Assembly (NCBI GenBank): GCA_945865625.1
Contig: CAMBFD010000001.1
Span: 34,559-98,558 of the forward strand
Length of the DNA: 64,000 nt
Direction of reading: 5' to 3'
From: Chitinophaga pinensis
GTDB lineage: Bacteria; Bacteroidota; Bacteroidia; NS11-12g; UBA955
Shown: positions 1 through 64,000 of the stretch, one piece after another
Layout: each line of letters starts with the position of its first letter
Position numbering within the stretch: position 1 is the stretch's first letter
Program-made: the position numbers and the translations under genes
The notes under the pieces: generated by a model
Database searches by the model: none
Seen by the model: only the letters and a program-made list of their open reading frames with translations
Told to the model about the DNA's origin: nothing

Positions 1-38
1 CATCAAATTTGTTTAATTTGCAATAAATATTAGATACC

Positions 39-158
39 ATGAAAATTGCAAAGTTAATCGTCGTTGTTGGAATTGCCACTCTTTTTATCGCTTCTTGCGG
101 AACTTCTCGTAAAAATCAATGTCCTTCATTGGGTGCTAAAACCTACAAAACCCGTTAA
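39..158 (+). CDS. Small putative lipoprotein (39 aa; MKIAKLIVVVGIATLFIASCGTSRKNQCPSLGAKTYKTR). It is below the size cutoff of the ORF track.
   Basis: ATG at 39 and TAA at 156-158. Hydrophobic signal peptide ends in a lipobox-like IASC. Short basic mature peptide with a second Cys. No homology assessed. Confidence 0.3.
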   Translation: MKIAKLIVVVGIATLFIASCGTSRKNQCPSLGAKTYKTR

Positions 159-167
159 TCGCTGATT

Positions 168-506
168 ATGAATGTAAAATGGAAAACGTTAAATTCCATT
201 GATCAACTTCAGGAAATTATTCAATCTTCTGAAGTTAAACCGGCTGTTTTGTTTAAACATTCAACGCGTTGTTCTATTAGTACAATGGCAATGAATCGTT
301 TGCAAAACTTAGAAGATACATTTTACGATAAAGTAGATTTTTATTACTTAGATTTAATTGCTTTCAGAGATGTTTCAAATGCAATTGCATCAAAACTCGA
401 TGTTTACCATGAATCACCTCAAGTTATTTTTGTGAAAAAAGGTGAGTGTATCTACGATGCTTCACACATGGAAATTTCCCCAAAAGAACTTTACGAGTTC
501 TTATAA
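168..506 (+). CDS. ytxJ: Bacillithiol system thioredoxin-like protein YtxJ (DUF2847 family)
   Basis: 112 aa. Thioredoxin-like motif KHSTRCSIS (TCPIS-type monothiol). Size and layout typical of YtxJ. Confidence 0.55.
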   Translation: MNVKWKTLNSIDQLQEIIQSSEVKPAVLFKHSTRCSISTMAMNRLQNLEDTFYDKVDFYYLDLIAFRDVSNAIASKLDVYHESPQVIFVKKGECIYDASHMEISPKELYEFL

Positions 507-509
507 TCA

Positions 510-908
510 ATGAAAAATATTTTTAAAGTTGGCGATGTTATGCATTTGCAACATTTAGTTGTGGATTCTGATTTAGCCACCTTTAATGACGAAAATATCC
601 ATCCTTTTTTTAGCACGTTTGCTCTTGGTAGAGAAGCCGAATGGGTTTGCCGTAAGTTTGTCTTACAAATGAAAGATGCGGATGAAGAAGGCATTGGTAC
701 TTTTTTAAATATTCGACATCTTTCACCTGCGTTTTTAGGAGATACCGTCGAATTTATTGCAACTGTAAGTGTTTTGGAGGGACATAGAATCGATTGCTCC
801 TTTGAAGCGAGAGTAGGAGATAGGATGGTTGCTGAAGGTGAACAAGGACAAAAAATCCTTAAGAAAGAGAAAGTAGAACGATTGATTCAACAGGTGAAGA
901 ATGGCTAA
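510..908 (+). CDS. Hotdog-fold thioesterase family protein
   Basis: 132 aa. Resembles small acyl-CoA thioesterase superfamily proteins. Translationally adjacent to the ytxJ homolog and smpB. Confidence 0.45.
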   Translation: MKNIFKVGDVMHLQHLVVDSDLATFNDENIHPFFSTFALGREAEWVCRKFVLQMKDADEEGIGTFLNIRHLSPAFLGDTVEFIATVSVLEGHRIDCSFEARVGDRMVAEGEQGQKILKKEKVERLIQQVKNG

Positions 909-1353
909 AAAAGTTAAAAAAATTGAGATATTAAACAAGCGTGCTGGGTTTAATTTTCATATAGAAGACAAATACGAAGCCGGTATTCAGTTGGTTGGAA
1001 CAGAGGTGAAATCTATTCGGAATAACTCTGTAAATATGGGCGATGCTTATTGCTCAATGTACGCTGGCGAATTATTCTTGAAGAATATGCATATCTCCGA
1101 GTTTAGTTTTGCGAGTTATAACAGTCACGTTCCAATGCGCGATCGTAAATTACTCCTGAATAAAAAAGAATTGCGGAAAATTGAAATGAAAATTAAATCA
1201 AAAGGGTTTACAGTTTTTCCAATTCGCTTGTATGAAAATGAACGAGGGCTGTTTAAAATTGAAATCGGTTTGGGTCAAGGTAAGAAAACCTTCGATAAAC
1301 GCGATGATTTAAAGGCCAAGGATATCGCGAGAGACATTCAGCGATACATATAA
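901..1353 (+). CDS. smpB: SsrA-binding protein SmpB
   Basis: 150 aa. Conserved N-terminus KKIEILNKRAGFNFHIEDKYEAGIQLVGTEVKSIR and a basic C-terminal tail typical of SmpB. Confidence 0.9.
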   Translation: MAKKVKKIEILNKRAGFNFHIEDKYEAGIQLVGTEVKSIRNNSVNMGDAYCSMYAGELFLKNMHISEFSFASYNSHVPMRDRKLLLNKKELRKIEMKIKSKGFTVFPIRLYENERGLFKIEIGLGQGKKTFDKRDDLKAKDIARDIQRYI

Positions 1354-2661
1354 TTAAAGAATCATCATTCGACTGTGTAATTGATTGTTTACAATTACAA
1401 AATAAATTCCAGGTGTTAAGCGAGAAATATTGATTGTTGTTTGATTTAAATTGATCCCATTGTTCTTCGTGAAAATGACTTTTGAAAACTGATCCAATAT
1501 TTTTACATCTTTGATATTTTCTGAATGTTTCACAATTAATTCTGTAGCGTTTTGAATCAAAATGGTTTTGATTTTATTCGGTGTTTGGATTTTGGGGATA
1601 TTTAAAACACTAAATACTTGAGAGAACGAATCGGTTCCACAAGCATTTTTAACCTTCAAATAAAGTTTAGAATTTGCCAATAATTTAATTGTGCCTAATT
1701 GGTATCCGGTTGCAAGATGTTTTACTTTTGAATTTTCTAATAAATACCAATTGTAATCACCACGAGGATCTATTTTTGTTGCAGTTGCAGATACACTAAA
1801 GGTATCACCAATTCTGCTCGATGTAAAAGTGAATTCAGTGGGCACCTTGCATGTGTCATGTTTCCAAATATTTAAGCTATCGAATAGAATTCTTTGTGAA
1901 TTTCTTGCAATAATTTTGTGATCGTCAGAAGTTACCGGACCTACAAAGCAATTCGACTTTAGGCTTTTGTGAAAAATGGTTTGATAAATTGTGACCGCCG
2001 CAAGGTGCGTCCCTTCATACGATGGATGACTGCCATCTCCTTGGTAAAGATTCATTTGAGAAGAATCTCTAGCAGCCTTCCAAACTGAATTTACAGGAGC
2101 TACCCAAGCATAATTATCTATTGCCATTTGGATGTATCTATCGTGAAGCAATTGATGCATTCCTTTAAAAGTACAAACTGGAGGCCAATTCACACAATTT
2201 TGAGCATCGCCATTTTGCCTGCCCCAAGTTGAATAAAATACGATTCGGGCAAACGGATTGTTTGCTCGAGCACTGTCTACCAATGTTTTTGCATATGGGT
2301 AGCAATCGCTTTCTACCTGACTTAATGGAAAGGATGGCAGTTGACTTTGTTCTTGCAACACAACTGCATCATAATTTTTTTGCTGAAATAAATTGGTCAC
2401 TAGAGGGTCGTTTGAATGTCCAGAAAACGTTCTTCCACCTGGTGTATATGCAATGACATCAAAAGTATCACCCTGGCTTTCACCAATTAATCGTAACCAA
2501 TTTGGCAAATCATTCACTGCGGTATAGCTATTGCCAATGAATAAAATGGATTTAATTTTTGCGTTTTGTGCAAATAATTGCCCCTGGTTCACTAAAATAT
2601 TTGCAATGATCGCCATTGAAAATAGTAAACTTTTAACGATATAAGAATAGATTTTTTTCAT
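1354..2661 (-). CDS. Secreted T9SS cargo protein: SGNH/DUF4886-like hydrolase domain plus C-terminal T9SS (Por) sorting domain
   Basis: N-terminal signal peptide. IGNSYT motif (SGNH-like GDS(x) block). C-terminus ...ISRLTPGIYFVIVNN... typical of type-A T9SS sorting domains. Confidence 0.55.
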   Translation of the reverse strand: MKKIYSYIVKSLLFSMAIIANILVNQGQLFAQNAKIKSILFIGNSYTAVNDLPNWLRLIGESQGDTFDVIAYTPGGRTFSGHSNDPLVTNLFQQKNYDAVVLQEQSQLPSFPLSQVESDCYPYAKTLVDSARANNPFARIVFYSTWGRQNGDAQNCVNWPPVCTFKGMHQLLHDRYIQMAIDNYAWVAPVNSVWKAARDSSQMNLYQGDGSHPSYEGTHLAAVTIYQTIFHKSLKSNCFVGPVTSDDHKIIARNSQRILFDSLNIWKHDTCKVPTEFTFTSSRIGDTFSVSATATKIDPRGDYNWYLLENSKVKHLATGYQLGTIKLLANSKLYLKVKNACGTDSFSQVFSVLNIPKIQTPNKIKTILIQNATELIVKHSENIKDVKILDQFSKVIFTKNNGINLNQTTINISRLTPGIYFVIVNNQLHSRMMIL

Positions 2662-2664
2662 GGG

Positions 2665-4248
2665 TTATTTAGATATGAATTCTATACATTGAACGTTTGA
2701 ATTGATGATTTTTTTTAATTTATCTGCTGATAATGGGTTCTTCATAGCAATATGAGATAACTGAAAGAATTTACACAAATCGGCAAATTGATATGATTGG
2801 GGTGTTTCTATGAATGGTATCAATTTTGGTTCCCCTGAAGGACCATTGATCCAACTGAAAATTTGTCCACCACCATTATTGATAACAATGATTTTTAAAT
2901 TTTGAGGGAAGTGATTCGTCCACATGGCGTTAGAGTCATATAAAAATGAAATGTCGCCCAAAATGCAAATATTCTGTTTGTCAGGATTTGCAAGTGCAAA
3001 ACCCACAGCAGTGCTTAAACTTCCATCGATGCCACTGGTGCCTCGGTTGCAATAAATTTCCGACTTCGATTGTCCCACCCAAGAAGCATAGCGAATACTC
3101 ATAGAATTTCCGAAATGCAATACTGGAGAATCTTCATCCAAATCCATGATGGTTTTTACCAATAGATACTCAGATAAATAGTTGCTTGATAATTTTGATG
3201 TATTGGCGAGATATCCAAGATTTCCCCATAGGGTTAGGTAATCAGTATTTTCTGCACTATGCAGGTACAATGCTGTTAAAAAATCGGCATCGTGGTGATA
3301 AAGAATGGTAGGATTTGTTTGAAACGGATCTCCTACAGTTCCAGATTCACAAACATGAATGTGTTTGGGTTTATATTTTCTTAAAATTGTTTTTAATGGT
3401 TTACTGATGGTGGCCATTCCAATAGTGACAAGAATTTCAGGAACTAAATTCTCGGGAAAATCATTTGAACTGAGGGCTAAATCCCAATTTTGAATTCCAA
3501 ATTCAATTTGATGACTGCAAATATCTGTGAGAACTGGAATTTTATGTTGCAATAAAGACAGTGCTTCCGATAGTGATTGTGAAGGATGATGTTGCCCAAC
3601 AAGAACCAATATTTTGGAGGTTGTTTGGGGTATGGTTTCAAGAATAATTTCTGGAGTTACAGGTTTTTGGGTATTGTGTTTGAATATAAATGGTTGGCTC
3701 GGTTCAATGGAATGAAATGGATCAGATAATCCTTGATAAATTGGATCTTCAAGAGAAATATTGATATGAGTTGGTCCCGTCTTTGGAAAAAGTGAGGTTT
3801 CAACGGCCGCATAAATGGTTTTTTCGAGGGATATTTGATCGATTGAATGTCCCTCAATTTGAAAAAAATCTAAACAATGCGGTTGAAATAGGTTTTGTTG
3901 ATGAATGGTTTGCCCGTCCCATTGGTCGATTAAATTAGCTGGTCGATCTGCAGTAAGAACAATAAGGGGAGTTCTTTGGTAGAAGGCTTCGCAAACGGCT
4001 GGGTATAAATTAATTGCAGCTGTGCCAGAAGTGCAAATAACACCGGCTGGATATTGATTTTCTAGCGACATTCCTAGGGCAGCAAAAGCAGCAGCACGTT
4101 CATCAGGAAAACTATGTAAGGTAAATTGTCCATGTCGCAAGAAACTCGCCACAATGGGTGCATTTCTAGAGCCAGGACTAACGGCCCATTGGGTAATTCC
4201 AGCTTCGTAAAAAAGGGTTGCAATGAAGTCTAAATTTTCTCGAAGCAT
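2665..4248 (-). CDS. menD: 2-succinyl-5-enolpyruvyl-6-hydroxy-3-cyclohexene-1-carboxylate synthase (MenD, ThDP-dependent)
   Basis: 527 aa. N-terminus FYEAGITQWAVSPGSRNAPIV. ThDP-binding GDISFLYDSN...NNGGGQIF motif. Confidence 0.85.
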   Translation of the reverse strand: MLRENLDFIATLFYEAGITQWAVSPGSRNAPIVASFLRHGQFTLHSFPDERAAAFAALGMSLENQYPAGVICTSGTAAINLYPAVCEAFYQRTPLIVLTADRPANLIDQWDGQTIHQQNLFQPHCLDFFQIEGHSIDQISLEKTIYAAVETSLFPKTGPTHINISLEDPIYQGLSDPFHSIEPSQPFIFKHNTQKPVTPEIILETIPQTTSKILVLVGQHHPSQSLSEALSLLQHKIPVLTDICSHQIEFGIQNWDLALSSNDFPENLVPEILVTIGMATISKPLKTILRKYKPKHIHVCESGTVGDPFQTNPTILYHHDADFLTALYLHSAENTDYLTLWGNLGYLANTSKLSSNYLSEYLLVKTIMDLDEDSPVLHFGNSMSIRYASWVGQSKSEIYCNRGTSGIDGSLSTAVGFALANPDKQNICILGDISFLYDSNAMWTNHFPQNLKIIVINNGGGQIFSWINGPSGEPKLIPFIETPQSYQFADLCKFFQLSHIAMKNPLSADKLKKIINSNVQCIEFISK

Positions 4249-4259
4249 TGTGTGAGTAA

Positions 4260-4898
4260 TTAAATGAAAAATGGGTTCTGTGATTTTTCAGATTCTACGG
4301 TTGTATCGATTCCGTGACCTGGATAAAGAACATAATCATTTGGCAAACTGAAAATTTCGGATCTAATTTTTTCTAGAAGCAGTTCATGGTTTCCACCTGG
4401 TAGGTCTGTTCTACCAATACTTCCTTGAAAAATAGTATCGCCAACCACCACAAAATGATCTTTGTGGTTCACGAAAATCACATGACCAGGAGCATGTCCA
4501 GGTACGAAACGAACTTCAAATTTGTCATTTCCTACAGAAATAATATCTTGATGGTTTAAATGGTGATCTGGTAGGGGTGATGGTGTATAGTTGAGGTTCC
4601 AAAGTGCAGCCATGGTTTCACTTCTATCAATCATAATGATATCATCTTGATGGAGGTAGTAAGGGATATTGTATTCTTGTTTGATCCACCAATTTCCAAA
4701 AATATGGTCAATATGAGCATGGGTTCCAAGAAGAAATTTCGGTTTAAGGTTTAATTTTTCGATAAATGATTTAACCTGGAGATTATCATTTGAATCGTAA
4801 TTTCCGGCATCAACAATTACACATTCAAGGGTATCTTCACACCAAGCGATGTATGTGTTTTCTTCGAGTGGATTGAAGGTGAAACGGTGTAGTTTCAT
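4260..4898 (-). CDS. MBL-fold metallo-hydrolase (glyoxalase II-like)
   Basis: 212 aa. HAHIDH metal-binding motif and downstream His/Asp ligands. Confidence 0.8.
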   Translation of the reverse strand: MKLHRFTFNPLEENTYIAWCEDTLECVIVDAGNYDSNDNLQVKSFIEKLNLKPKFLLGTHAHIDHIFGNWWIKQEYNIPYYLHQDDIIMIDRSETMAALWNLNYTPSPLPDHHLNHQDIISVGNDKFEVRFVPGHAPGHVIFVNHKDHFVVVGDTIFQGSIGRTDLPGGNHELLLEKIRSEIFSLPNDYVLYPGHGIDTTVESEKSQNPFFI

Positions 4899-4959
4899 AT
4901 AAATACAAAGGTAATGAAATAGAATTGTAAGTTTATATTTAGAGGGATAAATTAGGGCA

Positions 4960-4995
4960 TTGGCAAAAAAAAAGCCCCTTAAAAGGGGCTTTTGA
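4960..4995 (-). terminator. Rho-independent terminator hairpin downstream of lpdA
   Basis: AAAAGCCCCTT-AAAA-GGGGCTTTT stem-loop with an A/T run. On the minus strand it is followed by a U-run. Confidence 0.5.
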
Positions 4996-5015
4996 TATTT
5001 GAGATATTGTTTAGA

Positions 5016-6404
5016 TTATAAATGGATACATTCGTCGTAAGCTTGCGCTACGGCTTCCATTACAGCTTCACTCATTGTTGGATGTGGATGGATAGATTTT
5101 AAGATTTCATGACCAGTTGTTTCAAGATTTCTTGCAACAACAGCTTCAATAATGATATCTGTTACACCTTCACCAACCATGTGGCAACCCAACCATTCTC
5201 CGTATTTCTTATCGAAGATTACTTTAACAAAGCCATCTTTAGCACCGCTAGCAGCAGCCTTTCCGCTTGCGCTGAAAGGAAACTTACCTATGCGAATTTC
5301 GTAGCCTTTTTCTTTAGCTTGAGCTTCAGTTAAACCAACACTTGCAACTTCAGGGTGGGTATAAGTACAACCTGGGATATTTCCATAGTTTAAAGCTTCA
5401 GGGTGGTGTCCAGCAATTGCTTCAACACAAATGATACCTTCGGCACTCGCTACGTGAGCCAATGCAGGGCCAGGTACGATATCACCAATGGCATAAACGC
5501 CAGGAGCAGAAGTATGATAGAATTCATCAACAACTACTTTACCTTTATCGGTTTTGATACCCATTTCTTCAAGGCCAAGGTTTTCAAGATTTGTTTGAAC
5601 TCCTGCAGCACTTAAAACGATATCACATTCGAGTTTTTCTTCTCCAGTTTTTGTTTTCACTGTTACAATACAACGATCGCCAACTACATTAACTTTTTCA
5701 ACGCTACTTTCGGTCATTAAAGTAATGCCTTTTTTCTTATAGATTGTAGCCATTGATTTAGAAACGTCTTCATCTTCTATTGGAAGAATGCGGTTCATAA
5801 ATTCAACGATAGTTACTTTTGTACCAATTGTATTATAGAAATATGCGAACTCCATACCAATAGCACCAGAACCAATGATAACCATTTCTTTAGGTTGTTT
5901 TGGCAATACCATTGCTTCGCGGTACCCAATTACGTGAGTTCCGTCCATTTTTACGTTAGGAAGTTCACGTGAACGTGTACCAGTAGCCAAAATGGTATGG
6001 TCAGCTTCAATAATTGAAGTTACACCTGCGGCATCGGTCACAGAAATTTTACCTTTACCTGCTAATTTAGCAGTTCCTTTGATGACTTCAATTTTATTCT
6101 TTTTCATCAAGAAGGCAATTCCTTTACTCATTCCATCAGCAACACCTCGGCTACGTTTGATCATGCCATCGAAGTCAGATTTGAAATCACCAACGGTAAT
6201 TCCATAATCAGCTGCGTGGTTGATATAATCAAAAACTTGGGCACTTTTTATAAGTGCTTTGGTTGGAATACAACCCCAGTTTAAACAAACACCGCCCAAG
6301 TCGGCTTTTTCGATGATGGCAACTTTTTTGCCTAACTGAGAAGCGCGGATGGCAGCTACGTAACCACCAGGTCCACTTCCGATGACAGCTATATCAAATT
6401 TCAT
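5016..6404 (-). CDS. lpdA: Dihydrolipoyl dehydrogenase (E3)
   Basis: 462 aa. FAD motif GSGPGGYVAA and redox-active disulfide GGVCLNWGCIPTK. Confidence 0.9.
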   Translation of the reverse strand: MKFDIAVIGSGPGGYVAAIRASQLGKKVAIIEKADLGGVCLNWGCIPTKALIKSAQVFDYINHAADYGITVGDFKSDFDGMIKRSRGVADGMSKGIAFLMKKNKIEVIKGTAKLAGKGKISVTDAAGVTSIIEADHTILATGTRSRELPNVKMDGTHVIGYREAMVLPKQPKEMVIIGSGAIGMEFAYFYNTIGTKVTIVEFMNRILPIEDEDVSKSMATIYKKKGITLMTESSVEKVNVVGDRCIVTVKTKTGEEKLECDIVLSAAGVQTNLENLGLEEMGIKTDKGKVVVDEFYHTSAPGVYAIGDIVPGPALAHVASAEGIICVEAIAGHHPEALNYGNIPGCTYTHPEVASVGLTEAQAKEKGYEIRIGKFPFSASGKAAASGAKDGFVKVIFDKKYGEWLGCHMVGEGVTDIIIEAVVARNLETTGHEILKSIHPHPTMSEAVMEAVAQAYDECIHL

Positions 6405-6437
6405 GGTTATTTATGTTTTTGCGAATATAAGTTATTT

Positions 6438-8255
6438 TTATCCAAGTAAGGCTTTACTGCCCGCACGTTTACGTTCGTTTTCGTCAAGGATGATTTTTCT
6501 CAAACGAATATTCTCAGGTGTTACTTCTACATATTCATCCTCTTGAATGTATTCCATTGCCTCTTCTAAATTGAATTCTTTAGGTGGCGCCAAAACTGTA
6601 TTGTCGTCTTTTCCCGCAGCACGGAAGTTTGTCATTTGTTTTGCTGTGCACAAATTCAAAACCAAATCACCTGGTTTAATGTGTTCACCAACAATTTGGC
6701 CAGTGTAAATATCAGCACCAGGATGAATGAAGTAATTTCCGCGGTCTTTTAATTTATCCATACTATACCCAGTCGAAAATCCTTTTTCTTTAGAAATCAT
6801 AACTCCATTGATACGGGTTGGCATAGTTCCTTTCCAAGGTTCAAATGCTTTAAAGCGATGCGCCATAATGGCCTCACCTTGAGTGGCTGTAAGTAAGTTG
6901 TTTCTTAATCCCATCAAACCTCTTGAAGGAATTTCAAACTCTAATCTTACCATATCACCTTTAGGCACCATACTCAACATTTCGCCTTTGCGTTGGCTCA
7001 CATATTCAATCACTTTGCCACTGTGGTGTTCAGGTACGTCAACAGTTAAAATTTCAATTGGTTCATGTTTTTTGCCATCAATTTCTTTCAAAATAACACG
7101 TGGTTGACCTACTTGTAACTCGTAACCTTCTCTACGCATTGTTTCAACCAGAACGCCTAAGTGAAGAATACCCCTTCCAAAAACTAAGAATTGGTCTGCA
7201 CTGTTCGTGTCTTCTACTCTCAATGCCAAGTTTTTCTCAGTTTCTTTGTATAAACGCTCACGAATTTTTTGCGAAGTAACATGCTTTCCTTCTTTACCAA
7301 AGAAAGGAGAGTTGTTAATGGCAAACAACATACTCATTGTTGGCTCATCAATTTTCATTGTTGGCAATGCTTCTGGGTTTTCAAAATCGGCAATAGTATC
7401 GCCAATTTCAAAGTTTTCAATTCCTGTAATTGCGCAAATGTCTCCCGAAAAAACTTCTGCAGTTTTTAATTTACCAAGCCCGCTAAAGGTATAAAGTTCT
7501 TTAACACGTTGACGCTCAAGTTTTCCATCTCTTTTTACCAAAGTAATAGGCATGTTTTCTTTTAAATGTCCGCGTTTCAATCTACCAACGGCAATACGAC
7601 CGGTATAACTACTGAAATCTAAACTTGTAATTTGTAATTGAACTGTTCCTTCTTCAACGATAGGAGCAGGAATTACATCAATAATTGTATCCATCAAGAA
7701 AGATAAATCTTCCGTTGGGGTTCTAAAATCTGGTCCAAACCAACCATTTTTACCTGACCCGAAAACGGTTGTAAAATCCAATTGATCTTCGTTTGCTTCT
7801 AAATTGAAAAACAAATCGAAAATATCGTCATGGGTTTTGTCAGGATCACAGTTTGGTTTGTCTACTTTGTTAATTACAACAATCGGTTTTTTACCAAGAG
7901 CAAGTGCTTTTTGCAAAACAAATCGGGTTTGAGGCATTGGGCCTTCAAATGCATCAACTAGGAGCAATACACCATCACACATGTTTAACACACGCTCAAC
8001 CTCACCACCAAAATCGGCGTGACCAGGAGTGTCAATGATGTTGATTTTTGTATCTTTCCAAATAACACTCACGTTTTTAGCAAGAATGGTAATACCACGC
8101 TCACGCTCTAAATCGTTACTGTCGAGAATTAATTCTCCAACTTCTTGATTCTCACGAAAAAGTTGGGCTTGGTGAAGCATTTTGTCAACCAAAGTAGTTT
8201 TACCGTGGTCAACGTGTGCAATGATTGCAATGTTGCGCAGTGAAGACATGTTCAA
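6438..8255 (-). CDS. typA: Translational GTPase TypA/BipA
   Basis: 605 aa. G1 motif AHVDHGKTTL plus EF-G-like domain architecture. Confidence 0.9.
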   Translation of the reverse strand: MNMSSLRNIAIIAHVDHGKTTLVDKMLHQAQLFRENQEVGELILDSNDLERERGITILAKNVSVIWKDTKINIIDTPGHADFGGEVERVLNMCDGVLLLVDAFEGPMPQTRFVLQKALALGKKPIVVINKVDKPNCDPDKTHDDIFDLFFNLEANEDQLDFTTVFGSGKNGWFGPDFRTPTEDLSFLMDTIIDVIPAPIVEEGTVQLQITSLDFSSYTGRIAVGRLKRGHLKENMPITLVKRDGKLERQRVKELYTFSGLGKLKTAEVFSGDICAITGIENFEIGDTIADFENPEALPTMKIDEPTMSMLFAINNSPFFGKEGKHVTSQKIRERLYKETEKNLALRVEDTNSADQFLVFGRGILHLGVLVETMRREGYELQVGQPRVILKEIDGKKHEPIEILTVDVPEHHSGKVIEYVSQRKGEMLSMVPKGDMVRLEFEIPSRGLMGLRNNLLTATQGEAIMAHRFKAFEPWKGTMPTRINGVMISKEKGFSTGYSMDKLKDRGNYFIHPGADIYTGQIVGEHIKPGDLVLNLCTAKQMTNFRAAGKDDNTVLAPPKEFNLEEAMEYIQEDEYVEVTPENIRLRKIILDENERKRAGSKALLG

Positions 8256-8365
8256 ATTAAAAATTGCGCAAATTTCGTGAATTTATATCATAACTCAATC
8301 TTTTTTAAGAATAATAATAAAAAAACAATAGTTATTTATCTTATTTGCTATTATTGTAATTCGCT

Positions 8366-9424
8366 ATGAATTTTATACCTTTTCGCTATATCATTTCATT
8401 ATTGCCAGCCGCTTCTGTGGCAGTTTCGTTTCAATCGCAAGGAATTATGACATGGTTTGCAGCGTTTTTTGTATTTGGTATCATTCCAATTCTCGAACTA
8501 ATTTTAAATCATGGTGGCAAATTTGGGAAAGACGATTTGTCTCAGAATGCAGTGAATCATAAAATGTATGATTTGGTCATTTATGCGGTGGTGCCCATTC
8601 ATTTGTTTTTTGTTTATTGGTATATTACCGATGCACATGCATCAATCAATCATTCTTACTTAGAGTTATTTGGAAAAGCTTTTGCTATGGGAATCATGTG
8701 TGGCACGTACGGAATTAATGTTGCCCATGAACTTGGTCATAGGCAAAATTGGCTAGATCAGTTTTTAGCGAAATTGCTGCTTTTAACCTCTTGTTATATG
8801 CAGTTTTTTATAGAACATAATCGAGGCCATCATAAATATGTTGGAACTCCTGAAGATCCTTCCTCCGGGCGCTACAACGAACCCATTTATTCGTTTTGGT
8901 TCAGGTCTATGTTTTTTGTATGGATTTCGGCGTGGAATTTAGAGTTCGAAAGGTTAAAACGATTGAAGTTGCCTAAATTTCATCCCTCAAATCAAATGTT
9001 GCAATTTCAGGGATTTCAGTTGTTGTTTTTAGGGGGGATTTATTATTTTGAGGGACTTGAGGTAGCAATATTGATGTGGCTCTCTGCTTTTATTGGTGCC
9101 ATTCTATTAGAAACCATAAATTACATTGAACATTATGGATTGGTAAGAAGAAAAACGGAAACGGGTATGTATGAAATTGTAACGGAAAAACATTCATGGA
9201 ATTCCAATCACATTATCGGTAGATTGTTGTTGTTTGAATTGTCGCGGCATTCCGACCATCATGCCAAATCGACCAAGAAATACCAAGAACTAAGGAGTAT
9301 TGAAAATGCTCCACAAATGCCAACAGGGTATCCTGGAATGATGGTTTTGAGTTTAATTTACCCTTTGTGGGTTAAAGTGATGAATCCTTTGGTGAAAAAA
9401 TTCAATTCAGAAAATGGACATTAA
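8366..9424 (+). CDS. alkB: Alkane 1-monooxygenase (AlkB-type integral-membrane diiron hydroxylase)
   Basis: 352 aa. His boxes HELGHR, EHNRGHH and LSRHSDHH. AlkB signature NYIEHYGL. Multiple TM helices. Confidence 0.7.
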   Translation: MNFIPFRYIISLLPAASVAVSFQSQGIMTWFAAFFVFGIIPILELILNHGGKFGKDDLSQNAVNHKMYDLVIYAVVPIHLFFVYWYITDAHASINHSYLELFGKAFAMGIMCGTYGINVAHELGHRQNWLDQFLAKLLLLTSCYMQFFIEHNRGHHKYVGTPEDPSSGRYNEPIYSFWFRSMFFVWISAWNLEFERLKRLKLPKFHPSNQMLQFQGFQLLFLGGIYYFEGLEVAILMWLSAFIGAILLETINYIEHYGLVRRKTETGMYEIVTEKHSWNSNHIIGRLLLFELSRHSDHHAKSTKKYQELRSIENAPQMPTGYPGMMVLSLIYPLWVKVMNPLVKKFNSENGH

Positions 9425-9427
9425 ACG

Positions 9428-9970
9428 TTAAATTGTTTTTTGCATCCAAACCAAATCGAGCCAGCGGTCAAATTTATAACCTACTTCGTTCATTCTTCCT
9501 ACAATTTCAAATCCAAATTGTTTGTGAAATTCGATGCTGTTTTGGTTGCTCGCATCAATGCCTCCAATGAGAACATGAACATTGTTTTTGGTTGCTAAAT
9601 CGATTAGTTCAGTGAGTAATACTTTGCCAATTCCTTGTTTTTGAAATTCAGGATGAATGTAAATTGAATGCTCCATAGAAAATCGATAACCAACCTTAGG
9701 TCGGTATTGGGCATAACTCGCATAGCCCAAAATTTTGTCGCCATCTTTTGCCACAATCACAGGATAGTTTTGATTCAATTGGTTTTCAAACCACAATAAT
9801 TGTGCCTCTAAAGTGCGTTTTTCGATGTCATAAATGCATGTTTCATGAACAATATTATGATTTACAATTTCTAAAATTTGAGGGATGTCGGCTATAGTTG
9901 CTTCAACGATTTGAACCTTAGACATACTGCGAAGGTAATGAATACAATTTAATGAAACTTCAATTTGCAA
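9428..9970 (-). CDS. GNAT family N-acetyltransferase (phosphinothricin acetyltransferase-like)
   Basis: 180 aa. Acetyl-CoA binding QKQGIGKVLL motif. Confidence 0.75.
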   Translation of the reverse strand: MQIEVSLNCIHYLRSMSKVQIVEATIADIPQILEIVNHNIVHETCIYDIEKRTLEAQLLWFENQLNQNYPVIVAKDGDKILGYASYAQYRPKVGYRFSMEHSIYIHPEFQKQGIGKVLLTELIDLATKNNVHVLIGGIDASNQNSIEFHKQFGFEIVGRMNEVGYKFDRWLDLVWMQKTI

Positions 9971-10015
9971 ATTCTATAGCCTAAACAAATCTTACCTTAT
10001 CTAAACCCATTTTAT

Positions 10016-10023
10016 TACCTTTG
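10016..10023 (+). promoter_or_regulatory. Bacteroidota-type -7 promoter element (TACCTTTG = TAnnTTTG) upstream of prfC
   Basis: Matches TAnnTTTG 9 nt upstream of the ATG at 10032. Confidence 0.25.
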
Positions 10024-10031
10024 CATTCCTT

Positions 10032-11606
10032 ATGTACGAATCGGAAATTGCCAAGAGAAAAACATTTGCTATCATTTCACATCCAGATGCAGGGAAAACG
10101 ACTTTAACAGAGAAGTTTTTATTATTTGGAGGACAAATTCAAACAGCTGGTGCCGTAAAGTCAAATAAAATTACGAAAACTGCGGCTTCAGATTTTATGG
10201 AAATTGAAAAGCAAAGAGGTATTTCGGTGGCAACTTCTGTAATGACATTTCCCTACAAAGAAAAATGGGTGAACATTCTCGATACGCCTGGGCACAAAGA
10301 TTTCGCTGAAGATACCTACAGGACGCTTACAGCGGTAGATAGTGTAATTCTTGTCATTGATTGTGTTAAAGGGGTAGAAGAGCAAACTGAGCGCCTGATG
10401 GAGGTTTGTAGAATGCGCAAAACGCCTGTGATTGTATTTATCAATAAAATGGATCGCGATGGTAAAGATCCTTTCGATTTATTGGATGAATTGGAAGAGA
10501 AATTGAACATTGGTGTGCATCCATTGAGTTGGCCAATTAATGGTGGTCGAGATTTTAAAGGGGTTTATTTGTTGCATAATAAAACTCTGAATTTATTTGA
10601 AAGTAGCAAAACCAAAAAATCCGATGATTTAATTGAGATTGCAGGTGTAAACGATTCGAAATTAGATGAATTGCTCACTGCTAAAGATGTATCTAAACTC
10701 AGAGAAGATGTAGAGCTCATTGAAGGCGTCTATGGCGATTTAGATATGGAATACTACTTGGATGCTCAAATAGCGCCGGTGTTTTTTGGTTCTGCCTTAA
10801 ATAACTTCGGTATTCAAGAGTTGCTAGATACGTTTGTAGACATTGCCCCAAATCCGCTTCCAAGGCCAACGTCCCTCAGAGAAGTTGCGCCAAATGAGAA
10901 TAAATTTTCAGGTTTTATTTTCAAAATTCACGCCAATTTAGACCCGAAACACAGAGATAGAATTGCCTTTTTACGCGTTTGCTCTGGTAAGTTCGAGAGA
11001 AATAAAAATTATAAGCATGTTCGACTTGAAAAGCAATTCAAGTTTGCAAATCCATATTTGTTTTTAGCACAGTCTAAAGAAGTGATGAACGATGCTTACC
11101 CTGGCGATGTGGTTGGTTTATACGATACTGGTAACTTTAAAATTGGAGATACGCTTACCGAAGGAGAAAACTTTACGTATAAAGGAATTCCTAGTTTTTC
11201 ACCAGAGATTTTTAAAGAATTAATCAATCTAGACCCAATGAAAAGTAAGCAACTAGAGAAAGGAATTCAGCAATTAACCGATGAAGGTTTGGCGAGCTTG
11301 TTTGTTCAAGAACCTGGTAGTCGTAAATTCGTTGGTACCGTTGGTGAACTTCAATTTGAGGTTTTACAATACCGTTTGGAGCATGAATACAATGCGAAAT
11401 GTAGGTTCGAACCAAGGGTTATTCATAAAGCTTGTTGGATGACGGGTTCAGAATCGGAATTGAAAGATTTTATGAAATACCGTCAACAAAATATTGCGTT
11501 TGATAAAGATGGACGACCTGTGTTTTTAGCTGAAACTGCATTTATTTTGAGAACTGCTATTGATAAATATCCGGATATTGAATTCCACACAACCAGCGAG
11601 CACTAG
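10032..11606 (+). CDS. prfC: Peptide chain release factor 3
   Basis: 524 aa. GTPase motif [13 protein letters not shown] and RF3 domain order. Confidence 0.9.
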
Positions 11607-11614
11607 TTCTAGAA

Positions 11615-12562
11615 TTAAATTCGGTACATATATCCAACTCCAAATACCCAGCTATTCTGCCAAGCAGAAGCACCTGGTTTCACTAAATCTTTATCGAAAA
11701 TCGCAATTAACGTATAGTTGAAGTTGAAATGTTTGGTAATTTTAGCCACGATACTTAAATCTATACGACTATCTAATAGGGGTCTCGAAGATTGATAAGG
11801 CAAGAATCCCAAATAGTTAAATTTAGCCAAAATTACTTTGTTTAAATCTAAATATTTTGTTGCCCCCATTTGAACCTGCATTCCAAATTCATTGTCAACG
11901 TATTTCCCTTTTTGTACCCTTGCAATGACATCTTCTTGACGGGTTTCGTAAAGCTGTTGATTAATTAAATAAGTTTGTTTTAAGGTAACATATCCTAAAC
12001 GCACATAATAATCTTGTCCAAATTTATTCTCCGTACCAATCGCCACTTGCGCTTGTCCTTGGCTTAAAAAGCTCGTAGTTAATGTTTTGACTTCTCTCCC
12101 AATGGGGTCTTTACGATAAACAAAACCAGGTAGAATTTGAGTTTGAAAATTCAATCCGCCATAAATAGATAAAGATGGATATTCTGGGAATTCATGACCA
12201 AATTTACTATCTAGGAAAAAGTTGTCAATATTTTTGCGTGTACTCCAAAACCCGGATCCGAAAATATCGCTTTGTTGGTTTGCAATCACGCCTAAATTTA
12301 ATTTTAGAGAATTATCCCAGCTCATTTTATCTTTTTTAAGGTTTGCAAAAGCGTTAATCATTCCGGTAATTGTAACGTTATTCGATGCACCACTTGTCCA
12401 GTTGGGCGATGAGTTTGCCAATGAGAAATTCAATTTAAAATCAGCTCCATAAAACCATGTACGTTTGAAAGTGCTATCCTTTTGGATTGACAAATTCTGA
12501 TTATTTGGCAATGTAGGAGGCACAATGGTTGAGAGTGCAGAAAAAAGTATTGAATGCAGCAT
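11615..12562 (-). CDS. Bacteroidota-specific outer-membrane beta-barrel-like protein (DUF3078-like)
   Basis: Start trimmed to the internal Met (MLHSILFSALS..., signal peptide). Alternating hydrophobic pattern and aromatic-rich C-terminus. Family assignment is from memory and is weak. Confidence 0.4.
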   Translation of the reverse strand: MLHSILFSALSTIVPPTLPNNQNLSIQKDSTFKRTWFYGADFKLNFSLANSSPNWTSGASNNVTITGMINAFANLKKDKMSWDNSLKLNLGVIANQQSDIFGSGFWSTRKNIDNFFLDSKFGHEFPEYPSLSIYGGLNFQTQILPGFVYRKDPIGREVKTLTTSFLSQGQAQVAIGTENKFGQDYYVRLGYVTLKQTYLINQQLYETRQEDVIARVQKGKYVDNEFGMQVQMGATKYLDLNKVILAKFNYLGFLPYQSSRPLLDSRIDLSIVAKITKHFNFNYTLIAIFDKDLVKPGASAWQNSWVFGVGYMYRI

Positions 12563-12633
12563 TCTAAAATGAGTGATACAAAGTTGATATATTAAAATTA
12601 AAAAAATGCAAAGAGGCTTTCCACAAATGTGAA

Positions 12634-12672
12634 TTGCAAAAAAAAAACCGCCCATTGGGCGGTTTTTCGTGT
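12634..12672 (-). terminator. Rho-independent terminator downstream of sucC
   Basis: AAACCGCCCA-TT-GGGCGGTTT hairpin followed (minus strand) by a run of 9-10 U. Confidence 0.55.
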
Positions 12673-12687
12673 TTGTTATAAATTTAT

Positions 12688-13914
12688 TTAAGCGCTTAAG
12701 TTGCCATTAAGTACTTTTTCAACAATTTCAGCAGCTTCTTGAAGCGCAATTGCAGAATATACTTTTAAACCACTCTCGTCGATAATTCTTTTTGCTTCTT
12801 CAGCATTTGTACCTTGTAAACGAACAATGATAGGGATTTGAACATCGCCAATTTTACGGTAAGCTTCCACAACACCATTTGCAACTCTATCGCAACGCAC
12901 AATACCACCAAAGATATTGATTAAAATTGCTTTTACGTTAGGATCGCTCATGATAATTCTAAAGCCAGCTTCAACAGTTTCAGCGTTAGCAGTACCTCCA
13001 ACATCTAGGAAGTTCGCAGGTTCACCACCACTTAATTTGATAATATCCATTGTTGCCATAGCCAAACCAGCTCCGTTCACCATACAGCCAACGTTACCAT
13101 CGAGTTTTACATAGTTAAGGTTGTATTTACCCGCTTCAACTTCAGTAGGATCTTCTTCCGCTAAATCGCGCAATTCTAAGAAGTCCTTATGGCGGTAAAG
13201 TGCGTTGTCATCTAAATTTACTTTAGCATCAACTGCAATAATTTTATCGTCAGAAGTTTTCAAAACAGGATTGATTTCAAACATCGCAGAATCAGTTTCA
13301 TCATAAGCTCTATACAATGCGCTAACGAATGCAACCATTTCTTTGAATGCTTTTCCTTCAAGTCCTAGGTTAAAGGCAATTTTACGCGCTTGGAAAGGCT
13401 GTAAACCAGTACCAGGGTTAACCCACTCTCTGTGGATTTTTTCTGGGTGATTTTCTGCAACCTCTTCAATATCCATTCCGCCTTCAGTGGTGTAAATAAT
13501 TACATTTTGTTTTTTCTGACGGTCCAGAAGTACACTCATGTAGTATTCTTTTGGTTCGTTTGGTCCTGGATAAAATACGTCTTGAGCAACCAATACTTTA
13601 CTTACAACTTTGCCTGCAGCACCAGTTTGGATTGTCACCAAAGTGCCACCTAACATATTTGCCGCAATTTCAGCTGCTTGATCAGCTGATTTCGCCACTT
13701 GTACTCCACGTTGCTCAGAGCCTTGGATTTTGCCTTTACCTCTTCCTCCAGCATGGATTTGTGCTTTTACAACACACCAACCACTGTCGAATTCAGTTTT
13801 TACACGCTCAGCAGCTTCTTTTGCTTGCTCTGGAGATTCTGCAACAAATCCATTTTGTACGGCAACGCCATATTTTTTTAAGATTTCTTTTGCTTGATAT
13901 TCATGAATGTTCAT
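12688..13914 (-). CDS. sucC: Succinate--CoA ligase (ADP-forming) beta subunit
   Basis: 408 aa. N-terminus [20 protein letters not shown]-grasp fold plus CoA-ligase domain. Confidence 0.9.
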
Positions 13915-13997
13915 AAGATCTTTTACGGATGATTTGCTATTTCAGCTGCAAAAATAACTAACTTTGAGCCCATTACATCAAAAATATTTTAAACAAA

Positions 13998-14648
13998 GTG
14001 ATTTCTTGTAAAAATCTTCAAAAAAGTTACAACGAACTAAGTGTTCTTAAAGGAATTGATTTAGAAATCAATGAAAAAGAAATTGTATGCATTACCGGTG
14101 AAAGTGGTGCAGGGAAGAGTACATTGTTGCAAATTTTAGGTACTTTAGACAAACCTACAAGTGGAGAAGTGTTTTTTAAACAATTAAATATTTCAATTCT
14201 CAAGGGCAATGAATTGGCAGATTTTAGGAATAAAAACATCGGATTTGTATTTCAATTTCATCAGCTTGTGCCGGAGTTTTCGGCCATTGAAAATGTAATT
14301 GTACCCATGCTTATTGCCAATAAATCAATGTCAGAATCTAAAAAAGCAGCAACAGAAATTTTAACATATTTGGGTTTAGGTGATCGATTAACCCATAAAC
14401 CTTCTCAATTGTCGGGCGGTGAGCAACAGCGCGTTGCAATTGCAAGGGCTTTAATTATGAATCCAAAAGTGATTTTAGCTGATGAACCAAGTGGGAATTT
14501 AGATTCAAAAAACGCCAAATTTATTCATGAATTGTTTTTTAAAATGCGCGATGATTTCGGATTAACGTTTATCATCGTTACACACAATCCAGAATTAGCC
14601 CAAATGGCCGACCGTCAAATTGTGTTAAAAGATGGTGATTTGGCATAA
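13998..14648 (+). CDS. lolD: ABC transporter ATP-binding protein, LolD/MacB-ATPase-like
   Basis: 216 aa. Walker A GESGAGKST, signature LSGGEQQRVAIARAL, Walker B ILADEP. Confidence 0.75.
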   Translation: MISCKNLQKSYNELSVLKGIDLEINEKEIVCITGESGAGKSTLLQILGTLDKPTSGEVFFKQLNISILKGNELADFRNKNIGFVFQFHQLVPEFSAIENVIVPMLIANKSMSESKKAATEILTYLGLGDRLTHKPSQLSGGEQQRVAIARALIMNPKVILADEPSGNLDSKNAKFIHELFFKMRDDFGLTFIIVTHNPELAQMADRQIVLKDGDLA

Positions 14649-14651
14649 AAA

Positions 14652-14690
14652 AAAGACCAGTAAAAACCGGTCTTCTTTTCATTTATATAC
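14652..14690. terminator. Bidirectional terminator-like hairpin between convergent genes
   Basis: GACCAGT-AAAA-ACCGGTC stem with one mismatch, flanked by A-run and T-run. Confidence 0.4.
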
Positions 14691-14699
14691 CAGGAACAA

Positions 14700-15854
14700 T
14701 TAGTCTCTCAATACTTCTCTTGCTTTACCATTCCAACCTACAGAGATTCCATAACGCAATCCTGTTGTGCTCGGAATGAAAAATAAGTTAACCGGTAAAT
14801 TCAATTTTCCTGAACGGAAAGTTTTACCTAAAGCAAATAAAAATCCTGTTGAAATTTGAGTGCTTCCTCTCGAATCAGGTAATTCAATAACAGTTTTATT
14901 GTTTGCTTTTGCTTCATCTACCAAGCTCTTACCCGTGGTAGGTTCAATGATGAAATTTCCTTTCCCATCGTCGTATCCCGTAGCGTATTTGCTTAAACTA
15001 AAGTTTGGACCAAAAGCAAATTCCCAACCATTCATGTTATTGCGAATACCATTTAAAAAGTTAATACTTGGAATAAATCTTCCTTGATCTAATCCGGTAA
15101 TCATCGGTACAAACTCAAATAATGCCTGAAAATTGCCTTCGTTCAAATATTGCTTTTCAAACTGATACCCAAATTGGAACATCGTTGCAACATTTCCATA
15201 ACCACCAGCATATCCGCCTTTAACTTCAGGATTTGTTAATACATTTGCCCCGTAACCAGTTAAAAACACCAGCCCCATTCTCGGACCGTCATTTTGCAAA
15301 CGCAATTCATAAGGATTGTTAATGGAATTGTCTAATTCTGATTTTTTGGTCAATTTATTCACAACGTCTTGGTCGTTTGGCAATCCAAACATTTCATTCA
15401 AAACAATGCGCAGCATAGGAAATTCGTTCCCCTGAATTAATAAAAATTCGCGGGTGCTCATTTTTTCAAAAACACCCTTTTCAACGTCTAAGACTCTAAA
15501 AGTTACAGCTAAACTTGTACCAAGTTCAGCAATCGATCCAGTGATCAGTTTTTTAACTTTTAATTTTTTACCAACTTCCTGTAAACATGCTTTTGCAAAG
15601 CAACCCGATAATTTAATTGTATCTTTTTTCGCAAGATATTCTAAGTCGTATTTGTCCATTACTTCATACTGACCAACTCTAATAAGTTCATTTGATATGA
15701 ATTGAATCACTTGTTGCTGATTCATTGCGTGCGCTCTTGAATCAAAATCGATGACTGCAATACTTGGTTTCACGCTTTCTTGAGCGTTTGACACAGTAGC
15801 TCCCATAAACATAAACGAGAATAGGAAAATTGAATTTAGGAATATTTTTTTCAT
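14700..15854 (-). CDS. Hypothetical secreted/outer-membrane protein (N-terminal LpoB/CsgG-like region, C-terminal beta-rich region)
   Basis: Start probably at internal MKKIF (signal peptide ...ATVSNAQES). Gly/Tyr/Phe-rich alternating C-terminal half suggests a beta-barrel. Confidence 0.4.
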   Translation of the reverse strand: MKKIFLNSIFLFSFMFMGATVSNAQESVKPSIAVIDFDSRAHAMNQQQVIQFISNELIRVGQYEVMDKYDLEYLAKKDTIKLSGCFAKACLQEVGKKLKVKKLITGSIAELGTSLAVTFRVLDVEKGVFEKMSTREFLLIQGNEFPMLRIVLNEMFGLPNDQDVVNKLTKKSELDNSINNPYELRLQNDGPRMGLVFLTGYGANVLTNPEVKGGYAGGYGNVATMFQFGYQFEKQYLNEGNFQALFEFVPMITGLDQGRFIPSINFLNGIRNNMNGWEFAFGPNFSLSKYATGYDDGKGNFIIEPTTGKSLVDEAKANNKTVIELPDSRGSTQISTGFLFALGKTFRSGKLNLPVNLFFIPSTTGLRYGISVGWNGKAREVLRD

Positions 15855-16077
15855 AATTGATTTAACATATTTGTGATGCAAATTTGAACTTTAATTTCTC
15901 TAAATACAAATATTAATTTATTTGTAATAGTCGAAAAAATACATTTGTATTGTGTAAGTTATAGTTTTTAGACTGTTTTATATGGTAGTCTCGTAAATTT
16001 TAGGAGTTGATACGAATATTTTACGGAATAGCCTTAAAACGAATTGTAATGATTACGGAAAAACCCAAAAAATAAAT

Positions 16078-17070
16078 ATGACAGAGAGAAAATTTCAATT
16101 GGCATTTGTTGAATTGTTGAAAAATTCAATTCCATCCCATCTAAATTTAGCGGAAGAGTTAAGTAGTCGAATGTCAATGAGTTTAGATAGTGTATACAGA
16201 AGATTGAGATGCGAAACCGATTTCTCATTAGAAGAAACAATGAGTATTTCAGCTCAATTCAATATTTCTATCACACATTTGCTTACAAACGAATCTAATT
16301 TAGTTTCATTCAGAGCAAATTCACTCAATACGGAAGCCAATATGTTTGCCGAATATCTGAGAGTTCTTCATGAAGATCTATCATGGATTAGTCATTCGCC
16401 TGAAGCAAGTGTTACCTATGCAGCTGAAGATTTACCCGTATTCTATCATTTCTTTTTTCCTGAATTGGCCCGTTTTAAAATGGTTTATTGGAATAAATCA
16501 ATCCTCAATGTAAATCAATTTCAAGGATTGAGCGTTGAAGATGTGATATTGCCCGCAACATGGATATCTGAAATAGCAAAAGTGAGAGAATCTTTTTTGA
16601 ATATACCATCAATCGAAATTTGGCATGAAGACACCCTAAAAAGCACCATCAAGCAAATTCAATTTTACTGGGCCGCTGGCTATTTTAAAGAACGTCAGAC
16701 TATTTTGAATATTCTTCAGGAACTTGAAGGATTGATTGAAATGGTTAAAAAACAAGCTGAAAATGGATTGAAATACAACCCAATTACAAAAGAATTTTCA
16801 AAAATGAGCTATACTTTATACTCTTGCGATTTGATGATTGGAAATAATTGCGTTTTTTTGAAGTCTGTTAATAAAACTGCGACCTATCTCGGATATAATT
16901 CTTTTAATTTTATCCAAACAAAAAATGACGCATTTAACATTCAAGTGGATGGTTGGCTGAATAACCTGATGTCTAAAAGCGACATGGTGAGTCAAATATC
17001 TGAACGTGTTAGAAATCAATTTTTTAGGTCTATGCAGTCTAACATCGACAGATTGAAAACCCAAATTTAA
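16078..17070 (+). CDS. Hypothetical protein with N-terminal helix-turn-helix-like segment
   Basis: 330 aa. Residues ~20-50 (LNLAEELSSRMSMSLDSVYRRLRCETDFSLEE) resemble an AraC/XRE-type HTH. The remainder is uncharacterized. Stop is 2 nt before the RecQ-family start. Confidence 0.4.
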   Translation: MTERKFQLAFVELLKNSIPSHLNLAEELSSRMSMSLDSVYRRLRCETDFSLEETMSISAQFNISITHLLTNESNLVSFRANSLNTEANMFAEYLRVLHEDLSWISHSPEASVTYAAEDLPVFYHFFFPELARFKMVYWNKSILNVNQFQGLSVEDVILPATWISEIAKVRESFLNIPSIEIWHEDTLKSTIKQIQFYWAAGYFKERQTILNILQELEGLIEMVKKQAENGLKYNPITKEFSKMSYTLYSCDLMIGNNCVFLKSVNKTATYLGYNSFNFIQTKNDAFNIQVDGWLNNLMSKSDMVSQISERVRNQFFRSMQSNIDRLKTQI

Positions 17071-17072
17071 CC

Positions 17073-18959
17073 ATGAACTTAACGCCTGAAGAAACGCTTT
17101 TAAAATATTGGAATTACAAGGCGTTCAGGCCAGGGCAGCTTGAAATTGTTCAGTCAATTTTAAATCAAAATGATGTGCTCGCACTTCTGCCTACCGGCGG
17201 TGGTAAGAGTATTTGCTTTCAAGTTCCGGCTTTAATTCTTGGTGGATTGACCCTTGTTGTATCGCCTTTGATTGCTTTGATGAAAGACCAAGTTGATGGA
17301 CTTAAAAGCAAAGGAATTACGGCAACATACATCCATAGTGGATTGGCATGGACAGAAATCAAACAAATCTTAGAGAATGCCCTTCAAGGTCATTATCAAA
17401 TGTTGTATGTTTCTCCTGAGCGACTTACCTCGTCTAATTTTGAGGGATATTTGCTGAATTTGCCCATTAAATTGCTCGTTGTTGATGAAGCTCACTGTGT
17501 TTCTATGTGGGGAAAAGATTTTCGTCCCTCATTTTTAAGAATTGCTTCGGTACGCCAATTGTTGCCCAAAGTTCCAGTTTGTGCATTTACCGCGAGTGCA
17601 CCCGAATGGATTCAGGAGGAAATTATTTCAGGTCTCGAACTTAATCAAGTTAAAATACATCAAGGTTCATTTGAACGAAATAATCTCGTTTTTTATGCCA
17701 TTGATACCGAAAATAAAAGCGGAATATTACTCAATTCCCTCAAAAAAACAGAAGGTTGCAGCATCGTTTTTTCAAATACGCGAAAAGAAGTTCAGGAAAT
17801 AGCTAGATTTTTAGATAAAAACAATGTTTCAGCACATTTTTATCACGGGGGTTTGGATTCTGATACAAGATCTCGCAGGCAACAAGATTGGATTCAAAAT
17901 AAAGTTCGCGTAATGGTTTGTACCAATGCATTTGGAATGGGCGTTGATAAACCAGATGTTCGTTATGTGTATCATTTAATGCCATCTGCAACGCCTGAAG
18001 ATTATTACCAAGAGGCGGGTAGGGCTGGAAGAGATGGACAAACGAGTTATTGTATTTTACTCCATCAAAAAAGTGATTGGAAACAACTTTTTAAACATGT
18101 TGAAAATCAACATCCCGATGAAAAATCATGCCTACGCGGTTACCATGCAATAATGAATCAGCTGGGTATCGCACCTGGTTATGGAGAGCAAATGTCTTTC
18201 CCTGTTGATTTTCAGGCAATTAGTGACTATTATAAACTCCCTATGTTTGAACTTTATTTTGCTGCAAAATCTTTGGAATCTATGGGACAATGGCTTTTAA
18301 ATGAAGGTATTAAAAGTCCTTCAAGGGTAAAATTTATCACTGATTTTCAAACAGTTTATGATTTTAAACTGCGATATGAAATTTATGAGCCCATTATTGA
18401 TGTTTTATTAAGGTCTTTCGGAGGGATATTCGACGCACATGCCGTTATTCATGAAATACAATTGGCGAAAAGGGTACGTGCCACCGAAAACCAAGTGATT
18501 CAATGGTTAATGCATCTTCAAAAATCTCGGCTGATTGATTATGTTCAAAGGACCGATGCCCCATTAATCACACTCATTGAACCGCGAAGTATGTATCCCT
18601 CATTAAATATGAATATCATTCAAGAGTTGAAAGCTAGGAGATTACAGTCGGTGCAAAAGATGGAACTTTACTCAGGGAGCATAGAATGTAGATCTGCGTT
18701 TTGGATCAAACATTTTACGAATCAGCAAAGTATTCCCTGTGGTAAATGTGATAATTGTAAAAAATTTAACATAAAGCCTACCGAAATAGAAATTGAAGTA
18801 GATATATTTCAACGATTAAAATCACCCATTTTATTCGATTCATTTGTGCTGAACATTCCCTTTGAATTTCAGAAAGAATATCTTCATGTTTTGAATAATT
18901 TATTAGATCACGAAAAAGTTCAAAAAACGGAAAATAATGAATTAATTTTGAGCACTTGA
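17073..18959 (+). CDS. RecQ-family ATP-dependent DNA helicase (short 628-aa paralog)
   Basis: Motif I LPTGGGKSICFQ, motif II VVDEAHCVSMWGKDFRP, motif VI QEAGRAGRDG. C-terminal Cys cluster CGKCDNCKK. Confidence 0.8.
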   Translation: MNLTPEETLLKYWNYKAFRPGQLEIVQSILNQNDVLALLPTGGGKSICFQVPALILGGLTLVVSPLIALMKDQVDGLKSKGITATYIHSGLAWTEIKQILENALQGHYQMLYVSPERLTSSNFEGYLLNLPIKLLVVDEAHCVSMWGKDFRPSFLRIASVRQLLPKVPVCAFTASAPEWIQEEIISGLELNQVKIHQGSFERNNLVFYAIDTENKSGILLNSLKKTEGCSIVFSNTRKEVQEIARFLDKNNVSAHFYHGGLDSDTRSRRQQDWIQNKVRVMVCTNAFGMGVDKPDVRYVYHLMPSATPEDYYQEAGRAGRDGQTSYCILLHQKSDWKQLFKHVENQHPDEKSCLRGYHAIMNQLGIAPGYGEQMSFPVDFQAISDYYKLPMFELYFAAKSLESMGQWLLNEGIKSPSRVKFITDFQTVYDFKLRYEIYEPIIDVLLRSFGGIFDAHAVIHEIQLAKRVRATENQVIQWLMHLQKSRLIDYVQRTDAPLITLIEPRSMYPSLNMNIIQELKARRLQSVQKMELYSGSIECRSAFWIKHFTNQQSIPCGKCDNCKKFNIKPTEIEIEVDIFQRLKSPILFDSFVLNIPFEFQKEYLHVLNNLLDHEKVQKTENNELILST

Positions 18960-20062
18960 AAATCATTTTTACTGTTACCAACGATTTAAATTACGATCAA
19001 CGAATGATCAGAATTTGCACAACCTTGTCGGAGAACGGGTATAATGTGTTGTTGGTTGGTCGTAAAATGAAATCATCTCAAGATTTAAAAATTAAGCCAT
19101 TCAAGCAACATCGAATCCCCTGCATTTTCAAATCAGGTAAATTATTTTACATCGAATACAATTTGAAATTGCTGTTTTACCTATTATTTAAAACCGCTGA
19201 TATTTATTGTGGAATTGATTTAGATACGTGTATTCCAACACTTTTGGCTGCAAGAATAAAAGGCAAACAACATTATTACGATGCCCATGAATTGTTTCCA
19301 TATGTTCCAGAAGTCATCAATCGAAAATTAGTTCAAAAGTTTTGGCTGAGGGTTGAGAAAATTGTCTTTCAATATTCCAATAAAGTGTATACTGTGAGCA
19401 GTGCAATTGCAAATTGGTTTGAAGAAAAATATCAAAAGCCTGTTTTTTTGGTGAGAAATATGCCAAACTTATTTGCCGATGCAATTGAAATCAATTCACC
19501 CAAATTAGATCAACTCCCCGAAGGTAAATTTATTCTCTACCAAGGAGCGCTGAATGAGTGTCGTGGCATTGAACTTTTATTAGATGCATTGGTCAATACA
19601 AATTATCAATTGGTGCTTGTGGGGGAAGGCGATTTAAGTTCGCTTCTGAGAGAAAAAGTATGCAGCTTAGGGTTGAACAATCAAGTTCATTTTTTAGGAT
19701 TTGTAATTCCTGCTGAATTACCTTCAATCACAAAACGTGCTTTTATTGGTTATAATGTGAGTCAAAATATGGGCCTAAGTTATTATTATTCATTGAATAA
19801 TAAGTTTTTCGACTATGTGGGATGTGAGTTGCCTTCTGTGATAAATGATTTCCCTGAATATTCGAAATTACTGTCGGAATATCAAGTGGGGTTGATTTCA
19901 GATTATACGATTGAATCTGTAAGAGCACAATTGGATACACTATATCAAGACGAAAATATTTATTTGAAAATAAAAACTCAATGTAAATTGGCTAAAATAA
20001 AATGGAATTGGCAGGAAGAATCAAAACAACTTTTAAAACTTTACCCTCACCATGAAAGATAA
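18956..20062 (+). CDS. Glycosyltransferase (GT4-like)
   Basis: 368 aa. GT-B fold features. Starts 4 nt before the RecQ-family stop. Confidence 0.55.
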   Translation: MKIIFTVTNDLNYDQRMIRICTTLSENGYNVLLVGRKMKSSQDLKIKPFKQHRIPCIFKSGKLFYIEYNLKLLFYLLFKTADIYCGIDLDTCIPTLLAARIKGKQHYYDAHELFPYVPEVINRKLVQKFWLRVEKIVFQYSNKVYTVSSAIANWFEEKYQKPVFLVRNMPNLFADAIEINSPKLDQLPEGKFILYQGALNECRGIELLLDALVNTNYQLVLVGEGDLSSLLREKVCSLGLNNQVHFLGFVIPAELPSITKRAFIGYNVSQNMGLSYYYSLNNKFFDYVGCELPSVINDFPEYSKLLSEYQVGLISDYTIESVRAQLDTLYQDENIYLKIKTQCKLAKIKWNWQEESKQLLKLYPHHER

Positions 20063-21191
20063 AAATGTAAATCATTTACATGTGATTGCTTTCGATATGC
20101 CCTTTCCTCCAAATTATGGTGGTTCTACCGACATGTATTTTAAATTGGTTGAACTGCAAAAATTCGGGATTAATGTTACCCTTCATGTATTTTTGTATGA
20201 TGGGAAAACTGCAGCTCCTGAATTGAATGAGGTTACATATAAAACAATTTATTATAGCCGAAAGCGAAACAAAAATCCTTTAATTGGAAAGCTACCTTAC
20301 ATTGTAAAAACCCGAAAAAATAAGGAATTGTTTCAAAATTTATTAACTGATAATGCGCCTATTTTATTTGAGGGACTTCATACAACATATTACATGAATC
20401 ACCCGAAGTTGCAACATCGCATTCGAGTGGTTAGAGCACACAATGTAGAGCATCATTATTATGCGGCTTTAAATGAAGCGGAGGATCACTGGCTGAAAAA
20501 GATTTTTTTCAAAATTGAGGCTAAGAAACTTAAAGAATATGAACATGTGTTGCAGCATGCGGATGGAATTGCTGGAATTTCTCCCTCTGAAACTAAATAT
20601 TTCAATGCAACGTATGGGAAGACCCAATACATTCCGGCATTTCATTCAAATAATGATGTCGTTTGTAGAATTGGTTCCGGTGATTTTGTTTTGTACCATG
20701 GAAACTTATCTGTTCCTGAGAACAATCGTGCAGCGCTATTTTTAGCAGAAGAAGTTTTTCCTAAATTAAATTTTCCGTGTATTATTTCTGGAAGCAATCC
20801 ATCGGCAAAGCTCATTAAAGCAGTTTCTAAATACAATCATATTTCATTGAAAGCCAATATTTCAACTTCTGAAATATTGGAGCTTATTGAATCGGCTCAT
20901 GTGAATGCTATGATTACATTTCAATCAACGGGTATTAAATTAAAGTTGTTAAATTCGCTATACCGGGGAAGATTTGTGGTTGCAAATTATGCAATGGTAG
21001 ACCAAACTCAATTAGAAGAACTTTGCGCAATTAGCGATTCTGCGGAAGGCATTGTTTCTGAAATAAACCAGTGTTTTAAAAGAGATTTTTCAATTGAACA
21101 TCAAGCAGATAGAAAGCGTGTGTTGATTGATTTATTCGACAATTCTTCCAATGCCTTAAAGTTGGCAAAAATGCTAAAATTGATGCCGTAA
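20052..21191 (+). CDS. Glycosyltransferase family 1 (mannosyltransferase-like)
   Basis: 379 aa. GT-B fold with EX7E-like C-terminal region. Overlaps the upstream GT by 11 nt. Confidence 0.55.
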   Translation: MKDKNVNHLHVIAFDMPFPPNYGGSTDMYFKLVELQKFGINVTLHVFLYDGKTAAPELNEVTYKTIYYSRKRNKNPLIGKLPYIVKTRKNKELFQNLLTDNAPILFEGLHTTYYMNHPKLQHRIRVVRAHNVEHHYYAALNEAEDHWLKKIFFKIEAKKLKEYEHVLQHADGIAGISPSETKYFNATYGKTQYIPAFHSNNDVVCRIGSGDFVLYHGNLSVPENNRAALFLAEEVFPKLNFPCIISGSNPSAKLIKAVSKYNHISLKANISTSEILELIESAHVNAMITFQSTGIKLKLLNSLYRGRFVVANYAMVDQTQLEELCAISDSAEGIVSEINQCFKRDFSIEHQADRKRVLIDLFDNSSNALKLAKMLKLMP

Positions 21192-21303
21192 TTTTTGTTT
21201 TTAAGACTCGTAAATTTCGAATCTGTACATTTATTCATTCACTCACGTGAAGTGTTAAGAAGTGCTTCGCTCGAGTCATGCAGAGGTTCGTACATTTGAA
21301 AGT

Positions 21304-24291
21304 ATGAGAAAATCTCTGTTTTTCATTTTATTTGTCATTTCTTTCAGGTTAAGCGCACAGCAACATGGAGTTTATCAATACCCGCAAATATATTTTGACC
21401 GTGGGGTAGAATTGTACGAGGAAGGCCGTTTCAATGCCGCTATTTCTCAATTTGATCAATATTTTAGGTCGGTAAGTTCAACCTCGGTCAATACTGATGC
21501 TTCATTTTATTATTCAATGAGTAAATTGAAGGCTGAGCACGAAGATGCCGTTGCAACGGTTGAAAGTTATTTAGATCAAAATCCCAATTCGGTAAAACGA
21601 CCATTGGCGAATTTAGCATTGGGCGATTATTTTTATAAGAAAGAAAAGTATTCTCCGGCTTTAAGCTATTTTAGAAATGTAGATCTAGGTGGTGTTTCTT
21701 TGGAATTGAGAGATCAATTTTTATTTAGAAAAGGATTTTGCCTTGTTTTTACAAAAAAATACAAAGAGGCAAAGGAAACATTGGAGCCAGTGACAAAAAA
21801 CGGTGGTCAGCTCCAAAGTTTATCGAAATATTACTATGGTTATGCTTGCTTAATTGAGAAAGATTATGAAAGTGCATTGATTGCATTTCAATCTATTAAA
21901 GATAAAAAGTTAGAAAAAGTTCGATTTTATATTGCACAGGTGTATTATCAACTTTCGAAATACGATGAAGCAATTTCAGAACTGAATCAAATTCAACCGA
22001 GTTCTAAAATTTCCGTAAAGGAAATTGAATGGCTAAAAGGAAAATGCTTTTTCAGAAAGAAAAACTATGAACAAGCCTCTTTAGCATTTGAGAAATCGCA
22101 AATGAAAGCTGATAAAATGATTGCAGAAGAGCAATTTGAAGTTGGCTATGCTTTTGCAAAATCGAATGACTATAACTCAAGTTTAAGTTGGTTCCGACTG
22201 ATTGCTAAAAACAACGATAGTTTAGCTCAGATTGCAAGCTTTGAATTGGGGAATTCTCTGTTGAAGCTCAAAAACATGAGAGAAGCAATGAATGCCTATT
22301 CTGAGGTTTGGAGAACTGGATTTAATGAGGAAATTGCGGAAGTTGCTTTGTTTACACAAGCAAAATTAGCAGTTCAATTAGGCGAATCAAATAGTACAAC
22401 CCTTTTAGATAAATATATAAAATTATTTCCTAAAACAGCAAATGCAAAAGAAGCCGCTAAATTAAAGGCCCGTTTGCTATTGAATACAGATAAATACAGG
22501 GAGGCTGTTGCAATTTTAGAAGGTATTGAAGACTTAGATGCTCAAACTGAAGAAATTTATCAAAAGGTTACGTTGGCTAGGGGAATGGAACTCTTCAAAA
22601 GCAGAAATTTCGATGCTGCCATTCAATTGTTTGAAAAATGCAACAAGAAAACTGTAAATAAACAATATGCAGCAGAAGCCACTTATTGGCTGGCAGAAGC
22701 CTATATGCAACAAGGCAAATCTGATCAAGCTCAAGTTGCCTATAAGTCGTTTTTAGATATGCCAAACTCAAATAAAATTGACGTCTTCCCTTATGCTTAT
22801 TACGGTTTAGGGTATCTTCAGTTTCTTAAAAAATCTTATGGTGATGCAGCGATTTATTTCAATGAATTTACAACAAAAGTAACTGGATTACGCTACGATG
22901 AACGGTTGGTTCATGATGCCTATCTTAGATTGGGTGATTGTTATATAATGACCCGACAACTGGAAAATTCAGTCAAAGCATATGCGTATGTGTCTGGTAA
23001 AAATGGTGCTGATGCCGATTATGCATTATACCAAAGTGGTATCATTTATGGTTTGCTGGAGAAGTCAGATGAGAAAATTGGTGCCCTCAAACGATTGAAT
23101 AAAAACTATTCTAAATCTAGGTTTACAATAGACGCATATAACGACATTGCTTCAGAATATATGCAAATGAAACGGTTTAAAGATGCCGAAGAGTATTATC
23201 AAAAAATCTTGCGTGAATTCCCTGGCAGCCAATTAACTGCTAAAGCTTACTCAACTTTGGGAAAAATTTACTTCAACGAAAAGAAAATAGATTTATCGAT
23301 TAACGCATATACCCAATTGTACGATAATTTCCAAGGTACAAATGAAGCAAAATCGGCTGCGGAAATGGTGAAAACCATATACACAGATGCCGGAAGGGCA
23401 AAAGATTATGTAAAATGGGCGGCTACTAGAGGTGGGTTGTCTAAAATGGAAGAAGATAGCTTAATGTACGAAACCGCTATGAATGCCTATGAACGCTCTG
23501 ATTTTGAGGTTGCTGTAAAAAGCTTTGATAGCTATTTGCAAGAAATGCAAAATGGAAATTTTGTAATTTCTGCCCACTATTATAAAGCCTTAACACATGA
23601 ATCATTGAAGCAACCCCAAAAAGCAATTGAATCATACCAATTTGTGGCAAAAGCAAATTCTGGTGAATTCAAAGAGGATGCTACTTTGTCGGTGCTCAGA
23701 ATTTATGGCAACAATGCCACTTGTGATGAAATTTTACCATATGTGGAAATTCTTGAACAAATTACCAAATCAAAAGACATTCAACGCAGAGCATGGAAGT
23801 CTTTGATGTATTGCTATTCAAAGTCTAATAATTCTGAGGGACTTAAAGCCGTAGCAACCAAAGTTATGGATGATAATTCATCAGACGAAGACATGAAATT
23901 TGAGTCGAAAATGATCTTGGCGAAAGCGGATATTGCAAGTGGCGACAGACCAAAGGCGTTTGCATCATTAAAAGCCATTTATGATGCAAATACCAATCGT
24001 TTTGCGGCAGAGGCAAAGTACCTAGAATCTGAACTTTATTTGATGATTGATAGCATTGAAGCTTGTAAAAATGGATGTTATTCAGTGCTTGATTTATTTA
24101 ATGGGTATGATTTATGGGTTGGTAAATCCTTATTATTACTCGGAGATGCCTTTGCCAAAGAGAATGATATGTTCAATGCAAAAGTTACATGGAATACAAT
24201 CATTGAAAGCTTCGCAGATAAAGCCCTATTGGCGGAAGCAAAAAAGCGTATCAAAGATAATCAGTTAGATGTGCCGGAAAAGAAAAAGTAA
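21304..24291 (+). CDS. Large secreted tetratricopeptide-repeat (TPR) protein
   Basis: Start trimmed to MRKSLFFILFVISFRLSAQQ (signal peptide). Numerous TPR-like W-LG-Y / A-F-P spaced helices across ~1000 aa. Confidence 0.7.
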   Translation: MRKSLFFILFVISFRLSAQQHGVYQYPQIYFDRGVELYEEGRFNAAISQFDQYFRSVSSTSVNTDASFYYSMSKLKAEHEDAVATVESYLDQNPNSVKRPLANLALGDYFYKKEKYSPALSYFRNVDLGGVSLELRDQFLFRKGFCLVFTKKYKEAKETLEPVTKNGGQLQSLSKYYYGYACLIEKDYESALIAFQSIKDKKLEKVRFYIAQVYYQLSKYDEAISELNQIQPSSKISVKEIEWLKGKCFFRKKNYEQASLAFEKSQMKADKMIAEEQFEVGYAFAKSNDYNSSLSWFRLIAKNNDSLAQIASFELGNSLLKLKNMREAMNAYSEVWRTGFNEEIAEVALFTQAKLAVQLGESNSTTLLDKYIKLFPKTANAKEAAKLKARLLLNTDKYREAVAILEGIEDLDAQTEEIYQKVTLARGMELFKSRNFDAAIQLFEKCNKKTVNKQYAAEATYWLAEAYMQQGKSDQAQVAYKSFLDMPNSNKIDVFPYAYYGLGYLQFLKKSYGDAAIYFNEFTTKVTGLRYDERLVHDAYLRLGDCYIMTRQLENSVKAYAYVSGKNGADADYALYQSGIIYGLLEKSDEKIGALKRLNKNYSKSRFTIDAYNDIASEYMQMKRFKDAEEYYQKILREFPGSQLTAKAYSTLGKIYFNEKKIDLSINAYTQLYDNFQGTNEAKSAAEMVKTIYTDAGRAKDYVKWAATRGGLSKMEEDSLMYETAMNAYERSDFEVAVKSFDSYLQEMQNGNFVISAHYYKALTHESLKQPQKAIESYQFVAKANSGEFKEDATLSVLRIYGNNATCDEILPYVEILEQITKSKDIQRRAWKSLMYCYSKSNNSEGLKAVATKVMDDNSSDEDMKFESKMILAKADIASGDRPKAFASLKAIYDANTNRFAAEAKYLESELYLMIDSIEACKNGCYSVLDLFNGYDLWVGKSLLLLGDAFAKENDMFNAKVTWNTIIESFADKALLAEAKKRIKDNQLDVPEKKK

Positions 24292-24317
24292 GTAGTTATT
24301 GTTTCATAGTTGTTATT

Positions 24318-24350
24318 GGGGCGAAAAGGTAGTTTTTTTTCGCCCTTCTT
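24318..24350 (+). terminator. Rho-independent terminator after the TPR gene
   Basis: GGGCGAAAA-GGTAG-TTTTTTTTCGCCC hairpin followed by TTCTT. Confidence 0.6.
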
Positions 24351-24360
24351 ATTTATTCTG

Positions 24361-24625
24361 GATTATCTGTTTATTGGTACTCGGAGTTCACTAAACCTCA
24401 TAAAACTATTTAATGTTTAGCGTTTAGCGTTTAATGTTTAGCGTTTAATGTTTAGCGTTTAATGTTTAGCGTTTAATGTAATTTACCTGTTTACTGGTAC
24501 TTGGAGTTCACTAAACCTCCTAAACCTATTTAAAGTTTAGCGTTTAATGTTTAATGTTTAAAGTAATACTGGTACTCGGAGTTCACTAAACCTCCTAAGA
24601 GTTTATAGTAATAATGCCAAAATAG
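24361..24625. repeat. Composite tandem-repeat array: three copies of a ~34-bp block interleaved with GTTTAGCGTTTAAT tandem units
   Basis: Blocks CTGTTTATTGGTACTCGGAGTTCACTAAACCTC at 24367-24400, 24486-24520 and 24571-24600. 14-bp tandem run at 24415-24478 (about 4.5 copies) and a shorter run at 24535-24560. TATAAACC dyad at ~24630-24648. Confidence 0.75.
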
Positions 24626-24648
24626 AACCTTTATAAACCCTTATAAAC

Positions 24649-24685
24649 AAAAAAAAAGGTGCAAATTTCTTTGCACCTTTTTTTG
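24649..24685. terminator. Bidirectional Rho-independent terminator (serves the minus-strand gene 24698-25603)
   Basis: AAAAAAAAA-GGTGCAAA-TTTC-TTTGCACC-TTTTTTT. Confidence 0.6.
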
Positions 24686-24697
24686 TTTAAATTTTGT

Positions 24698-25603
24698 TTA
24701 TTTCAAATCAATTACAGATGATCCCAATAAATAACCTTCTGTAAATAATTCAATCGTGTATTTACCTTTAGTCAATTTATTTGTAGGCTTCCATACTGTT
24801 GCTGGAACTTGTTTACTATCTTTTTCGTAAACCACAGTTGTTTTATAAGAATACTTTGTTGATTTACCATCTAGTAAATCAGCAATTCCACCGTCACCAC
24901 TATTTAAAGTAATTCCTTCTGGTCCAGTGATTTTAACGAATATTGATCTTTCTCCGGCCTCAGCTATTTTATTTTCAGCTAAATTAAAACTGATTCTCAA
25001 TGCTTCAACGTCTTTTGCGCGATTGGTATTGGTTTCTTTTCGAGTAATCCATTGTTTCTTCAAAGTTTCAACTCTGATTTCACTACTTTGAATTCTGGAT
25101 GCTAAATTTTTCATACGTTTACCTTCTTTCGAAAGAACATTGTTTTGCGTATTTAACTCAGCATTTTCTTTATTTAGGTTTTCATTTTTCTCTTTCAATT
25201 CAATATTCTCTGTTTCAAGTGCTGCAAGTCTTTTTGCCATATCGGCAAGTTTTAACTGCAGTTCAGCCATTATTGCTTTACTATTTGTACCCGATTTGCG
25301 TAACTCAAAAGTTAAACGTGCAATTTCATTGTTTTTAGCTGCCAGTTCTCTTGATACTGATTTGTTGGCTTCAGACATTGTTACACTGTCGGATTTGTAT
25401 TGAGATATCATGGCATCTGCGGCAGCGATCATGGATTCCTTTTGTTTAATTGTTGCACCCAGAGCACTATTTACATTCGTTAATTCATCTCTTTTTGAAT
25501 TGCCCGATTGCCATAAATAAAAAAGTCCAATGTTAAACAACAATAAAATTGCGATAATGGCATACAATATTGATTTGTTGTTGCGATCTTGTTGATTTTG
25601 CAT
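24698..25603 (-). CDS. Membrane-anchored coiled-coil protein (hypothetical)
   Basis: 301 aa. N-terminal TM helix ILYAIIAILLLFNIGLFYLW followed by ~200 aa of heptad-rich E/K/L/N sequence. Confidence 0.5.
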   Translation of the reverse strand: MQNQQDRNNKSILYAIIAILLLFNIGLFYLWQSGNSKRDELTNVNSALGATIKQKESMIAAADAMISQYKSDSVTMSEANKSVSRELAAKNNEIARLTFELRKSGTNSKAIMAELQLKLADMAKRLAALETENIELKEKNENLNKENAELNTQNNVLSKEGKRMKNLASRIQSSEIRVETLKKQWITRKETNTNRAKDVEALRISFNLAENKIAEAGERSIFVKITGPEGITLNSGDGGIADLLDGKSTKYSYKTTVVYEKDSKQVPATVWKPTNKLTKGKYTIELFTEGYLLGSSVIDLK

Positions 25604-25670
25604 AGTAAATTAGTTTAGTTTGTTTAAATCGTTATTAAAATAACGTAAATTTACAGACTTTATTTGAAAA

Positions 25671-26216
25671 ATGCAAATTGAATCATTACTACCAGGATTA
25701 TTTTTAATTAAACCTAAAGTTTTCGAAGATCACAGAGGACATTTTTTTGAAAGTTTTAGGGAAGATGTTTTAGCCCAAAATGGGGTTGAAACAAAATTCA
25801 TTCAAGACAATCAAAGCCTTTCTCAAAAAGGAATTTTGCGTGGTTTACATTTTCAAGCGCCACCTTTTGCGCAAGGTAAATTGGTGCGTGTCATTCAAGG
25901 TGCAGTACTCGATGTTGCAGTTGATATTCGTAAAAATTCACCAACATTTGGACAACATGTGGCAATCGAATTGTCTGAATCAAATTTTTTGATGATGTAC
26001 ATTCCTGTTGGATTTGCTCATGGATTTTTAACGCTTCAAGACAATACCATTTTTACTTATAAATGCACCGATTATTATCATCCCGAAGTTGAAGGTGGAA
26101 TTTTATGGAATTCGCCAGATTTAAATATACCCTGGAAGATCGAAACCCCAATCCTTTCCGCTAAAGATGAAAAATTGCCGACATTCAAATCATTTAATTC
26201 TCCTTTCGAATTCTAA
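25671..26216 (+). CDS. rfbC: dTDP-4-dehydrorhamnose 3,5-epimerase
   Basis: 181 aa. Cupin motifs FEDHRGHFFE and RGLHFQ. Confidence 0.85.
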   Translation: MQIESLLPGLFLIKPKVFEDHRGHFFESFREDVLAQNGVETKFIQDNQSLSQKGILRGLHFQAPPFAQGKLVRVIQGAVLDVAVDIRKNSPTFGQHVAIELSESNFLMMYIPVGFAHGFLTLQDNTIFTYKCTDYYHPEVEGGILWNSPDLNIPWKIETPILSAKDEKLPTFKSFNSPFEF

Positions 26217-26219
26217 ACG

Positions 26220-26555
26220 ATGAACGATTTAACCATATCTCAGTTGCAAACAGATGTTGATCAATGGATTAAAACCATTGGTGTGAAATATTTTTCAGAG
26301 TTAACCAACATGACAATTTTAACTGAAGAAGTTGGTGAACTTGCTAGAATCATGGCTCGGAAATATGGAGATCAATCTTTTAAAGTCAATGAATCTGATG
26401 CCAATCTTGCCGATGAAATGGCAGATATCATTTGGGTCCTGGTTTGTTTGGCCAATCAAACCGGTGTCGATTTAACCAAAGCAATTCAAGAAAATATTGA
26501 AAAGAAATCGGTTCGCGATGCAACACGACACTTAAATAATGAAAAATTGAGATAA
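26220..26555 (+). CDS. MazG-like nucleotide pyrophosphohydrolase (small single-domain form)
   Basis: 111 aa. EEVGELARIM and DEMADIIWVL helices typical of the MazG/NTP-PPase all-alpha fold. Confidence 0.65.
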   Translation: MNDLTISQLQTDVDQWIKTIGVKYFSELTNMTILTEEVGELARIMARKYGDQSFKVNESDANLADEMADIIWVLVCLANQTGVDLTKAIQENIEKKSVRDATRHLNNEKLR

Positions 26556-26608
26556 TTGGTGGGTTAAAAAAACAATCTGCCATTATTTTTTGTTAATTTT
26601 GTAAAACT

Positions 26609-27616
26609 TTGTCTGACCAATCGTTACACGCTCGAAAATTAGACCACATTCAGTTGGCTTTTCAATCTCAGCTTGCTGAACAAGATTCTCGTTTTTATTA
26701 CGAACCCTTATTTTCACCTTCGCCAATCACTGGCTGCATTCCTCCTTTGCAATTGGCTGGTAAAGTGTTGCGCTTCCCTTTGTGGATTAGCAGCATGACA
26801 GGCGGTGCGGAATTGGCAGGGGAAATCAATAAAAACTTGGCAATTGCTTGCAGAGAATTTGGTTTGGGAATGGGCCTTGGCTCTTGCCGACCGGTACTCG
26901 TAGATCCAGTGAATGCAAAAGATTTTGCTGTGCGCAAATTCATAGGCAATCAACCGCTATACGCCAACCTTGGAATTGCTCAAATTGAAGAATTGCTTCA
27001 AACAAATGATGAACAGAAAATTGCAGATTTGGTTGATCGGTTAGAGGCTGATGGACTTATCATCCATGTCAATCCATTGCAAGAATGGTTTCAACCCGAA
27101 GGCGATCAGTATAAAAACGCTCCTATCGATACCATAAAAAGGGTTTTGGATAAATTCCATTTTCCAATTATGGTGAAAGAGGTTGGTCAAGGATTTGGTC
27201 CTAAGTCCCTCAAAGAATTGATGAGACTTCCTTTAGAAGCAGTTGATTTTGGTGCTTTTGGAGGGACAAATTTTAGCGTTTTGGAAAACTTACGTCGCTC
27301 AGACGTAAGAACTGAATCTTGGAAATGTGCAACCCACTTAGGACATACTGCGGAGGAAATGGCGCACTGGGTTTGTGATTGGCTAAATGCCGATGAAGAA
27401 GTATTTAAATCGAAATCCATTATTGTTTCAGGTGGCATTAAAAACTTTTTGGATGGATATTATTTCTTGAAAAAAATCCCTCATAAAACAATGTATGCTC
27501 ATGCTTCATTGTTCTTAAAATATGCCCTTTTGGGAGAACAAGAACTACTCGCTTTTGTAGAAAGCCAAGTTCAGGGACTTGAAATGGCGCAAACCTATTT
27601 AACATTAAAAAAATGA
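26609..27616 (+). CDS. fni: Type 2 isopentenyl-diphosphate delta-isomerase (FMN-dependent)
   Basis: 335 aa. N-terminal RKLDHI motif and TIM-barrel Gly-rich segments (ISSMTGG, GVGG-like). Position at the head of the mevalonate operon. Confidence 0.7.
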   Translation: MSDQSLHARKLDHIQLAFQSQLAEQDSRFYYEPLFSPSPITGCIPPLQLAGKVLRFPLWISSMTGGAELAGEINKNLAIACREFGLGMGLGSCRPVLVDPVNAKDFAVRKFIGNQPLYANLGIAQIEELLQTNDEQKIADLVDRLEADGLIIHVNPLQEWFQPEGDQYKNAPIDTIKRVLDKFHFPIMVKEVGQGFGPKSLKELMRLPLEAVDFGAFGGTNFSVLENLRRSDVRTESWKCATHLGHTAEEMAHWVCDWLNADEEVFKSKSIIVSGGIKNFLDGYYFLKKIPHKTMYAHASLFLKYALLGEQELLAFVESQVQGLEMAQTYLTLKK

Positions 27617-28962
27617 TGAAAACCCAACCTGTGAAAGGATTTAGTAAATTAAGCAAGGAAGCGAAAATTGAGTGGTTAATTCAAAACTTTACCAATCAAC
27701 CAGATGAAACCATGCAAATGCTCACTGGTTATTGGCATGGGCAGCCCGAAGTTCAAAAGCTTCATGATGAATTTATTGAAAATACAATTAGTAATTTTTA
27801 CATGCCTTTTGGTGTCGCGCCAAACTTTCTAATCAACCAAAAAATGTATGCCATTCCTATGGCAATAGAAGAAAGTAGTGTCGTTGCTGCCGCTTCTAAA
27901 TCTGCTAACTTTTGGCTAGATAGAGGTGGTTTCAAATCAGAAGTCATTGGTATGGTTAAAGTTGGGCATGTTCATTTTTTATGGGAAGGAAATGAAATTG
28001 AGTGGATGTTTGATTTGTTTGAAAGCCATAAAAATTTGTTTTACGATCATACAAATGACATCACAAAGAATATGCGACTCCGTGGAGGAGGCATTTTGGA
28101 CTTGAATCTGATTGATAAAACTGAATTTGAACCGGGTTATTTTCAAATTGAAGTCAAATTTGATACCCGCGATAGTATGGGTGCAAATTTTATCAATAGT
28201 TGCCTTGAAGAAATTGCAAAAACTTGGAGAAATTTGATTGAAGAGAGTAAATCGAAAATTCAACCAGATGTAATCATTGTGATGAGCATTCTCAGTAATT
28301 TCACACCGGAATGTTTGGTTAAAGCCGAGGTTTCTTGTAAAATTGACGATATTAATGAAGGTTCGGGGATTGGGAATCTTGAGTTTGCTGAGAAATTCTG
28401 CAGGGCCATTAGAATTGCCACAGTTGAACCATATAGAGCTGTTACGCACAATAAGGGTATCATGAATGGAATTGATGCCGTGATTATGGCAACCGGTAAT
28501 GATTTTCGTGCAACTGAGGCATGTGCTCATGCTTATGCCGCAAAAAATGGAAAATATACGAGTTTGTCGCACGCTGCAATTGATGGCGATACTTTTAATT
28601 TTTGGATCGAATTGCCCATTTCAATTGGCACAGTTGGTGGAATTACCAACTTACATCCAATGGTTAAGTTCGCACATGAACTTCTTGGTTATCCCGGTGC
28701 CTCAGATTTAATGGAAATTGTTGCTGTTGCAGGATTGGCGCAAAATTTTAGCGCGGTGAGATCTTTAATTACTTCAGGAATTCAAAAAGGACACATGAAA
28801 ATGCACCTTTTGAACATTTTAAATCAATTAGAAGCGACCGATGCCGAAAAGATTGAAATTGTAAGCTATTTTAAAGATAAAGTGGTGAGCTTCAGTTCTG
28901 CTGTTGAAGTTTTCTGTAAACTTCGCGGAATTCCAGTAGAATCTTTGTCGAAATCTAAATAA
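27613..28962 (+). CDS. Hydroxymethylglutaryl-CoA reductase
   Basis: 449 aa. Motifs DSMGANFINS (DAMGxN), GTVGG and the ENxIG-like region. 4-nt overlap with fni. Confidence 0.8.
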   Translation: MMKTQPVKGFSKLSKEAKIEWLIQNFTNQPDETMQMLTGYWHGQPEVQKLHDEFIENTISNFYMPFGVAPNFLINQKMYAIPMAIEESSVVAAASKSANFWLDRGGFKSEVIGMVKVGHVHFLWEGNEIEWMFDLFESHKNLFYDHTNDITKNMRLRGGGILDLNLIDKTEFEPGYFQIEVKFDTRDSMGANFINSCLEEIAKTWRNLIEESKSKIQPDVIIVMSILSNFTPECLVKAEVSCKIDDINEGSGIGNLEFAEKFCRAIRIATVEPYRAVTHNKGIMNGIDAVIMATGNDFRATEACAHAYAAKNGKYTSLSHAAIDGDTFNFWIELPISIGTVGGITNLHPMVKFAHELLGYPGASDLMEIVAVAGLAQNFSAVRSLITSGIQKGHMKMHLLNILNQLEATDAEKIEIVSYFKDKVVSFSSAVEVFCKLRGIPVESLSKSK

Positions 28963-29897
28963 TGAAATCCTTTTACGCTCCAGGAAAAGTTTTACTGACG
29001 GGTGAATACTTAGTGCTTAATGGATTTGATGCCATTGCCTTACCCACAAATATTGGACAAACTTTGAACACTTGGGAGTTTGATACACCAGGACAACAAG
29101 AAGATTTTATGATTTTTGAAGCTAAAGATCATTTGGGGGACATTTGGCTCACAACCAGATTTTCGCTGCCCAATTTTGAAATTTTAGAAATCGATAAAAA
29201 AGAAAATCTTGAACTCGATAGACTTGCCGGGATTTTCAAAAAAGCAGATCCTGCATTTTGGAAATTAGGAAAATCTTTGCGTTTGGAAACCAATTTGCAA
29301 TTCAATCGCGTTCACGGGTTAGGAAGCAGTAGCACTTTAGTGACATTGCTTTCTGATTATATGAATCTCGATGCATTGCAAGTTCAGTTCGATATATTTA
29401 GCGGTAGCGGCTATGATGTGGCCATTGCTAAAAGTCGTAAACCTTTGGTCTATTGGTTAACTGAAACCGATTCGAATTGGAACTTTTGGTCGTTAAACCC
29501 AGAGCTTACAAAAAATTGGACGATTGTGTTTTACGGTCAAAAAATGGATTCAAGAGCAAGCATTAAAAATGTTCAAGACGCTCTCAATGAAATTGCTGAA
29601 GATGAGTTTTATACAGCGCAAATTGATCATATTCTGAATCTTACTAAATCGGCAAAAGATGTTCTCAGCTTGGAAGCAAGTTTAGAAATGTATCAAAAAA
29701 TATTGTCACAATCTCTTGAATTGCCAACCCCTTACGATGTTTTGGAAATTGAGCCAATTGCTCAAGGACTTTGCAAATGGTTGGGAGCGTGGGGTGGAGA
29801 TATGATTTTAGTTAACGATATAGTGCTAGAAGCTTACAATTCTAAATTTGAAAAATTTGAAAAAGTAGGTTGGAATCAATTGGTAATGAATCAATAA
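28962..29897 (+). CDS. GHMP-family kinase, putative phosphomevalonate kinase (divergent)
   Basis: 311 aa. N-terminal APGKVLLTGEYLVLNG resembles the MVK/PMK N-terminus. Gly/Ser-rich ATP motif HGLGSSST. Sits between HMGR and MVD. Confidence 0.45.
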   Translation: MKSFYAPGKVLLTGEYLVLNGFDAIALPTNIGQTLNTWEFDTPGQQEDFMIFEAKDHLGDIWLTTRFSLPNFEILEIDKKENLELDRLAGIFKKADPAFWKLGKSLRLETNLQFNRVHGLGSSSTLVTLLSDYMNLDALQVQFDIFSGSGYDVAIAKSRKPLVYWLTETDSNWNFWSLNPELTKNWTIVFYGQKMDSRASIKNVQDALNEIAEDEFYTAQIDHILNLTKSAKDVLSLEASLEMYQKILSQSLELPTPYDVLEIEPIAQGLCKWLGAWGGDMILVNDIVLEAYNSKFEKFEKVGWNQLVMNQ

Positions 29898-29898
29898 A

Positions 29899-30927
29899 AT
29901 GCAGAAAGTTGTAAAATATCGTTGTCCAAGCAACATTGCTTTGGTCAAATATTGGGGGAAAAAAGATGGCGGTGTTCAACTGCCAGCCAATGCAAGTATC
30001 AGTTGGTCGTTAAGTGATTTATTCGCCGAAACAACCATGATTGCCACTCCTGCAATTCAAACCCAATTGGAATTCAAATACGATGGGAATCCAAAACCGT
30101 CGTTTGAGCCCAAAATACTTGATTTTTTGAATAGAATTGCACCTTTTAGCGATTTTATAAAGCAACATTCGTTCGAGGTTGACACCATCAATAACTTTCC
30201 TCATGGAACTGGTATTGCCAGTTCTGCTGCCGGGTTTGGTGCGTTAGCGCTTTGCATTGCCGATCTCGAGGGTAAATATGAAGTTGGATCAGATGAATTT
30301 TACCAACGCGCAAGTTTCTTTGCCAGACTGGGCTCTGGAAGTGCCTGCAGAAGTGTATACAGTAAACCCGCAATTTGGGGTGAACACCCAGAGGTTGAAA
30401 ATAGTTCCGATTTATTTGCCGTTCCTTTTGAGGGACAAATTCACGAATCGCTTCAAAACTGGAATGATTGTGTATTGATTGTAGACGATGGCGAGAAAAA
30501 GGTAAGCAGTACAGCTGGTCATTCCTTGTTGAAAAACCACCCTTATGCAGAAGCCCGATTTAAGCAAGCTCAAAAAAACATCGGAAATATTTTGCAATAT
30601 ATGCAAAATGGAAATGTATCTGATTTTATCGCTTTGGTAGAATCTGAAGCTTTGCAATTGCATTCTATGATGATGTCGTCTATTCCATATTTCACCCTCA
30701 TTAGACCAGGTACTTTAGCCATATTGGAGGAAATTTGGACATTTAGAGAAGAAACAAATTTACCTATTGCTTTCACGCTTGACGCAGGCGCAAACGTTCA
30801 TTTGCTCTATTCAAATGAAATAGAGGAGCAAGTCATAAACTTTATTCATAATAAGTTGTTAGTTAACTGTAAAAAAGGTTTGTATCTTTGCAGTAGCATA
30901 GGAGGAAAGCCTCTAAAACTATCTTAA
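29899..30927 (+). CDS. mvaD: Diphosphomevalonate decarboxylase
   Basis: 342 aa. N-terminus PSNIALVKYWGKKD and GHMP motif GTGIASSAAGFGAL. Confidence 0.8.
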   Translation: MQKVVKYRCPSNIALVKYWGKKDGGVQLPANASISWSLSDLFAETTMIATPAIQTQLEFKYDGNPKPSFEPKILDFLNRIAPFSDFIKQHSFEVDTINNFPHGTGIASSAAGFGALALCIADLEGKYEVGSDEFYQRASFFARLGSGSACRSVYSKPAIWGEHPEVENSSDLFAVPFEGQIHESLQNWNDCVLIVDDGEKKVSSTAGHSLLKNHPYAEARFKQAQKNIGNILQYMQNGNVSDFIALVESEALQLHSMMMSSIPYFTLIRPGTLAILEEIWTFREETNLPIAFTLDAGANVHLLYSNEIEEQVINFIHNKLLVNCKKGLYLCSSIGGKPLKLS

Positions 30928-31868
30928 TGTTAAAAGAATCACTCTACTACGCCAAAATTTTACTATTTGGTGAATATGGAATTATCGAAGACTCAATGGG
31001 CCTAAGTATTCCATATACCTTTTTCAAAGGAAAGTTTGAGTTTGCAACAGAACCTACAGCTGTTCAATCTGATTCAAATCAAAGCATTGCCAAATTTGTT
31101 GGTCATTTGCAGGAAATGGCACTCAAAAATGAACTTCCTTGTAAGTTTAACTTTGTTAAATTAAATCAAGACATTCAAAATGGATTGTATTTCGATAGCA
31201 GTATTCCTCAAGGATTTGGGGTTGGGAGCTCTGGTGCTCTTGTTGCAGCGTTATACAATCAATATTCTACTGATCAAGTTGCTGCCGATGAAGTCATGAA
31301 AGGCGATAATTTGGCCAATTTAAAATTCATTCTTGCGAGTTTAGAATCATATTTTCACGGAAAAAGTTCTGGCTTAGATCCGCTTATTTGCTATTTGAAT
31401 TTGCCAATTCTAATCAAAGGGAAAGGCGATTTAGGTGCAGTTGGAATGCCGTCTGAAAATGTTTCAGGTAAAGGAGCTATCTTTTTAATGGATTCTGGAA
31501 GTCCCGGAAAAACGCAAGGTATGGTGGCCATATTCTTGCAGAAATTAAAAGATGAAGGGTTCAGAAATTTAGTAAGAACTCAATTAAAAAAATACAATGA
31601 TGGGGCCGTTAAATCTTTCTTGAAAGGCGAAAACAAACCATTATTTGAAAATGTAAAAGCAATTTCTTCTTTGTTTTTAGATAACTTTAAACCTATGATT
31701 CCTCAAAAATTTGAAGGTGTTTGGCGCAAAGGGTTAGAAACCAATGCCTATTATTTGAAACTTTGCGGAAGTGGTGGTGGTGGCTTTGTGTTAGGCTTTA
31801 CTCAAGACTTTGAAAAAGCAGAAAAAATGCTCGAAAGTCACAAATTACAGGTTATCTATAAGATTTAA
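30927..31868 (+). CDS. Mevalonate kinase (GHMP family)
   Basis: 313 aa. N-terminus AKILLFGEYGII. ATP motif PQGFGVGSSGALVAAL. Confidence 0.65.
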   Translation: MLKESLYYAKILLFGEYGIIEDSMGLSIPYTFFKGKFEFATEPTAVQSDSNQSIAKFVGHLQEMALKNELPCKFNFVKLNQDIQNGLYFDSSIPQGFGVGSSGALVAALYNQYSTDQVAADEVMKGDNLANLKFILASLESYFHGKSSGLDPLICYLNLPILIKGKGDLGAVGMPSENVSGKGAIFLMDSGSPGKTQGMVAIFLQKLKDEGFRNLVRTQLKKYNDGAVKSFLKGENKPLFENVKAISSLFLDNFKPMIPQKFEGVWRKGLETNAYYLKLCGSGGGGFVLGFTQDFEKAEKMLESHKLQVIYKI

Positions 31869-31869
31869 T

Positions 31870-32781
31870 ATGCCCTTATCTGGCAATCAAAAAATAATCA
31901 AATTTCTTTATTTTTTAAGTATCATTCGATGGTACAACGTTCTTCTCATGGTTTTGGGACAATATTTCTTGGCACTTTTTGTTTTTGCCCCTGATTATTC
32001 TTTCCATCAAATTGTTTTTGATAAAAAATTGCATCTCATGGTTTTATCAACCATTTTTACCCTCGCAGGAGCTTTTGTGATCAATGCATTTTATGACGCA
32101 GATAAAGATTTGGTCAACAGACCAAAATCTGCGCTTGTAGGTCGGGCAATTGGGTCAACCTTTTTGGCGAACTCCTATATTGTATTTAATTTCTTAGCGT
32201 TGTTTTTTGCATTTTTTGCAACTAAAAAAATTCTTATTTTCTACTTTTTATACATCGTAATTTGTTGGTTCTATTCTCATAAATTGCAAAAGAAACCCAT
32301 TATTAGGGAACTATCTGCCAGTCTATTAACGATGGCGCCGCTCATTGCAATTTGGATTCATTATGGCGTTTGGGATTGGAAATTGATGTATTTCTTTTGC
32401 ACTTTTTTGACCCTATTATTTACCAAAGATGTGGTGAAAGATTTAGCAGGTCATAAAGGGAATTTGATTTTTGGCTATAATACCGTTGTTGTGGCTGCTG
32501 GTAAATCGAAGGTTAAAATAGGCTTGGTTTTATTTAATATGGCTATTTTCTTGATCTTTGTTGGAATCTATTTGATACAAAAAGAGCATTTTTATAATAA
32601 TATTGATTTAATCATAGGCTCTTCTTTCACTTTAATAGCTACAATTTTGATTACGGCAATTGGTTTATCATCATGGAAGAATAAATATAAACGGATGGAT
32701 TTTATGCTTAAGTTTTTAATCACTTACCAATTGACTTTGCCTTTATTTACTTTCATCTTGAAATTTATTGCAAAGAGTTAG
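31870..32781 (+). CDS. UbiA-family aromatic/isoprenoid prenyltransferase (integral membrane)
   Basis: Start trimmed to the ATG at 31870 (MPLSGNQ...), 2 nt after the MVK stop. ~8-9 TM helices. Asp-rich NAFYDADKD motif (NDxxDxxxD-like). Confidence 0.7.
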   Translation: MPLSGNQKIIKFLYFLSIIRWYNVLLMVLGQYFLALFVFAPDYSFHQIVFDKKLHLMVLSTIFTLAGAFVINAFYDADKDLVNRPKSALVGRAIGSTFLANSYIVFNFLALFFAFFATKKILIFYFLYIVICWFYSHKLQKKPIIRELSASLLTMAPLIAIWIHYGVWDWKLMYFFCTFLTLLFTKDVVKDLAGHKGNLIFGYNTVVVAAGKSKVKIGLVLFNMAIFLIFVGIYLIQKEHFYNNIDLIIGSSFTLIATILITAIGLSSWKNKYKRMDFMLKFLITYQLTLPLFTFILKFIAKS

Positions 32782-32849
32782 TCTAATAACTTCTCCACTT
32801 TTTTAAATTGCGTATTCCCTTTTTAAATCCTTTGATGTAAATTCGAAGG

Positions 32850-33260
32850 ATGAGATTCTTTAAATTTGGAATTTATTTATTTGTCTTTTTGTTTTGCCAA
32901 ACAGCATCCGCTCAGTCGGTTTCAGATTTAAATGCGAAAATTGCAACACTGGATACCAAAATTATTGTTTTGGAAACCAAAATTGCAATGTTGGAAGAAA
33001 ATAACCGGAATTTGAACCAGCGCATCGATAACATGTTATTCAATCTAAAAAATAACAACTCAAATTCAATCAATAATACGGTTCCTTCTTCGAGTAATAT
33101 AAACAATAATTCGGCAGTAAGTCAACCCGTTACGCCTTCAGTGAATTCAACAAAACCTTCATCCTCCGGTGGTCGCTGTGGCGCTACAACAAAAAAAGGT
33201 TCTCAATGTTCACGTTCAGCAAAATCAAATGGGTATTGCTGGCAACATGGTGGTTATTAA
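32850..33260 (+). CDS. Signal-peptide coiled-coil protein with Asn/Ser-rich linker and C-terminal basic Cys3His knuckle
   Basis: 136 aa. Predicted signal peptide FLFCQTASAQ. Heptad segment LDTKIIVLETKIAMLEENNRNLNQRIDNM. C-terminus GRCGATTKKGSQCSRSAKSNGYCWQHGGY. Confidence 0.4.
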   Translation: MRFFKFGIYLFVFLFCQTASAQSVSDLNAKIATLDTKIIVLETKIAMLEENNRNLNQRIDNMLFNLKNNNSNSINNTVPSSSNINNNSAVSQPVTPSVNSTKPSSSGGRCGATTKKGSQCSRSAKSNGYCWQHGGY

Positions 33261-33272
33261 TTGATTTGACTC

Positions 33273-35732
33273 GTGTCTGTGGATCGCATTACCCTGTTTG
33301 TTAAGGTAATTTTACCAATACCATTGCCTAAATTATATACCTATCGTGTGCCCCACGAGTGGGAAGATTTAATTCGTATTGGATTGAGAGTTGCTGTCCC
33401 ATTCGGTTCTAAAAAGGTCTACTCAGGCATTATTTACGAACTGTCTGAATTGCCGCCTGAAGGTTATCAAGCCAGTTATATTATCGATATTCTCGACGAA
33501 AAACCAATTGTTTCGCCAAATCAAATTTTATTTTGGGAATGGATGTCGGCCTATTATTTGTGCTTCTTGGGGGATGTTTTAGCAACAGCTTTACCTGCAG
33601 GCTTTCGTGTACAATCGCTTACTAAAATTTCATTACATCCCGATTTCGACCCCGATGAACTTGTTGAATTGGATCCTAAAGAAAATGAAATCCTGTCAAT
33701 GCTATTGACCACCAAGTCTATTACAGTTGAACAGGTTCAAGCGTCCCTCAAAATAAAATCAGTTTTAAAATACATTAAATCGATGTATGTAAAAGGGTTG
33801 ATTTCAATGGAAGAGGAGCTGCGCGAAAACTATAAACCTAAATTTATTGAAATTGTTGAATGTTCCGATTTTTGGGACAATGAATACGAAGCAAATTTGG
33901 CTTTAAATACATTGGAGCGACAATCTGAAAAACAATTTCAAGCCATGATGATGGTGCTTGGTTCACCACAACGTAAATCAGATGTTAAAAAAATTACCGC
34001 CTCAAAGGTGGTTACAAAACCAATTTTAAAAGCCCTAGAAAAGAAAGGCTATTTAAAAATTGTAAAACAACGAGAAGATCGTTTTCAAGCCATTCAGGGG
34101 GAAGGTGAAGATGTTGCCTTTACGCCATCTCAAGAAATCGCGGTTGCTGCCATTCAGTTTGCTTTTGAAAATCATAAACATGTATTGCTTCATGGAGTTA
34201 CAGGTTCAGGTAAAACCCATGTGTATTTGCATTTCGCTGCTGAATCCCTCAAAAAGGGAAAACAAGTGTTGTTTTTGGTACCAGAAGTTGCATTAACTGA
34301 ACATTTAGTTTCACGAGTGGCCCAATTAATTTCTGAAGAAATAGGTGTGTGGCATCATTATTATAGTACTTCAGAACGGACTGAACTCTATGAAAAAGTT
34401 CGTTTGAGGGAAATCAATTTTATCATAGGAACCAGAAATGCCCTATTCGCACCATTTGCCGAACTCGATTTAATAATCATTGATGAGGAACATGAAAGTA
34501 GCTATAAGCAATTTGAAAAACGACCTATGTTTCATGCCCGTGATGCTTCTTTTCAATTGGCAAAAATTTCTGGGGCTAAACTTTTAATGGGCTCAGCCAC
34601 TCCAAGTTATGAAATGTTGCAATTGTCAAACGACAATACAATTGAAAGGGTAAATCTTTTTGAACGGTTCGAACAACAACAGTTTGCAGAATTGATGATG
34701 CTTAATTTGAGTGAGTTAAAAAAGCAAAATCGAATGCAAGGTTTCTTTTCGGATCATGCAATTGAAGAAATTAAGTTAAAAGTAAAGAACCGCGATAAAA
34801 TAATTGTTTATCACAATCGTAAAGGGTACGCACCTTTTATTCAATGTTCTTTGTGTGGACACACCACTCAGTGTATTCAATGTGATATTGCACTTACTTT
34901 CTACAAAAGTTCGAACCAACAACGTTGCAATTATTGTGGGTATCAGCAAAATATTCCTAAATCTTGTTTGGCTTGCGGTGGAAATGAACTTCTGCTGAAA
35001 GGTGTTGGAACTGAAAAGATTGTTGAAGAGCTGAACATTGTATTTCCCGAATTAAGAATTGCAAGGTTTGACCAACAAAGCATTAAAAAACGTTCTGATT
35101 TTCAAAAAATACTCAATGCGTTTGACGCTGGGGAAATTGATATTTTAGTAGGAACACAATTGCTTGCAAAAGGCATTGATTTTGAAGATGTTGCATTGAT
35201 AGTAGTGCCCGATGCCGATGTTATGTTGAATATACCTGATTTTAGGTCGCATGAGCGTGCATTTCAGCAATTGTATCAGCTTTCTGGCAGAGCAGGAAGA
35301 GGCAAAAATCGTGGTTTGGTGATGGTCCAAAGTTATCAACCTTCCCATCTTGTATTGGAAGCGGTAAAAACAGAGAGCTATTTAGAATTGGCTGAAAGTG
35401 AACTCGCAGAAAGAAAAACATTTGGTTATCCTCCGTTTACCAGATTGGTTGAAATTTCTTTGAAACACAAAGACCAGCAAACTGTATTTTCTGCCGCTGC
35501 TTATTTTAACAACATCATTCGTACGAGATTGTCAGATAGATTGTTGGGGCCATTAACTCCTTCCGTTGCCAAAGTTAAAAATATGTACATCCAGCATTTT
35601 TTGTTAAAAATGGATCGCCAAAAAGACAATATCCCTAAAATAAAAGAATATCTTCTTTGGGCACAAAATCAACTTCAAACAGCTGAGGGATTTTCAGGCG
35701 TTCGCATTGATTTTGATGTAGACCCGAATTAA
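33273..35732 (+). CDS. priA: Primosomal protein N' (replication restart helicase PriA)
   Basis: 819 aa. Walker A HGVTGSGKT, DEEH box and zinc-binding Cys cluster CSLCGH...CIQCD...CNYCG...CLACG. Confidence 0.9.
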   Translation: MSVDRITLFVKVILPIPLPKLYTYRVPHEWEDLIRIGLRVAVPFGSKKVYSGIIYELSELPPEGYQASYIIDILDEKPIVSPNQILFWEWMSAYYLCFLGDVLATALPAGFRVQSLTKISLHPDFDPDELVELDPKENEILSMLLTTKSITVEQVQASLKIKSVLKYIKSMYVKGLISMEEELRENYKPKFIEIVECSDFWDNEYEANLALNTLERQSEKQFQAMMMVLGSPQRKSDVKKITASKVVTKPILKALEKKGYLKIVKQREDRFQAIQGEGEDVAFTPSQEIAVAAIQFAFENHKHVLLHGVTGSGKTHVYLHFAAESLKKGKQVLFLVPEVALTEHLVSRVAQLISEEIGVWHHYYSTSERTELYEKVRLREINFIIGTRNALFAPFAELDLIIIDEEHESSYKQFEKRPMFHARDASFQLAKISGAKLLMGSATPSYEMLQLSNDNTIERVNLFERFEQQQFAELMMLNLSELKKQNRMQGFFSDHAIEEIKLKVKNRDKIIVYHNRKGYAPFIQCSLCGHTTQCIQCDIALTFYKSSNQQRCNYCGYQQNIPKSCLACGGNELLLKGVGTEKIVEELNIVFPELRIARFDQQSIKKRSDFQKILNAFDAGEIDILVGTQLLAKGIDFEDVALIVVPDADVMLNIPDFRSHERAFQQLYQLSGRAGRGKNRGLVMVQSYQPSHLVLEAVKTESYLELAESELAERKTFGYPPFTRLVEISLKHKDQQTVFSAAAYFNNIIRTRLSDRLLGPLTPSVAKVKNMYIQHFLLKMDRQKDNIPKIKEYLLWAQNQLQTAEGFSGVRIDFDVDPN

Positions 35733-35812
35733 TTCCTTTAAATTGGGTTGCATGACTTTGGTTTTTACCTTGTCTATTTTTTAAGTTCCTTTTTTTGGAT
35801 TAAATTTGAATC

Positions 35813-36937
35813 ATGGAATTGGAAACTTTAGAATCTACCACCACTATAACAGATTTTTTACCATTAAATGGTACCGATCATATCGAATTTTACGTAGGGA
35901 ATGCAAAACAAAGTGCTTATTACTATCAAACTGCTTGGGGATACAAATTTGTAGCTTACAGCGGTCCTGAAACAGGGGTTCGCGATAAAGCAAGTTATGT
36001 TTTAGAACAAGGTAAAATTCGTTTGGTTTTAACCACCGCAATTGATTCAAATTCTGACATTGCAGACCACCATAAAAAACATGGTGATGGTGTTAAATTT
36101 CTTAGTTTATGGGTTGATGATGCTACAAAAAGTTTCGAAGAAACAGTAAAACGTGGTGCAAAACCTTACATGGAGCCAACGCGTTTCGAAGACGAGCATG
36201 GGTTTGTAATCATTTCTGCAATTCACACTTACGGTGATACCATTCATAAATTTGTTGAAAGATCGAACTATAATGGATTGTTTTTACCAGGATTTATCAA
36301 GCCTGCTTTTGCCATGGATGTAACTCCAGTTGGTTTGAAATATGTTGACCATTGTGTTGGAAACGTTGAATTAGGCCAAATGAACGAGTGGGTTAAATTC
36401 TATGAAGATGTAATGGGCTTTAAATTGTTGTTGACTTTTGACGATAAAGACATTAGCACTGAGTATAGCGCACTCATGAGTAAAGTCGTGAGCAATGGCA
36501 ATGGCTATGTAAAATTCCCAATTAACGAGCCTGCTGCTGGTAAAAAGAAATCTCAAATTGAAGAATATATTGAATTTTACCATGGTGCAGGTGTTCAGCA
36601 CATTGCCGTTGAAGTTCATGATATCCTTGAAACCGTTGCAGAATTGCGTCGCAGAGGTATAGAGTTTTTATATGTGCCAGATGAATATTATGAAGATGTG
36701 ATAGATCGTGTTGGACATATTAATGAAGACATGCAAGCTTTGAAAAAGTTGAATATTTTAATAGACCGCGACGAAGAAGGTTATTTGTTGCAAATTTTTA
36801 CCAAGCCAGTTGAAGATAGACCAACTGTATTCTATGAAATCATTCAACGTCATGGTGCTAAGAGTTTTGGCAAAGGGAATTTCAAAGCGTTGTTCGAATC
36901 AATTGAAAGAGAACAAGCAAAAAGAGGAAATTTGTAA
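35813..36937 (+). CDS. hppD: 4-hydroxyphenylpyruvate dioxygenase
   Basis: 374 aa. Two VOC-fold halves. Conserved HIAVEV and YYE...GFGKGNFKALFESIE C-terminal region. Confidence 0.9.
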   Translation: MELETLESTTTITDFLPLNGTDHIEFYVGNAKQSAYYYQTAWGYKFVAYSGPETGVRDKASYVLEQGKIRLVLTTAIDSNSDIADHHKKHGDGVKFLSLWVDDATKSFEETVKRGAKPYMEPTRFEDEHGFVIISAIHTYGDTIHKFVERSNYNGLFLPGFIKPAFAMDVTPVGLKYVDHCVGNVELGQMNEWVKFYEDVMGFKLLLTFDDKDISTEYSALMSKVVSNGNGYVKFPINEPAAGKKKSQIEEYIEFYHGAGVQHIAVEVHDILETVAELRRRGIEFLYVPDEYYEDVIDRVGHINEDMQALKKLNILIDRDEEGYLLQIFTKPVEDRPTVFYEIIQRHGAKSFGKGNFKALFESIEREQAKRGNL

Positions 36938-38074
36938 TTAAATAATTCTACTTTGGATGAATAAAATACCCATTGGGTAAGAAAGTAAAACAAAGAGTAG
37001 AATCACCAAAACACTCAATTTCCAATTCACTTTTTGTGATAAATAAATCCAAATAGGTGCCAATACAATTGAATTTCTAAAAATTGCAGTGATGGCACTG
37101 GTACTGTAAGGTACCGCTAAAAATAGAAACGTAAACATCAAATAGAAGATCCAATTGGGTCTTCTATTTTTCTTGATGGACATATACACGCAACTCGAAA
37201 GAACCAGAATCCATAAAAAGAAGTTCTGAATTTCATTCCACATATCCATTGTGCCCCAATGCTGGAGCAAGTCTTTGTAACGAGTAGCCATGTGTTTCCA
37301 TGGCATGTTAAAGTTATGTCCGTATTTAAATTGAATGAGGAAAAGAGCATTCCAATGGCCTGTGGTTATATAATCATAAACAAACCAAGTTAAAATGCCT
37401 GCAATCGATGCCAAAAACAAGAACAACTTTCTATAATTGATTTTCCGCTTTTCAATGTAGAAAAAGTCGTGCAGAAACCATATTCCGATACAAAGTATGA
37501 GAATAAATCCTATACTGTATGTGAGCACAGCGAAATATGCAATTAATCCAGCCAAAATAAATTGCGATTTATCCAAAAAATAAAATAAAAGGATCAATAA
37601 GAAAACGAGCATCGACATCGGAAAAATGGCATGTAAGTATATGTTTCCAGATGCAAAAATATATGCCAGATTTGCCAATAGATATTGGTGCCACTTTAAA
37701 TTTGGCAACCAAAGTCCGATCATGAAAATCGATGCAAAAACAAAGAAATGACTGAGATAAATGCCAATCATTGCCATTTCAATGCCAGGAAAGATAAAAT
37801 GCAGAAATCTCATTAAAAAAGGGTAGACTGGAGCCCAACCGGCATTGCCACACCAACTTTCTGGGTAATCTGGACAATGGAATAAATTATGTCCGTTTTG
37901 AGCCACATCTAGGTAAAGAGCACTATCCCAACGACTCCAACATTCTGAGGTGAAACCACCCCAACAATTGCCAGCTTCTGAAATGTATTTTCCAAATAAA
38001 ATAAAAATGGCAAAGGATAGAAGTCCAATGCCAATTTTAATCAAAATAGTTTTATTTATTTGTATTGTGCCCAT
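36938..38074 (-). CDS. Polytopic integral membrane protein (GT-C / mannosyltransferase-like, hypothetical)
   Basis: 378 aa with >=9 predicted TM helices. Overlaps the 3' end of the M3 peptidase gene by 19 nt. Confidence 0.4.
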   Translation of the reverse strand: MGTIQINKTILIKIGIGLLSFAIFILFGKYISEAGNCWGGFTSECWSRWDSALYLDVAQNGHNLFHCPDYPESWCGNAGWAPVYPFLMRFLHFIFPGIEMAMIGIYLSHFFVFASIFMIGLWLPNLKWHQYLLANLAYIFASGNIYLHAIFPMSMLVFLLILLFYFLDKSQFILAGLIAYFAVLTYSIGFILILCIGIWFLHDFFYIEKRKINYRKLFLFLASIAGILTWFVYDYITTGHWNALFLIQFKYGHNFNMPWKHMATRYKDLLQHWGTMDMWNEIQNFFLWILVLSSCVYMSIKKNRRPNWIFYLMFTFLFLAVPYSTSAITAIFRNSIVLAPIWIYLSQKVNWKLSVLVILLFVLLSYPMGILFIQSRII

Positions 38075-39750
38075 TTTTCGTGCACGAATTCCATTAATTG
38101 TTTGATATAATCAGATGAAAATTCAAATTTCACACCTGCATTTTCATAAATATTTGGAATTGATTGGGTATAACCCAGTTTTAAGAATGATTTATAACTT
38201 TCCAAGGCCTTAATTTTATCTTGGTTGTAATTTTTCCAAATTCCAATTGCTCCTAACTGAGCAAAGCCGTATTCAATGTAATAAAATGGCACTTCGAAAA
38301 TATGCAACTGCTTATGCCAAGCAAAGGCTTTCGCATCTTCGAATCCTGTATAATCAACCAATCCACTTGAAAAACGAGCCTGTTGAAATATCCAAGCAGC
38401 TTTTCTTTCTTCTTGTGTATGGTTTGGGTTTTCGTAAATCCAATGCTGAAAGGCGTCAACAGTTGCAATCCAAGGCAATGTGCCAAGAATTCCTTCAAGT
38501 TGTTCGCATTTCGCACGGTTTAACAAAGTGTCATCGTTAAAATAGTTTTTCCAACCGTCCATGCTCAACAATTCCATACTCATAGAGGCCAATTCAGCCA
38601 CTTCACTTGGAGTGTTTTTGAAAGCATTTAACTTCAAAGGAGCCATCTGGAAACTATGAATTGCATGACCTGCTTCGTGAACCAAGGTTTCTACATCCCT
38701 CAAATTCCCTGTAGCATTCATGAAAATAAACGGCATGTTGGTTTTTGCCAATGGATAATTATACCCGCCTGGCGCTTTTCCAACCCTGCTATCTAAATCT
38801 AACAACGATTTTTCTTTCATTGTTGTAAGGCAATTTCCGAAGAATGAATCAAGTTGATTTAATGCAGCAATCCCTTTGTCCAGCAATTCAACCCCATTTG
38901 TGAATGGTTTTAAAGGCTCTCTATTTAATGGATCAACCGCAGTGTCCCATGGTTTCAATTTGTCGATTTTCATTAATTCCAAACGACGAATTTGAATTTC
39001 TTTCAGTAATGGCACTACATGGTGTTCAACTGATTCGTGGAATTTCTTACAATCATCTACGGAATAGTCGAAACGGCCCATCGCCGCAAACATATAATCT
39101 CTGTAGTTGTTGAATCCAGCATTTACAGCAACTTGATGTCGTTTGGCAACCATTTTATCAAACAAATCTTCAAGTTTTTGAGCATCTTGTTGTCGGCGCT
39201 GATTCATTAATTTCCAGGCATTTTCTCTCACTTCTCTATCTGTCTCCATTAAGAAATTCGAAGCTTTTTGCATGGTCATTGTTTCGCCATTCCAATCAAT
39301 TGTCATGGCACCTTGAATGGAAGAATATTCTTGAGCCAATGTGTTTAAATCGGCCTGAAGAGGAATGTTTTCTTCTCTGAAAAGGTCAACTGCGCTTTTG
39401 AGTGCTCTGAAATAGATGTGATATTCAGGAGCAGATTCTAGATCGCTTTTGAACTGACAATCTACAATTTTTTGATTCAGTTTATCTTCAAAAGGAGCAA
39501 TCTTGGGTTGAATTTCTTGCACGAATTGCAAATAAGCTTTTTCAAAATCTTCATTTTGAGTGTCGCAGGTCATATGAATGTAGCGCCAAGCCATGTCTTC
39601 CGACAAAAAGCTTTCAAGCTCACTTACATCGATTAAAAAATTTTCAAATTCGCTGGTCGAATGAATTGTTCTATCGAGAAGTTTTTGAAATAAAATTTCT
39701 ACATCAGCAGGTTGCTGAATTGTAAAATCAGTGGGGATAAATACAGCCAT
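38056..39750 (-). CDS. M3-family oligoendopeptidase (PepF-like)
   Basis: 564 aa. Zinc motif HEAGHAIH (HExxH) with a downstream Glu ligand. Confidence 0.8.
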   Translation of the reverse strand: MAVFIPTDFTIQQPADVEILFQKLLDRTIHSTSEFENFLIDVSELESFLSEDMAWRYIHMTCDTQNEDFEKAYLQFVQEIQPKIAPFEDKLNQKIVDCQFKSDLESAPEYHIYFRALKSAVDLFREENIPLQADLNTLAQEYSSIQGAMTIDWNGETMTMQKASNFLMETDREVRENAWKLMNQRRQQDAQKLEDLFDKMVAKRHQVAVNAGFNNYRDYMFAAMGRFDYSVDDCKKFHESVEHHVVPLLKEIQIRRLELMKIDKLKPWDTAVDPLNREPLKPFTNGVELLDKGIAALNQLDSFFGNCLTTMKEKSLLDLDSRVGKAPGGYNYPLAKTNMPFIFMNATGNLRDVETLVHEAGHAIHSFQMAPLKLNAFKNTPSEVAELASMSMELLSMDGWKNYFNDDTLLNRAKCEQLEGILGTLPWIATVDAFQHWIYENPNHTQEERKAAWIFQQARFSSGLVDYTGFEDAKAFAWHKQLHIFEVPFYYIEYGFAQLGAIGIWKNYNQDKIKALESYKSFLKLGYTQSIPNIYENAGVKFEFSSDYIKQLMEFVHEKWAQYK

Positions 39751-39765
39751 ATTTGGGGGGCTTAA

Positions 39766-40323
39766 TTAGCTACCCATTTTACGTGGTGTAGTGGCTTTCA
39801 CTTTTACACCAGCTGCAGTTTTGGTAGGGGTTTTTGTTTTCGCAGCGACAACTTTTGGTTTGTCGGTGCTTTTTGCTTTTGAAACTTCTTTACCTTCAGT
39901 AGCGTCTTCGGTTTCATCTATTTTGTTTAAAGAATCAAAATCTAAAGAACCTTTTAACATATGATACCAAACGAACAATTTTTTCATGTCGTTAGGATAA
40001 ACCTTTTCTCTATCGTAGTCAGGCAATACTTTTGACATAAATGCCTTAGTTTCGTCGTTATCTGATTTAGATGTAGGGATAGAAGTTCCATCATCTTCAA
40101 GCTTTTTTACTTTCAATAAAACTTCAGCCAATCTTACTTCGCCCTCGTCTGTAAACATTGAAATATCAGCTAAAACACTTACACGTTGGCGTGCGTTGGT
40201 TGCAAATTTTTTATTGTCTGTTAAAGATTCTAAAATTAAGCCAGATTTATTTTGTCCAATCACTTTGTGAAGACCTGGCATTCCAGTTACAGAAACTACA
40301 TCTTTTAATTCCATAGATGGCAA
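39766..40323 (-). CDS. DUF5606-like protein with Lys/Ala/Pro/Thr-rich histone-H1-like C-terminal tail
   Basis: 185 aa. Conserved N-terminal ~120 aa. C-terminus KAKSTDKPKVVAAKTKTPTKTAAGVKVKATTPRK. Confidence 0.5.
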   Translation of the reverse strand: MPSMELKDVVSVTGMPGLHKVIGQNKSGLILESLTDNKKFATNARQRVSVLADISMFTDEGEVRLAEVLLKVKKLEDDGTSIPTSKSDNDETKAFMSKVLPDYDREKVYPNDMKKLFVWYHMLKGSLDFDSLNKIDETEDATEGKEVSKAKSTDKPKVVAAKTKTPTKTAAGVKVKATTPRKMGS

Positions 40324-40417
40324 ATTTCAGTAAATGACCCTAAAATACCAAGTTTTTAAGGGCGATTTGCAGTTTTAATGGAAAATAAATCAATTATTTT
40401 TTGCACAACCGAATAAT

Positions 40418-40759
40418 TCATGAGTATAACAATCGATTCTTAACTTTTTGAAATTCTCTCAAAATAACAGCTTTAGCCATATTTAACGGGGTACTTCCGC
40501 CCATTTTTTGAACGAATTTGTATTGCTTTTCTGTTAAATCTACTCGGTATACAATTTTCATCCACTTTGAATGATTTTGCTGTTGCAACTGCTCAATTGC
40601 CAATTCTAACTCCGGAATAAGCATTTCAATTTTCGGGTATGGTGCATTTTTGAACTCAAAAGATGCCATTCCAAAATCTTTTTCAATTTGGTCAATCACC
40701 TTTTGAATGATTTTTTCTTCAGGTTCTTGAAAGATAAGATTTACCTCTGGATCAATCAT
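40418..40759 (-). CDS. Hypothetical small cytoplasmic protein
   Basis: Start trimmed to the internal MIDPEV... Met, giving a 4-nt overlap with the upstream symporter gene. No recognizable motif. Confidence 0.4.
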   Translation of the reverse strand: MIDPEVNLIFQEPEEKIIQKVIDQIEKDFGMASFEFKNAPYPKIEMLIPELELAIEQLQQQNHSKWMKIVYRVDLTEKQYKFVQKMGGSTPLNMAKAVILREFQKVKNRLLYS

Positions 40760-42048
40760 TCTTCTTCTTTTACACCTTCCGGAAGCAATTCTCCCTCCCA
40801 TTTACTTACAGCTGTTGTTGCCAATGCATTTCCCAATACGTTTGTCATTGAACGTCCCATATCGCAAAAATGGTCAATTGGCAAAATCAAAGCAATACCT
40901 TCTGCTGGAATTTTAAACATAGTGCAGGTTGCCGCAACCACAACCAAAGACGCCCTTGGTACGCCCGCAATTCCTTTGCTTGTAAGCATTAACACTAATA
41001 ACATGGTTAACTGAGTTCCAATGTCTAAAGGAATTGAGTAGGCTTGGGCAATGAAAATACTCGCAAAAGTCATATACATCATACTACCATCTAAATTAAA
41101 CGAATAGCCTAAGGGTAAAATAAAACTTACAATATTCTTTTTGCAGCCAAAATTCTCCAATTCTTCTGTGAGTTTTGGAAAAACTGCCTCTGAACTAGTT
41201 GTAGAAAAAGCAACCAACATTGGGTTTTTAATGCAGTTAATCAATGCAAACAATCGTTTTTTCAAAACAAACCAGCCTACAAGCAATAAGATCATCCACA
41301 AAATGGCAATGCCAGTATAAAACGATAAAAGGTATTTACCATAAACCAATAAAATTCCAAGTCCTTTAGTGCAAATGATGGCAGTAATTCCCCCAAAAAC
41401 ACCAAATGGGGCGAAATTCATCACATATCCAACCATTTTCAAGATCACCTTAGAAATTTTATCCAAAGCCAGAACCAAGCTTTCGCCAGTTTTTCCTAAG
41501 CTTGCAAGCGCAACGCCAAAGAACATTGAGAAGATTACAATTTGTAAAATTTCATTTTCGGCAAGGGCTTGAAACAAACTTTTAGGGAATAAATGTTCTA
41601 TGAAATGATTGATAGAAAACGAATCTGTTTTTTGCACCAATTCTTCAACTGATTTTACATTGGCACTTACATTGCCTAAGTTCATCCCTTTGCCCGGCTC
41701 GAAGAAGTTCACCAAAGCCAATCCTAAGAGCAATGAGATCAATGAGGCAGATAAAAACCACAGCATACTTTTGCCGCCAACACGACCAATGGCGCTTAAG
41801 TTTCCCATTTTCGCAATTCCAACAATGAGGGTTGTGATGACCAAAGGAGCAATGATCATTTGAACCAAGCGGAGGAAAATGGTTGTTAATATTTTGAAGT
41901 ATGAAGCATAGGTTGCATTGATTTCACCGGTTGGATTTTGGGCGCTGCCAATTTCAGGCAATCCGGTAAAAATAATTTGACCTACCACCGCACCAATAAC
42001 CATGGCTACGATAATGAAAATGGTTAGTTTAGAGCCTTTGTTTTTCAT
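40756..42048 (-). CDS. Dicarboxylate/amino acid:cation symporter (DAACS family, GltP-like)
   Basis: 430 aa. ~8 TM helices plus re-entrant loops. Conserved segments GILLVYGKY and NGSAMYMT-like DGSMMYMT. Confidence 0.85.
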   Translation of the reverse strand: MKNKGSKLTIFIIVAMVIGAVVGQIIFTGLPEIGSAQNPTGEINATYASYFKILTTIFLRLVQMIIAPLVITTLIVGIAKMGNLSAIGRVGGKSMLWFLSASLISLLLGLALVNFFEPGKGMNLGNVSANVKSVEELVQKTDSFSINHFIEHLFPKSLFQALAENEILQIVIFSMFFGVALASLGKTGESLVLALDKISKVILKMVGYVMNFAPFGVFGGITAIICTKGLGILLVYGKYLLSFYTGIAILWMILLLVGWFVLKKRLFALINCIKNPMLVAFSTTSSEAVFPKLTEELENFGCKKNIVSFILPLGYSFNLDGSMMYMTFASIFIAQAYSIPLDIGTQLTMLLVLMLTSKGIAGVPRASLVVVAATCTMFKIPAEGIALILPIDHFCDMGRSMTNVLGNALATTAVSKWEGELLPEGVKEEE

Positions 42049-42120
42049 GAACTTGATTGCAAAAGTAAGGGATAATTCTAAATCAGTGAGAAATCCGTTT
42101 CAAAGTGTTATTTTTGTGTA

Positions 42121-43086
42121 ATGATTGTTGTCACCGGCGCATTGGGTTTTATTGGTTCAGCTTTGTTGGGAGAGCTTCAGCAAAGGGGCTATGGAGAATT
42201 GGTTGCCGTTGATAATTTTAGTGATACTCGTAAATTTTCAAATTTGAATGGAAAAAACCTTCATTCGAAAATAGACCGTTCTGAATTCCTCAATTGGCTC
42301 GAAATCAATGGTGAGAAAGTTCAATTTGTATTTCACATTGGCGCAAGAACACGCACAAACGAATTCGATTGGAACGTATTGAATGAACTCAATGTGAATT
42401 ACTCAAAATCGGTTTGGAGTCTATGCACAAAACATAGCATTCCTTTGGTTTATGCTTCTTCGGCTGCTACATATGGAAACGGCGATCAAGGGTTTTCTGA
42501 TGACCCTTCTATATTAATGTCCCTCAAACCAATGAATCCATATGGTGAGAGCAAACAGATTTTTGATATATGGACGCTCAACCAAACAGAAACACCACCT
42601 TTTTGGGCTGGATTTAAGTTTTTCAATGTTTTTGGCCCGAATGAATATCATAAAGGAAGAATGGCAAGCGTTGTTTTTCATGCGTACAACCAAATTCAAG
42701 AAGAAGGGCAGGTGTCGTTGTTTAAAAGTTACAAACCTGAATACTCCGATGGTGCGCAAAAACGTGATTTTGTTTATGTTAAGGATGTCATTAATGTGCT
42801 CATATTTGAAATGGAAACCCGCAAAAATTCTGGGCTTTTCAATTTAGGAAGTGGCCAATCTCATACTTTCCTTGAATTAGCGAATGCTGTTTATGAGGCA
42901 TTAGGAATTCAACCGAAAATTTCGTATATTGAGATGCCTGAAGATATTCGTGATAATTACCAATATTTCACCGAAGCCGATGAATCGAGGCTCATTCAAT
43001 CTGGATATCATTTAGGATTTACAGATTTTAAAATTGCCGTATCAGATTACGTTCAGAATTATCTTGAAACAAATACATACATGTAA
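42121..43086 (+). CDS. hldD: NAD-dependent sugar-nucleotide epimerase, ADP-L-glycero-D-manno-heptose-6-epimerase-like
   Basis: 321 aa. Rossmann motif VTGALGFIGSAL. SDR-extended catalytic YxxxK (YGESK). Confidence 0.65.
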   Translation: MIVVTGALGFIGSALLGELQQRGYGELVAVDNFSDTRKFSNLNGKNLHSKIDRSEFLNWLEINGEKVQFVFHIGARTRTNEFDWNVLNELNVNYSKSVWSLCTKHSIPLVYASSAATYGNGDQGFSDDPSILMSLKPMNPYGESKQIFDIWTLNQTETPPFWAGFKFFNVFGPNEYHKGRMASVVFHAYNQIQEEGQVSLFKSYKPEYSDGAQKRDFVYVKDVINVLIFEMETRKNSGLFNLGSGQSHTFLELANAVYEALGIQPKISYIEMPEDIRDNYQYFTEADESRLIQSGYHLGFTDFKIAVSDYVQNYLETNTYM

Positions 43087-43089
43087 TTT

Positions 43090-46000
43090 ATGTTCAAATC
43101 TACCGGAAGTTGGCTCATTGCAATAGGTACAATATTATTGGGTGGGTCTCAATATTTTTCTTTCGGGCAGAAAACATTTCAATCTGAATTAACTTTAAAC
43201 TCTTACGCTAAAGAAGTTGTAAGTGAAATTGAAAATGTTGATTTTCATATTGCCAACTTCGATAAATCTCCAACGATCAATCATTATTCGAGTTCAATAC
43301 AACGCGAATTATTTAAAGAAAATAAAATTGAGGTTTATCAGTTTACTGACGGTAAGCCAGTTTTATGGACAAACAATCAATTTTACATTGTTCCAGAAAA
43401 TAAAAATGCATTTGAAATTATCCACCAAGGGTCAATTCATTTGGCAAAATGGAATCGGGTTCACGGTCGTGAAACTTGGGTTTATGTATACAATATTTTC
43501 GAAAATCAAGGACCGAAATTAAACCCGGATTCTTTAAATGAAAAACAGAATTCTATTTTGGATATCGATAGAAAAATTATTGAAAATGGCAAAATCATTC
43601 AATTTAAAGGTTCTTTGATTCAGAAAAGCGAATCTCAATATTCTATTGGATTTAAACAATATTCTGCTAGTTTGTTTTATGATTTAGTGTTTTTAATTGG
43701 TCTTTGCTTAATTAGCTTGGGTATCTATATTCGTTACAAAATCACAAAACTCAATTTCCTGAAAGTCGTAAATTGGTTGATTTGGTTTCTTGCAACTATT
43801 TTATTTACATATGAATTCATTGCAAAAACATTCAAACAACTTAAGCTCTTTTCTTCTGATTTGTTTTATTTCAATTCGTTTTTTCAGAGTATCGGATTAA
43901 CACTCATCTGGTCATTGTTATTCTATTGGTTCGTACTAATGGTGGTCAACTATTGCCGTAAATTACTGCCTAATTTGTCCCTCAAAAAGAAAATTACCGT
44001 GCTCATAATTATGTACGGCGTTGCTTTAGCTACCTTATGGTTTATTTTTGTTTTAGCCAAAGATTTGGTAGGAAGCACCGACATCCATTTCGACTTTTTT
44101 GAAATCCTACTCGTTACAAGATACACACTCATTTCTGTTGGTATTCTCGTGCTGTTAATGGTCAGCGTGTTTACCATTTTAAACGAATTTGCACCTACTT
44201 TTTACTTGCTGGATGTAAATCATCGTATGATGATTTTTATACTCTCTTTTTTGCCAAATTTAATCTATTGCTTCTACAATATTCAAAGCCTTTTATACTG
44301 TGTTATTTGGATATTTTTTATTGTCATTTGGTTTTTATTTAGGAAAAACTCGAATACACGTTTCGATTATACTCGAATCTTGCTTCAAGTGTTATTGCCA
44401 TGTATTTCTTTGAGCGTTATTCTAAATACTGAGTTGAGAAAAAAGGAAAATTTACAACGAAAATATTTGTCGTCTCAATTATTTTTGAAAGCAGATAAGA
44501 TCATTAAAGAACGTTTATATGATGCCGAAACTCAATTAAATTCAGATAAGGGGGTTTTAGATTACTATAGTTACCAAGACGTAACTAAGGAAGCATTTGA
44601 AAGCCGCCTAAAGCAAGTTTGCTTTGATTCGGAATATGAGAATTATGATATTTCAATTTTTGATTTTGATGGACAAGGTCTGTCTTATCGAATCGACAAT
44701 ACCATAGATTATGGAACACTAAACGCAATTTATTTTAGTGATTTGTGCATTCAGGTAACAAACCGATTTTTTCTCATCAACGGAAGAAGATTGCGTGGTT
44801 GTTATTTAGGAAAATTTAATGTTGTTCAAGGAAGTCAACTTTTGGGAAGTTATTTCGTACTCTTAACCCCGAAATTTGGAAATACCCTGGGTCGTCTGTC
44901 TGATGTAATTCAAAAGAATACAACTGAAAATATCTTTAGACGTTATCAATATTCTTATGCCATTTATAACCGAAATAAACTAAATAGGCATTCTGGCCAA
45001 TTCGATTATCCAGCAATTAACTTATTTGGTGCGTCAACACGTTTTTTCAATAAAGATGGATTTAGCCATTATGTACAAAAAGACGAATACAACAACATTG
45101 TAATTATCACCCAAAAAGATGAATCGATGCTTATGTCGTCAATTCAATTTACTTTATTATCGCTTGCTGGGTTTATTCTCTTTTTACTCTATTTGTTGGT
45201 TGTTTGGATTCAACAAAGAGTTGGTTTATTATTTCAAAGATTCAAATTTACAAGTCGTTTTGGCTTCACACGGCGTGTCATTATGCCGCAATTTTCAACT
45301 GAAAGTTGGTTTTTATCCCGTCGATTACAGTTATATATCACTTGGTTGGTGTTTGGTATATTTTTGATTGTCATCTTTGTAACCATCAATTACTTTATAC
45401 AAAACAATATTGAACGTCAGCAACAATATCTGATGAATAAAGCCAATAATGTGGCCAATAAAATTAGTGGAGAAATTAATCTTGATGCACTTCAAAATAA
45501 ATATGAAGTAGGATTGGTTTATGATTTGGCAGATTATTATGAAACTGATATTAATGTTTACGATCAATTTGGTAAACTTATTTTTTCAACAAACCCTAAG
45601 TTATATTCTGAGAAATATACGGGTGAACTCATGAATCCAACTGTTCTCGGGAAATTTCAAACCAATGAAATTTCATCTGCAATTGTTTCAGAGAATATTG
45701 CCGATTTAAGTTACATTTCTGCTTATACCACATTGATAGATAATGATCTGAATGTTCGTGGGTATGTAAATTTGCCATATTTTTCAAACAGAGAAGATTT
45801 GTTTCGCGAAATCTCACAATATACCGTGACCATTATCAATCTATTTGTGCTCATTTTTGCATTGGCAATTATATTAACATATTACGTAGCCCAACGATTG
45901 TCGAAACCACTTATCTTAATCAAAAATCAATTGTCGCAAATGAAAATTGGTGAGAAAAACCTACCTATCCAATGGCAACGAAATGATGAAATTGGATTGT

Positions 46001-46740
46001 TGGTTACTGAGTACAATAAAATGTTAAGTGCCCTCGATTCTAGCTTGGGTCGTTTAGCAGAAAGCGAGCGTCAAGGGGCTTGGAGGGAAATGGCAAAGCA
46101 AGTGGCGCATGAGATTAAGAATCCATTGACTCCAATGCGATTATCGTTGCAGCATTTGCAATATTCAATAAGCAGGGGCGATGATCATATAGAGGAAAAG
46201 GTCAAAAAAACCATTGCATTAATGATTCGTCAGATTGATTCGCTCAGCGCCATGGCTGAGGAATTTAGCTCTTTTGCCAAAATGCCGGAACCCATTTTAG
46301 AAAATATTGATTTAAAGTTGGTGTTAACGGATGCGGTAGACTTGATGGAAAAGGAAATGGGACAACCTATTACCTTGAAAATTGATGTCGATACTATTCC
46401 AGTTTTGGCAGACCCGCATCAGCTGGGTCGTATCTTTAATAATATTTTCAAAAATGCCATTCAAGCCATTCCTGATGATAGAATTGGTCAGATTGTGGTG
46501 GATGTAATGATGCTTCAAAAATCGGTGCTGCTTACAATTTCCGACAACGGAAAAGGCATACCACCTGAATTGTTCGACAAGATTTTTAGCCCGAATTTTA
46601 GTACGAAAAACAGTGGAATGGGACTAGGACTTGCCATCACAAAGAAAATTATTGAACAATTCAATGGCAGAATTCAGTTTAAATCTGAAATCAATGTGGG
46701 TACCGTTTTCGAAATTGAAATCCCGCTAAACTTAGGGTAA
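43090..46740 (+). CDS. Large multi-pass membrane sensor histidine kinase
   Basis: 1216 aa. Many TM helices in the N-terminal ~700 aa. HisKA H-box HEIKNPLTPM. HATPase_c N/G boxes IFNNIFKNAIQA and GMGLGLAI. No adjacent response regulator. Confidence 0.8.
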   Translation: MFKSTGSWLIAIGTILLGGSQYFSFGQKTFQSELTLNSYAKEVVSEIENVDFHIANFDKSPTINHYSSSIQRELFKENKIEVYQFTDGKPVLWTNNQFYIVPENKNAFEIIHQGSIHLAKWNRVHGRETWVYVYNIFENQGPKLNPDSLNEKQNSILDIDRKIIENGKIIQFKGSLIQKSESQYSIGFKQYSASLFYDLVFLIGLCLISLGIYIRYKITKLNFLKVVNWLIWFLATILFTYEFIAKTFKQLKLFSSDLFYFNSFFQSIGLTLIWSLLFYWFVLMVVNYCRKLLPNLSLKKKITVLIIMYGVALATLWFIFVLAKDLVGSTDIHFDFFEILLVTRYTLISVGILVLLMVSVFTILNEFAPTFYLLDVNHRMMIFILSFLPNLIYCFYNIQSLLYCVIWIFFIVIWFLFRKNSNTRFDYTRILLQVLLPCISLSVILNTELRKKENLQRKYLSSQLFLKADKIIKERLYDAETQLNSDKGVLDYYSYQDVTKEAFESRLKQVCFDSEYENYDISIFDFDGQGLSYRIDNTIDYGTLNAIYFSDLCIQVTNRFFLINGRRLRGCYLGKFNVVQGSQLLGSYFVLLTPKFGNTLGRLSDVIQKNTTENIFRRYQYSYAIYNRNKLNRHSGQFDYPAINLFGASTRFFNKDGFSHYVQKDEYNNIVIITQKDESMLMSSIQFTLLSLAGFILFLLYLLVVWIQQRVGLLFQRFKFTSRFGFTRRVIMPQFSTESWFLSRRLQLYITWLVFGIFLIVIFVTINYFIQNNIERQQQYLMNKANNVANKISGEINLDALQNKYEVGLVYDLADYYETDINVYDQFGKLIFSTNPKLYSEKYTGELMNPTVLGKFQTNEISSAIVSENIADLSYISAYTTLIDNDLNVRGYVNLPYFSNREDLFREISQYTVTIINLFVLIFALAIILTYYVAQRLSKPLILIKNQLSQMKIGEKNLPIQWQRNDEIGLLVTEYNKMLSALDSSLGRLAESERQGAWREMAKQVAHEIKNPLTPMRLSLQHLQYSISRGDDHIEEKVKKTIALMIRQIDSLSAMAEEFSSFAKMPEPILENIDLKLVLTDAVDLMEKEMGQPITLKIDVDTIPVLADPHQLGRIFNNIFKNAIQAIPDDRIGQIVVDVMMLQKSVLLTISDNGKGIPPELFDKIFSPNFSTKNSGMGLGLAITKKIIEQFNGRIQFKSEINVGTVFEIEIPLNLG

Positions 46741-47649
46741 ATGACTCTTTACTTTTGAAAACCCAGCCCTGGTGATTGGCGTTTTTCCAAAGTTTAATTT
46801 AAATTCTTCCTCCGATATCGAATTCCAAGCTTCCTGATTCCACTCAGTCCAATCTCCTGATGGAATGAATCTTTCTTCTTGAGTAGGGACGCTAAAACGA
46901 TTCCATGGACAAACGTCTTGGCAAATATCACAACCAAATATCCATTGGTCAAGGCTTTGTTTCTCCTCCAGTTGTAGTTCTGATCGCTTTTCAATGGTTA
47001 AATAAGAAATGCATTTTGTGGCATCTATCACTTGGTCTGAAACTATGGCATCTGTAGGACAAGCATCAATACAAGCCGTGCAACTTCCACAGTGATCGGT
47101 GGTTGGTTGGTCGGGCTCTATTTCAATGGTACAGATAATTTCTGCTAAAAAGAAAAAACTTCCAATTCCTTTTCTGATAATCAAACTGTTTTTTCCAATC
47201 CATCCAATTCCAGATTGCTCAGCCCATTGACGCTCCATCAATGGCGCAGAATCAACAAAAACCCGACCTTGAGCTTCCGAATGTAATGTTTTGATATATT
47301 CTAATAAGAGAAATCCTTGATCTTTCACCACTTTGTGGTAATCTTCACCATACGCGTATTTTGCAACTTTTGGGGCTTTGGTTTTTTGTAATTTCTCCGG
47401 AAAATAATTATATGCCAAGCTAATTACAGTTTTGGAACCTTCAACCAACAATGTTGGATCTAAACGTTTTTCAAAATGATTTTCCATGTAGCCCATTTCT
47501 CCGTGAAAACCGCGATTCAACCAATCTTGTAAATGATTTCTTTCCGTTTCTAAACAAGTAGCCACAGAAAAACCACAGGCTAAAAAACCAAGTTCTTCAG
47601 ATTTTTGAATGATTTGCGATTTGATGGTTGGGTTGTCCATAAAGAACAA
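46732..47649 (-). CDS. queG: Epoxyqueuosine reductase
   Basis: 305 aa. 4Fe-4S ferredoxin motifs CGSCTACIDACP and CDICQDVCPWN. Confidence 0.85.
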   Translation of the reverse strand: MFFMDNPTIKSQIIQKSEELGFLACGFSVATCLETERNHLQDWLNRGFHGEMGYMENHFEKRLDPTLLVEGSKTVISLAYNYFPEKLQKTKAPKVAKYAYGEDYHKVVKDQGFLLLEYIKTLHSEAQGRVFVDSAPLMERQWAEQSGIGWIGKNSLIIRKGIGSFFFLAEIICTIEIEPDQPTTDHCGSCTACIDACPTDAIVSDQVIDATKCISYLTIEKRSELQLEEKQSLDQWIFGCDICQDVCPWNRFSVPTQEERFIPSGDWTEWNQEAWNSISEEEFKLNFGKTPITRAGFSKVKSHLP

Positions 47650-47658
47650 AGGTTTCTT

Positions 47659-48687
47659 TTACAACAATTTTCCAGAGCCACCGCCCATGTGCGGAATTTT
47701 ACCCAAATGCCTATATGCCAAATGTGTGGCTTCTCTACCTCGAGCTGTACGCTGTAAATATCCCTCCTGAATTAAGAATGGTTCATAAACCTCTTCTATG
47801 GTTCCTGAATCCTCACCAACAGCAGTGGCAATGGTTCCAAGTCCTACAGGACCACCCTTGAACTTTTCGATAATGGTTAACAAAATTCGATTATCCATTT
47901 CATCCAATCCATTGGCATCAACATTTAATGCTTGCAGTGCAAATTGCGCAATGTCTAAATTGATGGTACCATCGCCTTTGATTTGAGCAAAATCTCTGGT
48001 TCTACGCAAAAGTGCGTTTGCAATTCTTGGGGTTCCACGACTTCTACGGGCAATTTCAAAAGCAGCGCTTTCTTCAATTGGGGTGTTTAAAATACTTGAA
48101 CTACGTTTGACAATTCCTGTTAAGATTTCGGCATTGTAATATTCTAACCTACAATTGATACCGAAACGGGCTCTTAAAGGCGCCGTCAATAAACCGCTTC
48201 TAGTGGTTGCTCCAACCAATGTGAATGGTGCCAATGAAATTTGCACACTGCGGGCATTGGGGCCTGTATCGATCATAATGTCAATACGATAGTCTTCCAT
48301 TGCACTATACAAATATTCTTCAATTACAGGGCTCAAACGGTGAATTTCATCAATAAACAAAACATCACCTTTTTGAAGGTTGGTTAACAAACCTGCCAAA
48401 TCACCCGGCTTTTCAAGTACGGGTCCGCTGGTGATTTTCATTGAGCTGCCCATGGCATTGGCAACAATATGACTTAAAGTGGTTTTTCCAAGACCCGGAG
48501 GGCCATGGAGTAAAATATGGTCTAACGCTTCTTCTCTCAAACGAGCTGCTTCTACGAAAACTTTTAGGTTATCTAAGATTTTTTCTTGCCCGGTAAAATC
48601 GTCGAAGGTTGCTGGCCTCAATACCTTTTCAATGTCCTTGTCGGCACGGCTTAATTGATCGTTGGCAGGATTGAGGTTTGGATTCAT
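47659..48687 (-). CDS. ruvB: Holliday junction branch-migration helicase RuvB
   Basis: 342 aa. Walker [11 protein letters not shown] and AAA+ sensor motifs. Confidence 0.95.
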
Positions 48688-48690
48688 GAG

Positions 48691-49563
48691 TTATAGTGTA
48701 TTTGCTAAACGACGTAAATTTGCTTCAACAGTTGCGTTTACAGGCCAAAGTGGTTGACGTACAGCTGTTCCACAAAGTCCTTTCTCGTTCAACATGGTTT
48801 TAATTCCTGAGGGACTACCATCGGCGAAAATTGCAATGGCAGATTCCATGGTTTGGTAGTGAAGTGATTTTGCGTCGGCAAAACGTCCCTCCAAACAAGC
48901 CTTTACCATACCCGAAAATTGCATTGGGAAAGCATGGTTAATCACAGAGATTACGCCAGCCGCTCCACAAGCCATCATGGGCAAAGTGAGAGAGTCATCG
49001 CCGCTGATAACAAGGAAATCTGCAGGTTTATGAGCAATGATTTGCATCACTTGCTCGATGTTTCCTGATGCTTCTTTTGTAGCAACAATTTGTGGCAAGG
49101 CAGCCAAACGCAATTGCGTTTCGGCAGTCATGTTCATTCCAGTTCTTCCCGGAACATTGTAAATAATGATTGGCAATGGGGTTACTGCGCACAACGATTT
49201 GTAATGCTGGTAAATTCCTTCTTGATTTGGTTTGTTGTAATAAGGACTCACCGATAAAATGGCGCAAAAGCCTGAAACATCGGTGGTTTTCAAAAGATGA
49301 CAAACTTCGGCAGTGTTGTTGCCTCCGATGCCCAGAATTAATGGCAATCGACCATGATTTGCTGCTTTAATGCAATTGATTATCGCAGTTTTTTCATCAG
49401 ACGATAACGTAGCACTTTCACCTGTTGTTCCTAAAACAACCAAGTAGTTTGTGCCACCATCAATTTGTTGGTTTACAATGCGTGCAAGTGCATCGAAATC
49501 AATGCTATGATCTTCTTTAAATGGGGTAATTAATGCCACCCCTGTGCCCATTAGTTCTTTCAT
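48691..49563 (-). CDS. dapA: 4-hydroxy-tetrahydrodipicolinate synthase
   Basis: 290 aa. Motif GTTGESATLS and Schiff-base lysine region. Confidence 0.9.
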   Translation of the reverse strand: MKELMGTGVALITPFKEDHSIDFDALARIVNQQIDGGTNYLVVLGTTGESATLSSDEKTAIINCIKAANHGRLPLILGIGGNNTAEVCHLLKTTDVSGFCAILSVSPYYNKPNQEGIYQHYKSLCAVTPLPIIIYNVPGRTGMNMTAETQLRLAALPQIVATKEASGNIEQVMQIIAHKPADFLVISGDDSLTLPMMACGAAGVISVINHAFPMQFSGMVKACLEGRFADAKSLHYQTMESAIAIFADGSPSGIKTMLNEKGLCGTAVRQPLWPVNATVEANLRRLANTL

Positions 49564-50108
49564 TGTAAATGTTTAAAGCAATCTTTTAAATCGCAAATGT
49601 ACTGATTCAAATTCGGTGTTTCATTTTGTTTTAGCAAGATATCAAAAAAAGCTGGATAATTTTCCTGCCACAGAGATACCCTTGCAATGCTGTTCGACAT
49701 GCTCGCCATTACAATTGTTTTGTAAGAGAATGACATGTCTAGGTTTATGAAAAAATCAGAAGGTTGTTTGAGTATCATCTGAAGTCCATCGGCCTTTGGG
49801 AATCCATACCAGTTGAAGTCTGCTTGGCAAAAATTCCAACGATTTCTATCGGCAGGAACAGGAATGTTCTTCGTGTCTTTTCCCGGGTAAATGATAATTT
49901 TACTGACAATTTTTCCGTTTTGTTTTAAGTAATCGGCAAAATCCTCGATGAGCGCAATTTGTTGGTCATTATTCTCTAAAACTTCATACGCAATGATAAA
50001 GTTTTTAGCATATCTAAAATTAATGGCACCCTTGTTTCTCTTAAAAGATTTGGCCTTTAAGTTCAGCAATGCCATTTTGAGTTTGCTTGGTTGAAATTCT
50101 TCGTTCAT
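49560..50108 (-). CDS. Hypothetical protein (conserved position between ligA and dapA)
   Basis: 182 aa. No recognizable motif. 4-nt overlaps on both sides. Confidence 0.4.
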   Translation of the reverse strand: MNEEFQPSKLKMALLNLKAKSFKRNKGAINFRYAKNFIIAYEVLENNDQQIALIEDFADYLKQNGKIVSKIIIYPGKDTKNIPVPADRNRWNFCQADFNWYGFPKADGLQMILKQPSDFFINLDMSFSYKTIVMASMSNSIARVSLWQENYPAFFDILLKQNETPNLNQYICDLKDCFKHLQ

Positions 50109-52111
50109 GATGTTTGAATCATTTGTAAGAGTTCATCTTCCGATAGGAAAACAACACCCAATTGTTGTGCTTTTTCTAATTTTGAGGGACCAACACCGCT
50201 GCCTGCAATGAGGTAATTGGTTTTTGAGGTCACGCCACTTGCCATTTTTCCTCCGTTGTTTTCAACCAAGTCTTTGAGTTCGTCGCGACTATGATTTTCG
50301 AAAACCCCAGAAATCACAAAGATTTTACCTTCCAAAACATAGCTTGCTTTTTCAATTTTCTGAGCTTCGAATTGCAAATTTGCGGATTTTAATCTCTCAA
50401 TTTCTTGCAAATTACGAGGATTTTGGAAATGTTGGTGCACCGTTTGTGCAATTCGCTCTCCAATTTCATCAACCTTGAGCATTTCTTCGATGCTGGCATT
50501 CATTAAATTGTGAATGGTTAAAAATGCCGCAACCAATTTTTTGGCCACGGTTTCTCCAACATATCTTATACCAATGGCAAATAAAACCCTTTCAAAAGGT
50601 TGGTTTTTACTGATTTGTATGCCTTCAATGATGTTGTTGGCACTTTTTTCGCCCATTCGGTCTAACGCAATTAACTGTTCAAAAGTTAAGTCGTAAAAGT
50701 CGGCCGGCGAGTTTACCAAGTTGTTTTTGTAGAGCGTTTCTGCCATTTCACTGCCAATACTCTGAATGTCCATGGCCTTGCGCCCTACAAAATGTTCGAG
50801 TTTCCCAACCACTTGAGGAGGGCAGAGGAGGTCGTTGGGACAATAATGCTGGGCTTCACCTTCATTTCGAATGAGTTTGGTGTTGCATTCTGGGCAATGT
50901 GAAATATAGGCTTGAGGTTCAGAGTTTTCAGGTCTTTGGGTATAGTCGATTCCCACAATTTTAGGAATGATTTCACCCCCTTTTTCTACAAAAACCATGT
51001 CGCCGATGCGAATGTCTAAACGTTCCATTTCATTGGCATTGTGTAAGCTCGCCCGCTTCACCGTGGTTCCAAGAATGGCAACAGGTTGTAGTTCGGCTAC
51101 TGGCGTAATGGCACCCGTTCTTCCAACTTGGTACTTAATATCGAGCAGTGTTGTGGTGGCCGTTTCCGTTTGAAATTTATAAGCAATGGCCCAACGTGGG
51201 GTTTTTGCGGTGAACCCAAGTTCTTCTTGGAGGTTTTTGTTGTTTACTTTTATCACCACTCCATCGGTGTCGAACGACAAATCGTGCCGTTTTGCATCCC
51301 AAACGTTTAAAAACGCGAGTACACTGTCAATGCCATTGCAAACTTTTGAGGTTTCAGCAATTTTAATTCCCCAGCTTGCTGCTGCATTGAGCGACTCAGA
51401 ATGGGTGGCAAAAAGTCCCTCATCCTCTAATAAATAATATAAATAAATGTCGAGCGGACGTTTGGCAACCTCATTGGGGTCTTTGATTTTGAGGGATCCC
51501 GAAGCCACGTTTCTTGGGTTGGCGTATTCGGCTTCATTGTTGGCCCTTCTCATGTCATTGAGCTTTTCGAAACCTTTGCGATGCATGAAAATTTCACCAC
51601 GCATTTCGAATTTCTGAGGGAAATTTCCTGAGAGTTGGTGTTTTAGGCTTCGAATGGTTTTTACGTTGGTGGTTACATCGTCGCCTTGAATGCCATCGCC
51701 ACGGGTAATGGCTTGCACGAGTTTTCCATTTTCAAAAAATAAAGAAATGGCCAACCCGTCAATTTTAAGTTCGCATACATATTCAATGTCTGCGAGTCCT
51801 GTCGATTTACGAATGCGTTCATCGAAATCTCTCAGCTCTTGCTCGTTGTAAGTATTTGCCAGCGACAACATTGGCCGTTGGTGTTTCACGGTGATAAATC
51901 CATCGGAAACGTTTCCACCTACTTTTTGGGTAGGACTATCCGGTGAAATAAATTGTGGAAATTGAGCTTCGAGATGGGTCAATTCGTTGAGTAATTGATC
52001 GAATTCAAAGTCAGAAATTGCAGGTTCAGCAAGCACATAATACCGGTAATTATGGTCTTTGAGGAGCGTAGTTAGTTGTTCAATGCGGAGTTTTGCATTT
52101 GCCAATTCCAT
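50105..52111 (-). CDS. ligA: NAD-dependent DNA ligase
   Basis: 668 aa. Adenylation KxDG motif (CELKIDGLAIS), Zn-finger Cys cluster, HhH and C-terminal BRCT. Confidence 0.95.
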   Translation of the reverse strand: MELANAKLRIEQLTTLLKDHNYRYYVLAEPAISDFEFDQLLNELTHLEAQFPQFISPDSPTQKVGGNVSDGFITVKHQRPMLSLANTYNEQELRDFDERIRKSTGLADIEYVCELKIDGLAISLFFENGKLVQAITRGDGIQGDDVTTNVKTIRSLKHQLSGNFPQKFEMRGEIFMHRKGFEKLNDMRRANNEAEYANPRNVASGSLKIKDPNEVAKRPLDIYLYYLLEDEGLFATHSESLNAAASWGIKIAETSKVCNGIDSVLAFLNVWDAKRHDLSFDTDGVVIKVNNKNLQEELGFTAKTPRWAIAYKFQTETATTTLLDIKYQVGRTGAITPVAELQPVAILGTTVKRASLHNANEMERLDIRIGDMVFVEKGGEIIPKIVGIDYTQRPENSEPQAYISHCPECNTKLIRNEGEAQHYCPNDLLCPPQVVGKLEHFVGRKAMDIQSIGSEMAETLYKNNLVNSPADFYDLTFEQLIALDRMGEKSANNIIEGIQISKNQPFERVLFAIGIRYVGETVAKKLVAAFLTIHNLMNASIEEMLKVDEIGERIAQTVHQHFQNPRNLQEIERLKSANLQFEAQKIEKASYVLEGKIFVISGVFENHSRDELKDLVENNGGKMASGVTSKTNYLIAGSGVGPSKLEKAQQLGVVFLSEDELLQMIQTS

Positions 52112-52245
52112 AGGTCAACGAAACTACAAAAAAATCTTTGGGAGAGTCGATTTTTGATTACTCAAAATGGTTTGAGTTATACACAATTCATGTCATTTAT
52201 TAAACAATTGATAATTTATTAACAGATAAATATGTTTTTTGAATC

Positions 52246-52752
52246 ATGGAATCTCAAAAAATCGCCCCAAACAGAGTGGTTAGTTTAAGCTATTCTCTGT
52301 CGTTAACAAACGGACAAATTGCAGACGAAGCTACTGCTGAACAACCACTAGTGTTTATTCACGGTGTTGGTCAAACCTTACCTGAATTCGATGCGCGCAT
52401 AGAAGGACTGAGTGTAGGAGAAGGATTTTCTTTCACTTTAACTGCTGAACAAGGATATGGAGAATCTGACGAACGTTGGATTATCGAATTGCAAAAATCA
52501 ATTTTTGAAGGACCGGATGTGCCTGCAGACATTTTGCAAATAGGAGCACTTTTACCAATGCAAGACCAAGATGGCAATCCAATGGATGGCAAATTAGTTG
52601 AAATTGGCGACGAAACTGTGAAGTTAGACTTCAACCACCCGTTGGCTGGCGAAGCTTTACATTTCACTGGTAAAGTTGAATCTGTAAGAGAAGCAACTTC
52701 CGACGAATTGGACCATGGCCACGTTCATGGTGAAGGCGGGCATCAACATTAA
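52246..52752 (+). CDS. slyD: FKBP-type peptidyl-prolyl cis-trans isomerase, SlyD-like, with His-rich C-terminus
   Basis: 168 aa. FKBP fold with inserted IF-like flap. C-terminal HGHVHGEGGHQH metal-binding tail. Confidence 0.75.
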   Translation: MESQKIAPNRVVSLSYSLSLTNGQIADEATAEQPLVFIHGVGQTLPEFDARIEGLSVGEGFSFTLTAEQGYGESDERWIIELQKSIFEGPDVPADILQIGALLPMQDQDGNPMDGKLVEIGDETVKLDFNHPLAGEALHFTGKVESVREATSDELDHGHVHGEGGHQH

Positions 52753-52865
52753 GCCATAAACGATTAAACGGTTAAACGGTTAGGAGGATTAGAAGGATTA
52801 AACGGTTAGAAGGATTAGAAGCAATCTAATAATCCTATAATCTTATAATCCTATAATCTGTCCAA
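52753..52865. repeat. Composite intergenic short-tandem-repeat element (TAAACGxTTAAACGG units, GGATTAGAAG/GGTTAGAAG units, TATAATCC units)
   Basis: AAACGATTAAACGGTTAAACGG; then GGTTAGGAGGATTAGAAGGATTAAACGGTTAGAAGGATTAGAAG; then CCTATAATCTTATAATCCTATAATC. Lies between convergent slyD and the dnaE-family gene. Confidence 0.65.
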
Positions 52866-55800
52866 TTAAATTCTTGGATCTAATTGGATTCCCAACTTTT
52901 CCATCTGAGTCACCTCAATGTTAAATACCCCGAAGTCTGCGGTGATTTGTCCCCAAATGCGATAAACACCGCGGCCTTTGAAAGGGTAGCGCGATACAAT
53001 CTGTGGGAAGTGAATGCTATCAAAGAAATATCCATCGCGGTCTACCCATGTTCCAAAGTTCATTTCCTTGCCCCCAATTGTCTTTGTGGGCTTTACCGTG
53101 ACCAAATATCCCTCAAGCATCACCGATTTGTGAAGCAGTTTGCCCAAATCTCTCGCCCTTAACTTGGATCCTTCATCGGGCTCACTGGTTAGGGTAAACG
53201 GACTGCAAAGTGGAAACCCCAAGAATTCCCTTTGATCTATGGCAATTTCTAACCACGAGTCTTCTAATGGCGGTAATTCGTATGTTTTCGGTTGTTCTGT
53301 GAACAATTTTGCGGAAATTATTTCCTGTTTTTTTTGCGAATAATACGAATGTGCCTCCCATAAAAGTGCCCGTCTCGACTTTTCTGTGTATCTGAATGCC
53401 CCAATTTGGATTAAGATTTTTAACTGCTCTAAGCCAGGTTCTACCCGTGTTTTGAAATCATATAAACTTTCAAATGCACCTTCTTTTTGCGCCGCGAAAA
53501 TTCTTTCTGCACACCTTTGCTCTAGTCCTTGTATGAGTCCCAACCCCAGCCAAATCGTTTTCCCCTCAATTTTTGTGAGAAATTTGCTGTGGTTTGCACA
53601 AGGTGCTTGCACGTCGGCGCCGCACATTCGGGCAGCGTGAACATAAAATTCGGTGCGGTAAAAACCTCCGAAATTGTTAATCACCGCCACGTAAAATTCG
53701 AGCGGATAATAGGCTTTCAAATGCAAACTCTGGTAACTCTCCACCGCGTAACTCGCACTATGTCCCTTCGCAAAACTATATCCTGCAAAACTTTCAATTT
53801 GCTTCCACACTTCAACAATGAGTTGGTGTGAATGTCCCTTCTCCCTGGCTTTTTCATAAAATTGTTGCTGAACTTTCAGAAATTCTGCCTTGCTCCTAAA
53901 TTTCCCGCTCATGCCACGTCTTAAAACATCGCTTTCAGCAAGTCCTAAGCCCGCAAAATGATGGGCCACGCGAATCACATCTTCCTGATACACCATGATT
54001 CCATACGTTTCGGGCATAATTTCTTGTAAAATTGGGTGGGCTTCCGTGCGCTTCCTTACATCGATATGCCTTTCAATGAATGTTCGCATCATGCCACTTC
54101 TGGCAACCCCCGGACGTATCACACTGCTGGCCGCCACCAACGTGAGGTAGTCTCGGCATTTGAGTTTTCGCAACAATTGTCGCATGGCAGGACTTTCTAC
54201 ATAAAAGCAGCCCATGGTAAATCCAGTTTCAATAATTCTGGCAATTTTTGGGTCGTTTTTAAACGTTTGAATTTGGTGTGGATCTACATCAATGCCTTGA
54301 TTTTCTTTGATATAGATTACGGCATCTTTGATGTGCCCAAGTCCTCGTTGACTTAAAATATCGAACTTTGCAAGTCCTAAATCTTCAGCTTCAAGCATGC
54401 TAAATTGCACGGTGGGGAATCCTTTTGGAGGCATTTCCAACGCCGAATAATGGTAGATGCTTTTTTCGGAAATGAGAATTCCCCCCACATGAATGCTCCG
54501 ATAATTTGGCAGATTGTGAATTTTTCGGGCATGTTTTAACAAAGTTGCATACAGCGACTCTTTGCTTTCGAGAGTATTTTCTGAATTTGCAGCGGTTTTG
54601 GGCTTCCATTCTCTATTTCTAAGTCCAATTCCCGGAGTGCTATAGATAGAATCGCTGTTGGTTGAAAATTCCTCAAAGTTGGCATCTCCATAATAGGTTG
54701 GCCGTTCGAGTAAATTGTCGATTTCGGCCTTTGGTAAGCCATACACTTTGCCGAGTTCTCTCACCACGGCATTGCTCTGAAAGGTGTTGTAAGTGCCAAC
54801 CAATGCAGCATGGTGCGGGCCGTATTTCTCCATGATGTAAGCGGTAACCTGATCGCGGTCTTGCCATGAAAAATCGAGGTCGAAGTCGGGCGGACTACTT
54901 CTGTAAGGATTGATAAACCGTTCGAAATACAAATCGAGGTCAATGGGGTCAACATCGGTAATTTTCAGGCAATAGGCCACCATGCTATTGGCGCCGCTCC
55001 CTCGTCCTACATGAAAAAATCTTTGCTCTTCGGCAAATCGGCAAATGTCCCAGTTGATTAAAAAATAAGATGTAAATCCCAGTTCATAAATGAGTTGCAT
55101 TTCTTTTTCTAGGCGCTTCGTGGTTTCGTAGGTGTAATTTGGATAGCGGTATTTAAGTCCCTCAAAAGCCAACTCCCTTAACATTCTATAGTCTTGGTCG
55201 ACATTTTGTGTAAACGTTTTTTTATTCTGAGGGACATTGAAGTCGAAGCTCCAATGTGGTTGATTGACAATCGATTGTGCGTTTTGTAATAGTATGGGAG
55301 TGTCTAAAAACTCATTGACAATGCTGGCAATGTCTTCAAATAGATCGTATTTAGAGGCGGTGCAATTGGGTTTAAGTTTTGTGAGGAGGCAATTGTGTTG
55401 GATGCAACGCAAGAGGGTGTGGGTGTGGAGGTCGTCGATATTTCTGAGGGTGGCTTTGTGGTATGCAATGAGTCGCTTTGCCGAATTTTTCCACGGCGAC
55501 AATCTGAGTTTCCTCAATTGTTGTTTTGTGATGCCAATGAGGGCATGTGAAGGGATGTCTTTGTGCGAGAGTCCAATGACCTTATGGAAGGGGTAGATGC
55601 AGGTTACGTGTTCGAGTTTTGGCGCCAAAATGGGGAAGGGGAGGTTTTGCATCAAAAATTCTGATAAAAACTGGTTGATATTGGCAAATCCGGCATGCGA
55701 ATTTGCAATGAGAAGGTAGAGGGATTCGTCGTTATTTTTAATTTCCACGCCAACTAGCGGAACAACATTTGGATATTTTTTGGCTTCTTTTAGAAAGTTG

Positions 55801-55949
55801 GTGGCACCGCTGACATTGTTGATATCGGCTAGCAGGATATGCACGGTTTCATTGAGGGTATCAGCCTGGTTTTTTGCCCAAAGAACAATATCCTCGGGGC
55901 TAAGTAATCCGTACCGTAAGCTAAAGTAAGAGTGTGCATGAAAAACCAT
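52866..55949 (-). CDS. dnaE2: DNA polymerase III alpha-subunit family protein, short form (DnaE2/ImuC-like)
   Basis: 1027 aa. N-terminal PHP domain (MVFHAHSYFSLRYG), polymerase palm motif FHVGRGSGANSMVAYCLKITDVDP, C-terminal OB fold. Too short for a replicative DnaE, and no tau-binding C-terminal extension. Confidence 0.65.
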   Translation of the reverse strand: MVFHAHSYFSLRYGLLSPEDIVLWAKNQADTLNETVHILLADINNVSGATNFLKEAKKYPNVVPLVGVEIKNNDESLYLLIANSHAGFANINQFLSEFLMQNLPFPILAPKLEHVTCIYPFHKVIGLSHKDIPSHALIGITKQQLRKLRLSPWKNSAKRLIAYHKATLRNIDDLHTHTLLRCIQHNCLLTKLKPNCTASKYDLFEDIASIVNEFLDTPILLQNAQSIVNQPHWSFDFNVPQNKKTFTQNVDQDYRMLRELAFEGLKYRYPNYTYETTKRLEKEMQLIYELGFTSYFLINWDICRFAEEQRFFHVGRGSGANSMVAYCLKITDVDPIDLDLYFERFINPYRSSPPDFDLDFSWQDRDQVTAYIMEKYGPHHAALVGTYNTFQSNAVVRELGKVYGLPKAEIDNLLERPTYYGDANFEEFSTNSDSIYSTPGIGLRNREWKPKTAANSENTLESKESLYATLLKHARKIHNLPNYRSIHVGGILISEKSIYHYSALEMPPKGFPTVQFSMLEAEDLGLAKFDILSQRGLGHIKDAVIYIKENQGIDVDPHQIQTFKNDPKIARIIETGFTMGCFYVESPAMRQLLRKLKCRDYLTLVAASSVIRPGVARSGMMRTFIERHIDVRKRTEAHPILQEIMPETYGIMVYQEDVIRVAHHFAGLGLAESDVLRRGMSGKFRSKAEFLKVQQQFYEKAREKGHSHQLIVEVWKQIESFAGYSFAKGHSASYAVESYQSLHLKAYYPLEFYVAVINNFGGFYRTEFYVHAARMCGADVQAPCANHSKFLTKIEGKTIWLGLGLIQGLEQRCAERIFAAQKEGAFESLYDFKTRVEPGLEQLKILIQIGAFRYTEKSRRALLWEAHSYYSQKKQEIISAKLFTEQPKTYELPPLEDSWLEIAIDQREFLGFPLCSPFTLTSEPDEGSKLRARDLGKLLHKSVMLEGYLVTVKPTKTIGGKEMNFGTWVDRDGYFFDSIHFPQIVSRYPFKGRGVYRIWGQITADFGVFNIEVTQMEKLGIQLDPRI

Positions 55950-55984
55950 TTTGATAATATTATTGACAATTAATTGGCAACAAT

Positions 55985-56109
55985 ATACGCAAAAAATCCA
56001 AAATGGTTAGAAAGATTAGAAAGATTAGAAGATCAAAAATCCAATACGCCTATAAACTTATAAACCAATAAGCCAGTAGGCTGAAGTAATTAAGTATTAA
56101 ACATTAAAT
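55985..56109. repeat. Composite intergenic short-tandem-repeat element (GGTTAGAAAGATTAGAAAGATTAGAAG; TATAAACTTATAAACC; TAAACATTAAAT)
   Basis: Core at 56005-56066. Same three sub-motifs as 52753-52865. Lies between the divergent dnaE-family and DCC genes. Confidence 0.65.
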
Positions 56110-56112
56110 TTG
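56105..56112 (+). promoter_or_regulatory. Bacteroidota -7 promoter element TAAATTTG upstream of the DCC gene
   Basis: Matches TAnnTTTG 12 nt upstream of the ATG at 56125. Confidence 0.3.
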
Positions 56113-56124
56113 CTCAAGCATTGG

Positions 56125-56481
56125 ATGAAAAATAACATTGTGTTTTTTGATGGGGTGTGTAATCTCTGTAACGGTTGGGTTAAGTTTCTAAAGAAATATG
56201 ATCGGAAAAAGCGATTTGAAATGCACTCTCTTCAATCGCAAATGGCCACTAGTTTGATACCCCCACAATATCTTTCCGCACAACCAGAGTCTATCATTTA
56301 TCTCCGAAATGGTAAAATCTTCACAAAATCCCTCGCAGTTTGCTTTATTTTTAAAGATCTTCCCTTGCCATTTTCTCTACTCTATGCCTTAAGAATCATC
56401 CCTCCATTCATCAGAGATTCTGTGTATAAATGGGTTGCAAAAAATAGGTATCGGTGGTTTGGGAAATGCGATATTCTTTGA
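56125..56481 (+). CDS. DCC-family thiol-disulfide oxidoreductase (DUF393)
   Basis: ATG at 56125 (MKNNIVFFDGVCNLCNGWVKFL); the ORF-track start at 56110 is a TTG. CxxC motif in the characteristic FDGxCxLC context. Confidence 0.7.
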   Translation: MKNNIVFFDGVCNLCNGWVKFLKKYDRKKRFEMHSLQSQMATSLIPPQYLSAQPESIIYLRNGKIFTKSLAVCFIFKDLPLPFSLLYALRIIPPFIRDSVYKWVAKNRYRWFGKCDIL

Positions 56482-56575
56482 GAAATTTAATGCTTAAAGT
56501 TTAGTGCTTAATGTTGGTTCAAAGTTTAATATAAACCGTCCACTAATCCCTCTAACCATTCTAACCCCCTAATCC
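56482..56575. repeat. Composite intergenic short-tandem-repeat element in inverted orientation (AATGCTTAAAGTTTAGTGCTTAATG; TATAAACC; CTAATCC/CTAACC units)
   Basis: The reverse complement GGATTAGGGGGTTAGAATGGTTAGAGGGATTAG matches the GGTTAGAAG/GGATTAGAAG arrays at 52781-52824 and 56005-56031. Overlaps the stop codon of the efflux adaptor gene. Confidence 0.65.
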
Positions 56576-57843
56576 TTTTTTACCTTATCGCCATTGTTCA
56601 AGGTTTTTGCAATGGCCATTGCAGGTTCAGAAATGACTTCATCTCCCAGTTTAAGTCCCTCAAGAACTTCAAAGTAATCTATATCTTGAATGCCCGTTTT
56701 TACCTTAACTGCCTTTGCATTACCGTTGATGTTTAAGAAAACCCAAGTGCTAATGGTTGTCTCTTTTTTCTGCGGTTTGTCGCCATCTTTTTGAATCTCT
56801 GGGTTTCTGGTGGTTAACGATGAAATGGGAATCGACAATACATTTGTTTTTGTAACCGATTTGATGTCAACCGACGCCGTCATTCCTGGAAAAAATGCCT
56901 GGGTTGATTTTGCAGTGATTAGGTCTCTATAACTGCTTTGTAGCAATCTCACTTTCACAGTATAATTTGTGACTTGTTCATTCATGTTGGTGGCCACATT
57001 GAATTTTGCAGAATTTGCAATTTCTGTGACAATTCCTTTGAAAACCCTGTCGGTGTACGCATCAACTTTAATGTCGGCACTATCGCCTTTATGCACCCTA
57101 ACGATATCATTTTCATTGATATTCACCTGAACTTCCATGATGTTTAAATTGCTGATGCGCATGATTTCTGTTCCGGCCATTTGCGCAGTTCCCACCACCC
57201 GTTCTCCCTTTTCGCTATTGAGTTGGGTTACAATTCCAGATGCTGGAGCATATATGCTGGTTCTACCGAGGTTTTTTGATCCTTCTTCGACCCTGGCCAT
57301 TAAACTTTTTACATTGAATTGGGCCGATAATATATTTTTTGAGGCAATGGTGTAATCAGCTTGACTGTTTTCGAATTGCAATCGTGCGTTTTCGAATTCT
57401 TGATCGCTAATTACTTTTTGCTCGTGAAGTTGCTTTTGGCGTTTGAAATTAATTTCAGATTGCGCCAATGCCATCTTCGCCTTTATTTGCTGTGCTTCTG
57501 ATCCTGCCAACCCCGCTTTTGCATTGTCTAAATTGGCCTTGAGCTGACTCATGGTGGTTTGGTATAACTCTGGATTGATCCGCAATAAAAGTTGTCCTTT
57601 TGTAACACTATCTCCTTCTTTGACAAACATTTCGGTGATTTCTCCAGAGACGTCGGGACTAATTTTCACTTCGAATTCTGGTTGGATTTTGCCGGTAACA
57701 CTCACCACTTCGGTAATGGTGCGCGCTGTGACTTTTTCGGTAGACACTTCAACAGGTTTTTGACCGCCGGTGACAACTTTTACTATGATAAAAATAACAA
57801 CTATAGCGGCAATGCTTATCCAAATGGTTTTTTTCTTGTTCAT
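56569..57843 (-). CDS. Efflux transporter periplasmic adaptor subunit (MacA/HlyD-type membrane fusion protein)
   Basis: 424 aa. N-terminal TM anchor, biotinyl-lipoyl-like hairpin, long coiled-coil and beta-barrel domains. Confidence 0.8.
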   Translation of the reverse strand: MNKKKTIWISIAAIVVIFIIVKVVTGGQKPVEVSTEKVTARTITEVVSVTGKIQPEFEVKISPDVSGEITEMFVKEGDSVTKGQLLLRINPELYQTTMSQLKANLDNAKAGLAGSEAQQIKAKMALAQSEINFKRQKQLHEQKVISDQEFENARLQFENSQADYTIASKNILSAQFNVKSLMARVEEGSKNLGRTSIYAPASGIVTQLNSEKGERVVGTAQMAGTEIMRISNLNIMEVQVNINENDIVRVHKGDSADIKVDAYTDRVFKGIVTEIANSAKFNVATNMNEQVTNYTVKVRLLQSSYRDLITAKSTQAFFPGMTASVDIKSVTKTNVLSIPISSLTTRNPEIQKDGDKPQKKETTISTWVFLNINGNAKAVKVKTGIQDIDYFEVLEGLKLGDEVISEPAMAIAKTLNNGDKVKKD

Positions 57844-57845
57844 GT

Positions 57846-59348
57846 TTAATTTGATAGTGAGGAGAGTTGGTTGTTGTAAAAATAATCGAGAACTAATTTT
57901 CGGAATACAAATTCATATTTTGCAGAGATGAGATTTTGGTAGGCAGAATTTTCTGCATTTTCCGCGGTTTGAATTTCAAATTGGGAGGCTTGAGCATTTG
58001 CAAAACGAATTTTTACAAACTCGGTATTCTTGCGCTGCGCTTCATATGTTTCTTTCAGAGCGAAATATTTATCTGCACTGTTTTCAAAACTAATATAGGC
58101 ATTGCTAACATCATTTCTGACAGCCATATAGCTTTTTTCTAATGCTATTTGACTTTGAATGATGCCTATATTTGCCTTATTGATTTGAGTTTGAGTTTGC
58201 AACTTCCCATAAATGGGCACAGAAAGTGTGGCCCCAAAACTTTGTCCGAAGTTGTCTTTGATCTGCTTGCTAAATTCTATGGTTTGGGTGGTGTATTCAA
58301 ATTTAGGCGCTTCAACAATTTCTAAATTGCTTTTTACATATCCAATGGGTTGACTGCCAACAATTGAAAAACCTGTAATTGTTTTTGCATTTCCTGAGTA
58401 AACCGAATTTAAATTTCCGCCCAGCGAGAGTGTTGGCAACAAGGCTCCTTTTGCAATTTTAGAGGTGAAGATGGCCGATTCTTGACGTGCTTTTGCAGCC
58501 GCAACTTCTGGTCGGCGTGCAGTGGCGCTATCTATAAGCGATTGAATATCAATTGGGTATTTGTTTTTCTGAGGGACATCGAAGGCGGCGACTTCAAGTT
58601 CGAATTCTGATTTCGGATCCAATTGGATCAAATTTTTCAAATTGAGATAGGCCGATTTTTTTGCGTTTTCTGCTTGAGTGAGATTTGAAATTTGATTCAA
58701 ATATTGCGCTTTTGCCGACCATAGTGCACCTTCGTTGGTGGCACCAGCTTTGAGCAGTTTTTCCAAACGATCCAATTCAAGTTTTCCATTTAAAGCAATG
58801 GATTTTGCCGCTTGCACTTGCTCATTTGTTTGCAAACATTGTAAATATGCGAGGGCCACACTGAGTGCAATGTTTTGTTTTGCTTGTTCTAAATCTAAAT
58901 GACTCGCTTGTTTGTCGAATCTTAACTTTTGAATGTTGTTTCTCAGTTGTCCACCCGCAAAAAGCGTCCAATTGGCTTGTAACTGAAAATTGTTACTTCC
59001 AATGGTTGTTTGAACGTATTGGTTTGTAAAACGATCGATACTTCTACCACTTTGGAAATATTGACCTGCAGCACCTGAGATTTCAGGAGAGAGGTTGTAT
59101 TTACTTTGTTGGTAATCGATGTTGGCAAGCGATTCTGAAATTGCGGCAAGTTGAACATCGAAATTTTTTGTAAATGCCAGTTGAATACATTTTTCTAGGG
59201 TGATCTTTTCAACACTTTGTGCTGAGAGATTTGCCAAAATCCCTCCAAAAAACAAGATCGTTATCCATCGCATAAATACAAATATAGGGGAGTATTTTGG
59301 CAAGTTTAATGATTGTCGATAGACCTCTATGATTATCGATGAATTCAT
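57846..59348 (-). CDS. TolC-family outer-membrane efflux protein
   Basis: 500 aa. Signal peptide and two OEP repeats with coiled-coil segments. 2-nt gap to the adaptor gene. Confidence 0.8.
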   Translation of the reverse strand: MNSSIIIEVYRQSLNLPKYSPIFVFMRWITILFFGGILANLSAQSVEKITLEKCIQLAFTKNFDVQLAAISESLANIDYQQSKYNLSPEISGAAGQYFQSGRSIDRFTNQYVQTTIGSNNFQLQANWTLFAGGQLRNNIQKLRFDKQASHLDLEQAKQNIALSVALAYLQCLQTNEQVQAAKSIALNGKLELDRLEKLLKAGATNEGALWSAKAQYLNQISNLTQAENAKKSAYLNLKNLIQLDPKSEFELEVAAFDVPQKNKYPIDIQSLIDSATARRPEVAAAKARQESAIFTSKIAKGALLPTLSLGGNLNSVYSGNAKTITGFSIVGSQPIGYVKSNLEIVEAPKFEYTTQTIEFSKQIKDNFGQSFGATLSVPIYGKLQTQTQINKANIGIIQSQIALEKSYMAVRNDVSNAYISFENSADKYFALKETYEAQRKNTEFVKIRFANAQASQFEIQTAENAENSAYQNLISAKYEFVFRKLVLDYFYNNQLSSLSN

Positions 59349-59409
59349 TTTGTGGAAAACATGTCAGTTGCAATGTTAAACAATAATTTATTTTTGTATC
59401 GGTGTTTAG

Positions 59410-59600
59410 GTTTTCGAAGGGTAATGGCTTACTCTAAGAAATGAAAAGGGAACATCGGTGTAAGACCGAGACTGTACCCGCAGCTGTAACCCCCATCTGA
59501 AAAGATGTAATTTTAGGCTTCTATGCCACTGTGTAAACGGGAAGGCGCCTAAAATGGGGAAGTCAGAAGACCTGCCTACGGCATCACAAAAACTCGCTTT
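59410..59600 (+). ncRNA. Cobalamin (adenosylcobalamin) riboswitch
   Basis: Conserved core AAAAGGGAACATCGGTGTAAGACCGA...CCCGCAGCTGTAACC...GCCACTGTG...GGGAAGGCGCC...GTCAGAAGACCTGCC. Matches the B12-box and flanking consensus in order and spacing. Immediately upstream of the btuB-like gene. Confidence 0.8.
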
Positions 59601-59675
59601 CGGGAATAAAAGCGCGGTGGTGATTTGCTCGTGGGCAATTTATCTCCCTTTTATTTGCGTTGGCGATACCCAATT

Positions 59676-61523
59676 ATGTTGTTGAACATTGGACATATCG
59701 CTTCTCTCTTTTGCGCCTTCGGCGACACCGTGCAAAATTTGCCTGTCGATACCGTCTATATCCAAGCTCAACGCATTGAATTTTGTCAGTTGGGACGCGT
59801 GAAACTCGATTTTCAAAATTCAACATCCCCACAAACCCTTCAAAATAACCTCGCTGCAAATGCAGTTTTTTTCAAGCAATACGGGGTTTCTGGGTCGTCT
59901 ACAATTTCTAGACGAGGGGCCGATGCCGCCCAAACGCAGGTGTTATGGAATGGACTGCCCGTGAACAACCCTATGCTCGGGATGGCAGATTTTAACAACC
60001 TCACTGCCTTTGGTTTGCAAGAAGTCTTTCTCATTGAAGGTGGGAATGCCGCACTTTTAGGTTCAGGCAGTGTGGGTGGAACCGTGTTTTTAAGAAATAA
60101 AGTAAAATATGGTGAAGGATTCAACGCCAATCTAACTTCGCAGTACGGCCAATTTGGCAATCTTTCACTGGGTTTAAATTTAATTCAATCTGCTAAAAAT
60201 CATTATTTTCAATTTACGTTTGGACAACTAAACTATCAAAATAAATTTACCTTTTTTGATGTTCTCAATCAAGAAAATAAAATTGCGCAAAATGCAAATC
60301 TTTTTCAAACAATTGGTAGGGTCGTTTATGGATTTAAGCAGGGTAACCACGACTTAAAATTGGTGGTTGAGTATGCAAATAATGAACGTGGACTTGGACA
60401 AAAGGCGGGTGGAAATCAATTGAATGGCTTACAAAAGGATTTAAACTTACGCAGTGTTTTAGAGCATCAATACAATCAAGGAAAGTATTTATGGGTGAAT
60501 CGATTAGGTTTTGTGAGAGACCAAATTAAATATTACGAAGATATTTTGAATGCCGATTCAAGTGTTGCAAGTACGCCTTATTTTCAAACTGAATTTTATA
60601 AAAATATTGGTGCTTTCAGGTGGCTCATTGGTTTCGACGCACAACAGCAAAGAGCGTTTTCAGTGAATTACATTCAAGTGAACCCAAGTCGATTCTACGC
60701 TGCTTCGTTTGCTTCGGTGACGTTTAAACTGAAACAAGCCGATTTTAATTTGAATGCACGGCATGAATTTTACGAAAATATTCCAACTTTTGGAATTTCA
60801 TCGGTGGTGCCAGTTAAAAAGTGGTTTCAAATTAAATCGAACATTCATTCAACTTTTAGAAGACCAACCTTAAACGATTTATTCTGGAGAACAAACGCTA
60901 CAGAAATTGCAAAATCTGAAAAAGGATGGGGAGTAGAACTCGGATTGTTGAAAAACATTCAATCTACTTTTGTTGATGCAACGTTTGAATTAACATCGTA
61001 TTACAGGGAATTAAAAGATCCAATTATTTGGATTCCGAATGGGGTTTCTTGGATTGCAACAAATTTTCACAATGGCCAATATGCTGGGATCCAATTTAAT
61101 GGGAAGGTGTCTAAAGGGTATCACAATCAAAAAATAGCATTCAATTTTGGTGGAGAATGGGTGAACTCTCACGTAAAAAAAGGCATTGAACAGCCGGGGT
61201 ATGCGCAAATTTTCATTCCCGATTTTATGGGGTTTGTGGGTGTGATTTTAGATCGTAAATTGTTATCGTACAAAATAGATATTCAGCACACCGGCAATCG
61301 ATACATTCAAACCGACAACTTGGCTTGGATGCCTGGATATAGAATTGTGAATTGCCAAGTTTCAATGAAGCAGTGGCAGTTTACGTCCCTCAAAAATCAC
61401 AAAAAAGTAAAATGTGAAGCTTCTGTTGAATGCCGAAATATGCTCAATACAAATTACCAAAATATGCCGAGTAGACCCATGCCAGGAAGGTCGTTTTGGC
61501 TGAATTTAAACATCTTAATATAA
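59676..61523 (+). CDS. btuB: TonB-dependent outer-membrane receptor, BtuB-like (cobalamin uptake)
   Basis: Start set to the ATG at 59676 (MLLNIGHIASLF signal peptide); the ORF-track start at 59625 is a TTG inside the riboswitch platform. Plug-domain region DTVYIQAQRIE and beta-barrel. Riboswitch context. Confidence 0.7.
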   Translation: MLLNIGHIASLFCAFGDTVQNLPVDTVYIQAQRIEFCQLGRVKLDFQNSTSPQTLQNNLAANAVFFKQYGVSGSSTISRRGADAAQTQVLWNGLPVNNPMLGMADFNNLTAFGLQEVFLIEGGNAALLGSGSVGGTVFLRNKVKYGEGFNANLTSQYGQFGNLSLGLNLIQSAKNHYFQFTFGQLNYQNKFTFFDVLNQENKIAQNANLFQTIGRVVYGFKQGNHDLKLVVEYANNERGLGQKAGGNQLNGLQKDLNLRSVLEHQYNQGKYLWVNRLGFVRDQIKYYEDILNADSSVASTPYFQTEFYKNIGAFRWLIGFDAQQQRAFSVNYIQVNPSRFYAASFASVTFKLKQADFNLNARHEFYENIPTFGISSVVPVKKWFQIKSNIHSTFRRPTLNDLFWRTNATEIAKSEKGWGVELGLLKNIQSTFVDATFELTSYYRELKDPIIWIPNGVSWIATNFHNGQYAGIQFNGKVSKGYHNQKIAFNFGGEWVNSHVKKGIEQPGYAQIFIPDFMGFVGVILDRKLLSYKIDIQHTGNRYIQTDNLAWMPGYRIVNCQVSMKQWQFTSLKNHKKVKCEASVECRNMLNTNYQNMPSRPMPGRSFWLNLNILI

Positions 61524-61532
61524 GTAAAAAAT

Positions 61533-62516
61533 ATGAAAAAAACAAGAATTTTATTGGTGATTGCGTTGATTTTCAGTGCAAAAGCAACTGCCCAAAAAGA
61601 TCCATCGCCCATAAAAGATGGATTCGATTATTTGACCATGATGGGCTTCGATTCAGGGATGGTGCAAACTGGTAAAGTGGGCATTAAAAGTTATATCACC
61701 CAAGGAAATATGTTGATGAATTTTGGTTGGGACACATCCTACAAATATTGGTCGGGGAATTGGGCATTATCGTATGCGCACTACAACAAAGTTGAGGAAA
61801 GCAACATGGATAAACATTTGTTTTCGGCGATTACTGGAACAGGCGCAAGAAATAGTGAAAAAATCTTTGCAATTGGACAAAACAATGCAAAATTGACGTC
61901 TTTAAATGCTAAAATGTTGGGCGTCATGTCGATGGAAATCACCAATTCTACCTATGCTTACAACTCAATGAAATTTGGTGATGCGTTTGCGAAGACATTT
62001 AAAGCTGCCGATAAAGATAGCTTGATTTTAGTGATTACAACATTCATGAAAGGGCAGAAAATGGAATCGAAAAGGGTGGTGTTGGCTGATTTTAGATATT
62101 TAGATACAACCAAGAATTTCCTGTTAGATACTTGGCAAAAAGTGAATTTTATACAATCCAACGACAGTGTAACTTTTGAAATGGTGAGTTCCGACAATGG
62201 CACTTGGGGTATGAACACGCCTGCATTTTTCGCCATGGATAATTTGGAGGTATTGTATGCAGCTGGGGTTGAAAAAACGCAAGTAACTCGCTTAAATGCG
62301 TTTCCTAACCCTGTAAAAAATATTTTGAATTTTAGTACAAATGCAACTTTGAAAAATATAGATATTTTTAATTTTGAGGGACAATTGGTGCGCAAGAACT
62401 CATTTGAATATGGGACTAAAAGTATCGATGTTAGTGATTTGAATTCAGGTATTTACTTTGGACTGCTTACAGATGCATTGGGACAAAAATTTAGCGTTAA
62501 ATTCATCAAAGAATAA
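61533..62516 (+). CDS. Secreted protein with C-terminal T9SS sorting domain (DUF4465-like, B12-locus associated)
   Basis: 327 aa. Signal peptide ending AKATAQ. C-terminus NPVKNILNFSTN...GIYFGLLTDALGQKFSVKFIKE typical of a Por_Secre_tail. Family call is from memory. Confidence 0.45.
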   Translation: MKKTRILLVIALIFSAKATAQKDPSPIKDGFDYLTMMGFDSGMVQTGKVGIKSYITQGNMLMNFGWDTSYKYWSGNWALSYAHYNKVEESNMDKHLFSAITGTGARNSEKIFAIGQNNAKLTSLNAKMLGVMSMEITNSTYAYNSMKFGDAFAKTFKAADKDSLILVITTFMKGQKMESKRVVLADFRYLDTTKNFLLDTWQKVNFIQSNDSVTFEMVSSDNGTWGMNTPAFFAMDNLEVLYAAGVEKTQVTRLNAFPNPVKNILNFSTNATLKNIDIFNFEGQLVRKNSFEYGTKSIDVSDLNSGIYFGLLTDALGQKFSVKFIKE

Positions 62517-63556
62517 TGAAGTTTAAAGGGTTTGTTGTTGTTGCCTTTTTAGGTGTATTTTTATTATCTTCTTGTATCAAAGATCCAAATTCGAATGGTG
62601 GAGATACGCTGCAATTCAGCTCAACTCAAGTTGGTGTGTTGTGTGAAGGCAATTATATGTGGAATAACGCCCAGTTTGATGTTTACAGTGTAGACTCAAA
62701 TAAATATTATGAAAATGTATTTGAAGCCGCCAATAAAACTCCACTCGGGGATGTGCTTCAAAGTGGTTGCTTTGCTTCAAATTACATTTGGTTGAGCGTG
62801 AACAACAGCGGCAAAATTTTAGCACTCAATCGTAAAACCTTAAAACAACAAAAATACCGAGGTGATTTAAAGTCGCCTCGGTATATTTTACCTGTAAAAA
62901 ATTATGTATTTGTAAGTGATTTGATGGCAAATGCAGTGCTTATGTTAGACAGTTCAACATTGCAAACGGTTCAGGAATTTAAAGTGATGTCGGGCACATC
63001 TGCATCGAATCGTTACGGTTGGACAGAGCAAATGGTCAATTGGAACAATGAAGTTGTGGTTTCTTGCTATGATGGATTTTTAATGTTTATCAATCCCACA
63101 ACAAAAAATAGCTATAAAATGGAAGCTGACACGGGATGTCAGAACTTAATTGTAGATAAGAACAATTCATTGTGGGTTTTATCGTCGGTGAATGGGCTTG
63201 CATCAATTGTTTGTTATGGTAGCAATAAAAAAGAGGTGAAAAGATTTGCATTTCCCGCGGGAGATGGGGTGAGCCGATTGTGTTTATCGCAAAATGGAAC
63301 AGATCTCATGTACATTCACAAAAACAAAGTGATGAAATTGGGCATGACGGCAAATAGTTTAACGGATGCCAGCGTGGTTTACAGTGGCTTACAAACATGC
63401 TATGGACTGGGAATTGATCAGAGAAATGGTTGGATATACATTGCCGATGCAACGGACTATGTAAGTAGGGGTAAAGTCTACATTTTAAATGAAAAGTTTG
63501 AATTTGTAAAATCCATAAGTTCTGGAATCATTCCGAGTGAATTCGTCTTTTTTTAG
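62516..63556 (+). CDS. Surface lipoprotein, YncE/BtuG-like beta-propeller (putative B12-binding accessory)
   Basis: 346 aa. Lipoprotein signal ...LLSSC. Repeated Gly/Trp/Tyr-rich blade-like segments. Lies downstream of btuB. Confidence 0.4.
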   Translation: MKFKGFVVVAFLGVFLLSSCIKDPNSNGGDTLQFSSTQVGVLCEGNYMWNNAQFDVYSVDSNKYYENVFEAANKTPLGDVLQSGCFASNYIWLSVNNSGKILALNRKTLKQQKYRGDLKSPRYILPVKNYVFVSDLMANAVLMLDSSTLQTVQEFKVMSGTSASNRYGWTEQMVNWNNEVVVSCYDGFLMFINPTTKNSYKMEADTGCQNLIVDKNNSLWVLSSVNGLASIVCYGSNKKEVKRFAFPAGDGVSRLCLSQNGTDLMYIHKNKVMKLGMTANSLTDASVVYSGLQTCYGLGIDQRNGWIYIADATDYVSRGKVYILNEKFEFVKSISSGIIPSEFVFF

Positions 63557-63611
63557 GGATAATTCTCTTGTCATGGAATTGTTGAATACCCAAAATTTGG
63601 GCTAAAAGTGG

Positions 63612-63619
63612 TATCTTTG
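63612..63619 (+). promoter_or_regulatory. Bacteroidota -7 promoter element TATCTTTG upstream of the lptF/G-family gene
   Basis: Matches TAnnTTTG 7 nt before the ATG at 63627. A TTTG lies at 63596-63599. Confidence 0.25.
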
Positions 63620-63626
63620 CACTTGG

Positions 63627-64000
63627 ATGAAATCTCCATTTAAACTCAAAAAAATAGATGTACTCGTATTGCGTTCCTTTATTGGGCCGTTTTTGGTGAC
63701 ATTTGTTTTGAGTTTGTTTCTGTTCTTGATGCAATTTCTTTGGAAATACATCGACGAACTTGTGGGCAAGGGAATTCCTGCCTTGGTGATGCTGAAACTG
63801 ATTTTCTTGTCTTTGGCAGATTTAGTGCCAATGGCTTTGCCTTTAACCATTATGGTTGCGGGGTTAATGACATTCGGAAATTTGTCGGAAAGTTTCGAAC
63901 TTGTGGCAATGAAGGCCAATGGCATTTCATTGCTTAGAATTTTACGACCAACATTTGTGTTTATGGCATTTTTAATGGTCATGAATTTCTTGTTCTTGAA
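63627..64000 (+). CDS. LptF/LptG-family LPS export permease (YjgP/YjgQ), 5' partial in window
   Basis: Not in the ORF track because it runs off the window. Translation MKSPFKLKKIDVLVLRSFIGPFLVTFVLSLFLFLMQFLWKYIDELVGKGIP...SESFELVAMKANGIS matches the conserved LptF/G N-terminus. Confidence 0.7.
   Translation, partial: MKSPFKLKKIDVLVLRSFIGPFLVTFVLSLFLFLMQFLWKYIDELVGKGIPALVMLKLIFLSLADLVPMALPLTIMVAGLMTFGNLSESFELVAMKANGISLLRILRPTFVFMAFLMVMNFLFL

What the first reader, a model, noticed from the sequence alone, without database searches (positions are those of the whole stretch)
24361..24648. Composite tandem-repeat array between two terminators in a convergent intergenic gap
A ~34-bp block (CTGTTTATTGGTACTCGGAGTTCACTAAACCTC) occurs three times in the 406-bp gap between the TPR gene and the next minus-strand gene: 24367-24400, 24486-24520 and 24571-24600. 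Each copy is followed by runs of a 14-bp unit GTTTAGCGTTTAAT (about 4.5 contiguous copies at 24415-24478, a shorter degenerate run at 24535-24560). The array ends in a TATAAACCCTTATAAAC dyad. It sits between a terminator for the + strand (24318-24350) and a bidirectional terminator (24649-24685). It is non-coding, with stops in all frames. The layout suggests a REP/BIME-like extragenic element or a VNTR, possibly transcribed as the 3' UTR of the TPR gene.
Basis: seen in the sequence. Interest (0 to 1): 0.6.

Follow-up and report, generated by a model that had tools for sequence, protein, structure and literature searches.

The report
Hypervariable tandem repeat between two terminators
The repeats are real: a non-coding, fast-changing tandem-repeat array (a VNTR) sits in the dead space between the terminators of two converging genes of an uncultured freshwater Flavobacteriales bacterium. 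It is a local example of the poorly understood short-unit intergenic repeats known from cyanobacteria and some Bacteroidetes, not a REP/BIME-type mobile element.

Summary
**Observation: confirmed.** A 25-33 nt block occurs three times (24367, 24487, 24568). The first two copies are followed by runs of 7-nt units GTTTAGC/GTTTAAT (9 and 4 units). The whole is three copies of one higher-order unit, lying between an intrinsic terminator (24318-24346) and a bidirectional one (24651-24684).

**What it is not.** It has no coding potential, no Rfam match, no internal Bacteroidetes-type promoter box and no fold better than shuffled sequence.

**Variation between strains.** Contigs 99.1-99.7% identical in about 9 kb of flanking genes, with no indels there, carry gap alleles of 211, 357, 378, 381 and 406 nt. 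These alleles have 1-3 blocks and 2, 5 or 9 heptamers in the first run.

**Turnover in relatives.**
- Strains at 97% identity carry a different array of about 13-15 GATTRTAR octamers.
- Lineages at 85% identity carry 14-15-nt units.
- One at 74% has only the two terminators, back to back.

**Dispersal.** The block was found nowhere else. The unit types (TAAAC-type, GGATTA-type) do recur in other gaps of the window.

**Verdict.** This is a composite VNTR made by slippage and unequal recombination, and it belongs to a lineage-wide, STRR-like class of arrays. The VNTR reading is supported. The REP/BIME and 3'-UTR readings are not. It is a new member of a known kind, of modest interest.

The parts
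24318..24356 (+). T1: intrinsic terminator of the TPR gene (12-pair hairpin 24318-24346, then a T-rich tail)
   Evidence: A hairpin plus T-run at the same place in L011, L012, L013 and L014, with different stem sequences and compensatory changes.
24367..24399 (+). Block A1 (CTGTTTATTGGTACTCGGAGTTCACTAAACCTC)
   Evidence: (D3).
24400..24414 (+). Linker ATAAAACTATTTAAT between block A1 and its heptamer run. Its counterpart in unit 2 is CTAAACCTATTTAAA at 24520-24534.
   Evidence: (D2/D3).
24415..24477 (+).
   Evidence: The number of units differs between strains: 2, 5, 5 and 9.
24487..24519 (+). Block A2 (CTGTTTACTGGTACTTGGAGTTCACTAAACCTC), preceded by the lead-in GTAATTTAC at 24478-24486
24535..24562 (+). 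Heptamer run 2: GTTTAGC GTTTAAT GTTTAAT GTTTAAA
   Evidence: (D1).
24568..24594 (+). Block A3. It lacks about 10 nt of the 5' lead-in; strain L010 has the full-length form.
24595..24625 (+). Degenerate end of the third higher-order unit (CTAAGA, GTTTATA, GTAATAATG) followed by unique spacer
   Evidence: D5, 24601-24616, is 88% identical to 24556-24571. The same sequence directly follows the only block in the 211-nt allele L008.
24626..24648 (+). TATAAAC(C) 10-nt direct repeat and small dyad abutting the A-tract of T2
   Evidence: YATAAAC or YATAAGC repeats precede T2 in most of the relatives examined (L011, L012, L042-L049, L051, L052), but not in L013, L014 or L050.
24651..24684 (.). T2: bidirectional intrinsic terminator (15-nt perfect arms, A-tract and T-tract). 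It serves the 301-aa gene on the minus strand.
   Evidence: (I1). An equivalent hairpin is present in every relative.

Best explanation
**What it is.** The feature is a composite minisatellite (VNTR). One higher-order unit consists of a lead-in, a 33-nt block, a 15-nt linker and a nested 7-nt microsatellite (GTTTAGC/GTTTAAT). It is present three times, with 9, 4 and 1 heptamers.

**Where it lies.** It sits in the spacer between the intrinsic terminators of two converging genes, so it is probably transcribed little or not at all.

**How it changes.** Heptamers change by replication slippage. Whole units change by unequal recombination or deletion between blocks. Over slightly longer times the content of the gap is replaced altogether.

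**Its wider class.** It is one instance of a lineage-wide tendency of these Flavobacteriales to carry arrays of 7-10-nt units (TAAAC-type and GGATTA-type) in 3' intergenic gaps. This resembles cyanobacterial STRR heptamers.

**Function.** My best guess is that this particular array has no sequence-specific function and is tolerated because the two terminators insulate it.

**Shown:** the anatomy, the non-coding nature, the strain polymorphism, the turnover in relatives, the uniqueness of the block, and the sharing of unit types between loci.

**Inferred:** slippage and recombination as the mechanism, the lack of transcription, and the lack of function.
For: **Anatomy.**

**Polymorphism against stable flanks.** Gap alleles are 211, 357, 378, 381 and 406 nt. 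The roughly 9 kb of flanking genes is 99.1-99.7% identical without a single indel; L010's short TPR piece (814 nt) is 97.5%.

**The alleles are not artefacts.**
- The 357-nt allele was recovered in two independent assemblies (an NCBI MAG and an ENA k141 contig).
- The 406-nt allele is present in the window and in L002, which differ by one SNP.
- Length differences are multiples of 7 (406 to 378 is 28; 378 to 357 is 21) or are whole units.

**Turnover in relatives**:

| Lineage | nt identity | Content of the gap |
|---|---|---|
| L051, L052 | 97% | 11-12 contiguous GATTRTAR octamers (96 and 88 nt; about 13-15 with degenerate units by my own count), no block |
| L011 | 93% | two diverged blocks plus heptamers plus CATAAACCT repeats |
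| L042-L049 | 85% | 14-15-nt units in 1 to about 4 copies |
| L012 | 78% | GGATTATA x3 and a 10-nt ATAAAC repeat x7 |
| L013 | 76% | unique sequence |
| L014 | 74% | T1 and T2 back to back |

**Local origin of the heptamer.** Relatives have a single-copy ACGTTTAATGTTAG just after T1. This is one base from the 14-mer CGTTTAATGTTTAG.

**Nothing points to another role.**
- No known RNA family matches.
- No tRNA is present.
- No TAnnTTTG promoter box lies in the gap.
- No ORF lies in the array.
- The modules fold no better than shuffles.

**Shared unit types between loci**:
- GATTATAGGATTATAAGATTATA (23 nt) is identical between the SlyD-gap array of the window (52835-52858, minus strand) and the TPR-gap array of L051.
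- CGTTTAA is the core of both the target heptamers and the TTAAACG(R) octamers at 52757-52779.
- 10-nt ATAAAC arrays occur in both gaps.

**Literature.**
- Heptamers are the commonest long simple-sequence repeat in prokaryotes, which has been ascribed to polymerase slippage (Mrazek 2007, as summarised in PMC4679880).
- Assemblages of heptamer repeats occur in intergenic regions of the Flavobacteriales Gramella, Aequorivita and Elizabethkingia and are absent from close relatives (PMC4679880).
- STRR are 7-bp repeats of unknown function that can form hairpins (PMC2670836).
Against: - The genome is very compact: intergenic DNA is 2.5 kb of 63.8 kb. This gap alone is 16% of it, and a purely neutral insert should be lost quickly under a deletion bias.
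- Some kind of array is present in this gap in most lineages down to 78% identity.
- All three convergent gaps of 80 nt or more in the window hold such arrays.
- The 3' half of the block is better kept between the window and L011 than neutral sites: 5 mismatches in 48 nt, against 23.5% divergence at four-fold degenerate sites. This comparison was post hoc and took the best of several pairings.
- The same units at unlinked loci are not explained by purely local slippage.
- All alleles come from short-read metagenome assemblies. Two scaffolds have N-gaps exactly here.
Confidence: 0.6

Rival explanations
1. The array is a functional cis-element of the convergent gap. It could be a protein-binding array (a nucleoid protein or gyrase, as for BIMEs). 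It could be a back-up termination or insulation element: the minus-strand transcript of the heptamers is C-rich, G-poor and unstructured, like a Rho-loading site. Or it could be a hairpin-forming array of the STRR type that stabilises 3' ends.
For: - Arrays of related units fill convergent gaps that lack canonical terminators. The 52753-52865 gap folds into a long imperfect hairpin (-30 kcal/mol, z -3.8), and no terminator was found there.
- Arrays persist in this gap across lineages in a genome with only 3.9% intergenic DNA.
- Heptamer run 1 read on the minus strand has C 15 and G 5 of 65 nt, with no predicted structure.
- Part of the block is somewhat conserved.
- YATAAAC repeats are always present next to T2.
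Against: - Here two good terminators already flank the array.
- Unit type, length and even presence differ between strains of one species, and lineages with nothing (L014) or with unique sequence (L013) exist. No particular sequence is therefore required.
- The modules have no significant fold.
- No binding protein is known, and nothing could be tested here.
Confidence: 0.2
2. The array is a REP/BIME-like or MITE-like dispersed mobile extragenic element. On this view the block would be one of many genomic copies, mobilised by a RAYT or transposase.
For: - The location is extragenic, at the 3' ends of convergent genes.
- The block is a weak imperfect palindrome (GTTTACTG ... CACTAAAC, read).
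- Related short units recur in other gaps.
Against: - The block is absent from the rest of the window and from about 20 kb of extra genome.
- It gave 0 hits in GTDB representative genomes with the window-type pattern. That pattern would miss the L011-type variant.
- Only chance hits were found in JGI metagenomes and IMG/VR.
- No stable hairpin forms.
- There are no terminal inverted repeats or target-site duplication; the best candidate is 12 nt at 83% (I5).
- No transposase or Y1 gene appears among the neighbours annotated.
- All copies are head to tail at one locus.
Confidence: 0.05
3. The region encodes a small RNA, or is a functional extended 3' UTR of the TPR gene that ends at T2.
For: - It lies directly upstream of a strong terminator that also works on the + strand.
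- The whole gap folds better than shuffles (z -3.7 and -5.1).
Against: - Those z-scores come from the two terminator hairpins. The array modules alone give z from -2.1 to +0.7.
- There is no Rfam family above threshold. All weak hits sit on T2.
- No Bacteroidetes -7 box lies in the gap.
- T1 precedes the array and is conserved.
- The sequence is replaced wholesale in 97%-identical strains.
Confidence: 0.07
4. The array, or its apparent polymorphism, is an artefact of short-read metagenome assembly.
For: - Scaffolds L001 and L003 have N-gaps inside the array.
- The 211-nt allele could in principle be a collapse between block copies.
- Many contigs stop near here.
Against: - Identical alleles were recovered by independent assemblies and assemblers (L004 and L006; the window and L002, apart from single SNPs).
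- Blocks are told apart by SNPs, and the runs are shorter than a read.
- The Logan contigs all stop exactly 44 nt after the stop codon. That is at the perfect T2 palindrome, not in the array.
- Orthologous arrays appear in different projects and lakes.
Confidence: 0.03

Closest known systems
VNTR / minisatellite with a nested microsatellite; 'long simple sequence repeats' with 5-11-nt units (Mrazek et al. 2007, as summarised in PMC4679880)
   Same: - Head-to-tail copies in non-coding DNA.
- Copy-number polymorphism between close strains.
- A heptamer unit, which is the commonest class.
- Slippage as the accepted mechanism.
   Different: - Here the array has two levels: a 75-120-nt unit that contains a 7-nt run.
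- The whole content of the gap is exchanged between strains of one species, not only the copy number.
Cyanobacterial STRR (short tandemly repeated repetitive, 7-bp) sequences, and the heptamer-repeat assemblages of Beggiatoaceae and some Bacteroidetes including Gramella, Aequorivita and Elizabethkingia (PMC4679880; PMC2670836)
   Same: - Tandem 7-nt units in intergenic DNA.
- Several unit types are mixed in one gap.
- The same unit types recur at different loci.
- The arrays are absent from the same gap in close relatives.
- They can be arranged so as to form hairpins.
- Their function is unknown.
   Different: - The units differ: GTTTAGC/GTTTAAT, TTAAACGR, GATTRTAR, TTAGAAGGA and YATAAACCYT, rather than TAACTGA, CCCCAGT and the like.
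- Units of 8-10 nt are as common as heptamers.
- The TAACTGA sets of the orange Guaymas 'Maribeggiatoa' genome (BOGUAY) lie mostly just upstream of start codons, whereas these arrays lie at 3' ends.
- Genome-wide abundance is not known here.
- The 33-nt block has no STRR counterpart.
REP/BIME elements of enterobacteria
   Same: - Extragenic position, often between convergent genes and after stop codons.
- A composite, mosaic organisation of a few motif types.
   Different: - There is no stable GC-rich imperfect palindrome.
- The block is not dispersed.
- Copies are direct tandem copies, not alternating inverted copies.
- No RAYT was seen.
- Binding of IHF, gyrase or Pol I could not be tested.

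Membership tests
VNTR / minisatellite | Head-to-tail tandem copies of a unit | tested here: met
   89-nt copies 85% identical, 120 nt apart; three blocks; period-7/14 runs.
VNTR / minisatellite | Copy number differs between closely related strains while the flanks are stable | tested here: met
   alleles of 211, 357, 378, 381 and 406 nt. Flanking genes are 99.1-99.7% identical with 0 indels in about 9 kb; L010's short TPR piece (814 nt) is 97.5%.
STRR-like short-unit intergenic arrays | Tandem units of about 7 nt in intergenic DNA | tested here: met
STRR-like short-unit intergenic arrays | The same unit recurs as arrays at many loci of the genome | tested here: inconclusive
   GTTTAGC/GTTTAAT arrays were seen only at this locus, plus a degenerate 14-mer x2 at 56486-56515. 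Related units (the CGTTTAA core, GATTRTAR, ATAAAC 10-mers, TTAGAAGGA) occur at 2-3 loci each. Only about 84 kb of the genome could be examined.
REP/BIME | Imperfect palindrome of about 35 nt that forms a stable stem-loop | tested here: not met
   the modules have z from -2.1 to +0.7 against shuffles. The best pairing inside a block is 4-5 A-T-rich pairs.
REP/BIME | Hundreds of dispersed copies per genome | tested here: not met
   no other copy in the window, in about 20 kb of extra genome, or in the public collections scanned. Caveats: there is no complete genome of the species, and the genome scan used the window-type pattern only.
REP/BIME | Associated RAYT (Y1 transposase); binding of IHF, gyrase or Pol I | not testable with these tools
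   No Y1 or transposase Pfam family appears among the neighbours listed. Binding needs experiments.
MITE | Terminal inverted repeats, a target-site duplication and multiple copies | tested here: not met
   the only flanking inverted repeat is 12 nt at 83%. The empty site in L014 shows no duplication. The element is single-locus.
CRISPR array | Identical repeats separated by unique spacers, with cas genes nearby | tested here: not met
   The 'spacers' are themselves heptamer runs. No cas families appear among the neighbours.
Known structured RNA (Rfam) or tRNA-derived element | Match to a covariance model at its gathering score | tested here: not met
   only sub-threshold hits, all on the T2 hairpin; no tRNA.

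The most novel reading that the evidence does not exclude
The arrays may not be passive slippage products. They could be the output or the substrate of an active, lineage-specific process. That process would install a small vocabulary of 7-10-nt units (TAAAC-type and GGATTA-type), often as inverted pairs of arrays that form hairpins, in the 3' gaps of a streamlined Flavobacteriales genome. It would exchange them wholesale between strains 97% or more identical. On this reading the arrays are modular terminator or insulator elements, or binding arrays, and would be a Bacteroidota counterpart of STRR whose function could be worked out.
Probability: 0.12. Interest if true: 0.65.

Novelty: new member of a known kind. 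Interest (0 to 1): 0.33.

Why it matters
**Practical use.**
- The locus is a ready-made strain marker (VNTR) for an abundant uncultured freshwater Flavobacteriales population.
- It is also a place where metagenome assemblies break or collapse.

**Biological question.** A genome with under 4% intergenic DNA keeps, and keeps remaking, several hundred bases of short-unit repeats in its convergent gaps. The same unit types appear at unlinked loci. This is the same unexplained behaviour as cyanobacterial STRR heptamers, whose function has been open since 1990 (my own knowledge). If the arrays prove functional, as termination, insulation or protein-binding elements, they would be a second, independent system in which to study it. 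As it stands, the specific finding is an ordinary hypervariable repeat.

Tried and rejected
**Known RNA families.** Rfam at gathering and at E up to 10 gave only terminator look-alikes on T2.

**tRNA or tmRNA.** None found.

**Small ORFs.** None lie in the array. A GTG mini-ORF (MNSEYQ) after an AGGAGG on the minus strand of each block was read by eye. I dismissed it: the gap lies at the 3' ends of both genes, the peptide is 6-11 aa, and I recall that Bacteroidota make little use of Shine-Dalgarno sites.

**Internal promoter.** There is no TAnnTTTG box. The single sigma-70-like hit at 24582-24609 is within chance.

**RNA structure of the modules.** Not better than shuffles. The significant z-scores for the whole gap are due to T1 and T2.

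**Dispersal of the block.**
- Genome scan with the window-type pattern: 0 hits.
- Metagenome scan with a degenerate pattern: 7 hits, all in unrelated GC-rich coding DNA.
- IMG/VR: the same chance hits, and none for the heptamer 28-mer.

**Constraint on the block.** Divergence from L011 is 10% against 23.5% at four-fold sites. I treat this as suggestive only, because it was post hoc and the best of several pairings.

**Pentamer enrichment.** TAAAC is 3.4 times more frequent in the other intergenic DNA than in coding DNA. I do not use this as evidence, because stop-containing words are depleted in genes anyway.

**Contig ends as evidence of heterogeneity.** Rejected. The Logan contigs all stop 44 nt after the stop codon, at the T2 palindrome.

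**CRISPR, MITE and dif-site readings.** Rejected on anatomy.

Full report
**1.

- The 25-mer TGGTACTCGGAGTTCACTAAACCTC occurs at 24375, 24495 (one mismatch) and 24570 on the + strand and nowhere else in the 64-kb window. No shuffle produced a match.
- Tandem Repeats Finder reports GTTTAGCGTTTAAT as 4.1 perfect copies at 24422-24479. It also reports a period-7 array of 8.7 copies from 24415, a second run at 24529-24564, and a 10-nt repeat at 24626-24648.
- The 14-mer is really a pair of heptamers, GTTTAGC and GTTTAAT. There are nine at 24415-24477 and four at 24535-24562.
- The repeat finder shows that 24352-24440 and 24472-24560 are 85% identical over 89 nt.
- After the third block, a degenerate copy of the end of the unit follows (24601-24616 against 24556-24571, 88%).
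- The array is therefore three copies of one higher-order unit: lead-in, block, 15-nt linker, heptamers. The three copies carry 9, 4 and 1 heptamers.
- Both terminators are found by the scan: 24318-24346 on +, and 24651-24684 on both strands with perfect 15-nt arms.

**2. Context**

- The organism is an uncultured freshwater Flavobacteriales bacterium. The nearest species-representative genome is a Lake Erken MAG, and near-identical contigs come from lake metagenomes and from MAG GCA_945907155.1.
- The genome is compact: 2.5 kb of intergenic DNA in 63.8 kb. The 406-nt gap is the longest in the window and holds 16% of that DNA.
- The gap separates a 1009-aa TPR protein gene (+, ends 24291) from a 301-aa DUF8428/DUF8429 gene (-, ends 24698).
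- T1 begins 27 nt after the TPR stop codon. T1 and T2 hairpins with their T-runs are present in all lineages examined except L050, which has T2 but no T1 and no TPR end next to it. Their stem sequences differ and show compensatory changes.
- In the most distant relative (L014, 74% nt identity) the two terminators stand back to back. Everything between them in the window is therefore an insertion into a spacer that is probably not transcribed.

**3. What it is not**

- No ORF of 20 aa or more lies in the array.
- Both strands carry TAA or TAG in every heptamer, so a run of three units stops all three frames. This follows directly from the sequence.
- No Rfam family reaches its threshold. All weak hits lie on T2.
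- No tRNA-like element is present.
- No Bacteroidetes -7 box (TAnnTTTG) lies on either strand.
- The good fold scores for the whole gap (z -3.7 and -5.1) come from the terminators. The three modules folded alone give z from -2.1 to +0.7 on either strand. The block is thus not a REP-like hairpin.

**4. It varies between strains**

- Ten contigs that encode the identical 301-aa protein were fetched. Seven of them have the gap fully sequenced; two more (L001, L003) have runs of N inside the array.
- Their gaps are 211, 357 (twice), 378, 381 and 406 nt.
- The first heptamer run has 2, 5, 5 (a different order) or 9 units.
- The third block is full-length in one strain.
- One allele has a single block, followed directly by the tail that follows block 3 in the window.
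- About 9 kb of flanking coding DNA is 99.1-99.7% identical without one indel; L010's short TPR piece (814 nt) is 97.5%.
- Two alleles were recovered independently (L004 and L006; the window and L002, apart from single SNPs). This argues against artefacts, although two scaffolds have runs of N exactly here.
- The Logan contigs all end 44 nt past the stop codon. That is the T2 palindrome, not the array, so contig ends should not be read as heterogeneity.

**5. Deeper comparison shows turnover, not conservation**

| Lineage | nt identity in the 301-aa gene | Content of the gap |
|---|---|---|
| L051, L052 (same species) | 97.1% | no block; 11-12 contiguous octamers GATTATAG / GATTATAA / GATTGTAA (about 13-15 with degenerate units) |
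| L011 | 92.7% | two diverged blocks with short heptamer runs, plus CATAAACCT-type repeats on both sides |
| L042-L049 | 85% | mostly unique insert with a 14-15-nt unit in 1 to about 4 copies |
| L012 | 78% | GGATTATA x3 and seven 10-nt YATAAACNTT units |
| L013 | 76% | unique sequence |
| L014 | 74% | nothing between the terminators |

- The block's distribution (window clade and L011, but not the 97% strains) does not follow the similarity of the flanks.
- This fits the mosaic, recombining flanks seen at a second locus, with 0-22 mismatches per 200 nt.
- Relatives carry a single-copy ACGTTTAATGTTAG just after T1. It is one base from the 14-mer, which points to a local origin of the heptamers.

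**6. Family question**

- The block is unique to this locus in everything I could search:
  - the window;
  - about 20 kb more of the same genome and all fetched relatives;
  - GTDB representative genomes, with the window-type pattern only;
  - JGI metagenome contigs and IMG/VR with a degenerate pattern, which gave chance hits in GC-rich coding DNA.
- The short units are not unique. The convergent gap 52753-52865 is filled by TTAAACG(R), TTAGAAGGA and, on the other strand, GATTATAG/GATTATAA units.
- That gap varies from 98 to 139 nt between strains. One strain holds GGTTTATRAG 10-mers instead.
- A 23-nt string is identical between that array and the octamer array of L051 at the TPR gap.
- CGTTTAA is shared by the target heptamers and the TTAAACG(R) octamers.
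- Smaller arrays lie at 55950-56109 and 56482-56568. They are length-stable in the two other strains available.
- A Vicingaceae MAG has TGATATC x6.9 starting at the stop codon of the homologous gene.
- The target is therefore one member of a lineage-wide class of short-unit arrays that favour 3' gaps. The 33-nt block looks like ordinary spacer sequence caught up in a higher-order duplication.

**7. Comparison with what is known**

- Heptamers are the commonest long simple-sequence repeat in prokaryotes, ascribed to polymerase slippage (Mrazek et al. 2007, as summarised in PMC4679880).
- That paper describes assemblages of several heptamer repeats in intergenic regions of the Flavobacteriales Gramella forsetii, Aequorivita sublithincola and Elizabethkingia anophelis. 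They are absent from the same gaps in close relatives.
- Cyanobacterial STRR are 7-bp tandem repeats that can form hairpins and whose function is unknown (PMC2670836).
- The present array fits this kind and also fits the definition of a VNTR.
- It fails the defining tests for REP/BIME (stable palindrome, dispersal), MITE, CRISPR and any Rfam family.

**8. Mechanism**

- Most likely (0.6): slippage of the heptamers, unequal recombination or deletion between blocks, and occasional replacement by recombination with diverged alleles. All of this happens in a spacer insulated by two terminators, with no sequence-specific function for this array.
- The perfect 34-nt T2 palindrome may itself promote breakage and template switching. 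This is inference only.
- Main rival (0.2): the arrays are functional in convergent gaps, as hairpins, protein-binding arrays or Rho-loading stretches. Points in its favour:
  - they persist in a genome under strong size constraint;
  - in two other gaps they take the place of canonical terminators.
- Points against it: strains of one species differ in unit type and length, and some lineages carry no array.

**9. Verdict**

- The VNTR reading is supported. The REP/BIME and 3'-UTR readings are not.
- It is a new member of a known, poorly understood kind.
- Interest is modest at 0.33. That score is raised a little by the wholesale exchange of arrays between 97%-identical strains and by the sharing of units between loci.

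Noticed in passing
window 52753-52865: The convergent gap between an FKBP-type (SlyD-like) gene and a 1027-aa gene is filled entirely by TTAAACG(R), TTAGAAGGA and, on the other strand, GATTATAG/GATTATAA units. They fold into one long imperfect hairpin (-30 kcal/mol, z -3.8), and no canonical terminator is present. The gap is 98-139 nt in other strains, and one strain (L024) has a completely different GGTTTATRAG array.
   Followed up: partly
window 55950-56109 and 56482-56568: Two further small arrays: TTAGAAAGA x2.7 with TATAAAC repeats in a divergent gap, and TTTAATGCTTAAAG x2.1 with CTAATCC/CTAACC repeats in a convergent gap. Both have the same length in the two other strains seen.
   Followed up: partly
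L051 2107-2202 and L052 2249-2369 (the TPR/301-aa gap of strains 97% identical to the window): About 13-15 octamers (GATTATAG / GATTATAA / GATTGTAA) stand where the window has the block-plus-heptamer array. A 23-nt string is identical to the array at window 52835-52858, which is an unlinked locus.
   Followed up: partly
L015 6452-6505 (Vicingaceae MAG): A heptamer array TGATATC x6.9 starts at the stop codon of a distant homologue (31% identity) of the 301-aa gene, again in a convergent gap.
   Followed up: no
L050 2107-2273: In one 97.5%-identical strain, T2 is followed by unrelated unique sequence and a different long gene, with no T1 and no TPR gene end. This is either a structural variant or a scaffold chimera.
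   Followed up: no
window 59391-59593 (+): A cobalamin riboswitch (86.9 bits, E 5e-20) lies upstream of a gene for a Plug-domain protein (presumably a TonB-dependent receptor) at 59625-61523.
   Followed up: no
window 26609-32781: A mevalonate-pathway cluster (HMG-CoA reductase, diphosphomevalonate decarboxylase, a GHMP kinase, a UbiA prenyltransferase) lies just downstream of the 301-aa gene.
   Followed up: no
L024-L026 against window 50750-54900: Divergence from the window is patchy, at 0-22 mismatches per 200 nt. This indicates a recombining, mosaic population and could explain wholesale exchange of arrays.
   Followed up: partly
L053-L059: Seven independent Logan contigs all end exactly 44 nt after the stop codon of the 301-aa gene, at the perfect T2 palindrome. 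This is an assembly break caused by the inverted repeat, not by the tandem array.
   Followed up: yes

What the first reader, a model, noticed from the sequence alone, without database searches (positions are those of the whole stretch)
52753..56575. One intergenic repeat vocabulary recurs at three more sites and bounds a 3.8-kb dnaE2+DCC segment with inverted arrays
Arrays at 52757-52859, 56005-56066 and 56491-56575 are built from the same three sub-motifs seen at 24.4 kb. These are TAAACG/GTTTAGCG-TTTAAT-like units, GGTTAGAAG/GGATTAGAAG-like units and TATAAACC/TATAATCC-like units. The 52.8-kb and 56.0-kb arrays are in the same orientation (GGTTAG.. on the top strand). The 56.5-kb array is their reverse complement (CTAATCCCTCTAACCATTCTAACCCCCTAATCC). 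As a result, the segment carrying the dnaE-family gene and the DCC gene is delimited by inverted GGATTAGAAG-type arrays about 3.8 kb apart. The same GGATTAGAAG-type motif is also present at 24.4 kb in reverse orientation (CACTAAACCTCCTAAACC). Three of the four sites lie between convergently transcribed genes, as is typical for REP/BIME-type elements. Alternatively they may be footprints of insertion boundaries or arrays of protein-binding sites.
Basis: seen in the sequence. Interest (0 to 1): 0.7.

Follow-up and report, generated by a model that had tools for sequence, protein, structure and literature searches.

The report
Hypervariable short-repeat clusters between genes
Four gaps between genes in this freshwater Flavobacteriales genome are filled with fast-changing clusters of 7-10-base tandem repeats; they are a little-studied but already noted kind of bacterial "minisatellite", and they do not mark the ends of a mobile dnaE2+DCC segment.

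Summary
The arrays are real and non-random. Five TRF arrays (258 nt) all fall in four gaps, against 0-2 arrays in shuffles. Exact strings shared between different sites reach 23-39 nt, against a null maximum of 13.

They are composite clusters of 7-10-nt tandem units. Most units share a G[GAT]TTA[GTA] core or its complement.

Strains with 96-99.8% identical flanks differ in unit number, in the copy number of a 75-120-nt module at site A, and sometimes in the whole allele. Assemblies often break at the arrays.

Congeners carry arrays in the same gaps. More distant relatives have 57-114-bp gaps without arrays.

The dnaE-family gene sits beside slyD-ligA in 18 related loci, 13 of them without arrays. 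So the arrays do not bound a recently inserted 3.8-kb segment.

Structural variants do start at arrays, however. Site C is a synteny breakpoint, the DCC gene is swapped for a 50%-identical allele, and a two-gene cassette sits inside site B of a congener.

The units are not REP-like palindromes, and the window encodes no transposase or integrase.

Best reading: slippage- and recombination-driven intergenic minisatellites (LSSR/STRR-like), as already noted in other Flavobacteriia. Function is unproven.

The parts
24347..24650 (.). Site A: composite repeat cluster in the 406-bp convergent gap. It holds three copies of a higher-order module, each with 7-nt arrays, then TATAAACC-type units.
   Evidence: The gap measures 211-406 bp in the intact contigs of the same species.
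24375..24399 (+). Higher-order module core TGGTACTCGGAGTTCACTAAACCTC, copy 1. Copies 2 and 3 lie at 24495-24519 and 24570-24594.
   Evidence: 3 matches against 0 expected. The module is present as 1, 2 or 3 copies in different strains. It occurs only at site A in all loci held.
24415..24479 (+). GTTTAGC/GTTTAAT 7-nt (14-nt) tandem array. A second, shorter array lies at 24529-24564.
   Evidence: score 116. Unit number differs between strains.
24318..24346 (+). Terminator-like hairpin just after the TPR gene, left of the site A arrays.
24651..24684 (.). Bidirectional terminator-like hairpin to the right of the site A arrays.
52757..52821 (+). Site B left arm: TAAACGRT (8-nt) and TTAGRAGGA (9-nt) units. 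It starts 5 nt after the slyD stop codon.
52823..52859 (+). Site B right arm: TATAATCY 8-nt units. Its TAATCC core is complementary to GGATTA in the left arm. It ends 7 nt before the stop codon of the dnaE-family gene.
   Evidence: inverted pairs I1-I5. The folds give z -3.7 as DNA and -4.4 as RNA.
56005..56066 (+). Site C: GRTTAGAAA x3, then TATAAACY x2, in the divergent gap between the dnaE-family gene and DCC.
   Evidence: The species has two alleles of this gap (175 and 238 bp) plus a third, rearranged type.
56486..56575 (.). Site D: TTTARTG/CTTAAWG units, one TATAAACC, then CTAATCC/CTAACC units (the GGTTAG-type core on the - strand). The last unit supplies the HlyD stop codon.
   Evidence: Length is invariant in 10 strains. 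Strain L323 carries a different dyad allele.
52246..52752 (+). FKBP-type peptidyl-prolyl isomerase (SlyD-like), left flank of site B.
52866..55949 (-).
   Evidence: it passes the superfamily model TIGR00594 (484 against a cut-off of 434) but not the error-prone DnaE2 subfamily (422 against 939).
56125..56481 (+). DCC1-like thiol-disulfide oxidoreductase. The likely ATG start is at 56125.
56569..57843 (-). HlyD-family membrane-fusion protein, right flank of site D.

Best explanation
The four sites are clusters of intergenic 'minisatellites': several adjacent tandem arrays of 7-10-nt units. They fall in the class called long simple sequence repeats with 5-11-nt units, similar to cyanobacterial STRR and to the heptamer-repeat 'assemblages' already noted in other Flavobacteriia. 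They occupy the only sizeable spacers of a very compact chromosome in an uncultured freshwater Flavobacteriales lineage.

How they change:
1. Shown: whole units are gained and lost, as expected from slipped-strand mispairing.
2. Shown: a 75-120-nt higher-order module at site A is present in 1-3 copies, which points to unequal recombination or slippage.
3. Inferred: unit variants are copied between the two arms of a gap and between neighbouring gaps, by template switching or ectopic conversion. This would keep a common vocabulary and often a dyad layout, with a G-rich arm facing a complementary C-rich arm.
4. Shown: whole alleles are exchanged between strains and species by homologous recombination anchored in the conserved flanking genes.
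5. Shown as co-occurrence, causality inferred: because the arrays are repetitive, these spacers are also where insertions, gene replacements and a synteny break occur.

The arrays are not the ends of a mobile dnaE2+DCC unit. No sequence-specific function is demonstrated. I regard them as mostly neutral, recombination-prone spacer DNA. At sites B and D they may incidentally provide the only hairpin between convergent genes.
For: Non-randomness.

Unit-number polymorphism among strains:
- Flanks are 96-99.8% identical.
- Site B shows 6 different alleles in 8 contigs.
- Site A shows 7 alleles, with 1, 2 or 3 module copies.
- Site C has alleles of 175 and 238 bp.

Whole-allele replacement with conserved flanks:
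- L001 at site B, nearly identical to the allele of a different species, L036, whose flanks are 88-92% identical.
- L067 at site A.
- L323 at sites C and D.

Assembly breaks:
- Three contigs end 2 nt after the slyD stop codon.
- Eleven of 12 DCC-bearing contig blocks are under 5 kb.
- 49 of 120 metagenome hits lie at contig ends.

Phylogenetic pattern:
- Congeners L011, L012, L036 and L039 have arrays in the same gaps.
- Thirteen more distant loci have 57-114-bp array-free gaps.

Copying between gaps:
- A 102-nt stretch is 86% identical on both sides of DCC' in L323.
- A 39-nt exact match links site C in one species to site D in another.

Structural variants at arrays.

No mobile-element genes in 64 kb.

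The class is widespread and composite:
- 73 of 120 loci have two or more different adjacent arrays.
- The arrays are almost always intergenic.

Precedent: MacGregor 2015 (PMC4679880) describes the same behaviour in Gramella, Aequorivita and Elizabethkingia. That paper summarises Mrazek 2007 on slippage of 5-11-nt repeats.
Against: - Slippage alone does not explain why several unrelated-looking units sit side by side, or why different gaps use the same units.
- Site B alleles keep arm complementarity and fold better than shuffles (z -1.5 to -3.7). This could reflect selection for a hairpin.
- Sites B and D have no canonical terminator, so a termination role is not excluded.
- Site D did not vary in length in 10 strains.
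- No genome-wide census of this species was possible. Only about 82 kb was examined.
- Mutation rates were not measured. Some 'alleles' come from short-read metagenome assemblies, which can mis-assemble repeats.
Confidence: 0.6

Rival explanations
1. The clusters are copies or remnants of a non-autonomous mobile element of foldback/MITE type. Its inverted ends are built from short tandem units, and it is mobilised in trans by a gene outside the window.
For: - Site B, and the L011 allele, have a dyad layout: GGATTAGAC x4, then about 250 bp, then GTCTAATC x4.
- A roughly 100-bp dyad element occurs on both sides of DCC' in L323 at 86% identity.
- A 39-nt non-periodic exact match links sites C and D across species.
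- Metagenome contigs L209, L270 and L300 show [GGTTTATA]n, about 50 nt, then [TATAAACC]n.
- Ten of 120 arrays have an inverted partner array within 400 nt.
Against: - No target-site duplication or fixed termini were seen.
- Arrays persist at orthologous gaps across species while their content changes continuously.
- The site A module occurs nowhere else in any locus held.
- The 64-kb window has no transposase.
- Sites A and C show no dyad.
- 110 of 120 arrays in the broad sample have no inverted partner.
Confidence: 0.15
2. The arrays are functional cis-elements analogous to REP/BIME. They would act either as hairpins serving as bidirectional terminators or mRNA stabilisers, or as multi-site platforms for a DNA-binding protein such as gyrase, an IHF-like factor or another nucleoid protein, placed between convergent genes.
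For: - Three of the four sites are in convergent gaps.
- Sites B and D lack any canonical terminator, while their arms can pair: site B RNA -30 kcal/mol with z -4.4, site D minus strand z -2.8.
- Distant relatives have a small terminator-like hairpin in the same gap (L014-L018 and L021).
- Different alleles each keep complementary arm cores, GGATTA/TAATCC or GGTTTA/TAAACC.
Against: - The site A arrays lie between two canonical terminators, so they are probably not transcribed.
- No T-run follows the array hairpins.
- A formal pair count finds only one double-sided change, which gives no statistical support for a selected structure.
- Unit sequences, numbers and whole alleles turn over between near-identical strains.
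- In the broad sample there is no bias to convergent gaps (9 of 50) and none to the transcribed strand (18 against 12).
- The units are not palindromic REPs.
Confidence: 0.15
3. One reading: the inverted GGATTAGAAG-type arrays at 52.8 and 56.5 kb are the boundaries of an inserted or invertible 3.8-kb dnaE2+DCC segment.
For: - The two arrays are in opposite orientation.
- The DCC gene varies in position and allele among relatives.
- Site C and the DCC gene are involved in rearrangements.
Against: - The dnaE-family gene is adjacent to slyD-ligA in 18 related loci at 60-80% identity. Thirteen of these have array-free 57-114-bp gaps.
- L039 keeps the same gene order.
- A third array (C) lies inside the segment.
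- Site B contains both orientations of the core.
- The structural variants seen do not start and end at B and D together.
Confidence: 0.03

Closest known systems
Long simple sequence repeats with 5-11-nt units (LSSR; Mrazek et al. 2007, as summarised in PMC4679880)
   Same: Both are tandem arrays of 7-10-nt units, far longer than chance allows. Both are mostly intergenic and sporadic in phylogenetic distribution, and both are thought to change by polymerase slippage.
   Different: Here several different unit families are packed into one gap. The same families recur in other gaps and often face each other as complementary arms. LSSR is a statistical class, not a mechanism.
Heptamer-repeat 'assemblages' in intergenic regions of Flavobacteriia (Gramella forsetii, Aequorivita sublithincola, Elizabethkingia anophelis; MacGregor 2015, PMC4679880)
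   Same: The phylum and class are the same. Both are long intergenic arrays mixed with other short direct repeats. Both are absent from close relatives with the same gene neighbourhood. In both, contigs end inside the repeats, and a link to rearrangement has been suggested.
   Different: The units differ: TAACTGA there, and the G[GAT]TTA[GTA] family with 7-10-nt periods here. The population-level allele series, the dyad layout and the cassette and synteny-break associations are documented here, not there.
STRR (short tandemly repeated repetitive) heptamer sequences of heterocystous cyanobacteria (own knowledge: Mazel et al. 1990)
   Same: Both are families of short (7-nt) tandemly amplified units dispersed in non-coding DNA, lineage-specific and of unknown function.
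   Different: The phylum and the unit sequences differ. STRR arrays are usually of one unit type each. No dyad arrangement is described for them.
REP/BIME elements of enterobacteria (own knowledge)
   Same: Both are extragenic, often lie between convergent genes, occur in alternating orientations and vary between strains.
   Different: REPs are 20-40-nt imperfect palindromes present in hundreds of near-identical copies and linked to RAYT transposases. Here the units are 7-10-nt, non-palindromic and tandem, and no RAYT is present in the window.
Foldback transposons and MITEs whose inverted ends are made of short tandem repeats (own knowledge)
   Same: Some alleles (site B, L011, L323, L209/L270/L300) have inverted arms made of tandem 8-10-nt units around a short centre.
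   Different: There are no target-site duplications and no fixed ends. Dispersed identical copies are not demonstrated, and the arrays stay at orthologous positions.
Integron attC sites and gene cassettes (own knowledge)
   Same: Both involve imperfect dyads of variable sequence flanking single genes (DCC' in L323). L011 units contain GTCTAAC...GTTAGAC, which fits the attC core consensus RYYYAAC/GTTRRRY.
   Different: No integrase is present in the window. The genes are not co-oriented in an array. The sites here are tandem repeats with variable copy number. The motif match is low in information and absent from the window's own units.

Membership tests
LSSR / VNTR-type minisatellite (5-11-nt units) | Head-to-tail copies of a 5-11-nt unit, longer than expected by chance in that genome | tested here: met
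   TRF finds 5 arrays covering 258 nt, against 0-2 arrays and at most 64 nt in 60 shuffles.
LSSR / VNTR-type minisatellite (5-11-nt units) | Copy number varies between closely related genomes | tested here: met
   Unit numbers differ at sites A, B and C among contigs with 96-99.8% identical flanks. Site D is length-invariant in 10 strains.
REP/BIME | The unit is a 20-40-nt imperfect palindrome able to form its own stem-loop | tested here: not met
   Units are 7-10 nt and not palindromic. Pairing exists only between whole arms at site B and, weakly, at site D.
REP/BIME | Many near-identical copies dispersed over the genome | not testable with these tools
   Only about 82 kb of this species could be read, giving four sites. 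The species' full genome could not be scanned.
REP/BIME | Association with a RAYT (IS200/IS605-like) transposase | tested here: inconclusive
   No transposase of any kind is encoded among the window's ORFs. A RAYT could lie elsewhere in the genome.
MITE / foldback element | Terminal inverted repeats | tested here: inconclusive
   A dyad of arrays is present at site B, L011, L323 and some metagenome loci. It is absent at sites A and C and in 110 of 120 broad-sample arrays.
MITE / foldback element | Target-site duplication and filled versus empty sites with sharp boundaries | tested here: not met
   Alleles differ by graded unit numbers or by total replacement, and no flanking duplication was seen. 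The L039 cassette is flanked by a duplicated piece of the array itself.
MITE / foldback element | Multiple copies of the same element at unrelated loci | tested here: inconclusive
   Only neighbouring gaps C and D share a 102-nt element. The site A module is unique in all loci held. There is no match in plasmids or phages.
Integron attC / cassette array | Tyrosine-recombinase integrase and co-oriented cassettes, each ending in an attC with R''/L''-L'/R' boxes | tested here: not met
   There is no integrase. The flanking genes are convergent or divergent. Only the L011 units fit the core consensus.
Known structured RNA family (Rfam) | A match at gathering score to a curated covariance model | tested here: not met
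   The only Rfam hit in the window is a cobalamin riboswitch at 59391-59593.
Error-prone DnaE2 (ImuC), the label given to the bounded gene | Score above the NCBIfam subfamily cut-off, and an imuA/imuB partner | tested here: not met
   NF004225 scores 422 against a cut-off of 939. Only the Pol III alpha superfamily model is passed. The neighbours are slyD and DCC.

The most novel reading that the evidence does not exclude
The dyad repeat clusters may not be passive junk. They could be portable recombination 'handles' of freshwater Flavobacteriales: either a foldback-type non-autonomous element family, or integrase-independent sites at which small gene cassettes are inserted, swapped and duplicated by recombination between array copies. 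Candidate cassettes are DCC/DCC' and the XRE-regulator plus lipoprotein pair in L039. On this reading, the arrays actively structure gene-content variation in otherwise streamlined genomes.
Probability: 0.12. Interest if true: 0.7.

Novelty: new member of a known kind. Interest (0 to 1): 0.4.

Why it matters
Streamlined freshwater bacteria have almost no non-coding DNA. Finding that much of what remains consists of fast-evolving repeat clusters is therefore informative.

These clusters have three practical consequences:
- They break metagenome assemblies.
- They differ between near-identical strains.
- They coincide with gene swaps and a synteny break.

This is useful for strain typing, since the arrays are natural VNTR markers. 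It is also useful for interpreting MAG fragmentation and for studying how recombination hot spots arise.

The phenomenon is widespread in metagenomes. It has only been mentioned in passing for Flavobacteriia, and its origin and any function remain open.

Tried and rejected
- REP/BIME membership: the units are not palindromic and the window holds no RAYT.
- Mobile dnaE2+DCC island: rejected by synteny.
- Rho-utilisation (C-rich RNA) sites: the C-rich strand of TATAAWC arrays is sense in 18 and antisense in 12 co-directional gaps, so there is no bias.
- Selected RNA or DNA hairpin with covariation: on alignment A1 only one pair has a double-sided change, which is not better than the controls. 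I therefore withdrew my earlier impression of 'compensatory arm changes' as statistical evidence.
- In-situ inversion of the site-B array between species: the apparent inversion is equally explained by arm complementarity, so I do not claim it.
- Known RNA family: none found.
- Plasmid or phage origin: no BLAST match.
- Literal sequence search of the literature: no paper contains the units. A keyword search on Flavobacteria repeats was uninformative.
- A degenerate scan, GRTTAGNNN x3, in viral contigs was too unspecific. It returned coding GLG repeats and phage operator-like triplets.
- CsrA-type GGA decoys, Bacteroidetes -7 promoter boxes and integron attC cores were each considered from the sequence. 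None fits all four sites.
- The taxonomy of the metagenome contigs that carry similar arrays was not established.

Full report
**What is in the sequence**

The window has about 36% G+C and is very compact. Most intergenic gaps are under 100 bp.

Tandem Repeats Finder places short-unit arrays at these positions:
- 24415-24479 and 24529-24564, with GTTTAGC/GTTTAAT units
- 24626-24648
- 52757-52821, with TAAACGRT and TTAGRAGGA units
- 52823-52859, with TATAATCY units
- 56007-56030, with TTAGAAAGA units
- 56486-56515

Reading the sequence adds TATAAACY x2 at 56051-56066 and CTAATCC/CTAACC units at 56538-56575.

The signal is well above chance:
- With score >=45 and period 7-10, the window has five arrays (258 nt), all in four gaps. 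Sixty dinucleotide shuffles give 0-2 arrays and at most 64 nt.
- GRTTAGRAG occurs five times against 0.93 expected, only at 52.8 and 56.0 kb.
- Paired TATAAWC units occur only at sites A, B and C.

**Gene context**
- Site A lies between a TPR protein gene and a DUF8428 gene that converge on it.
- Site B lies between an FKBP/SlyD-like gene and a Pol III alpha-family gene, also convergent.
- Site C lies between that polymerase gene and a DCC1-like gene, which diverge from it.
- Site D lies between the DCC gene and a HlyD-family gene, convergent.
- T9SS sorting domains in neighbouring genes, and the closest MAGs, place the organism in uncultured freshwater Flavobacteriales.
- All other window genes are housekeeping. 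There is no transposase, integrase, RAYT or reverse transcriptase.

**One vocabulary, often arranged as a dyad**

The forms are:
- GTTTAGC and GTTTAAT
- GGTTAGAAG and GATTAGAAG
- GGATTATA, the complement of TATAATCC
- GGTTTATA, the complement of TATAAACC
- GTTTAACC, the complement of the TAAACG-type units

At site B the GGATTAGAAG-type left arm faces a TATAATCC-type right arm, so GGATTA pairs with TAATCC. That gap folds better than shuffles:
- as RNA on the + strand, -30 kcal/mol with z -4.4
- as DNA, z -3.7

Other site-B alleles give z values from -1.5 to -3.2. The site D minus strand gives z -2.8. Sites A and C give nothing.

A formal pair count on an alignment of the two allele classes finds only one double-sided change. 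I therefore treat the dyad as a frequent layout, not as a demonstrated selected structure.

The vocabulary shared between sites is real. The longest exact strings shared by different sites are 17-39 nt, against a null maximum of 13.

**Population behaviour**

Exact-protein look-ups retrieved the same loci from many metagenomes. The flanks are 96-99.8% identical to the window.

- Site B: six different alleles occur in eight contigs. They differ by whole units in each array.
- Site B, allele L001: this allele is entirely different. It has GGTTTATRAG x4 facing TAAACNGA units. It is almost identical to the allele of another species, L036, whose flanks are 88-92% identical.
- Site A: the 7-nt unit number varies. 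A 75-120-nt higher-order module, with core TGGTACTCGGAGTTCACTAAACCTC, is present once, twice or three times. One contig, L067, carries a wholly different allele built from GGATTATA and CATAAGCC units.
- Site C: the gap has two alleles, of 175 and 238 bp.
- Site D: it was length-invariant in ten strains, but a further strain has a different allele.

Assemblies break at the arrays:
- Three contigs end 2 nt after the slyD stop codon.
- Eleven of twelve DCC-bearing contig blocks are under 5 kb.

**Relatives and synteny**

A LigA-anchored scan of one genome per species gave 50 loci.

- The polymerase gene lies beside slyD-ligA in 18 of these loci, at 60-80% protein identity.
- In 13 of them the slyD/polymerase gap is 57-114 bp and has no arrays. 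Some have a small terminator-like hairpin instead.
- Only the genus-level relatives L011, L012, L036 and L039 have arrays in this gap, and the content differs between them.
- L011 has GGATTAGAC x4 at one end and GTCTAATC x4 at the other, around about 250 bp of further repeats.
- L039 keeps the window's gene order and has TATAAACC-type units at site C.

So the polymerase gene is an old resident of this position. The arrays do not mark a recently inserted dnaE2+DCC segment.

The 'dnaE2' name is also unverified. The protein passes only the Pol III alpha superfamily cut-off and has no imuA/imuB neighbour.

**Structural variants do begin at arrays**

Three cases were found.

- DCC replacement in L323. 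Strain L323 is 96% identical to the window over HlyD-OEP. It carries a DCC allele that is only about 50% identical in protein. That gene is flanked on both sides by a roughly 100-bp dyad element: [GGTTTATAAG]x4, a loop, then ATAAACCTYATAAACTATCTAAACCTCATAAAC. The two copies are 86% identical over 102 nt.
- Synteny break at site C. Upstream of the L323 DCC allele is not the polymerase gene. Instead there is a remnant of a 306-aa gene, and further upstream an FGE-sulfatase gene and T9SS proteins. The intact arrangement is seen in L329, L330 and L334-L339. Site C is therefore a synteny breakpoint within the genus. L329 and L330 combine the divergent DCC allele with the window-type site D, so they are recombinant mosaics.
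- Cassette in L039. A two-gene cassette, an XRE-type regulator and a lipoprotein, sits inside the site-B arrays. It is flanked by a duplicated array fragment, GTTTATAAARGTTGAGT.

They do not support the specific 3.8-kb unit.

**How general the phenomenon is**

The contigs range from 0.2 to 0.55 G+C.

- The arrays are almost always intergenic. Only 2 of 71 non-edge cases fall inside an ORF.
- 49 of 120 lie at contig ends.
- 73 of 120 have two or more different adjacent arrays.
- 10 of 120 have an inverted partner array.
- In gene-dense contigs, 32 arrays lie in co-directional gaps, 9 in convergent gaps and 9 in divergent gaps.
- The C-rich strand is sense in 18 co-directional cases and antisense in 12.

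There is therefore no general tie to convergent gaps or to transcription direction.

**Comparison with what is known**

MacGregor 2015 (PMC4679880) reports long intergenic heptamer arrays accompanied by 'other heptamer direct repeats' or 'larger assemblages of heptamer repeats'. The species are Gramella forsetii, Aequorivita sublithincola and Elizabethkingia anophelis. In that report:
- the arrays are absent from close relatives with the same neighbourhood
- contigs end inside the repeats
- a role in rearrangement is suggested

The paper also summarises Mrazek et al. 2007 on long simple sequence repeats with 5-11-nt units and polymerase slippage. Cyanobacterial STRR sequences are a further analogue (own knowledge).

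**Conclusion**

The most economical reading is that these are hypervariable composite minisatellite clusters in the few free spacers of a streamlined genome. The processes involved are:
- slippage
- unequal and ectopic recombination
- allele exchange through the conserved flanks

These processes make the same spacers hot spots for structural change. Slippage and allele exchange are shown by the allele series. Copying between arms and between gaps is inferred from shared strings. Causation of the structural variants is inferred from co-location.

The rivals are not excluded, but each fails at least one test:
- a foldback/MITE-like element
- a functional hairpin or protein-binding platform

I rate the finding as a new member of a known but poorly understood kind, of moderate interest.

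Noticed in passing
window 59391-59593 (+): A cobalamin riboswitch (Rfam RF00174, 86.9 bits) lies directly upstream of the TonB-dependent receptor gene at 59625-61523.
   Followed up: no
window 55963-55980: A near-perfect palindrome, TTGACAATTAATTGGCAA, lies between the start of the Pol III alpha-family gene and the site C arrays. It is conserved in all strains (with one G/A SNP) and in congener L039. It is probably an operator for the polymerase and/or DCC promoter.
   Followed up: partly
window 52866-55949 (-); L007 3993-5836; L048 3891-7349: The 'dnaE2' gene passes only the Pol III alpha superfamily model, not the error-prone DnaE2 subfamily, and has no imuA/imuB neighbour. It is called as two overlapping ORFs in one metagenome contig, L007. 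In L048 it is interrupted by a low-complexity AGT-rich stretch.
   Followed up: partly
window 24318-24346 and 24651-24684: Two canonical terminator-like hairpins bracket the site A arrays, the right one bidirectional. These arrays are therefore probably not transcribed. No such hairpins exist at sites B and D.
   Followed up: yes
L323 180-276; L337 ~725-800: A 25-codon ORF (MLRKIYSLAVLGCLAIALNAQIELQ*) is what remains of a 306-aa secreted-protein gene that is intact in L329 and L334. It is an in-frame internal deletion that leaves the signal peptide joined to the last codons.
   Followed up: partly
L321 17943-18253; L324 9962-10308 (about 8 kb beyond the window's right end): A 310-bp convergent gap holds a tRNA-like sequence, hairpins and an unrelated segment of about 150 bp that is duplicated in one strain (L324). 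It is a different kind of intergenic repeat in the same genome.
   Followed up: no
L098 ~3240-3390 and ~7420-7560; L088 ~650-780; L187: AT-rich phage contigs carry AGGTTAGGS x3 and its inverted copy around a core of about 70 bp, at several places per genome. The layout looks like an operator or origin.
   Followed up: no
L124 4414-4602: A viral contig has a run of six different short units, each repeated about three times in a row: GTTAGTTAG, TATAAATCC, CGTCCGTG, GATCAATT, GAGTAGACC and AAGGGT.
   Followed up: no
L209 ~3820-3975; L270 ~1990-2103; L300 ~4560-4831: Metagenome contigs with about 51% G+C, some from activated sludge, have [GGTTTATA]n, a roughly 50-nt palindromic centre, then [TATAAACC]n. 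They are the cleanest examples of the dyad layout outside this lineage.
   Followed up: partly
window 27613-30927: Mevalonate-pathway genes, HMG-CoA reductase and diphosphomevalonate decarboxylase, lie in a co-directional cluster next to site A's neighbourhood.
   Followed up: no

What the first reader, a model, noticed from the sequence alone, without database searches (positions are those of the whole stretch)
52866..55949. Stand-alone short-form DNA polymerase III alpha (DnaE2/ImuC-like) without imuA/imuB neighbours, flanked by repeat arrays
The 1027-aa protein has PHP, polymerase core and OB-fold regions but is far shorter than replicative DnaE. This is the usual signature of error-prone DnaE2/ImuC. 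ImuC normally sits in a LexA-controlled imuA'-imuB-imuC cassette. Here the upstream neighbour is a divergent DCC oxidoreductase gene and the downstream neighbour is slyD. No Y-family polymerase or S24 peptidase gene is adjacent. Its putative promoter region is made up of the TTAGAAAGATTAGAAAGATTAGAAG array, which could be an operator array.
Basis: partly seen in the sequence, partly recalled or inferred. Interest (0 to 1): 0.6.

Follow-up and report, generated by a model that had tools for sequence, protein, structure and literature searches.

The report
Stand-alone DnaE2B error-prone polymerase gene
An uncultured freshwater Bacteroidota chromosome carries an intact, short second DNA polymerase III alpha-like gene of the already described DnaE2B (putative error-prone) type, here separated from the Y-family polymerase gene that usually sits beside it, so it is an ordinary member of a known family with a modest twist.

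Summary
The 1027-aa ORF at 52866-55949 (-) is real. It is not a replicative DnaE1 and not a canonical ImuC/DnaE2A. It belongs to the Bacteroidota DnaE2B group defined in NAR 2026 (PMC12926913). Its N-terminal 400 aa are 41-43% identical, end to end, to published DnaE2B references, and it falls in a monophyletic family (bootstrap 100). About 50 of 80 sampled genomes in that family have a 'Bacteroid-PolY2' Y-family polymerase gene beside or near the polymerase gene. The window gene lies in a well-supported sub-clade of uncultured Bacteroidota in which no member has a PolY nearby. Synteny there is OEP-MFP...dnaE2B...slyD-ligA-dapA-ruvB. The catalytic Asp triad and the clamp-motif LF are invariant, and dN/dS is 0.05-0.10. 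The TTAGAAAGA array is not an operator: it lies in hypervariable junction DNA and is absent from a 96%-identical strain. What is conserved is a 48-bp promoter block with a dyad (TTGCCAA-TTAA-TTGTCAA). The clade also has a specific ~45-aa thumb insertion with a conserved YSxPGIG motif. Whether the genome encodes DnaE1 and PolY2 elsewhere could not be tested.

The parts
52866..55949 (-). dnaE2B: 1027-aa C-family DNA polymerase of the Bacteroidota DnaE2B group
   Evidence: ORF. Pfam and NCBIfam: only the superfamily model TIGR00594 passes its cut-off. 41-43% identity over the whole N-terminal 400 aa to the published DnaE2B references ADV50501 and AKQ45466. Placement in the tree. dN/dS 0.05-0.10.
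55200..55949 (-). Reduced, degenerate PHP domain (aa 1-~250). The HxH is kept (H4, H6) but the Asp ligand is Y13 and a His ligand is I43
   Evidence: Weak Pfam PHP hit. Alignment to Thermus DnaE1. This region is about 30 aa shorter than in E. coli. It matches the 'reduced PHP' reported for Bacteroidetes DnaE2 (PMC3919608).
53835..55184 (-). Polymerase core (palm, thumb, fingers; aa 256-705) with catalytic D355, D357 and D530
   Evidence: Pfam PF07733 and PF17657. The residues equivalent to E. coli D401, D403 and D555 are invariant in 85 of 85 family members, as are R344, K528, R677/R678, Y724 and H730.
54558..54701 (-). Clade-specific thumb insertion (aa ~417-464), predicted disordered, with the conserved motif (V/I)Y(S/A)xPG(I/V)G..RNRxLG
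   Evidence: 65-93 residues lie between conserved anchors in the window clade, against 25-30 in all other Bacteroidota members. pLDDT is below 50. The motif is conserved in 55 distinct clade sequences.
53364..53621 (-). (HhH)2 / beta-binding domain (aa 777-862)
   Evidence: Pfam HHH_6, 2.3e-17.
53301..53315 (-). Clamp-binding-type motif SAKLF (aa 879-883) in a disordered linker
   Evidence: It aligns with E. coli 920-QADMF-924. L882 and F883 are invariant in 85 of 85 family members. Low pLDDT over aa 873-893. The Gln of the QxxLF consensus is absent.
52896..53126 (-). C-terminal OB fold (aa 942-1018); the protein ends just after it
   Evidence: Beta-rich domain in the AF2 model. Foldseek local hits to SSB, RPA and AspRS OB folds. 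The last residue aligns to about E. coli position 1093.
55950..55997 (-). Conserved promoter/leader block directly upstream of the ATG
   Evidence: The DNA homology with strain L007 (95.6%) begins exactly here. The block aligns across relatives down to 68-70% protein identity, while everything further upstream cannot be aligned.
55963..55980 (-). Dyad TTGCCAA-TTAA-TTGTCAA (read on the coding strand): candidate operator, or part of the core promoter
   Evidence: It is the only zero-mismatch match in the window. It keeps the same position (-29 to -46) in the window clade and Schleiferia, and a related dyad lies upstream of a PolY2-dnaE2B operon in L075.
55981..55987 (-). TATATTG box, resembling the Bacteroidota -7 element TAnnTTTG
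   Evidence: Conserved as TAT(A/T)TTG in all aligned relatives. The assignment as a -7 box is inference from the published consensus, not a test.
56007..56030 (.). TTAGAAAGA x2.7 array in the divergent spacer. It is hypervariable and is not part of the conserved promoter
   Evidence: TRF. Absent or different in L007, L001, L008 and L013.
52757..52859 (.). Short-period arrays (TTAAACGG/TTAGAAGGA, then TATAATCC) forming a long imperfect hairpin between the convergent slyD and dnaE2B ends. Probably a bidirectional terminator
   Evidence: TRF. RNA fold: + strand -30 kcal/mol, z -4.4, 0 of 200 shuffles fold as well; - strand -24 kcal/mol, z -1.9.
56486..56564 (.). Third short-period array (TTTAATGC..., CTAATCCCTCTAACC...) after the DCC gene
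   Evidence: TRF. TTAG-N5 pattern on the minus strand. No significant fold.
56110..56481 (+). DCC1-like thiol-disulfide oxidoreductase gene. A strain-variable insert, not a conserved neighbour
   Evidence: PF04134, 1e-28. Absent upstream of the gene in L007, L001, L005 and L006.
52246..52752 (+). slyD-like FKBP peptidyl-prolyl isomerase gene. It is the first gene of the conserved slyD-ligA-DUF6913-dapA-ruvB block
   Evidence: Pfam and NCBIfam. Synteny in L001, L005 and L006.

Best explanation
The gene encodes a DnaE2B-type C-family DNA polymerase. This is the Bacteroidota branch of the non-essential, proofreading-deficient 'DnaE2' polymerases. It is a catalytically competent polymerase with an intact Asp triad. 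It probably rides on the beta sliding clamp through the xxxLF motif, binds DNA through its HhH and OB domains, cannot proofread because its PHP metal ligands are lost, and cannot join the replisome because it has no tau-binding tail. In most Bacteroidota the gene is co-transcribed with an active Y-family polymerase (Bacteroid-PolY2), often with an SRAP peptidase, under the SOS-type GGA-N5-TCC operator. It is predicted to act with PolY2 and RecA as a translesion or mutagenic complex. In the lineage of this window the polymerase gene has been separated from PolY2. It sits alone between an efflux operon and the slyD-ligA-dapA-ruvB block and is transcribed from its own conserved 48-bp promoter block. 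The dyad in that block is the most likely site of repressor control. Shown here: family membership, domain and residue content, loss of gene linkage across a whole clade, purifying selection, and promoter-block conservation. Inferred: damage-tolerance function (no Bacteroidota DnaE2B has been tested experimentally), continued cooperation with a PolY and RecA encoded elsewhere, repressor binding to the dyad, and the existence of a separate long DnaE1 in the genome.
For: Family: the N-terminal 400 aa align colinearly with Cellulophaga and Rufibacter DnaE2B at 43% and 41% identity (E 1e-111 and 1e-103). Against Mtb DnaE2A and a Bacteroidetes DnaE1 there are only short weak matches. In NJ trees the 85 Bacteroidota sequences are monophyletic (100/100). 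They group with imuA-imuB-linked DnaE2A rather than with E. coli, Streptomyces or Bacteroidota DnaE1 (100/100; topology). NCBIfam: 506 bits against a cut-off of 1002 for the DnaE1 equivalog, and 422 against 939 for the DnaE2 subfamily. Usual partner: in the flanks of 80 genome loci, 36 have a PolY2 ortholog (53-77% identical to ADV50500) directly adjacent and 14 more have one 0.5-5.5 kb upstream. An annotated example is Emticicia dinB-dnaE. Six of those 14 spaced loci have an SRAP-like gene between the two. Unlinked clade: the window, L007, L001, L008, L013, L006, L009, L010, L005 and L011 form a clade (100/100) with no PolY within 8-10 kb and with conserved synteny. Function retained: catalytic and DNA-binding residues and the LF motif are invariant. 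dN/dS is 0.05-0.10. The full-length fold matches DnaE structures (TM 0.77 to 7pu7) and includes an OB fold. Promoter. Literature: PMC12926913 (DnaE2B occurs in genomes lacking imuA/imuB and is linked to PolY and RecA; some have no partner found), PMC3919608 (reduced PHP and thumb in Bacteroidetes DnaE2), PMC8565304 (dinB-PolIIIalpha operons under GGA-N5-TCC). The genome table of PMC12926913 shows Algoriphagus, Cyclobacterium and Croceimicrobium with one ~1430-aa DnaE1, one DnaE2B and two PolYs.
Against: Raw identity to E. coli DnaE1 (27%) is slightly higher than to DnaE2A (23-24%), and the DnaE1 HMM scores higher than the DnaE2 HMM. The DnaE2 grouping in a distance tree could therefore owe something to long-branch attraction. 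It rests partly on the published classification. No PolY2, RecA or SOS repressor was found in the window. Neither known Bacteroidetes SOS operator is in the promoter. An operator-based metagenome scan found no further regulon members. The clamp motif lacks the consensus Gln. The presence of DnaE1 and PolY2 elsewhere in this genome was not shown (one search was uninformative).
Confidence: 0.72

Rival explanations
1. A partner-independent DnaE2B subfamily. In this clade the polymerase no longer works with a Y-family polymerase. The clade-specific thumb insertion with its conserved YSxPGIG..RNRxLG motif supplies a new contact with DNA, the clamp, RecA or another protein. The gene has become a stand-alone repair or gap-filling polymerase, embedded next to ligA and ruvB, with its own regulation.
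For: No PolY lies within the flanks of any of 10 clade loci, nor in 52 + 8 kb of the window. The insertion is restricted to this clade and its motif is conserved in 55 sequences. The clade has its own conserved promoter block without the GGA-N5-TCC operator typical of PolY2-dnaE2B operons. PMC12926913 reports that a few DnaE2Bs have no identifiable partner.
Against: Loss of adjacency is not loss of the partner. In Algoriphagus pacificus PolY2 lies 7.5 kb away. Genera from other unlinked lineages carry two PolYs per genome. The Schleiferia group is also unlinked but lacks the insertion. The insertion is predicted to be disordered and nothing links it to a function.
Confidence: 0.17
2. It is a canonical ImuC (DnaE2A) whose imuA and imuB genes have simply moved elsewhere in the genome. 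This is.
For: Short DnaE with a degenerate PHP and no tau-binding tail. It groups with DnaE2A relative to DnaE1.
Against: It sits inside the Bacteroidota family (bootstrap 100), separate from the imuA-imuB-linked Rhizobium and Cupriavidus DnaE2A, at only 23-24% identity. It scores less than half the NF004225 cut-off. In this family the linked Y-family gene is an active-type PolY2, not ImuB, and no locus of the 80 has an ImuA or ImuB hit. The literature places DnaE2B in genomes without imuA/imuB.
Confidence: 0.03
3. It is the housekeeping replicative polymerase (a minimal DnaE1) of a streamlined freshwater bacterium.
For: It lies among housekeeping genes (ligA, ruvB, dapA; gyrB in Schleiferia). 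It is under strong purifying selection. The best-scoring NCBIfam model is a DnaE1 equivalog. No other dnaE lies in the 64-kb window.
Against: Its score is half the DnaE1 cut-off. There is no tau-binding domain, no intact PHP and no fused DnaQ, whereas the Bacteroidetes DnaE1 listed in PMC12926913 run from 1185 aa (intact PHP ligands) to about 1430-1560 aa (N-terminal DnaQ fused). It belongs to a family whose members co-occur with a DnaE1 in the complete genomes listed for Algoriphagus, Cyclobacterium, Croceimicrobium and Owenweeksia. Partial Bacteroidota DnaE1 sequences fall outside the family in the tree.
Confidence: 0.03
4. It is a decaying or functionless relic left behind after loss of the PolY2 partner.
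For: The usual partner gene is missing from the neighbourhood. The PHP domain is degenerate.
Against: The ORF is intact in all clade members. dN/dS is 0.05-0.10. All catalytic residues are invariant. The promoter block is conserved.
Confidence: 0.02

Closest known systems
Bacteroidetes DnaE2B of the predicted PolY-DnaE2B-RecA module (e.g. Cellulophaga algicola ADV50501 with PolY ADV50500; Rufibacter radiotolerans AKQ45466 with AKQ45465; PMC12926913)
   Same: Same protein family: colinear from residue 1, 41-49% identity, reduced PHP, very short thumb region apart from the insertion, intact DDD triad, xxxLF motif, OB fold at the C-terminus, about 980-1030 aa. Occurs in Bacteroidota. No imuA/imuB.
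   Different: No PolY2 gene, and no SRAP gene, beside it or anywhere in 64 kb. No GGA-N5-TCC operator; it has its own promoter block with a CAA-N4-TTG dyad instead. A ~45-aa clade-specific insertion in the thumb. A conserved housekeeping neighbourhood.
ImuA-ImuB-DnaE2 (ImuC, DnaE2A) mutasome of Proteobacteria and Actinobacteria (M. tuberculosis, P. aeruginosa, Rhizobium, Cupriavidus)
   Same: A non-essential, proofreading-deficient DnaE paralogue without the tau-binding domain. Sister position in the tree. Expected role in damage-induced mutagenesis.
   Different: Only 23-24% identity. It fails the NCBIfam error-prone-polymerase model. It has no ImuA or ImuB partners. The family's usual partner is a catalytically active PolY rather than the inactive ImuB.
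Replicative DnaE1 (E. coli, Thermus, M. tuberculosis; Bacteroidetes DnaE1 with fused DnaQ)
   Same: Overall fold (Foldseek TM 0.74-0.77), catalytic residues, HhH and OB domains, and the position of the clamp motif.
   Different: More than 100 aa shorter than the listed DnaE1s. No tau-binding C-terminal domain. Degenerate PHP and no DnaQ domain. It scores half the equivalog cut-off.
Other PolY-unlinked Bacteroidota DnaE2B (Schleiferia thermophila, Thermaurantimonas, Lacihabitans, Algoriphagus, Cyclobacterium, Draconibacterium)
   Same: A stand-alone dnaE2B in a chromosomal context. Schleiferia has a similar TATATTG box plus CAA-N4-TTG dyad upstream.
   Different: These are independent losses of linkage in separate branches of the tree. 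They lack the thumb insertion and have different neighbours (gyrB-fmt-HU in Schleiferia).

Membership tests
C-family DNA polymerase (Pol III alpha superfamily) | PHP - palm/thumb/fingers - (HhH)2 architecture detectable by profile | tested here: met
   Pfam PF02811, PF07733, PF17657 and PF14579. TIGR00594 scores 484 bits against a cut-off of 434. Foldseek TM 0.74-0.77 to DnaE structures.
C-family DNA polymerase (Pol III alpha superfamily) | Catalytic Asp triad (E. coli D401, D403, D555) | tested here: met
   D355, D357 and D530, invariant in 85 of 85 family members.
DnaE1 (replicative alpha subunit) | Passes a DnaE1 equivalog model | tested here: not met
   NF004226 scores 506 bits against a cut-off of 1002. 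All other DnaE1 equivalogs are also far below their cut-offs.
DnaE1 (replicative alpha subunit) | C-terminal tau-binding domain after the OB fold | tested here: not met
   The protein ends at about E. coli position 1093 of 1160, directly after the OB fold.
DnaE1 (replicative alpha subunit) | A proofreader: intact PHP metal site or a fused or bound DnaQ | tested here: not met
   PHP ligands are replaced (Asp to Y13, His to I43). There is no RNase_T/DnaQ domain. A separate epsilon subunit cannot be excluded.
DnaE1 (replicative alpha subunit) | It is the only DnaE-type polymerase of the genome, or is accompanied only by DnaE2 | not testable with these tools
   Only 64 kb of the genome is available. 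The search with a Schleiferiaceae DnaE1 fragment returned fragments that could not be tied to clade genomes.
DnaE2A / ImuC (ImuA-ImuB-DnaE2 mutasome) | Encoded with, or co-occurring with, imuA and imuB | tested here: not met
   No ImuA or ImuB tblastn hit in the window or in any of 86 related loci. Genome-wide absence was not tested.
DnaE2A / ImuC (ImuA-ImuB-DnaE2 mutasome) | Passes the error-prone polymerase model and clusters with DnaE2A | tested here: not met
   NF004225 scores 422 bits against a cut-off of 939. It forms a separate clade, sister to Rhizobium and Cupriavidus DnaE2A, at 23-24% identity.
DnaE2B, Bacteroidetes subgroup (PMC12926913) | Clusters with published Bacteroidetes DnaE2B sequences | tested here: met
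   43% and 41% identity over the whole N-terminal 400 aa to ADV50501 and AKQ45466. Monophyletic with PolY2-linked genes, bootstrap 100. Only the first 400 aa of the references were available.
DnaE2B, Bacteroidetes subgroup (PMC12926913) | Shortened core with reduced PHP and thumb (PMC3919608) | tested here: met
   The PHP region is about 255 aa against 285 in E. coli. The family's thumb segment is 25-30 aa against 46 in E. coli. In the window clade this segment is secondarily enlarged by an insertion.
DnaE2B, Bacteroidetes subgroup (PMC12926913) | Associated with an active Y-family polymerase (Bacteroid-PolY2) by co-localisation | tested here: not met
   No PolY in the window or in the flanks of the 10 clade loci. 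By contrast 36 of the 80 sampled loci have one adjacent and 14 more have one within 5.5 kb.
DnaE2B, Bacteroidetes subgroup (PMC12926913) | Associated with PolY2 and RecA by co-occurrence in the genome | not testable with these tools
   The rest of the genome cannot be reached. Genera of other unlinked lineages have two PolYs per genome.
Bacteroidetes SOS regulon (non-canonical LexA; PMC8565304) | A GGA-N5-TCC or CTAA-N5-TTAG operator in the promoter | tested here: not met
   Neither motif lies in 55950-56109. PolY2-dnaE2B operons of Flavobacteriaceae do carry tandem GGA-N5-TCC sites. A diverged dyad (CAA-N4-TTG) is present, but its binding protein is unknown.

The most novel reading that the evidence does not exclude
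The window clade is a distinct, partner-independent DnaE2B subfamily. After losing its PolY2 partner it acquired a disordered thumb insertion carrying a conserved YSxPGIG..RNRxLG motif as a new interaction or DNA-contact element. It also acquired its own operator (the CAA-N4-TTG dyad), bound by a repressor that has not been described. This would make it the first C-family translesion-type polymerase in Bacteroidota that works without any Y-family subunit.
Probability: 0.15. Interest if true: 0.55.

Novelty: new member of a known kind. Interest (0 to 1): 0.27.

Why it matters
The main value is correct annotation. Pipelines label this family inconsistently as 'DNA polymerase III subunit alpha', 'PolC' or 'error-prone DNA polymerase'. 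A reader could take it either for the replicase or for an orphan ImuC. Placing it in DnaE2B removes the apparent anomaly of missing imuA/imuB. The remaining points are modest but testable. Gene linkage between DnaE2B and PolY2 has been broken repeatedly in Bacteroidota. One uncultured, largely freshwater clade combines that loss with a conserved private promoter dyad and a thumb insertion. If that clade really works without PolY, it would bear on how C-family mutasomes are assembled and regulated. No Bacteroidota DnaE2B has yet been studied experimentally.

Tried and rejected
(1) Looked up the exact protein in public assemblies: not on record.
(2) Searched with the N-terminal 400 aa of Croceimicrobium DnaE1, to show a long DnaE1 in Schleiferia, Thermaurantimonas or on contigs that also carry clade DnaE2B genes. 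Only fragments under 700 aa came back, none named for those genera and none with a matching contig length, so the result is uninformative.
(3) Ran an operator-based regulon search in metagenome contigs with TTGNCAAWTAATTGNCAA. Only two hits were dnaE2B promoters of further clade relatives (L107, L192), and no other hit was near PolY2, RecA, SRAP or an S24 repressor. In the window itself, 1-mismatch copies of the dyad are at chance level.
(4) Tested the TTAGAAAGA array as an operator and rejected it.
(6) Looked for the PolY-subgroup columns in the per-genome table of PMC12926913: the stored rows end at the first Y-group column (PolY-core), so no PolY2 column was available. No statement specific to partner-less Bacteroidetes DnaE2B was found in the supplements.
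(7) The first bootstrap run produced invalid distances for very divergent pairs. It was repeated with a proper cap.
(8) Folded the third array (56478-56572) and the 24400-24660 repeat region: no structure above shuffles.
(9) I ran no further search on PolY2. Only the best 120 of several thousand family members are listed, and without a PolY2 sequence from the clade the chance of tying a hit to a clade genome was judged too low.

Full report
OBSERVATION. The ORF at 52866-55949 on the minus strand exists as described, with an ATG start and 1027 aa. Pfam finds a weak PHP domain (28.8 bits, aa 3-101), the Pol III alpha NTPase/palm domain (aa 256-532, 1.4e-66), the finger domain (538-705) and HHH_6 (777-862). 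No Pfam OB model matches. The AlphaFold2 model built on 14 homologues (mean pLDDT 79, pTM 0.69) nevertheless ends in a five-strand beta domain at aa 942-1018. Foldseek matches that domain to SSB, RPA and AspRS OB folds, while the whole chain matches DnaE structures (M. tuberculosis 7pu7 TM 0.77, Thermus 3e0d TM 0.74). The last residue aligns to about position 1093 of the 1160-aa E. coli DnaE, so the tau-binding C-terminal domain is missing. The neighbours are as stated: a divergent DCC1-like oxidoreductase gene (56110-56481, PF04134 1e-28) and a convergent SlyD-like FKBP gene (52246-52752). tblastn with reference PolY2, ImuB, ImuA, RecA, SRAP and a CI/S24 repressor finds nothing in the 64-kb window. 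The other large genes are ordinary chromosomal genes: PriA, a RecQ-type helicase, RuvB, LigA, DapA, BipA, RF3, a histidine kinase and a TPR protein. The repeat arrays are also real.

WHAT THE PROTEIN IS. NCBIfam places it only at superfamily level: TIGR00594 scores 484 bits against a cut-off of 434. The best DnaE1 equivalog reaches 506 of the 1002 bits required, and the error-prone (DnaE2) subfamily model 422 of 939. It is therefore neither a standard DnaE1 nor a standard ImuC. Homologues of 975-1090 aa are abundant in Bacteroidota, and sources name them inconsistently as 'DNA polymerase III subunit alpha', 'PolC' or 'error-prone DNA polymerase'. Two papers resolve this. Timinskas et al. (PMC3919608) noted that Bacteroidetes DnaE2s have a distinctly shorter core with reduced PHP and thumb. 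[quoted passage not shown] Its supplement gives reference sequences, stored only as the first 400 aa. The window protein aligns with Cellulophaga algicola DnaE2B (ADV50501) and Rufibacter radiotolerans DnaE2B (AKQ45466) from residue 1 to 400 at 43% and 41% identity (E 1e-111 and 1e-103). Against M. tuberculosis DnaE2A and a Bacteroidetes DnaE1 there are only short weak matches.

PHYLOGENY AND GENE CONTEXT. A scan of species-representative genomes returned 80 loci. One of them is a 99%-identical protein from the Lake Erken MAG 'uncultured Bacteroidetes bacterium ErkenSummer_bin-0977'. The window therefore comes from an uncultured freshwater Bacteroidota. An ortholog of the reference 'Bacteroid-PolY2' (53-77% identity) lies on the same strand directly before or after the polymerase gene in 36 loci. 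In 14 more it lies 0.5-5.5 kb upstream. In six of those 14 loci the intervening gene is about 240-280 aa, and in five it starts MCGRY, the hallmark of an SOS-response-associated peptidase. An annotated example of the standard arrangement is the Emticicia oligotrophica plasmid pEMTOL01. There dinB and 'dnaE' overlap by one base and are preceded by a divergent HTH/S24 repressor gene and an SRAP gene. A neighbour-joining tree of 84 family members and outgroups makes the Bacteroidota family monophyletic. It groups with the imuA-imuB-linked DnaE2A of Rhizobium and Cupriavidus rather than with the outgroup DnaE1s. Three partial Bacteroidota DnaE1 were added for the bootstrap runs on a 58-sequence subset, and both groupings have 100/100 support. 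One caveat applies. Raw identity is 27% to E. coli DnaE1 and 23-24% to DnaE2A, so the DnaE2 grouping in a distance tree might be helped by long branches. The assignment also leans on the published classification.

THE STAND-ALONE STATE. The window gene lies in a clade (window, L007, L001, L008, L013, L006, L009, L010, L005, L011; bootstrap 100) in which no member has a PolY gene within the 8-10 kb flanks. The window itself adds 52 kb on one side. Relatives at 80%, 63% and 59% protein identity share the order OEP - MFP - (variable genes) - dnaE2B - (variable genes) - slyD - ligA - DUF6913 - dapA - ruvB. Linkage has also been lost independently in Schleiferia/Thermaurantimonas (next to gyrB-fmt-HU), Lacihabitans/Leadbetterella, Draconibacterium and Algoriphagus/Cyclobacterium. 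Loss of adjacency does not mean loss of the partner. In Algoriphagus pacificus the PolY2 gene lies 7.5 kb upstream. The survey's genome table lists Algoriphagus sanaruensis, Cyclobacterium marinum and Croceimicrobium hydrocarbonivorans each with one ~1430-aa DnaE1 (N-terminal DnaQ fused), one DnaE2B and two Y-family polymerases. For the window's own genome neither DnaE1 nor PolY2 could be looked for, and the one attempt to do so indirectly failed.

FUNCTIONAL STATE OF THE PROTEIN. The residues equivalent to E. coli D401, D403 and D555 are D355, D357 and D530. They are invariant in all 85 family members, as are R344, K528, R677/R678, Y724 and H730. At the position of the E. coli clamp-binding motif 920-QADMF-924 the window has SAKLF. 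L882 and F883 are invariant in the family, and the segment is disordered in the model, as clamp motifs usually are. The Gln of the QxxLF consensus is absent. In the PHP domain the HxH is kept, but the Asp ligand is Tyr13 and a His ligand is Ile43, so PHP proofreading is unlikely. No DnaQ domain is present. dN/dS against three relatives is 0.05-0.10. This is an active, selectively maintained polymerase and not a relic. No DnaE2 of any kind appears among solved structures.

A CLADE-SPECIFIC INSERTION. Between two invariant anchors (D411 and H478 in window numbering), PolY-linked members and the Schleiferia group have 25-30 residues and E. coli has 46. The window clade has 65-93. The insertion (aa ~417-464 here) has pLDDT below 50. 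It nevertheless contains a motif conserved in 55 distinct clade sequences, (V/I)Y(S/A)xPG(I/V)G followed by RNRxLG, and then a Ser/Thr/Asn-rich linker of 0-90 residues. Its function is unknown. It is the one protein feature that coincides with this particular unlinked clade.

PROMOTER AND THE 'OPERATOR ARRAY'. The TTAGAAAGA x2.7 array (56007-56030) is not conserved. Upstream regions of relatives can be aligned only over the last ~48 bp before the ATG. The strain L007 is 95.6% identical in DNA from exactly 48 bp upstream of the ATG to 37 bp past the stop (window 52828-55997) and unrelated outside these limits. It has no DCC gene, and it has different short-period arrays on both sides. The array type TTAG-N5-TTAG-N5-TTAG is over-represented, at 3 copies against 0.24 expected. 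The copies bracket both dnaE2B and the DCC gene, and two of them lie in gene-end spacers. The array between slyD and dnaE2B folds into a long imperfect hairpin (-30 kcal/mol, z -4.4) and probably acts as a bidirectional terminator. The third array does not fold. [quoted passage not shown] The array consists of direct repeats, and neither operator occurs in this promoter.

What is conserved is a block reading, on the coding strand, TTTTG-N2/3-TATATTG-TTGCCAA-TTAA-TTGTCAA-TAATATTATCAAA-ATG. The TAT(A/T)TTG box resembles the Bacteroidota -7 element. The dyad nCAA-N4-TTGn keeps its position in the window clade and in Schleiferia (TATCAAATAATTGATA). A near-identical dyad (GTGACAATTATTTGTCAC) precedes a PolY2-dnaE2B operon in a Cytophagales MAG. 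Flavobacteriaceae PolY2-dnaE2B operons instead carry tandem GGA-N5-TCC sites, and operons with the order dnaE2B-PolY2 carry CTACA...TGTAG dyads. This diversity fits the operator drift described for the non-canonical LexA proteins. Whether the window's dyad is an operator or just part of the core promoter cannot be decided by computation. It is unique in the window, and a metagenome-wide scan for it gave no regulon.

MECHANISM, WITH SHOWN AND INFERRED STEPS. Shown: family membership; domain and residue content; whole-clade loss of PolY linkage with conserved synteny; purifying selection; a conserved private promoter block. Inferred from the families involved: the protein is a clamp-dependent, proofreading-less polymerase used for lesion bypass or damage-induced mutagenesis. 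It most likely still cooperates with a PolY and RecA encoded elsewhere, as in the AlphaFold-supported but experimentally untested PolY-DnaE2B-RecA model of PMC12926913. It is most likely repressed through the dyad until DNA damage occurs. The main rival, at about 0.17, is that this clade has become independent of PolY, with the thumb insertion as the compensating element. The ImuC, housekeeping DnaE1 and pseudogene readings are each at or below 0.03.

NOVELTY AND VERDICT. The apparent anomaly, a DnaE2 without imuA/imuB, is explained by a group that is already described. The stand-alone state recurs in several Bacteroidota lineages, including cultured genera. I rate the finding a new member of a known kind. 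The clade-specific insertion, the promoter dyad and the hypervariable array-filled spacers are small new details worth a note rather than a discovery. Interest: 0.27.

Noticed in passing
window 52757-52859, 56007-56030, 56486-56564; L007:1-421 and 3588-3626; L001:9700-9960: The spacers on both sides of dnaE2B are hypervariable between close strains and are filled with lineage-specific short-period (7-9 bp) arrays: TTAGAAGGA/TATAATCC in the window, GAAAACC and TTTATTGG/CTTATGAG in L007, CTTTATAAACC in L001 and CTCTCAAC in L008. Different genes are inserted in them (DCC here; HTH_3/TM2/DUF2752, or PETase/methyltransferase, or ATPase/porin in relatives). The arrays look like junction DNA at insertion hot spots. 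Their origin is unexplained.
   Followed up: partly
window 24340-24650: Three copies of a 25-nt core, TGGTACTCGGAGTTCACTAAACCTC (24375, 24495, 24570; none expected by chance), are separated by heptamer arrays (GTTTAGC/GTTTAAT)n. They lie in the convergent spacer after the TPR gene and are followed by a clean terminator hairpin at about 24650-24685. There is no significant fold. The element is unidentified.
   Followed up: partly
window 54558-54701 (aa ~417-464 of the polymerase): A clade-specific disordered thumb insertion with the conserved motif (V/I)Y(S/A)xPG(I/V)G..RNRxLG and a Ser/Thr/Asn-rich linker of very variable length (up to about 90 aa in P0015, P0016 and P0018). Its function is unknown.
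   Followed up: partly
L025:7176-7985, L033:7117-7944, L052:7117-7953, L056:7175-7984, L076:7119-7961, L030:7124-7843: In several Flavobacteriales-type genomes a gene of ~240-280 aa, starting MCGRY in five of the six (SRAP/YedK-like peptidase signature), is inserted between PolY2 and dnaE2B, giving a three-gene PolY2-SRAP-DnaE2B operon.
   Followed up: partly
upstream regions of L026, L042, L044, L050, L051, L061, L071, L078 (dnaE2B-PolY2 gene order): Operons with the order dnaE2B then PolY2 (Winogradskyella, Algibacter, Yeosuana and others) carry conserved CTACA-N-TGTAG-type dyads (for example ACTACATATTGTAGC). They lack the GGA-N5-TCC operator seen in PolY2-first operons. This may be a further diverged SOS operator class.
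   Followed up: no
L088 (Emticicia oligotrophica plasmid pEMTOL01, NC_018742.1:43446-47611): A dinB-dnaE2B operon with a divergent HTH/S24 (GDSMLP) repressor gene and an SRAP gene is carried on a conjugative plasmid. The module is therefore mobile in Bacteroidota. The chromosomal stand-alone genes of Lacihabitans are its closest relatives in the tree.
   Followed up: partly
proteins P0138, P0157, P0167, P0197, P0207, P0228: N-terminal DnaQ+PHP pieces of Bacteroidota DnaE1, only 414-652 aa long, are called on very long contigs (0.3-4.8 Mb). They are therefore not cut by contig ends. They could be split gene calls, frameshifts or inteins in DnaE1, or an artefact of how the search picks candidates.
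   Followed up: no
window 47659-52752: The block slyD-ligA-DUF6913-dapA-ruvB is syntenic down to 59% DnaE2B identity, so the polymerase sits next to DNA ligase and RuvB. ruvB is a reported member of the Bacteroidetes CTAA-N5-TTAG SOS regulon (PMC8565304), but these are separate transcription units and no shared motif was found.
   Followed up: partly
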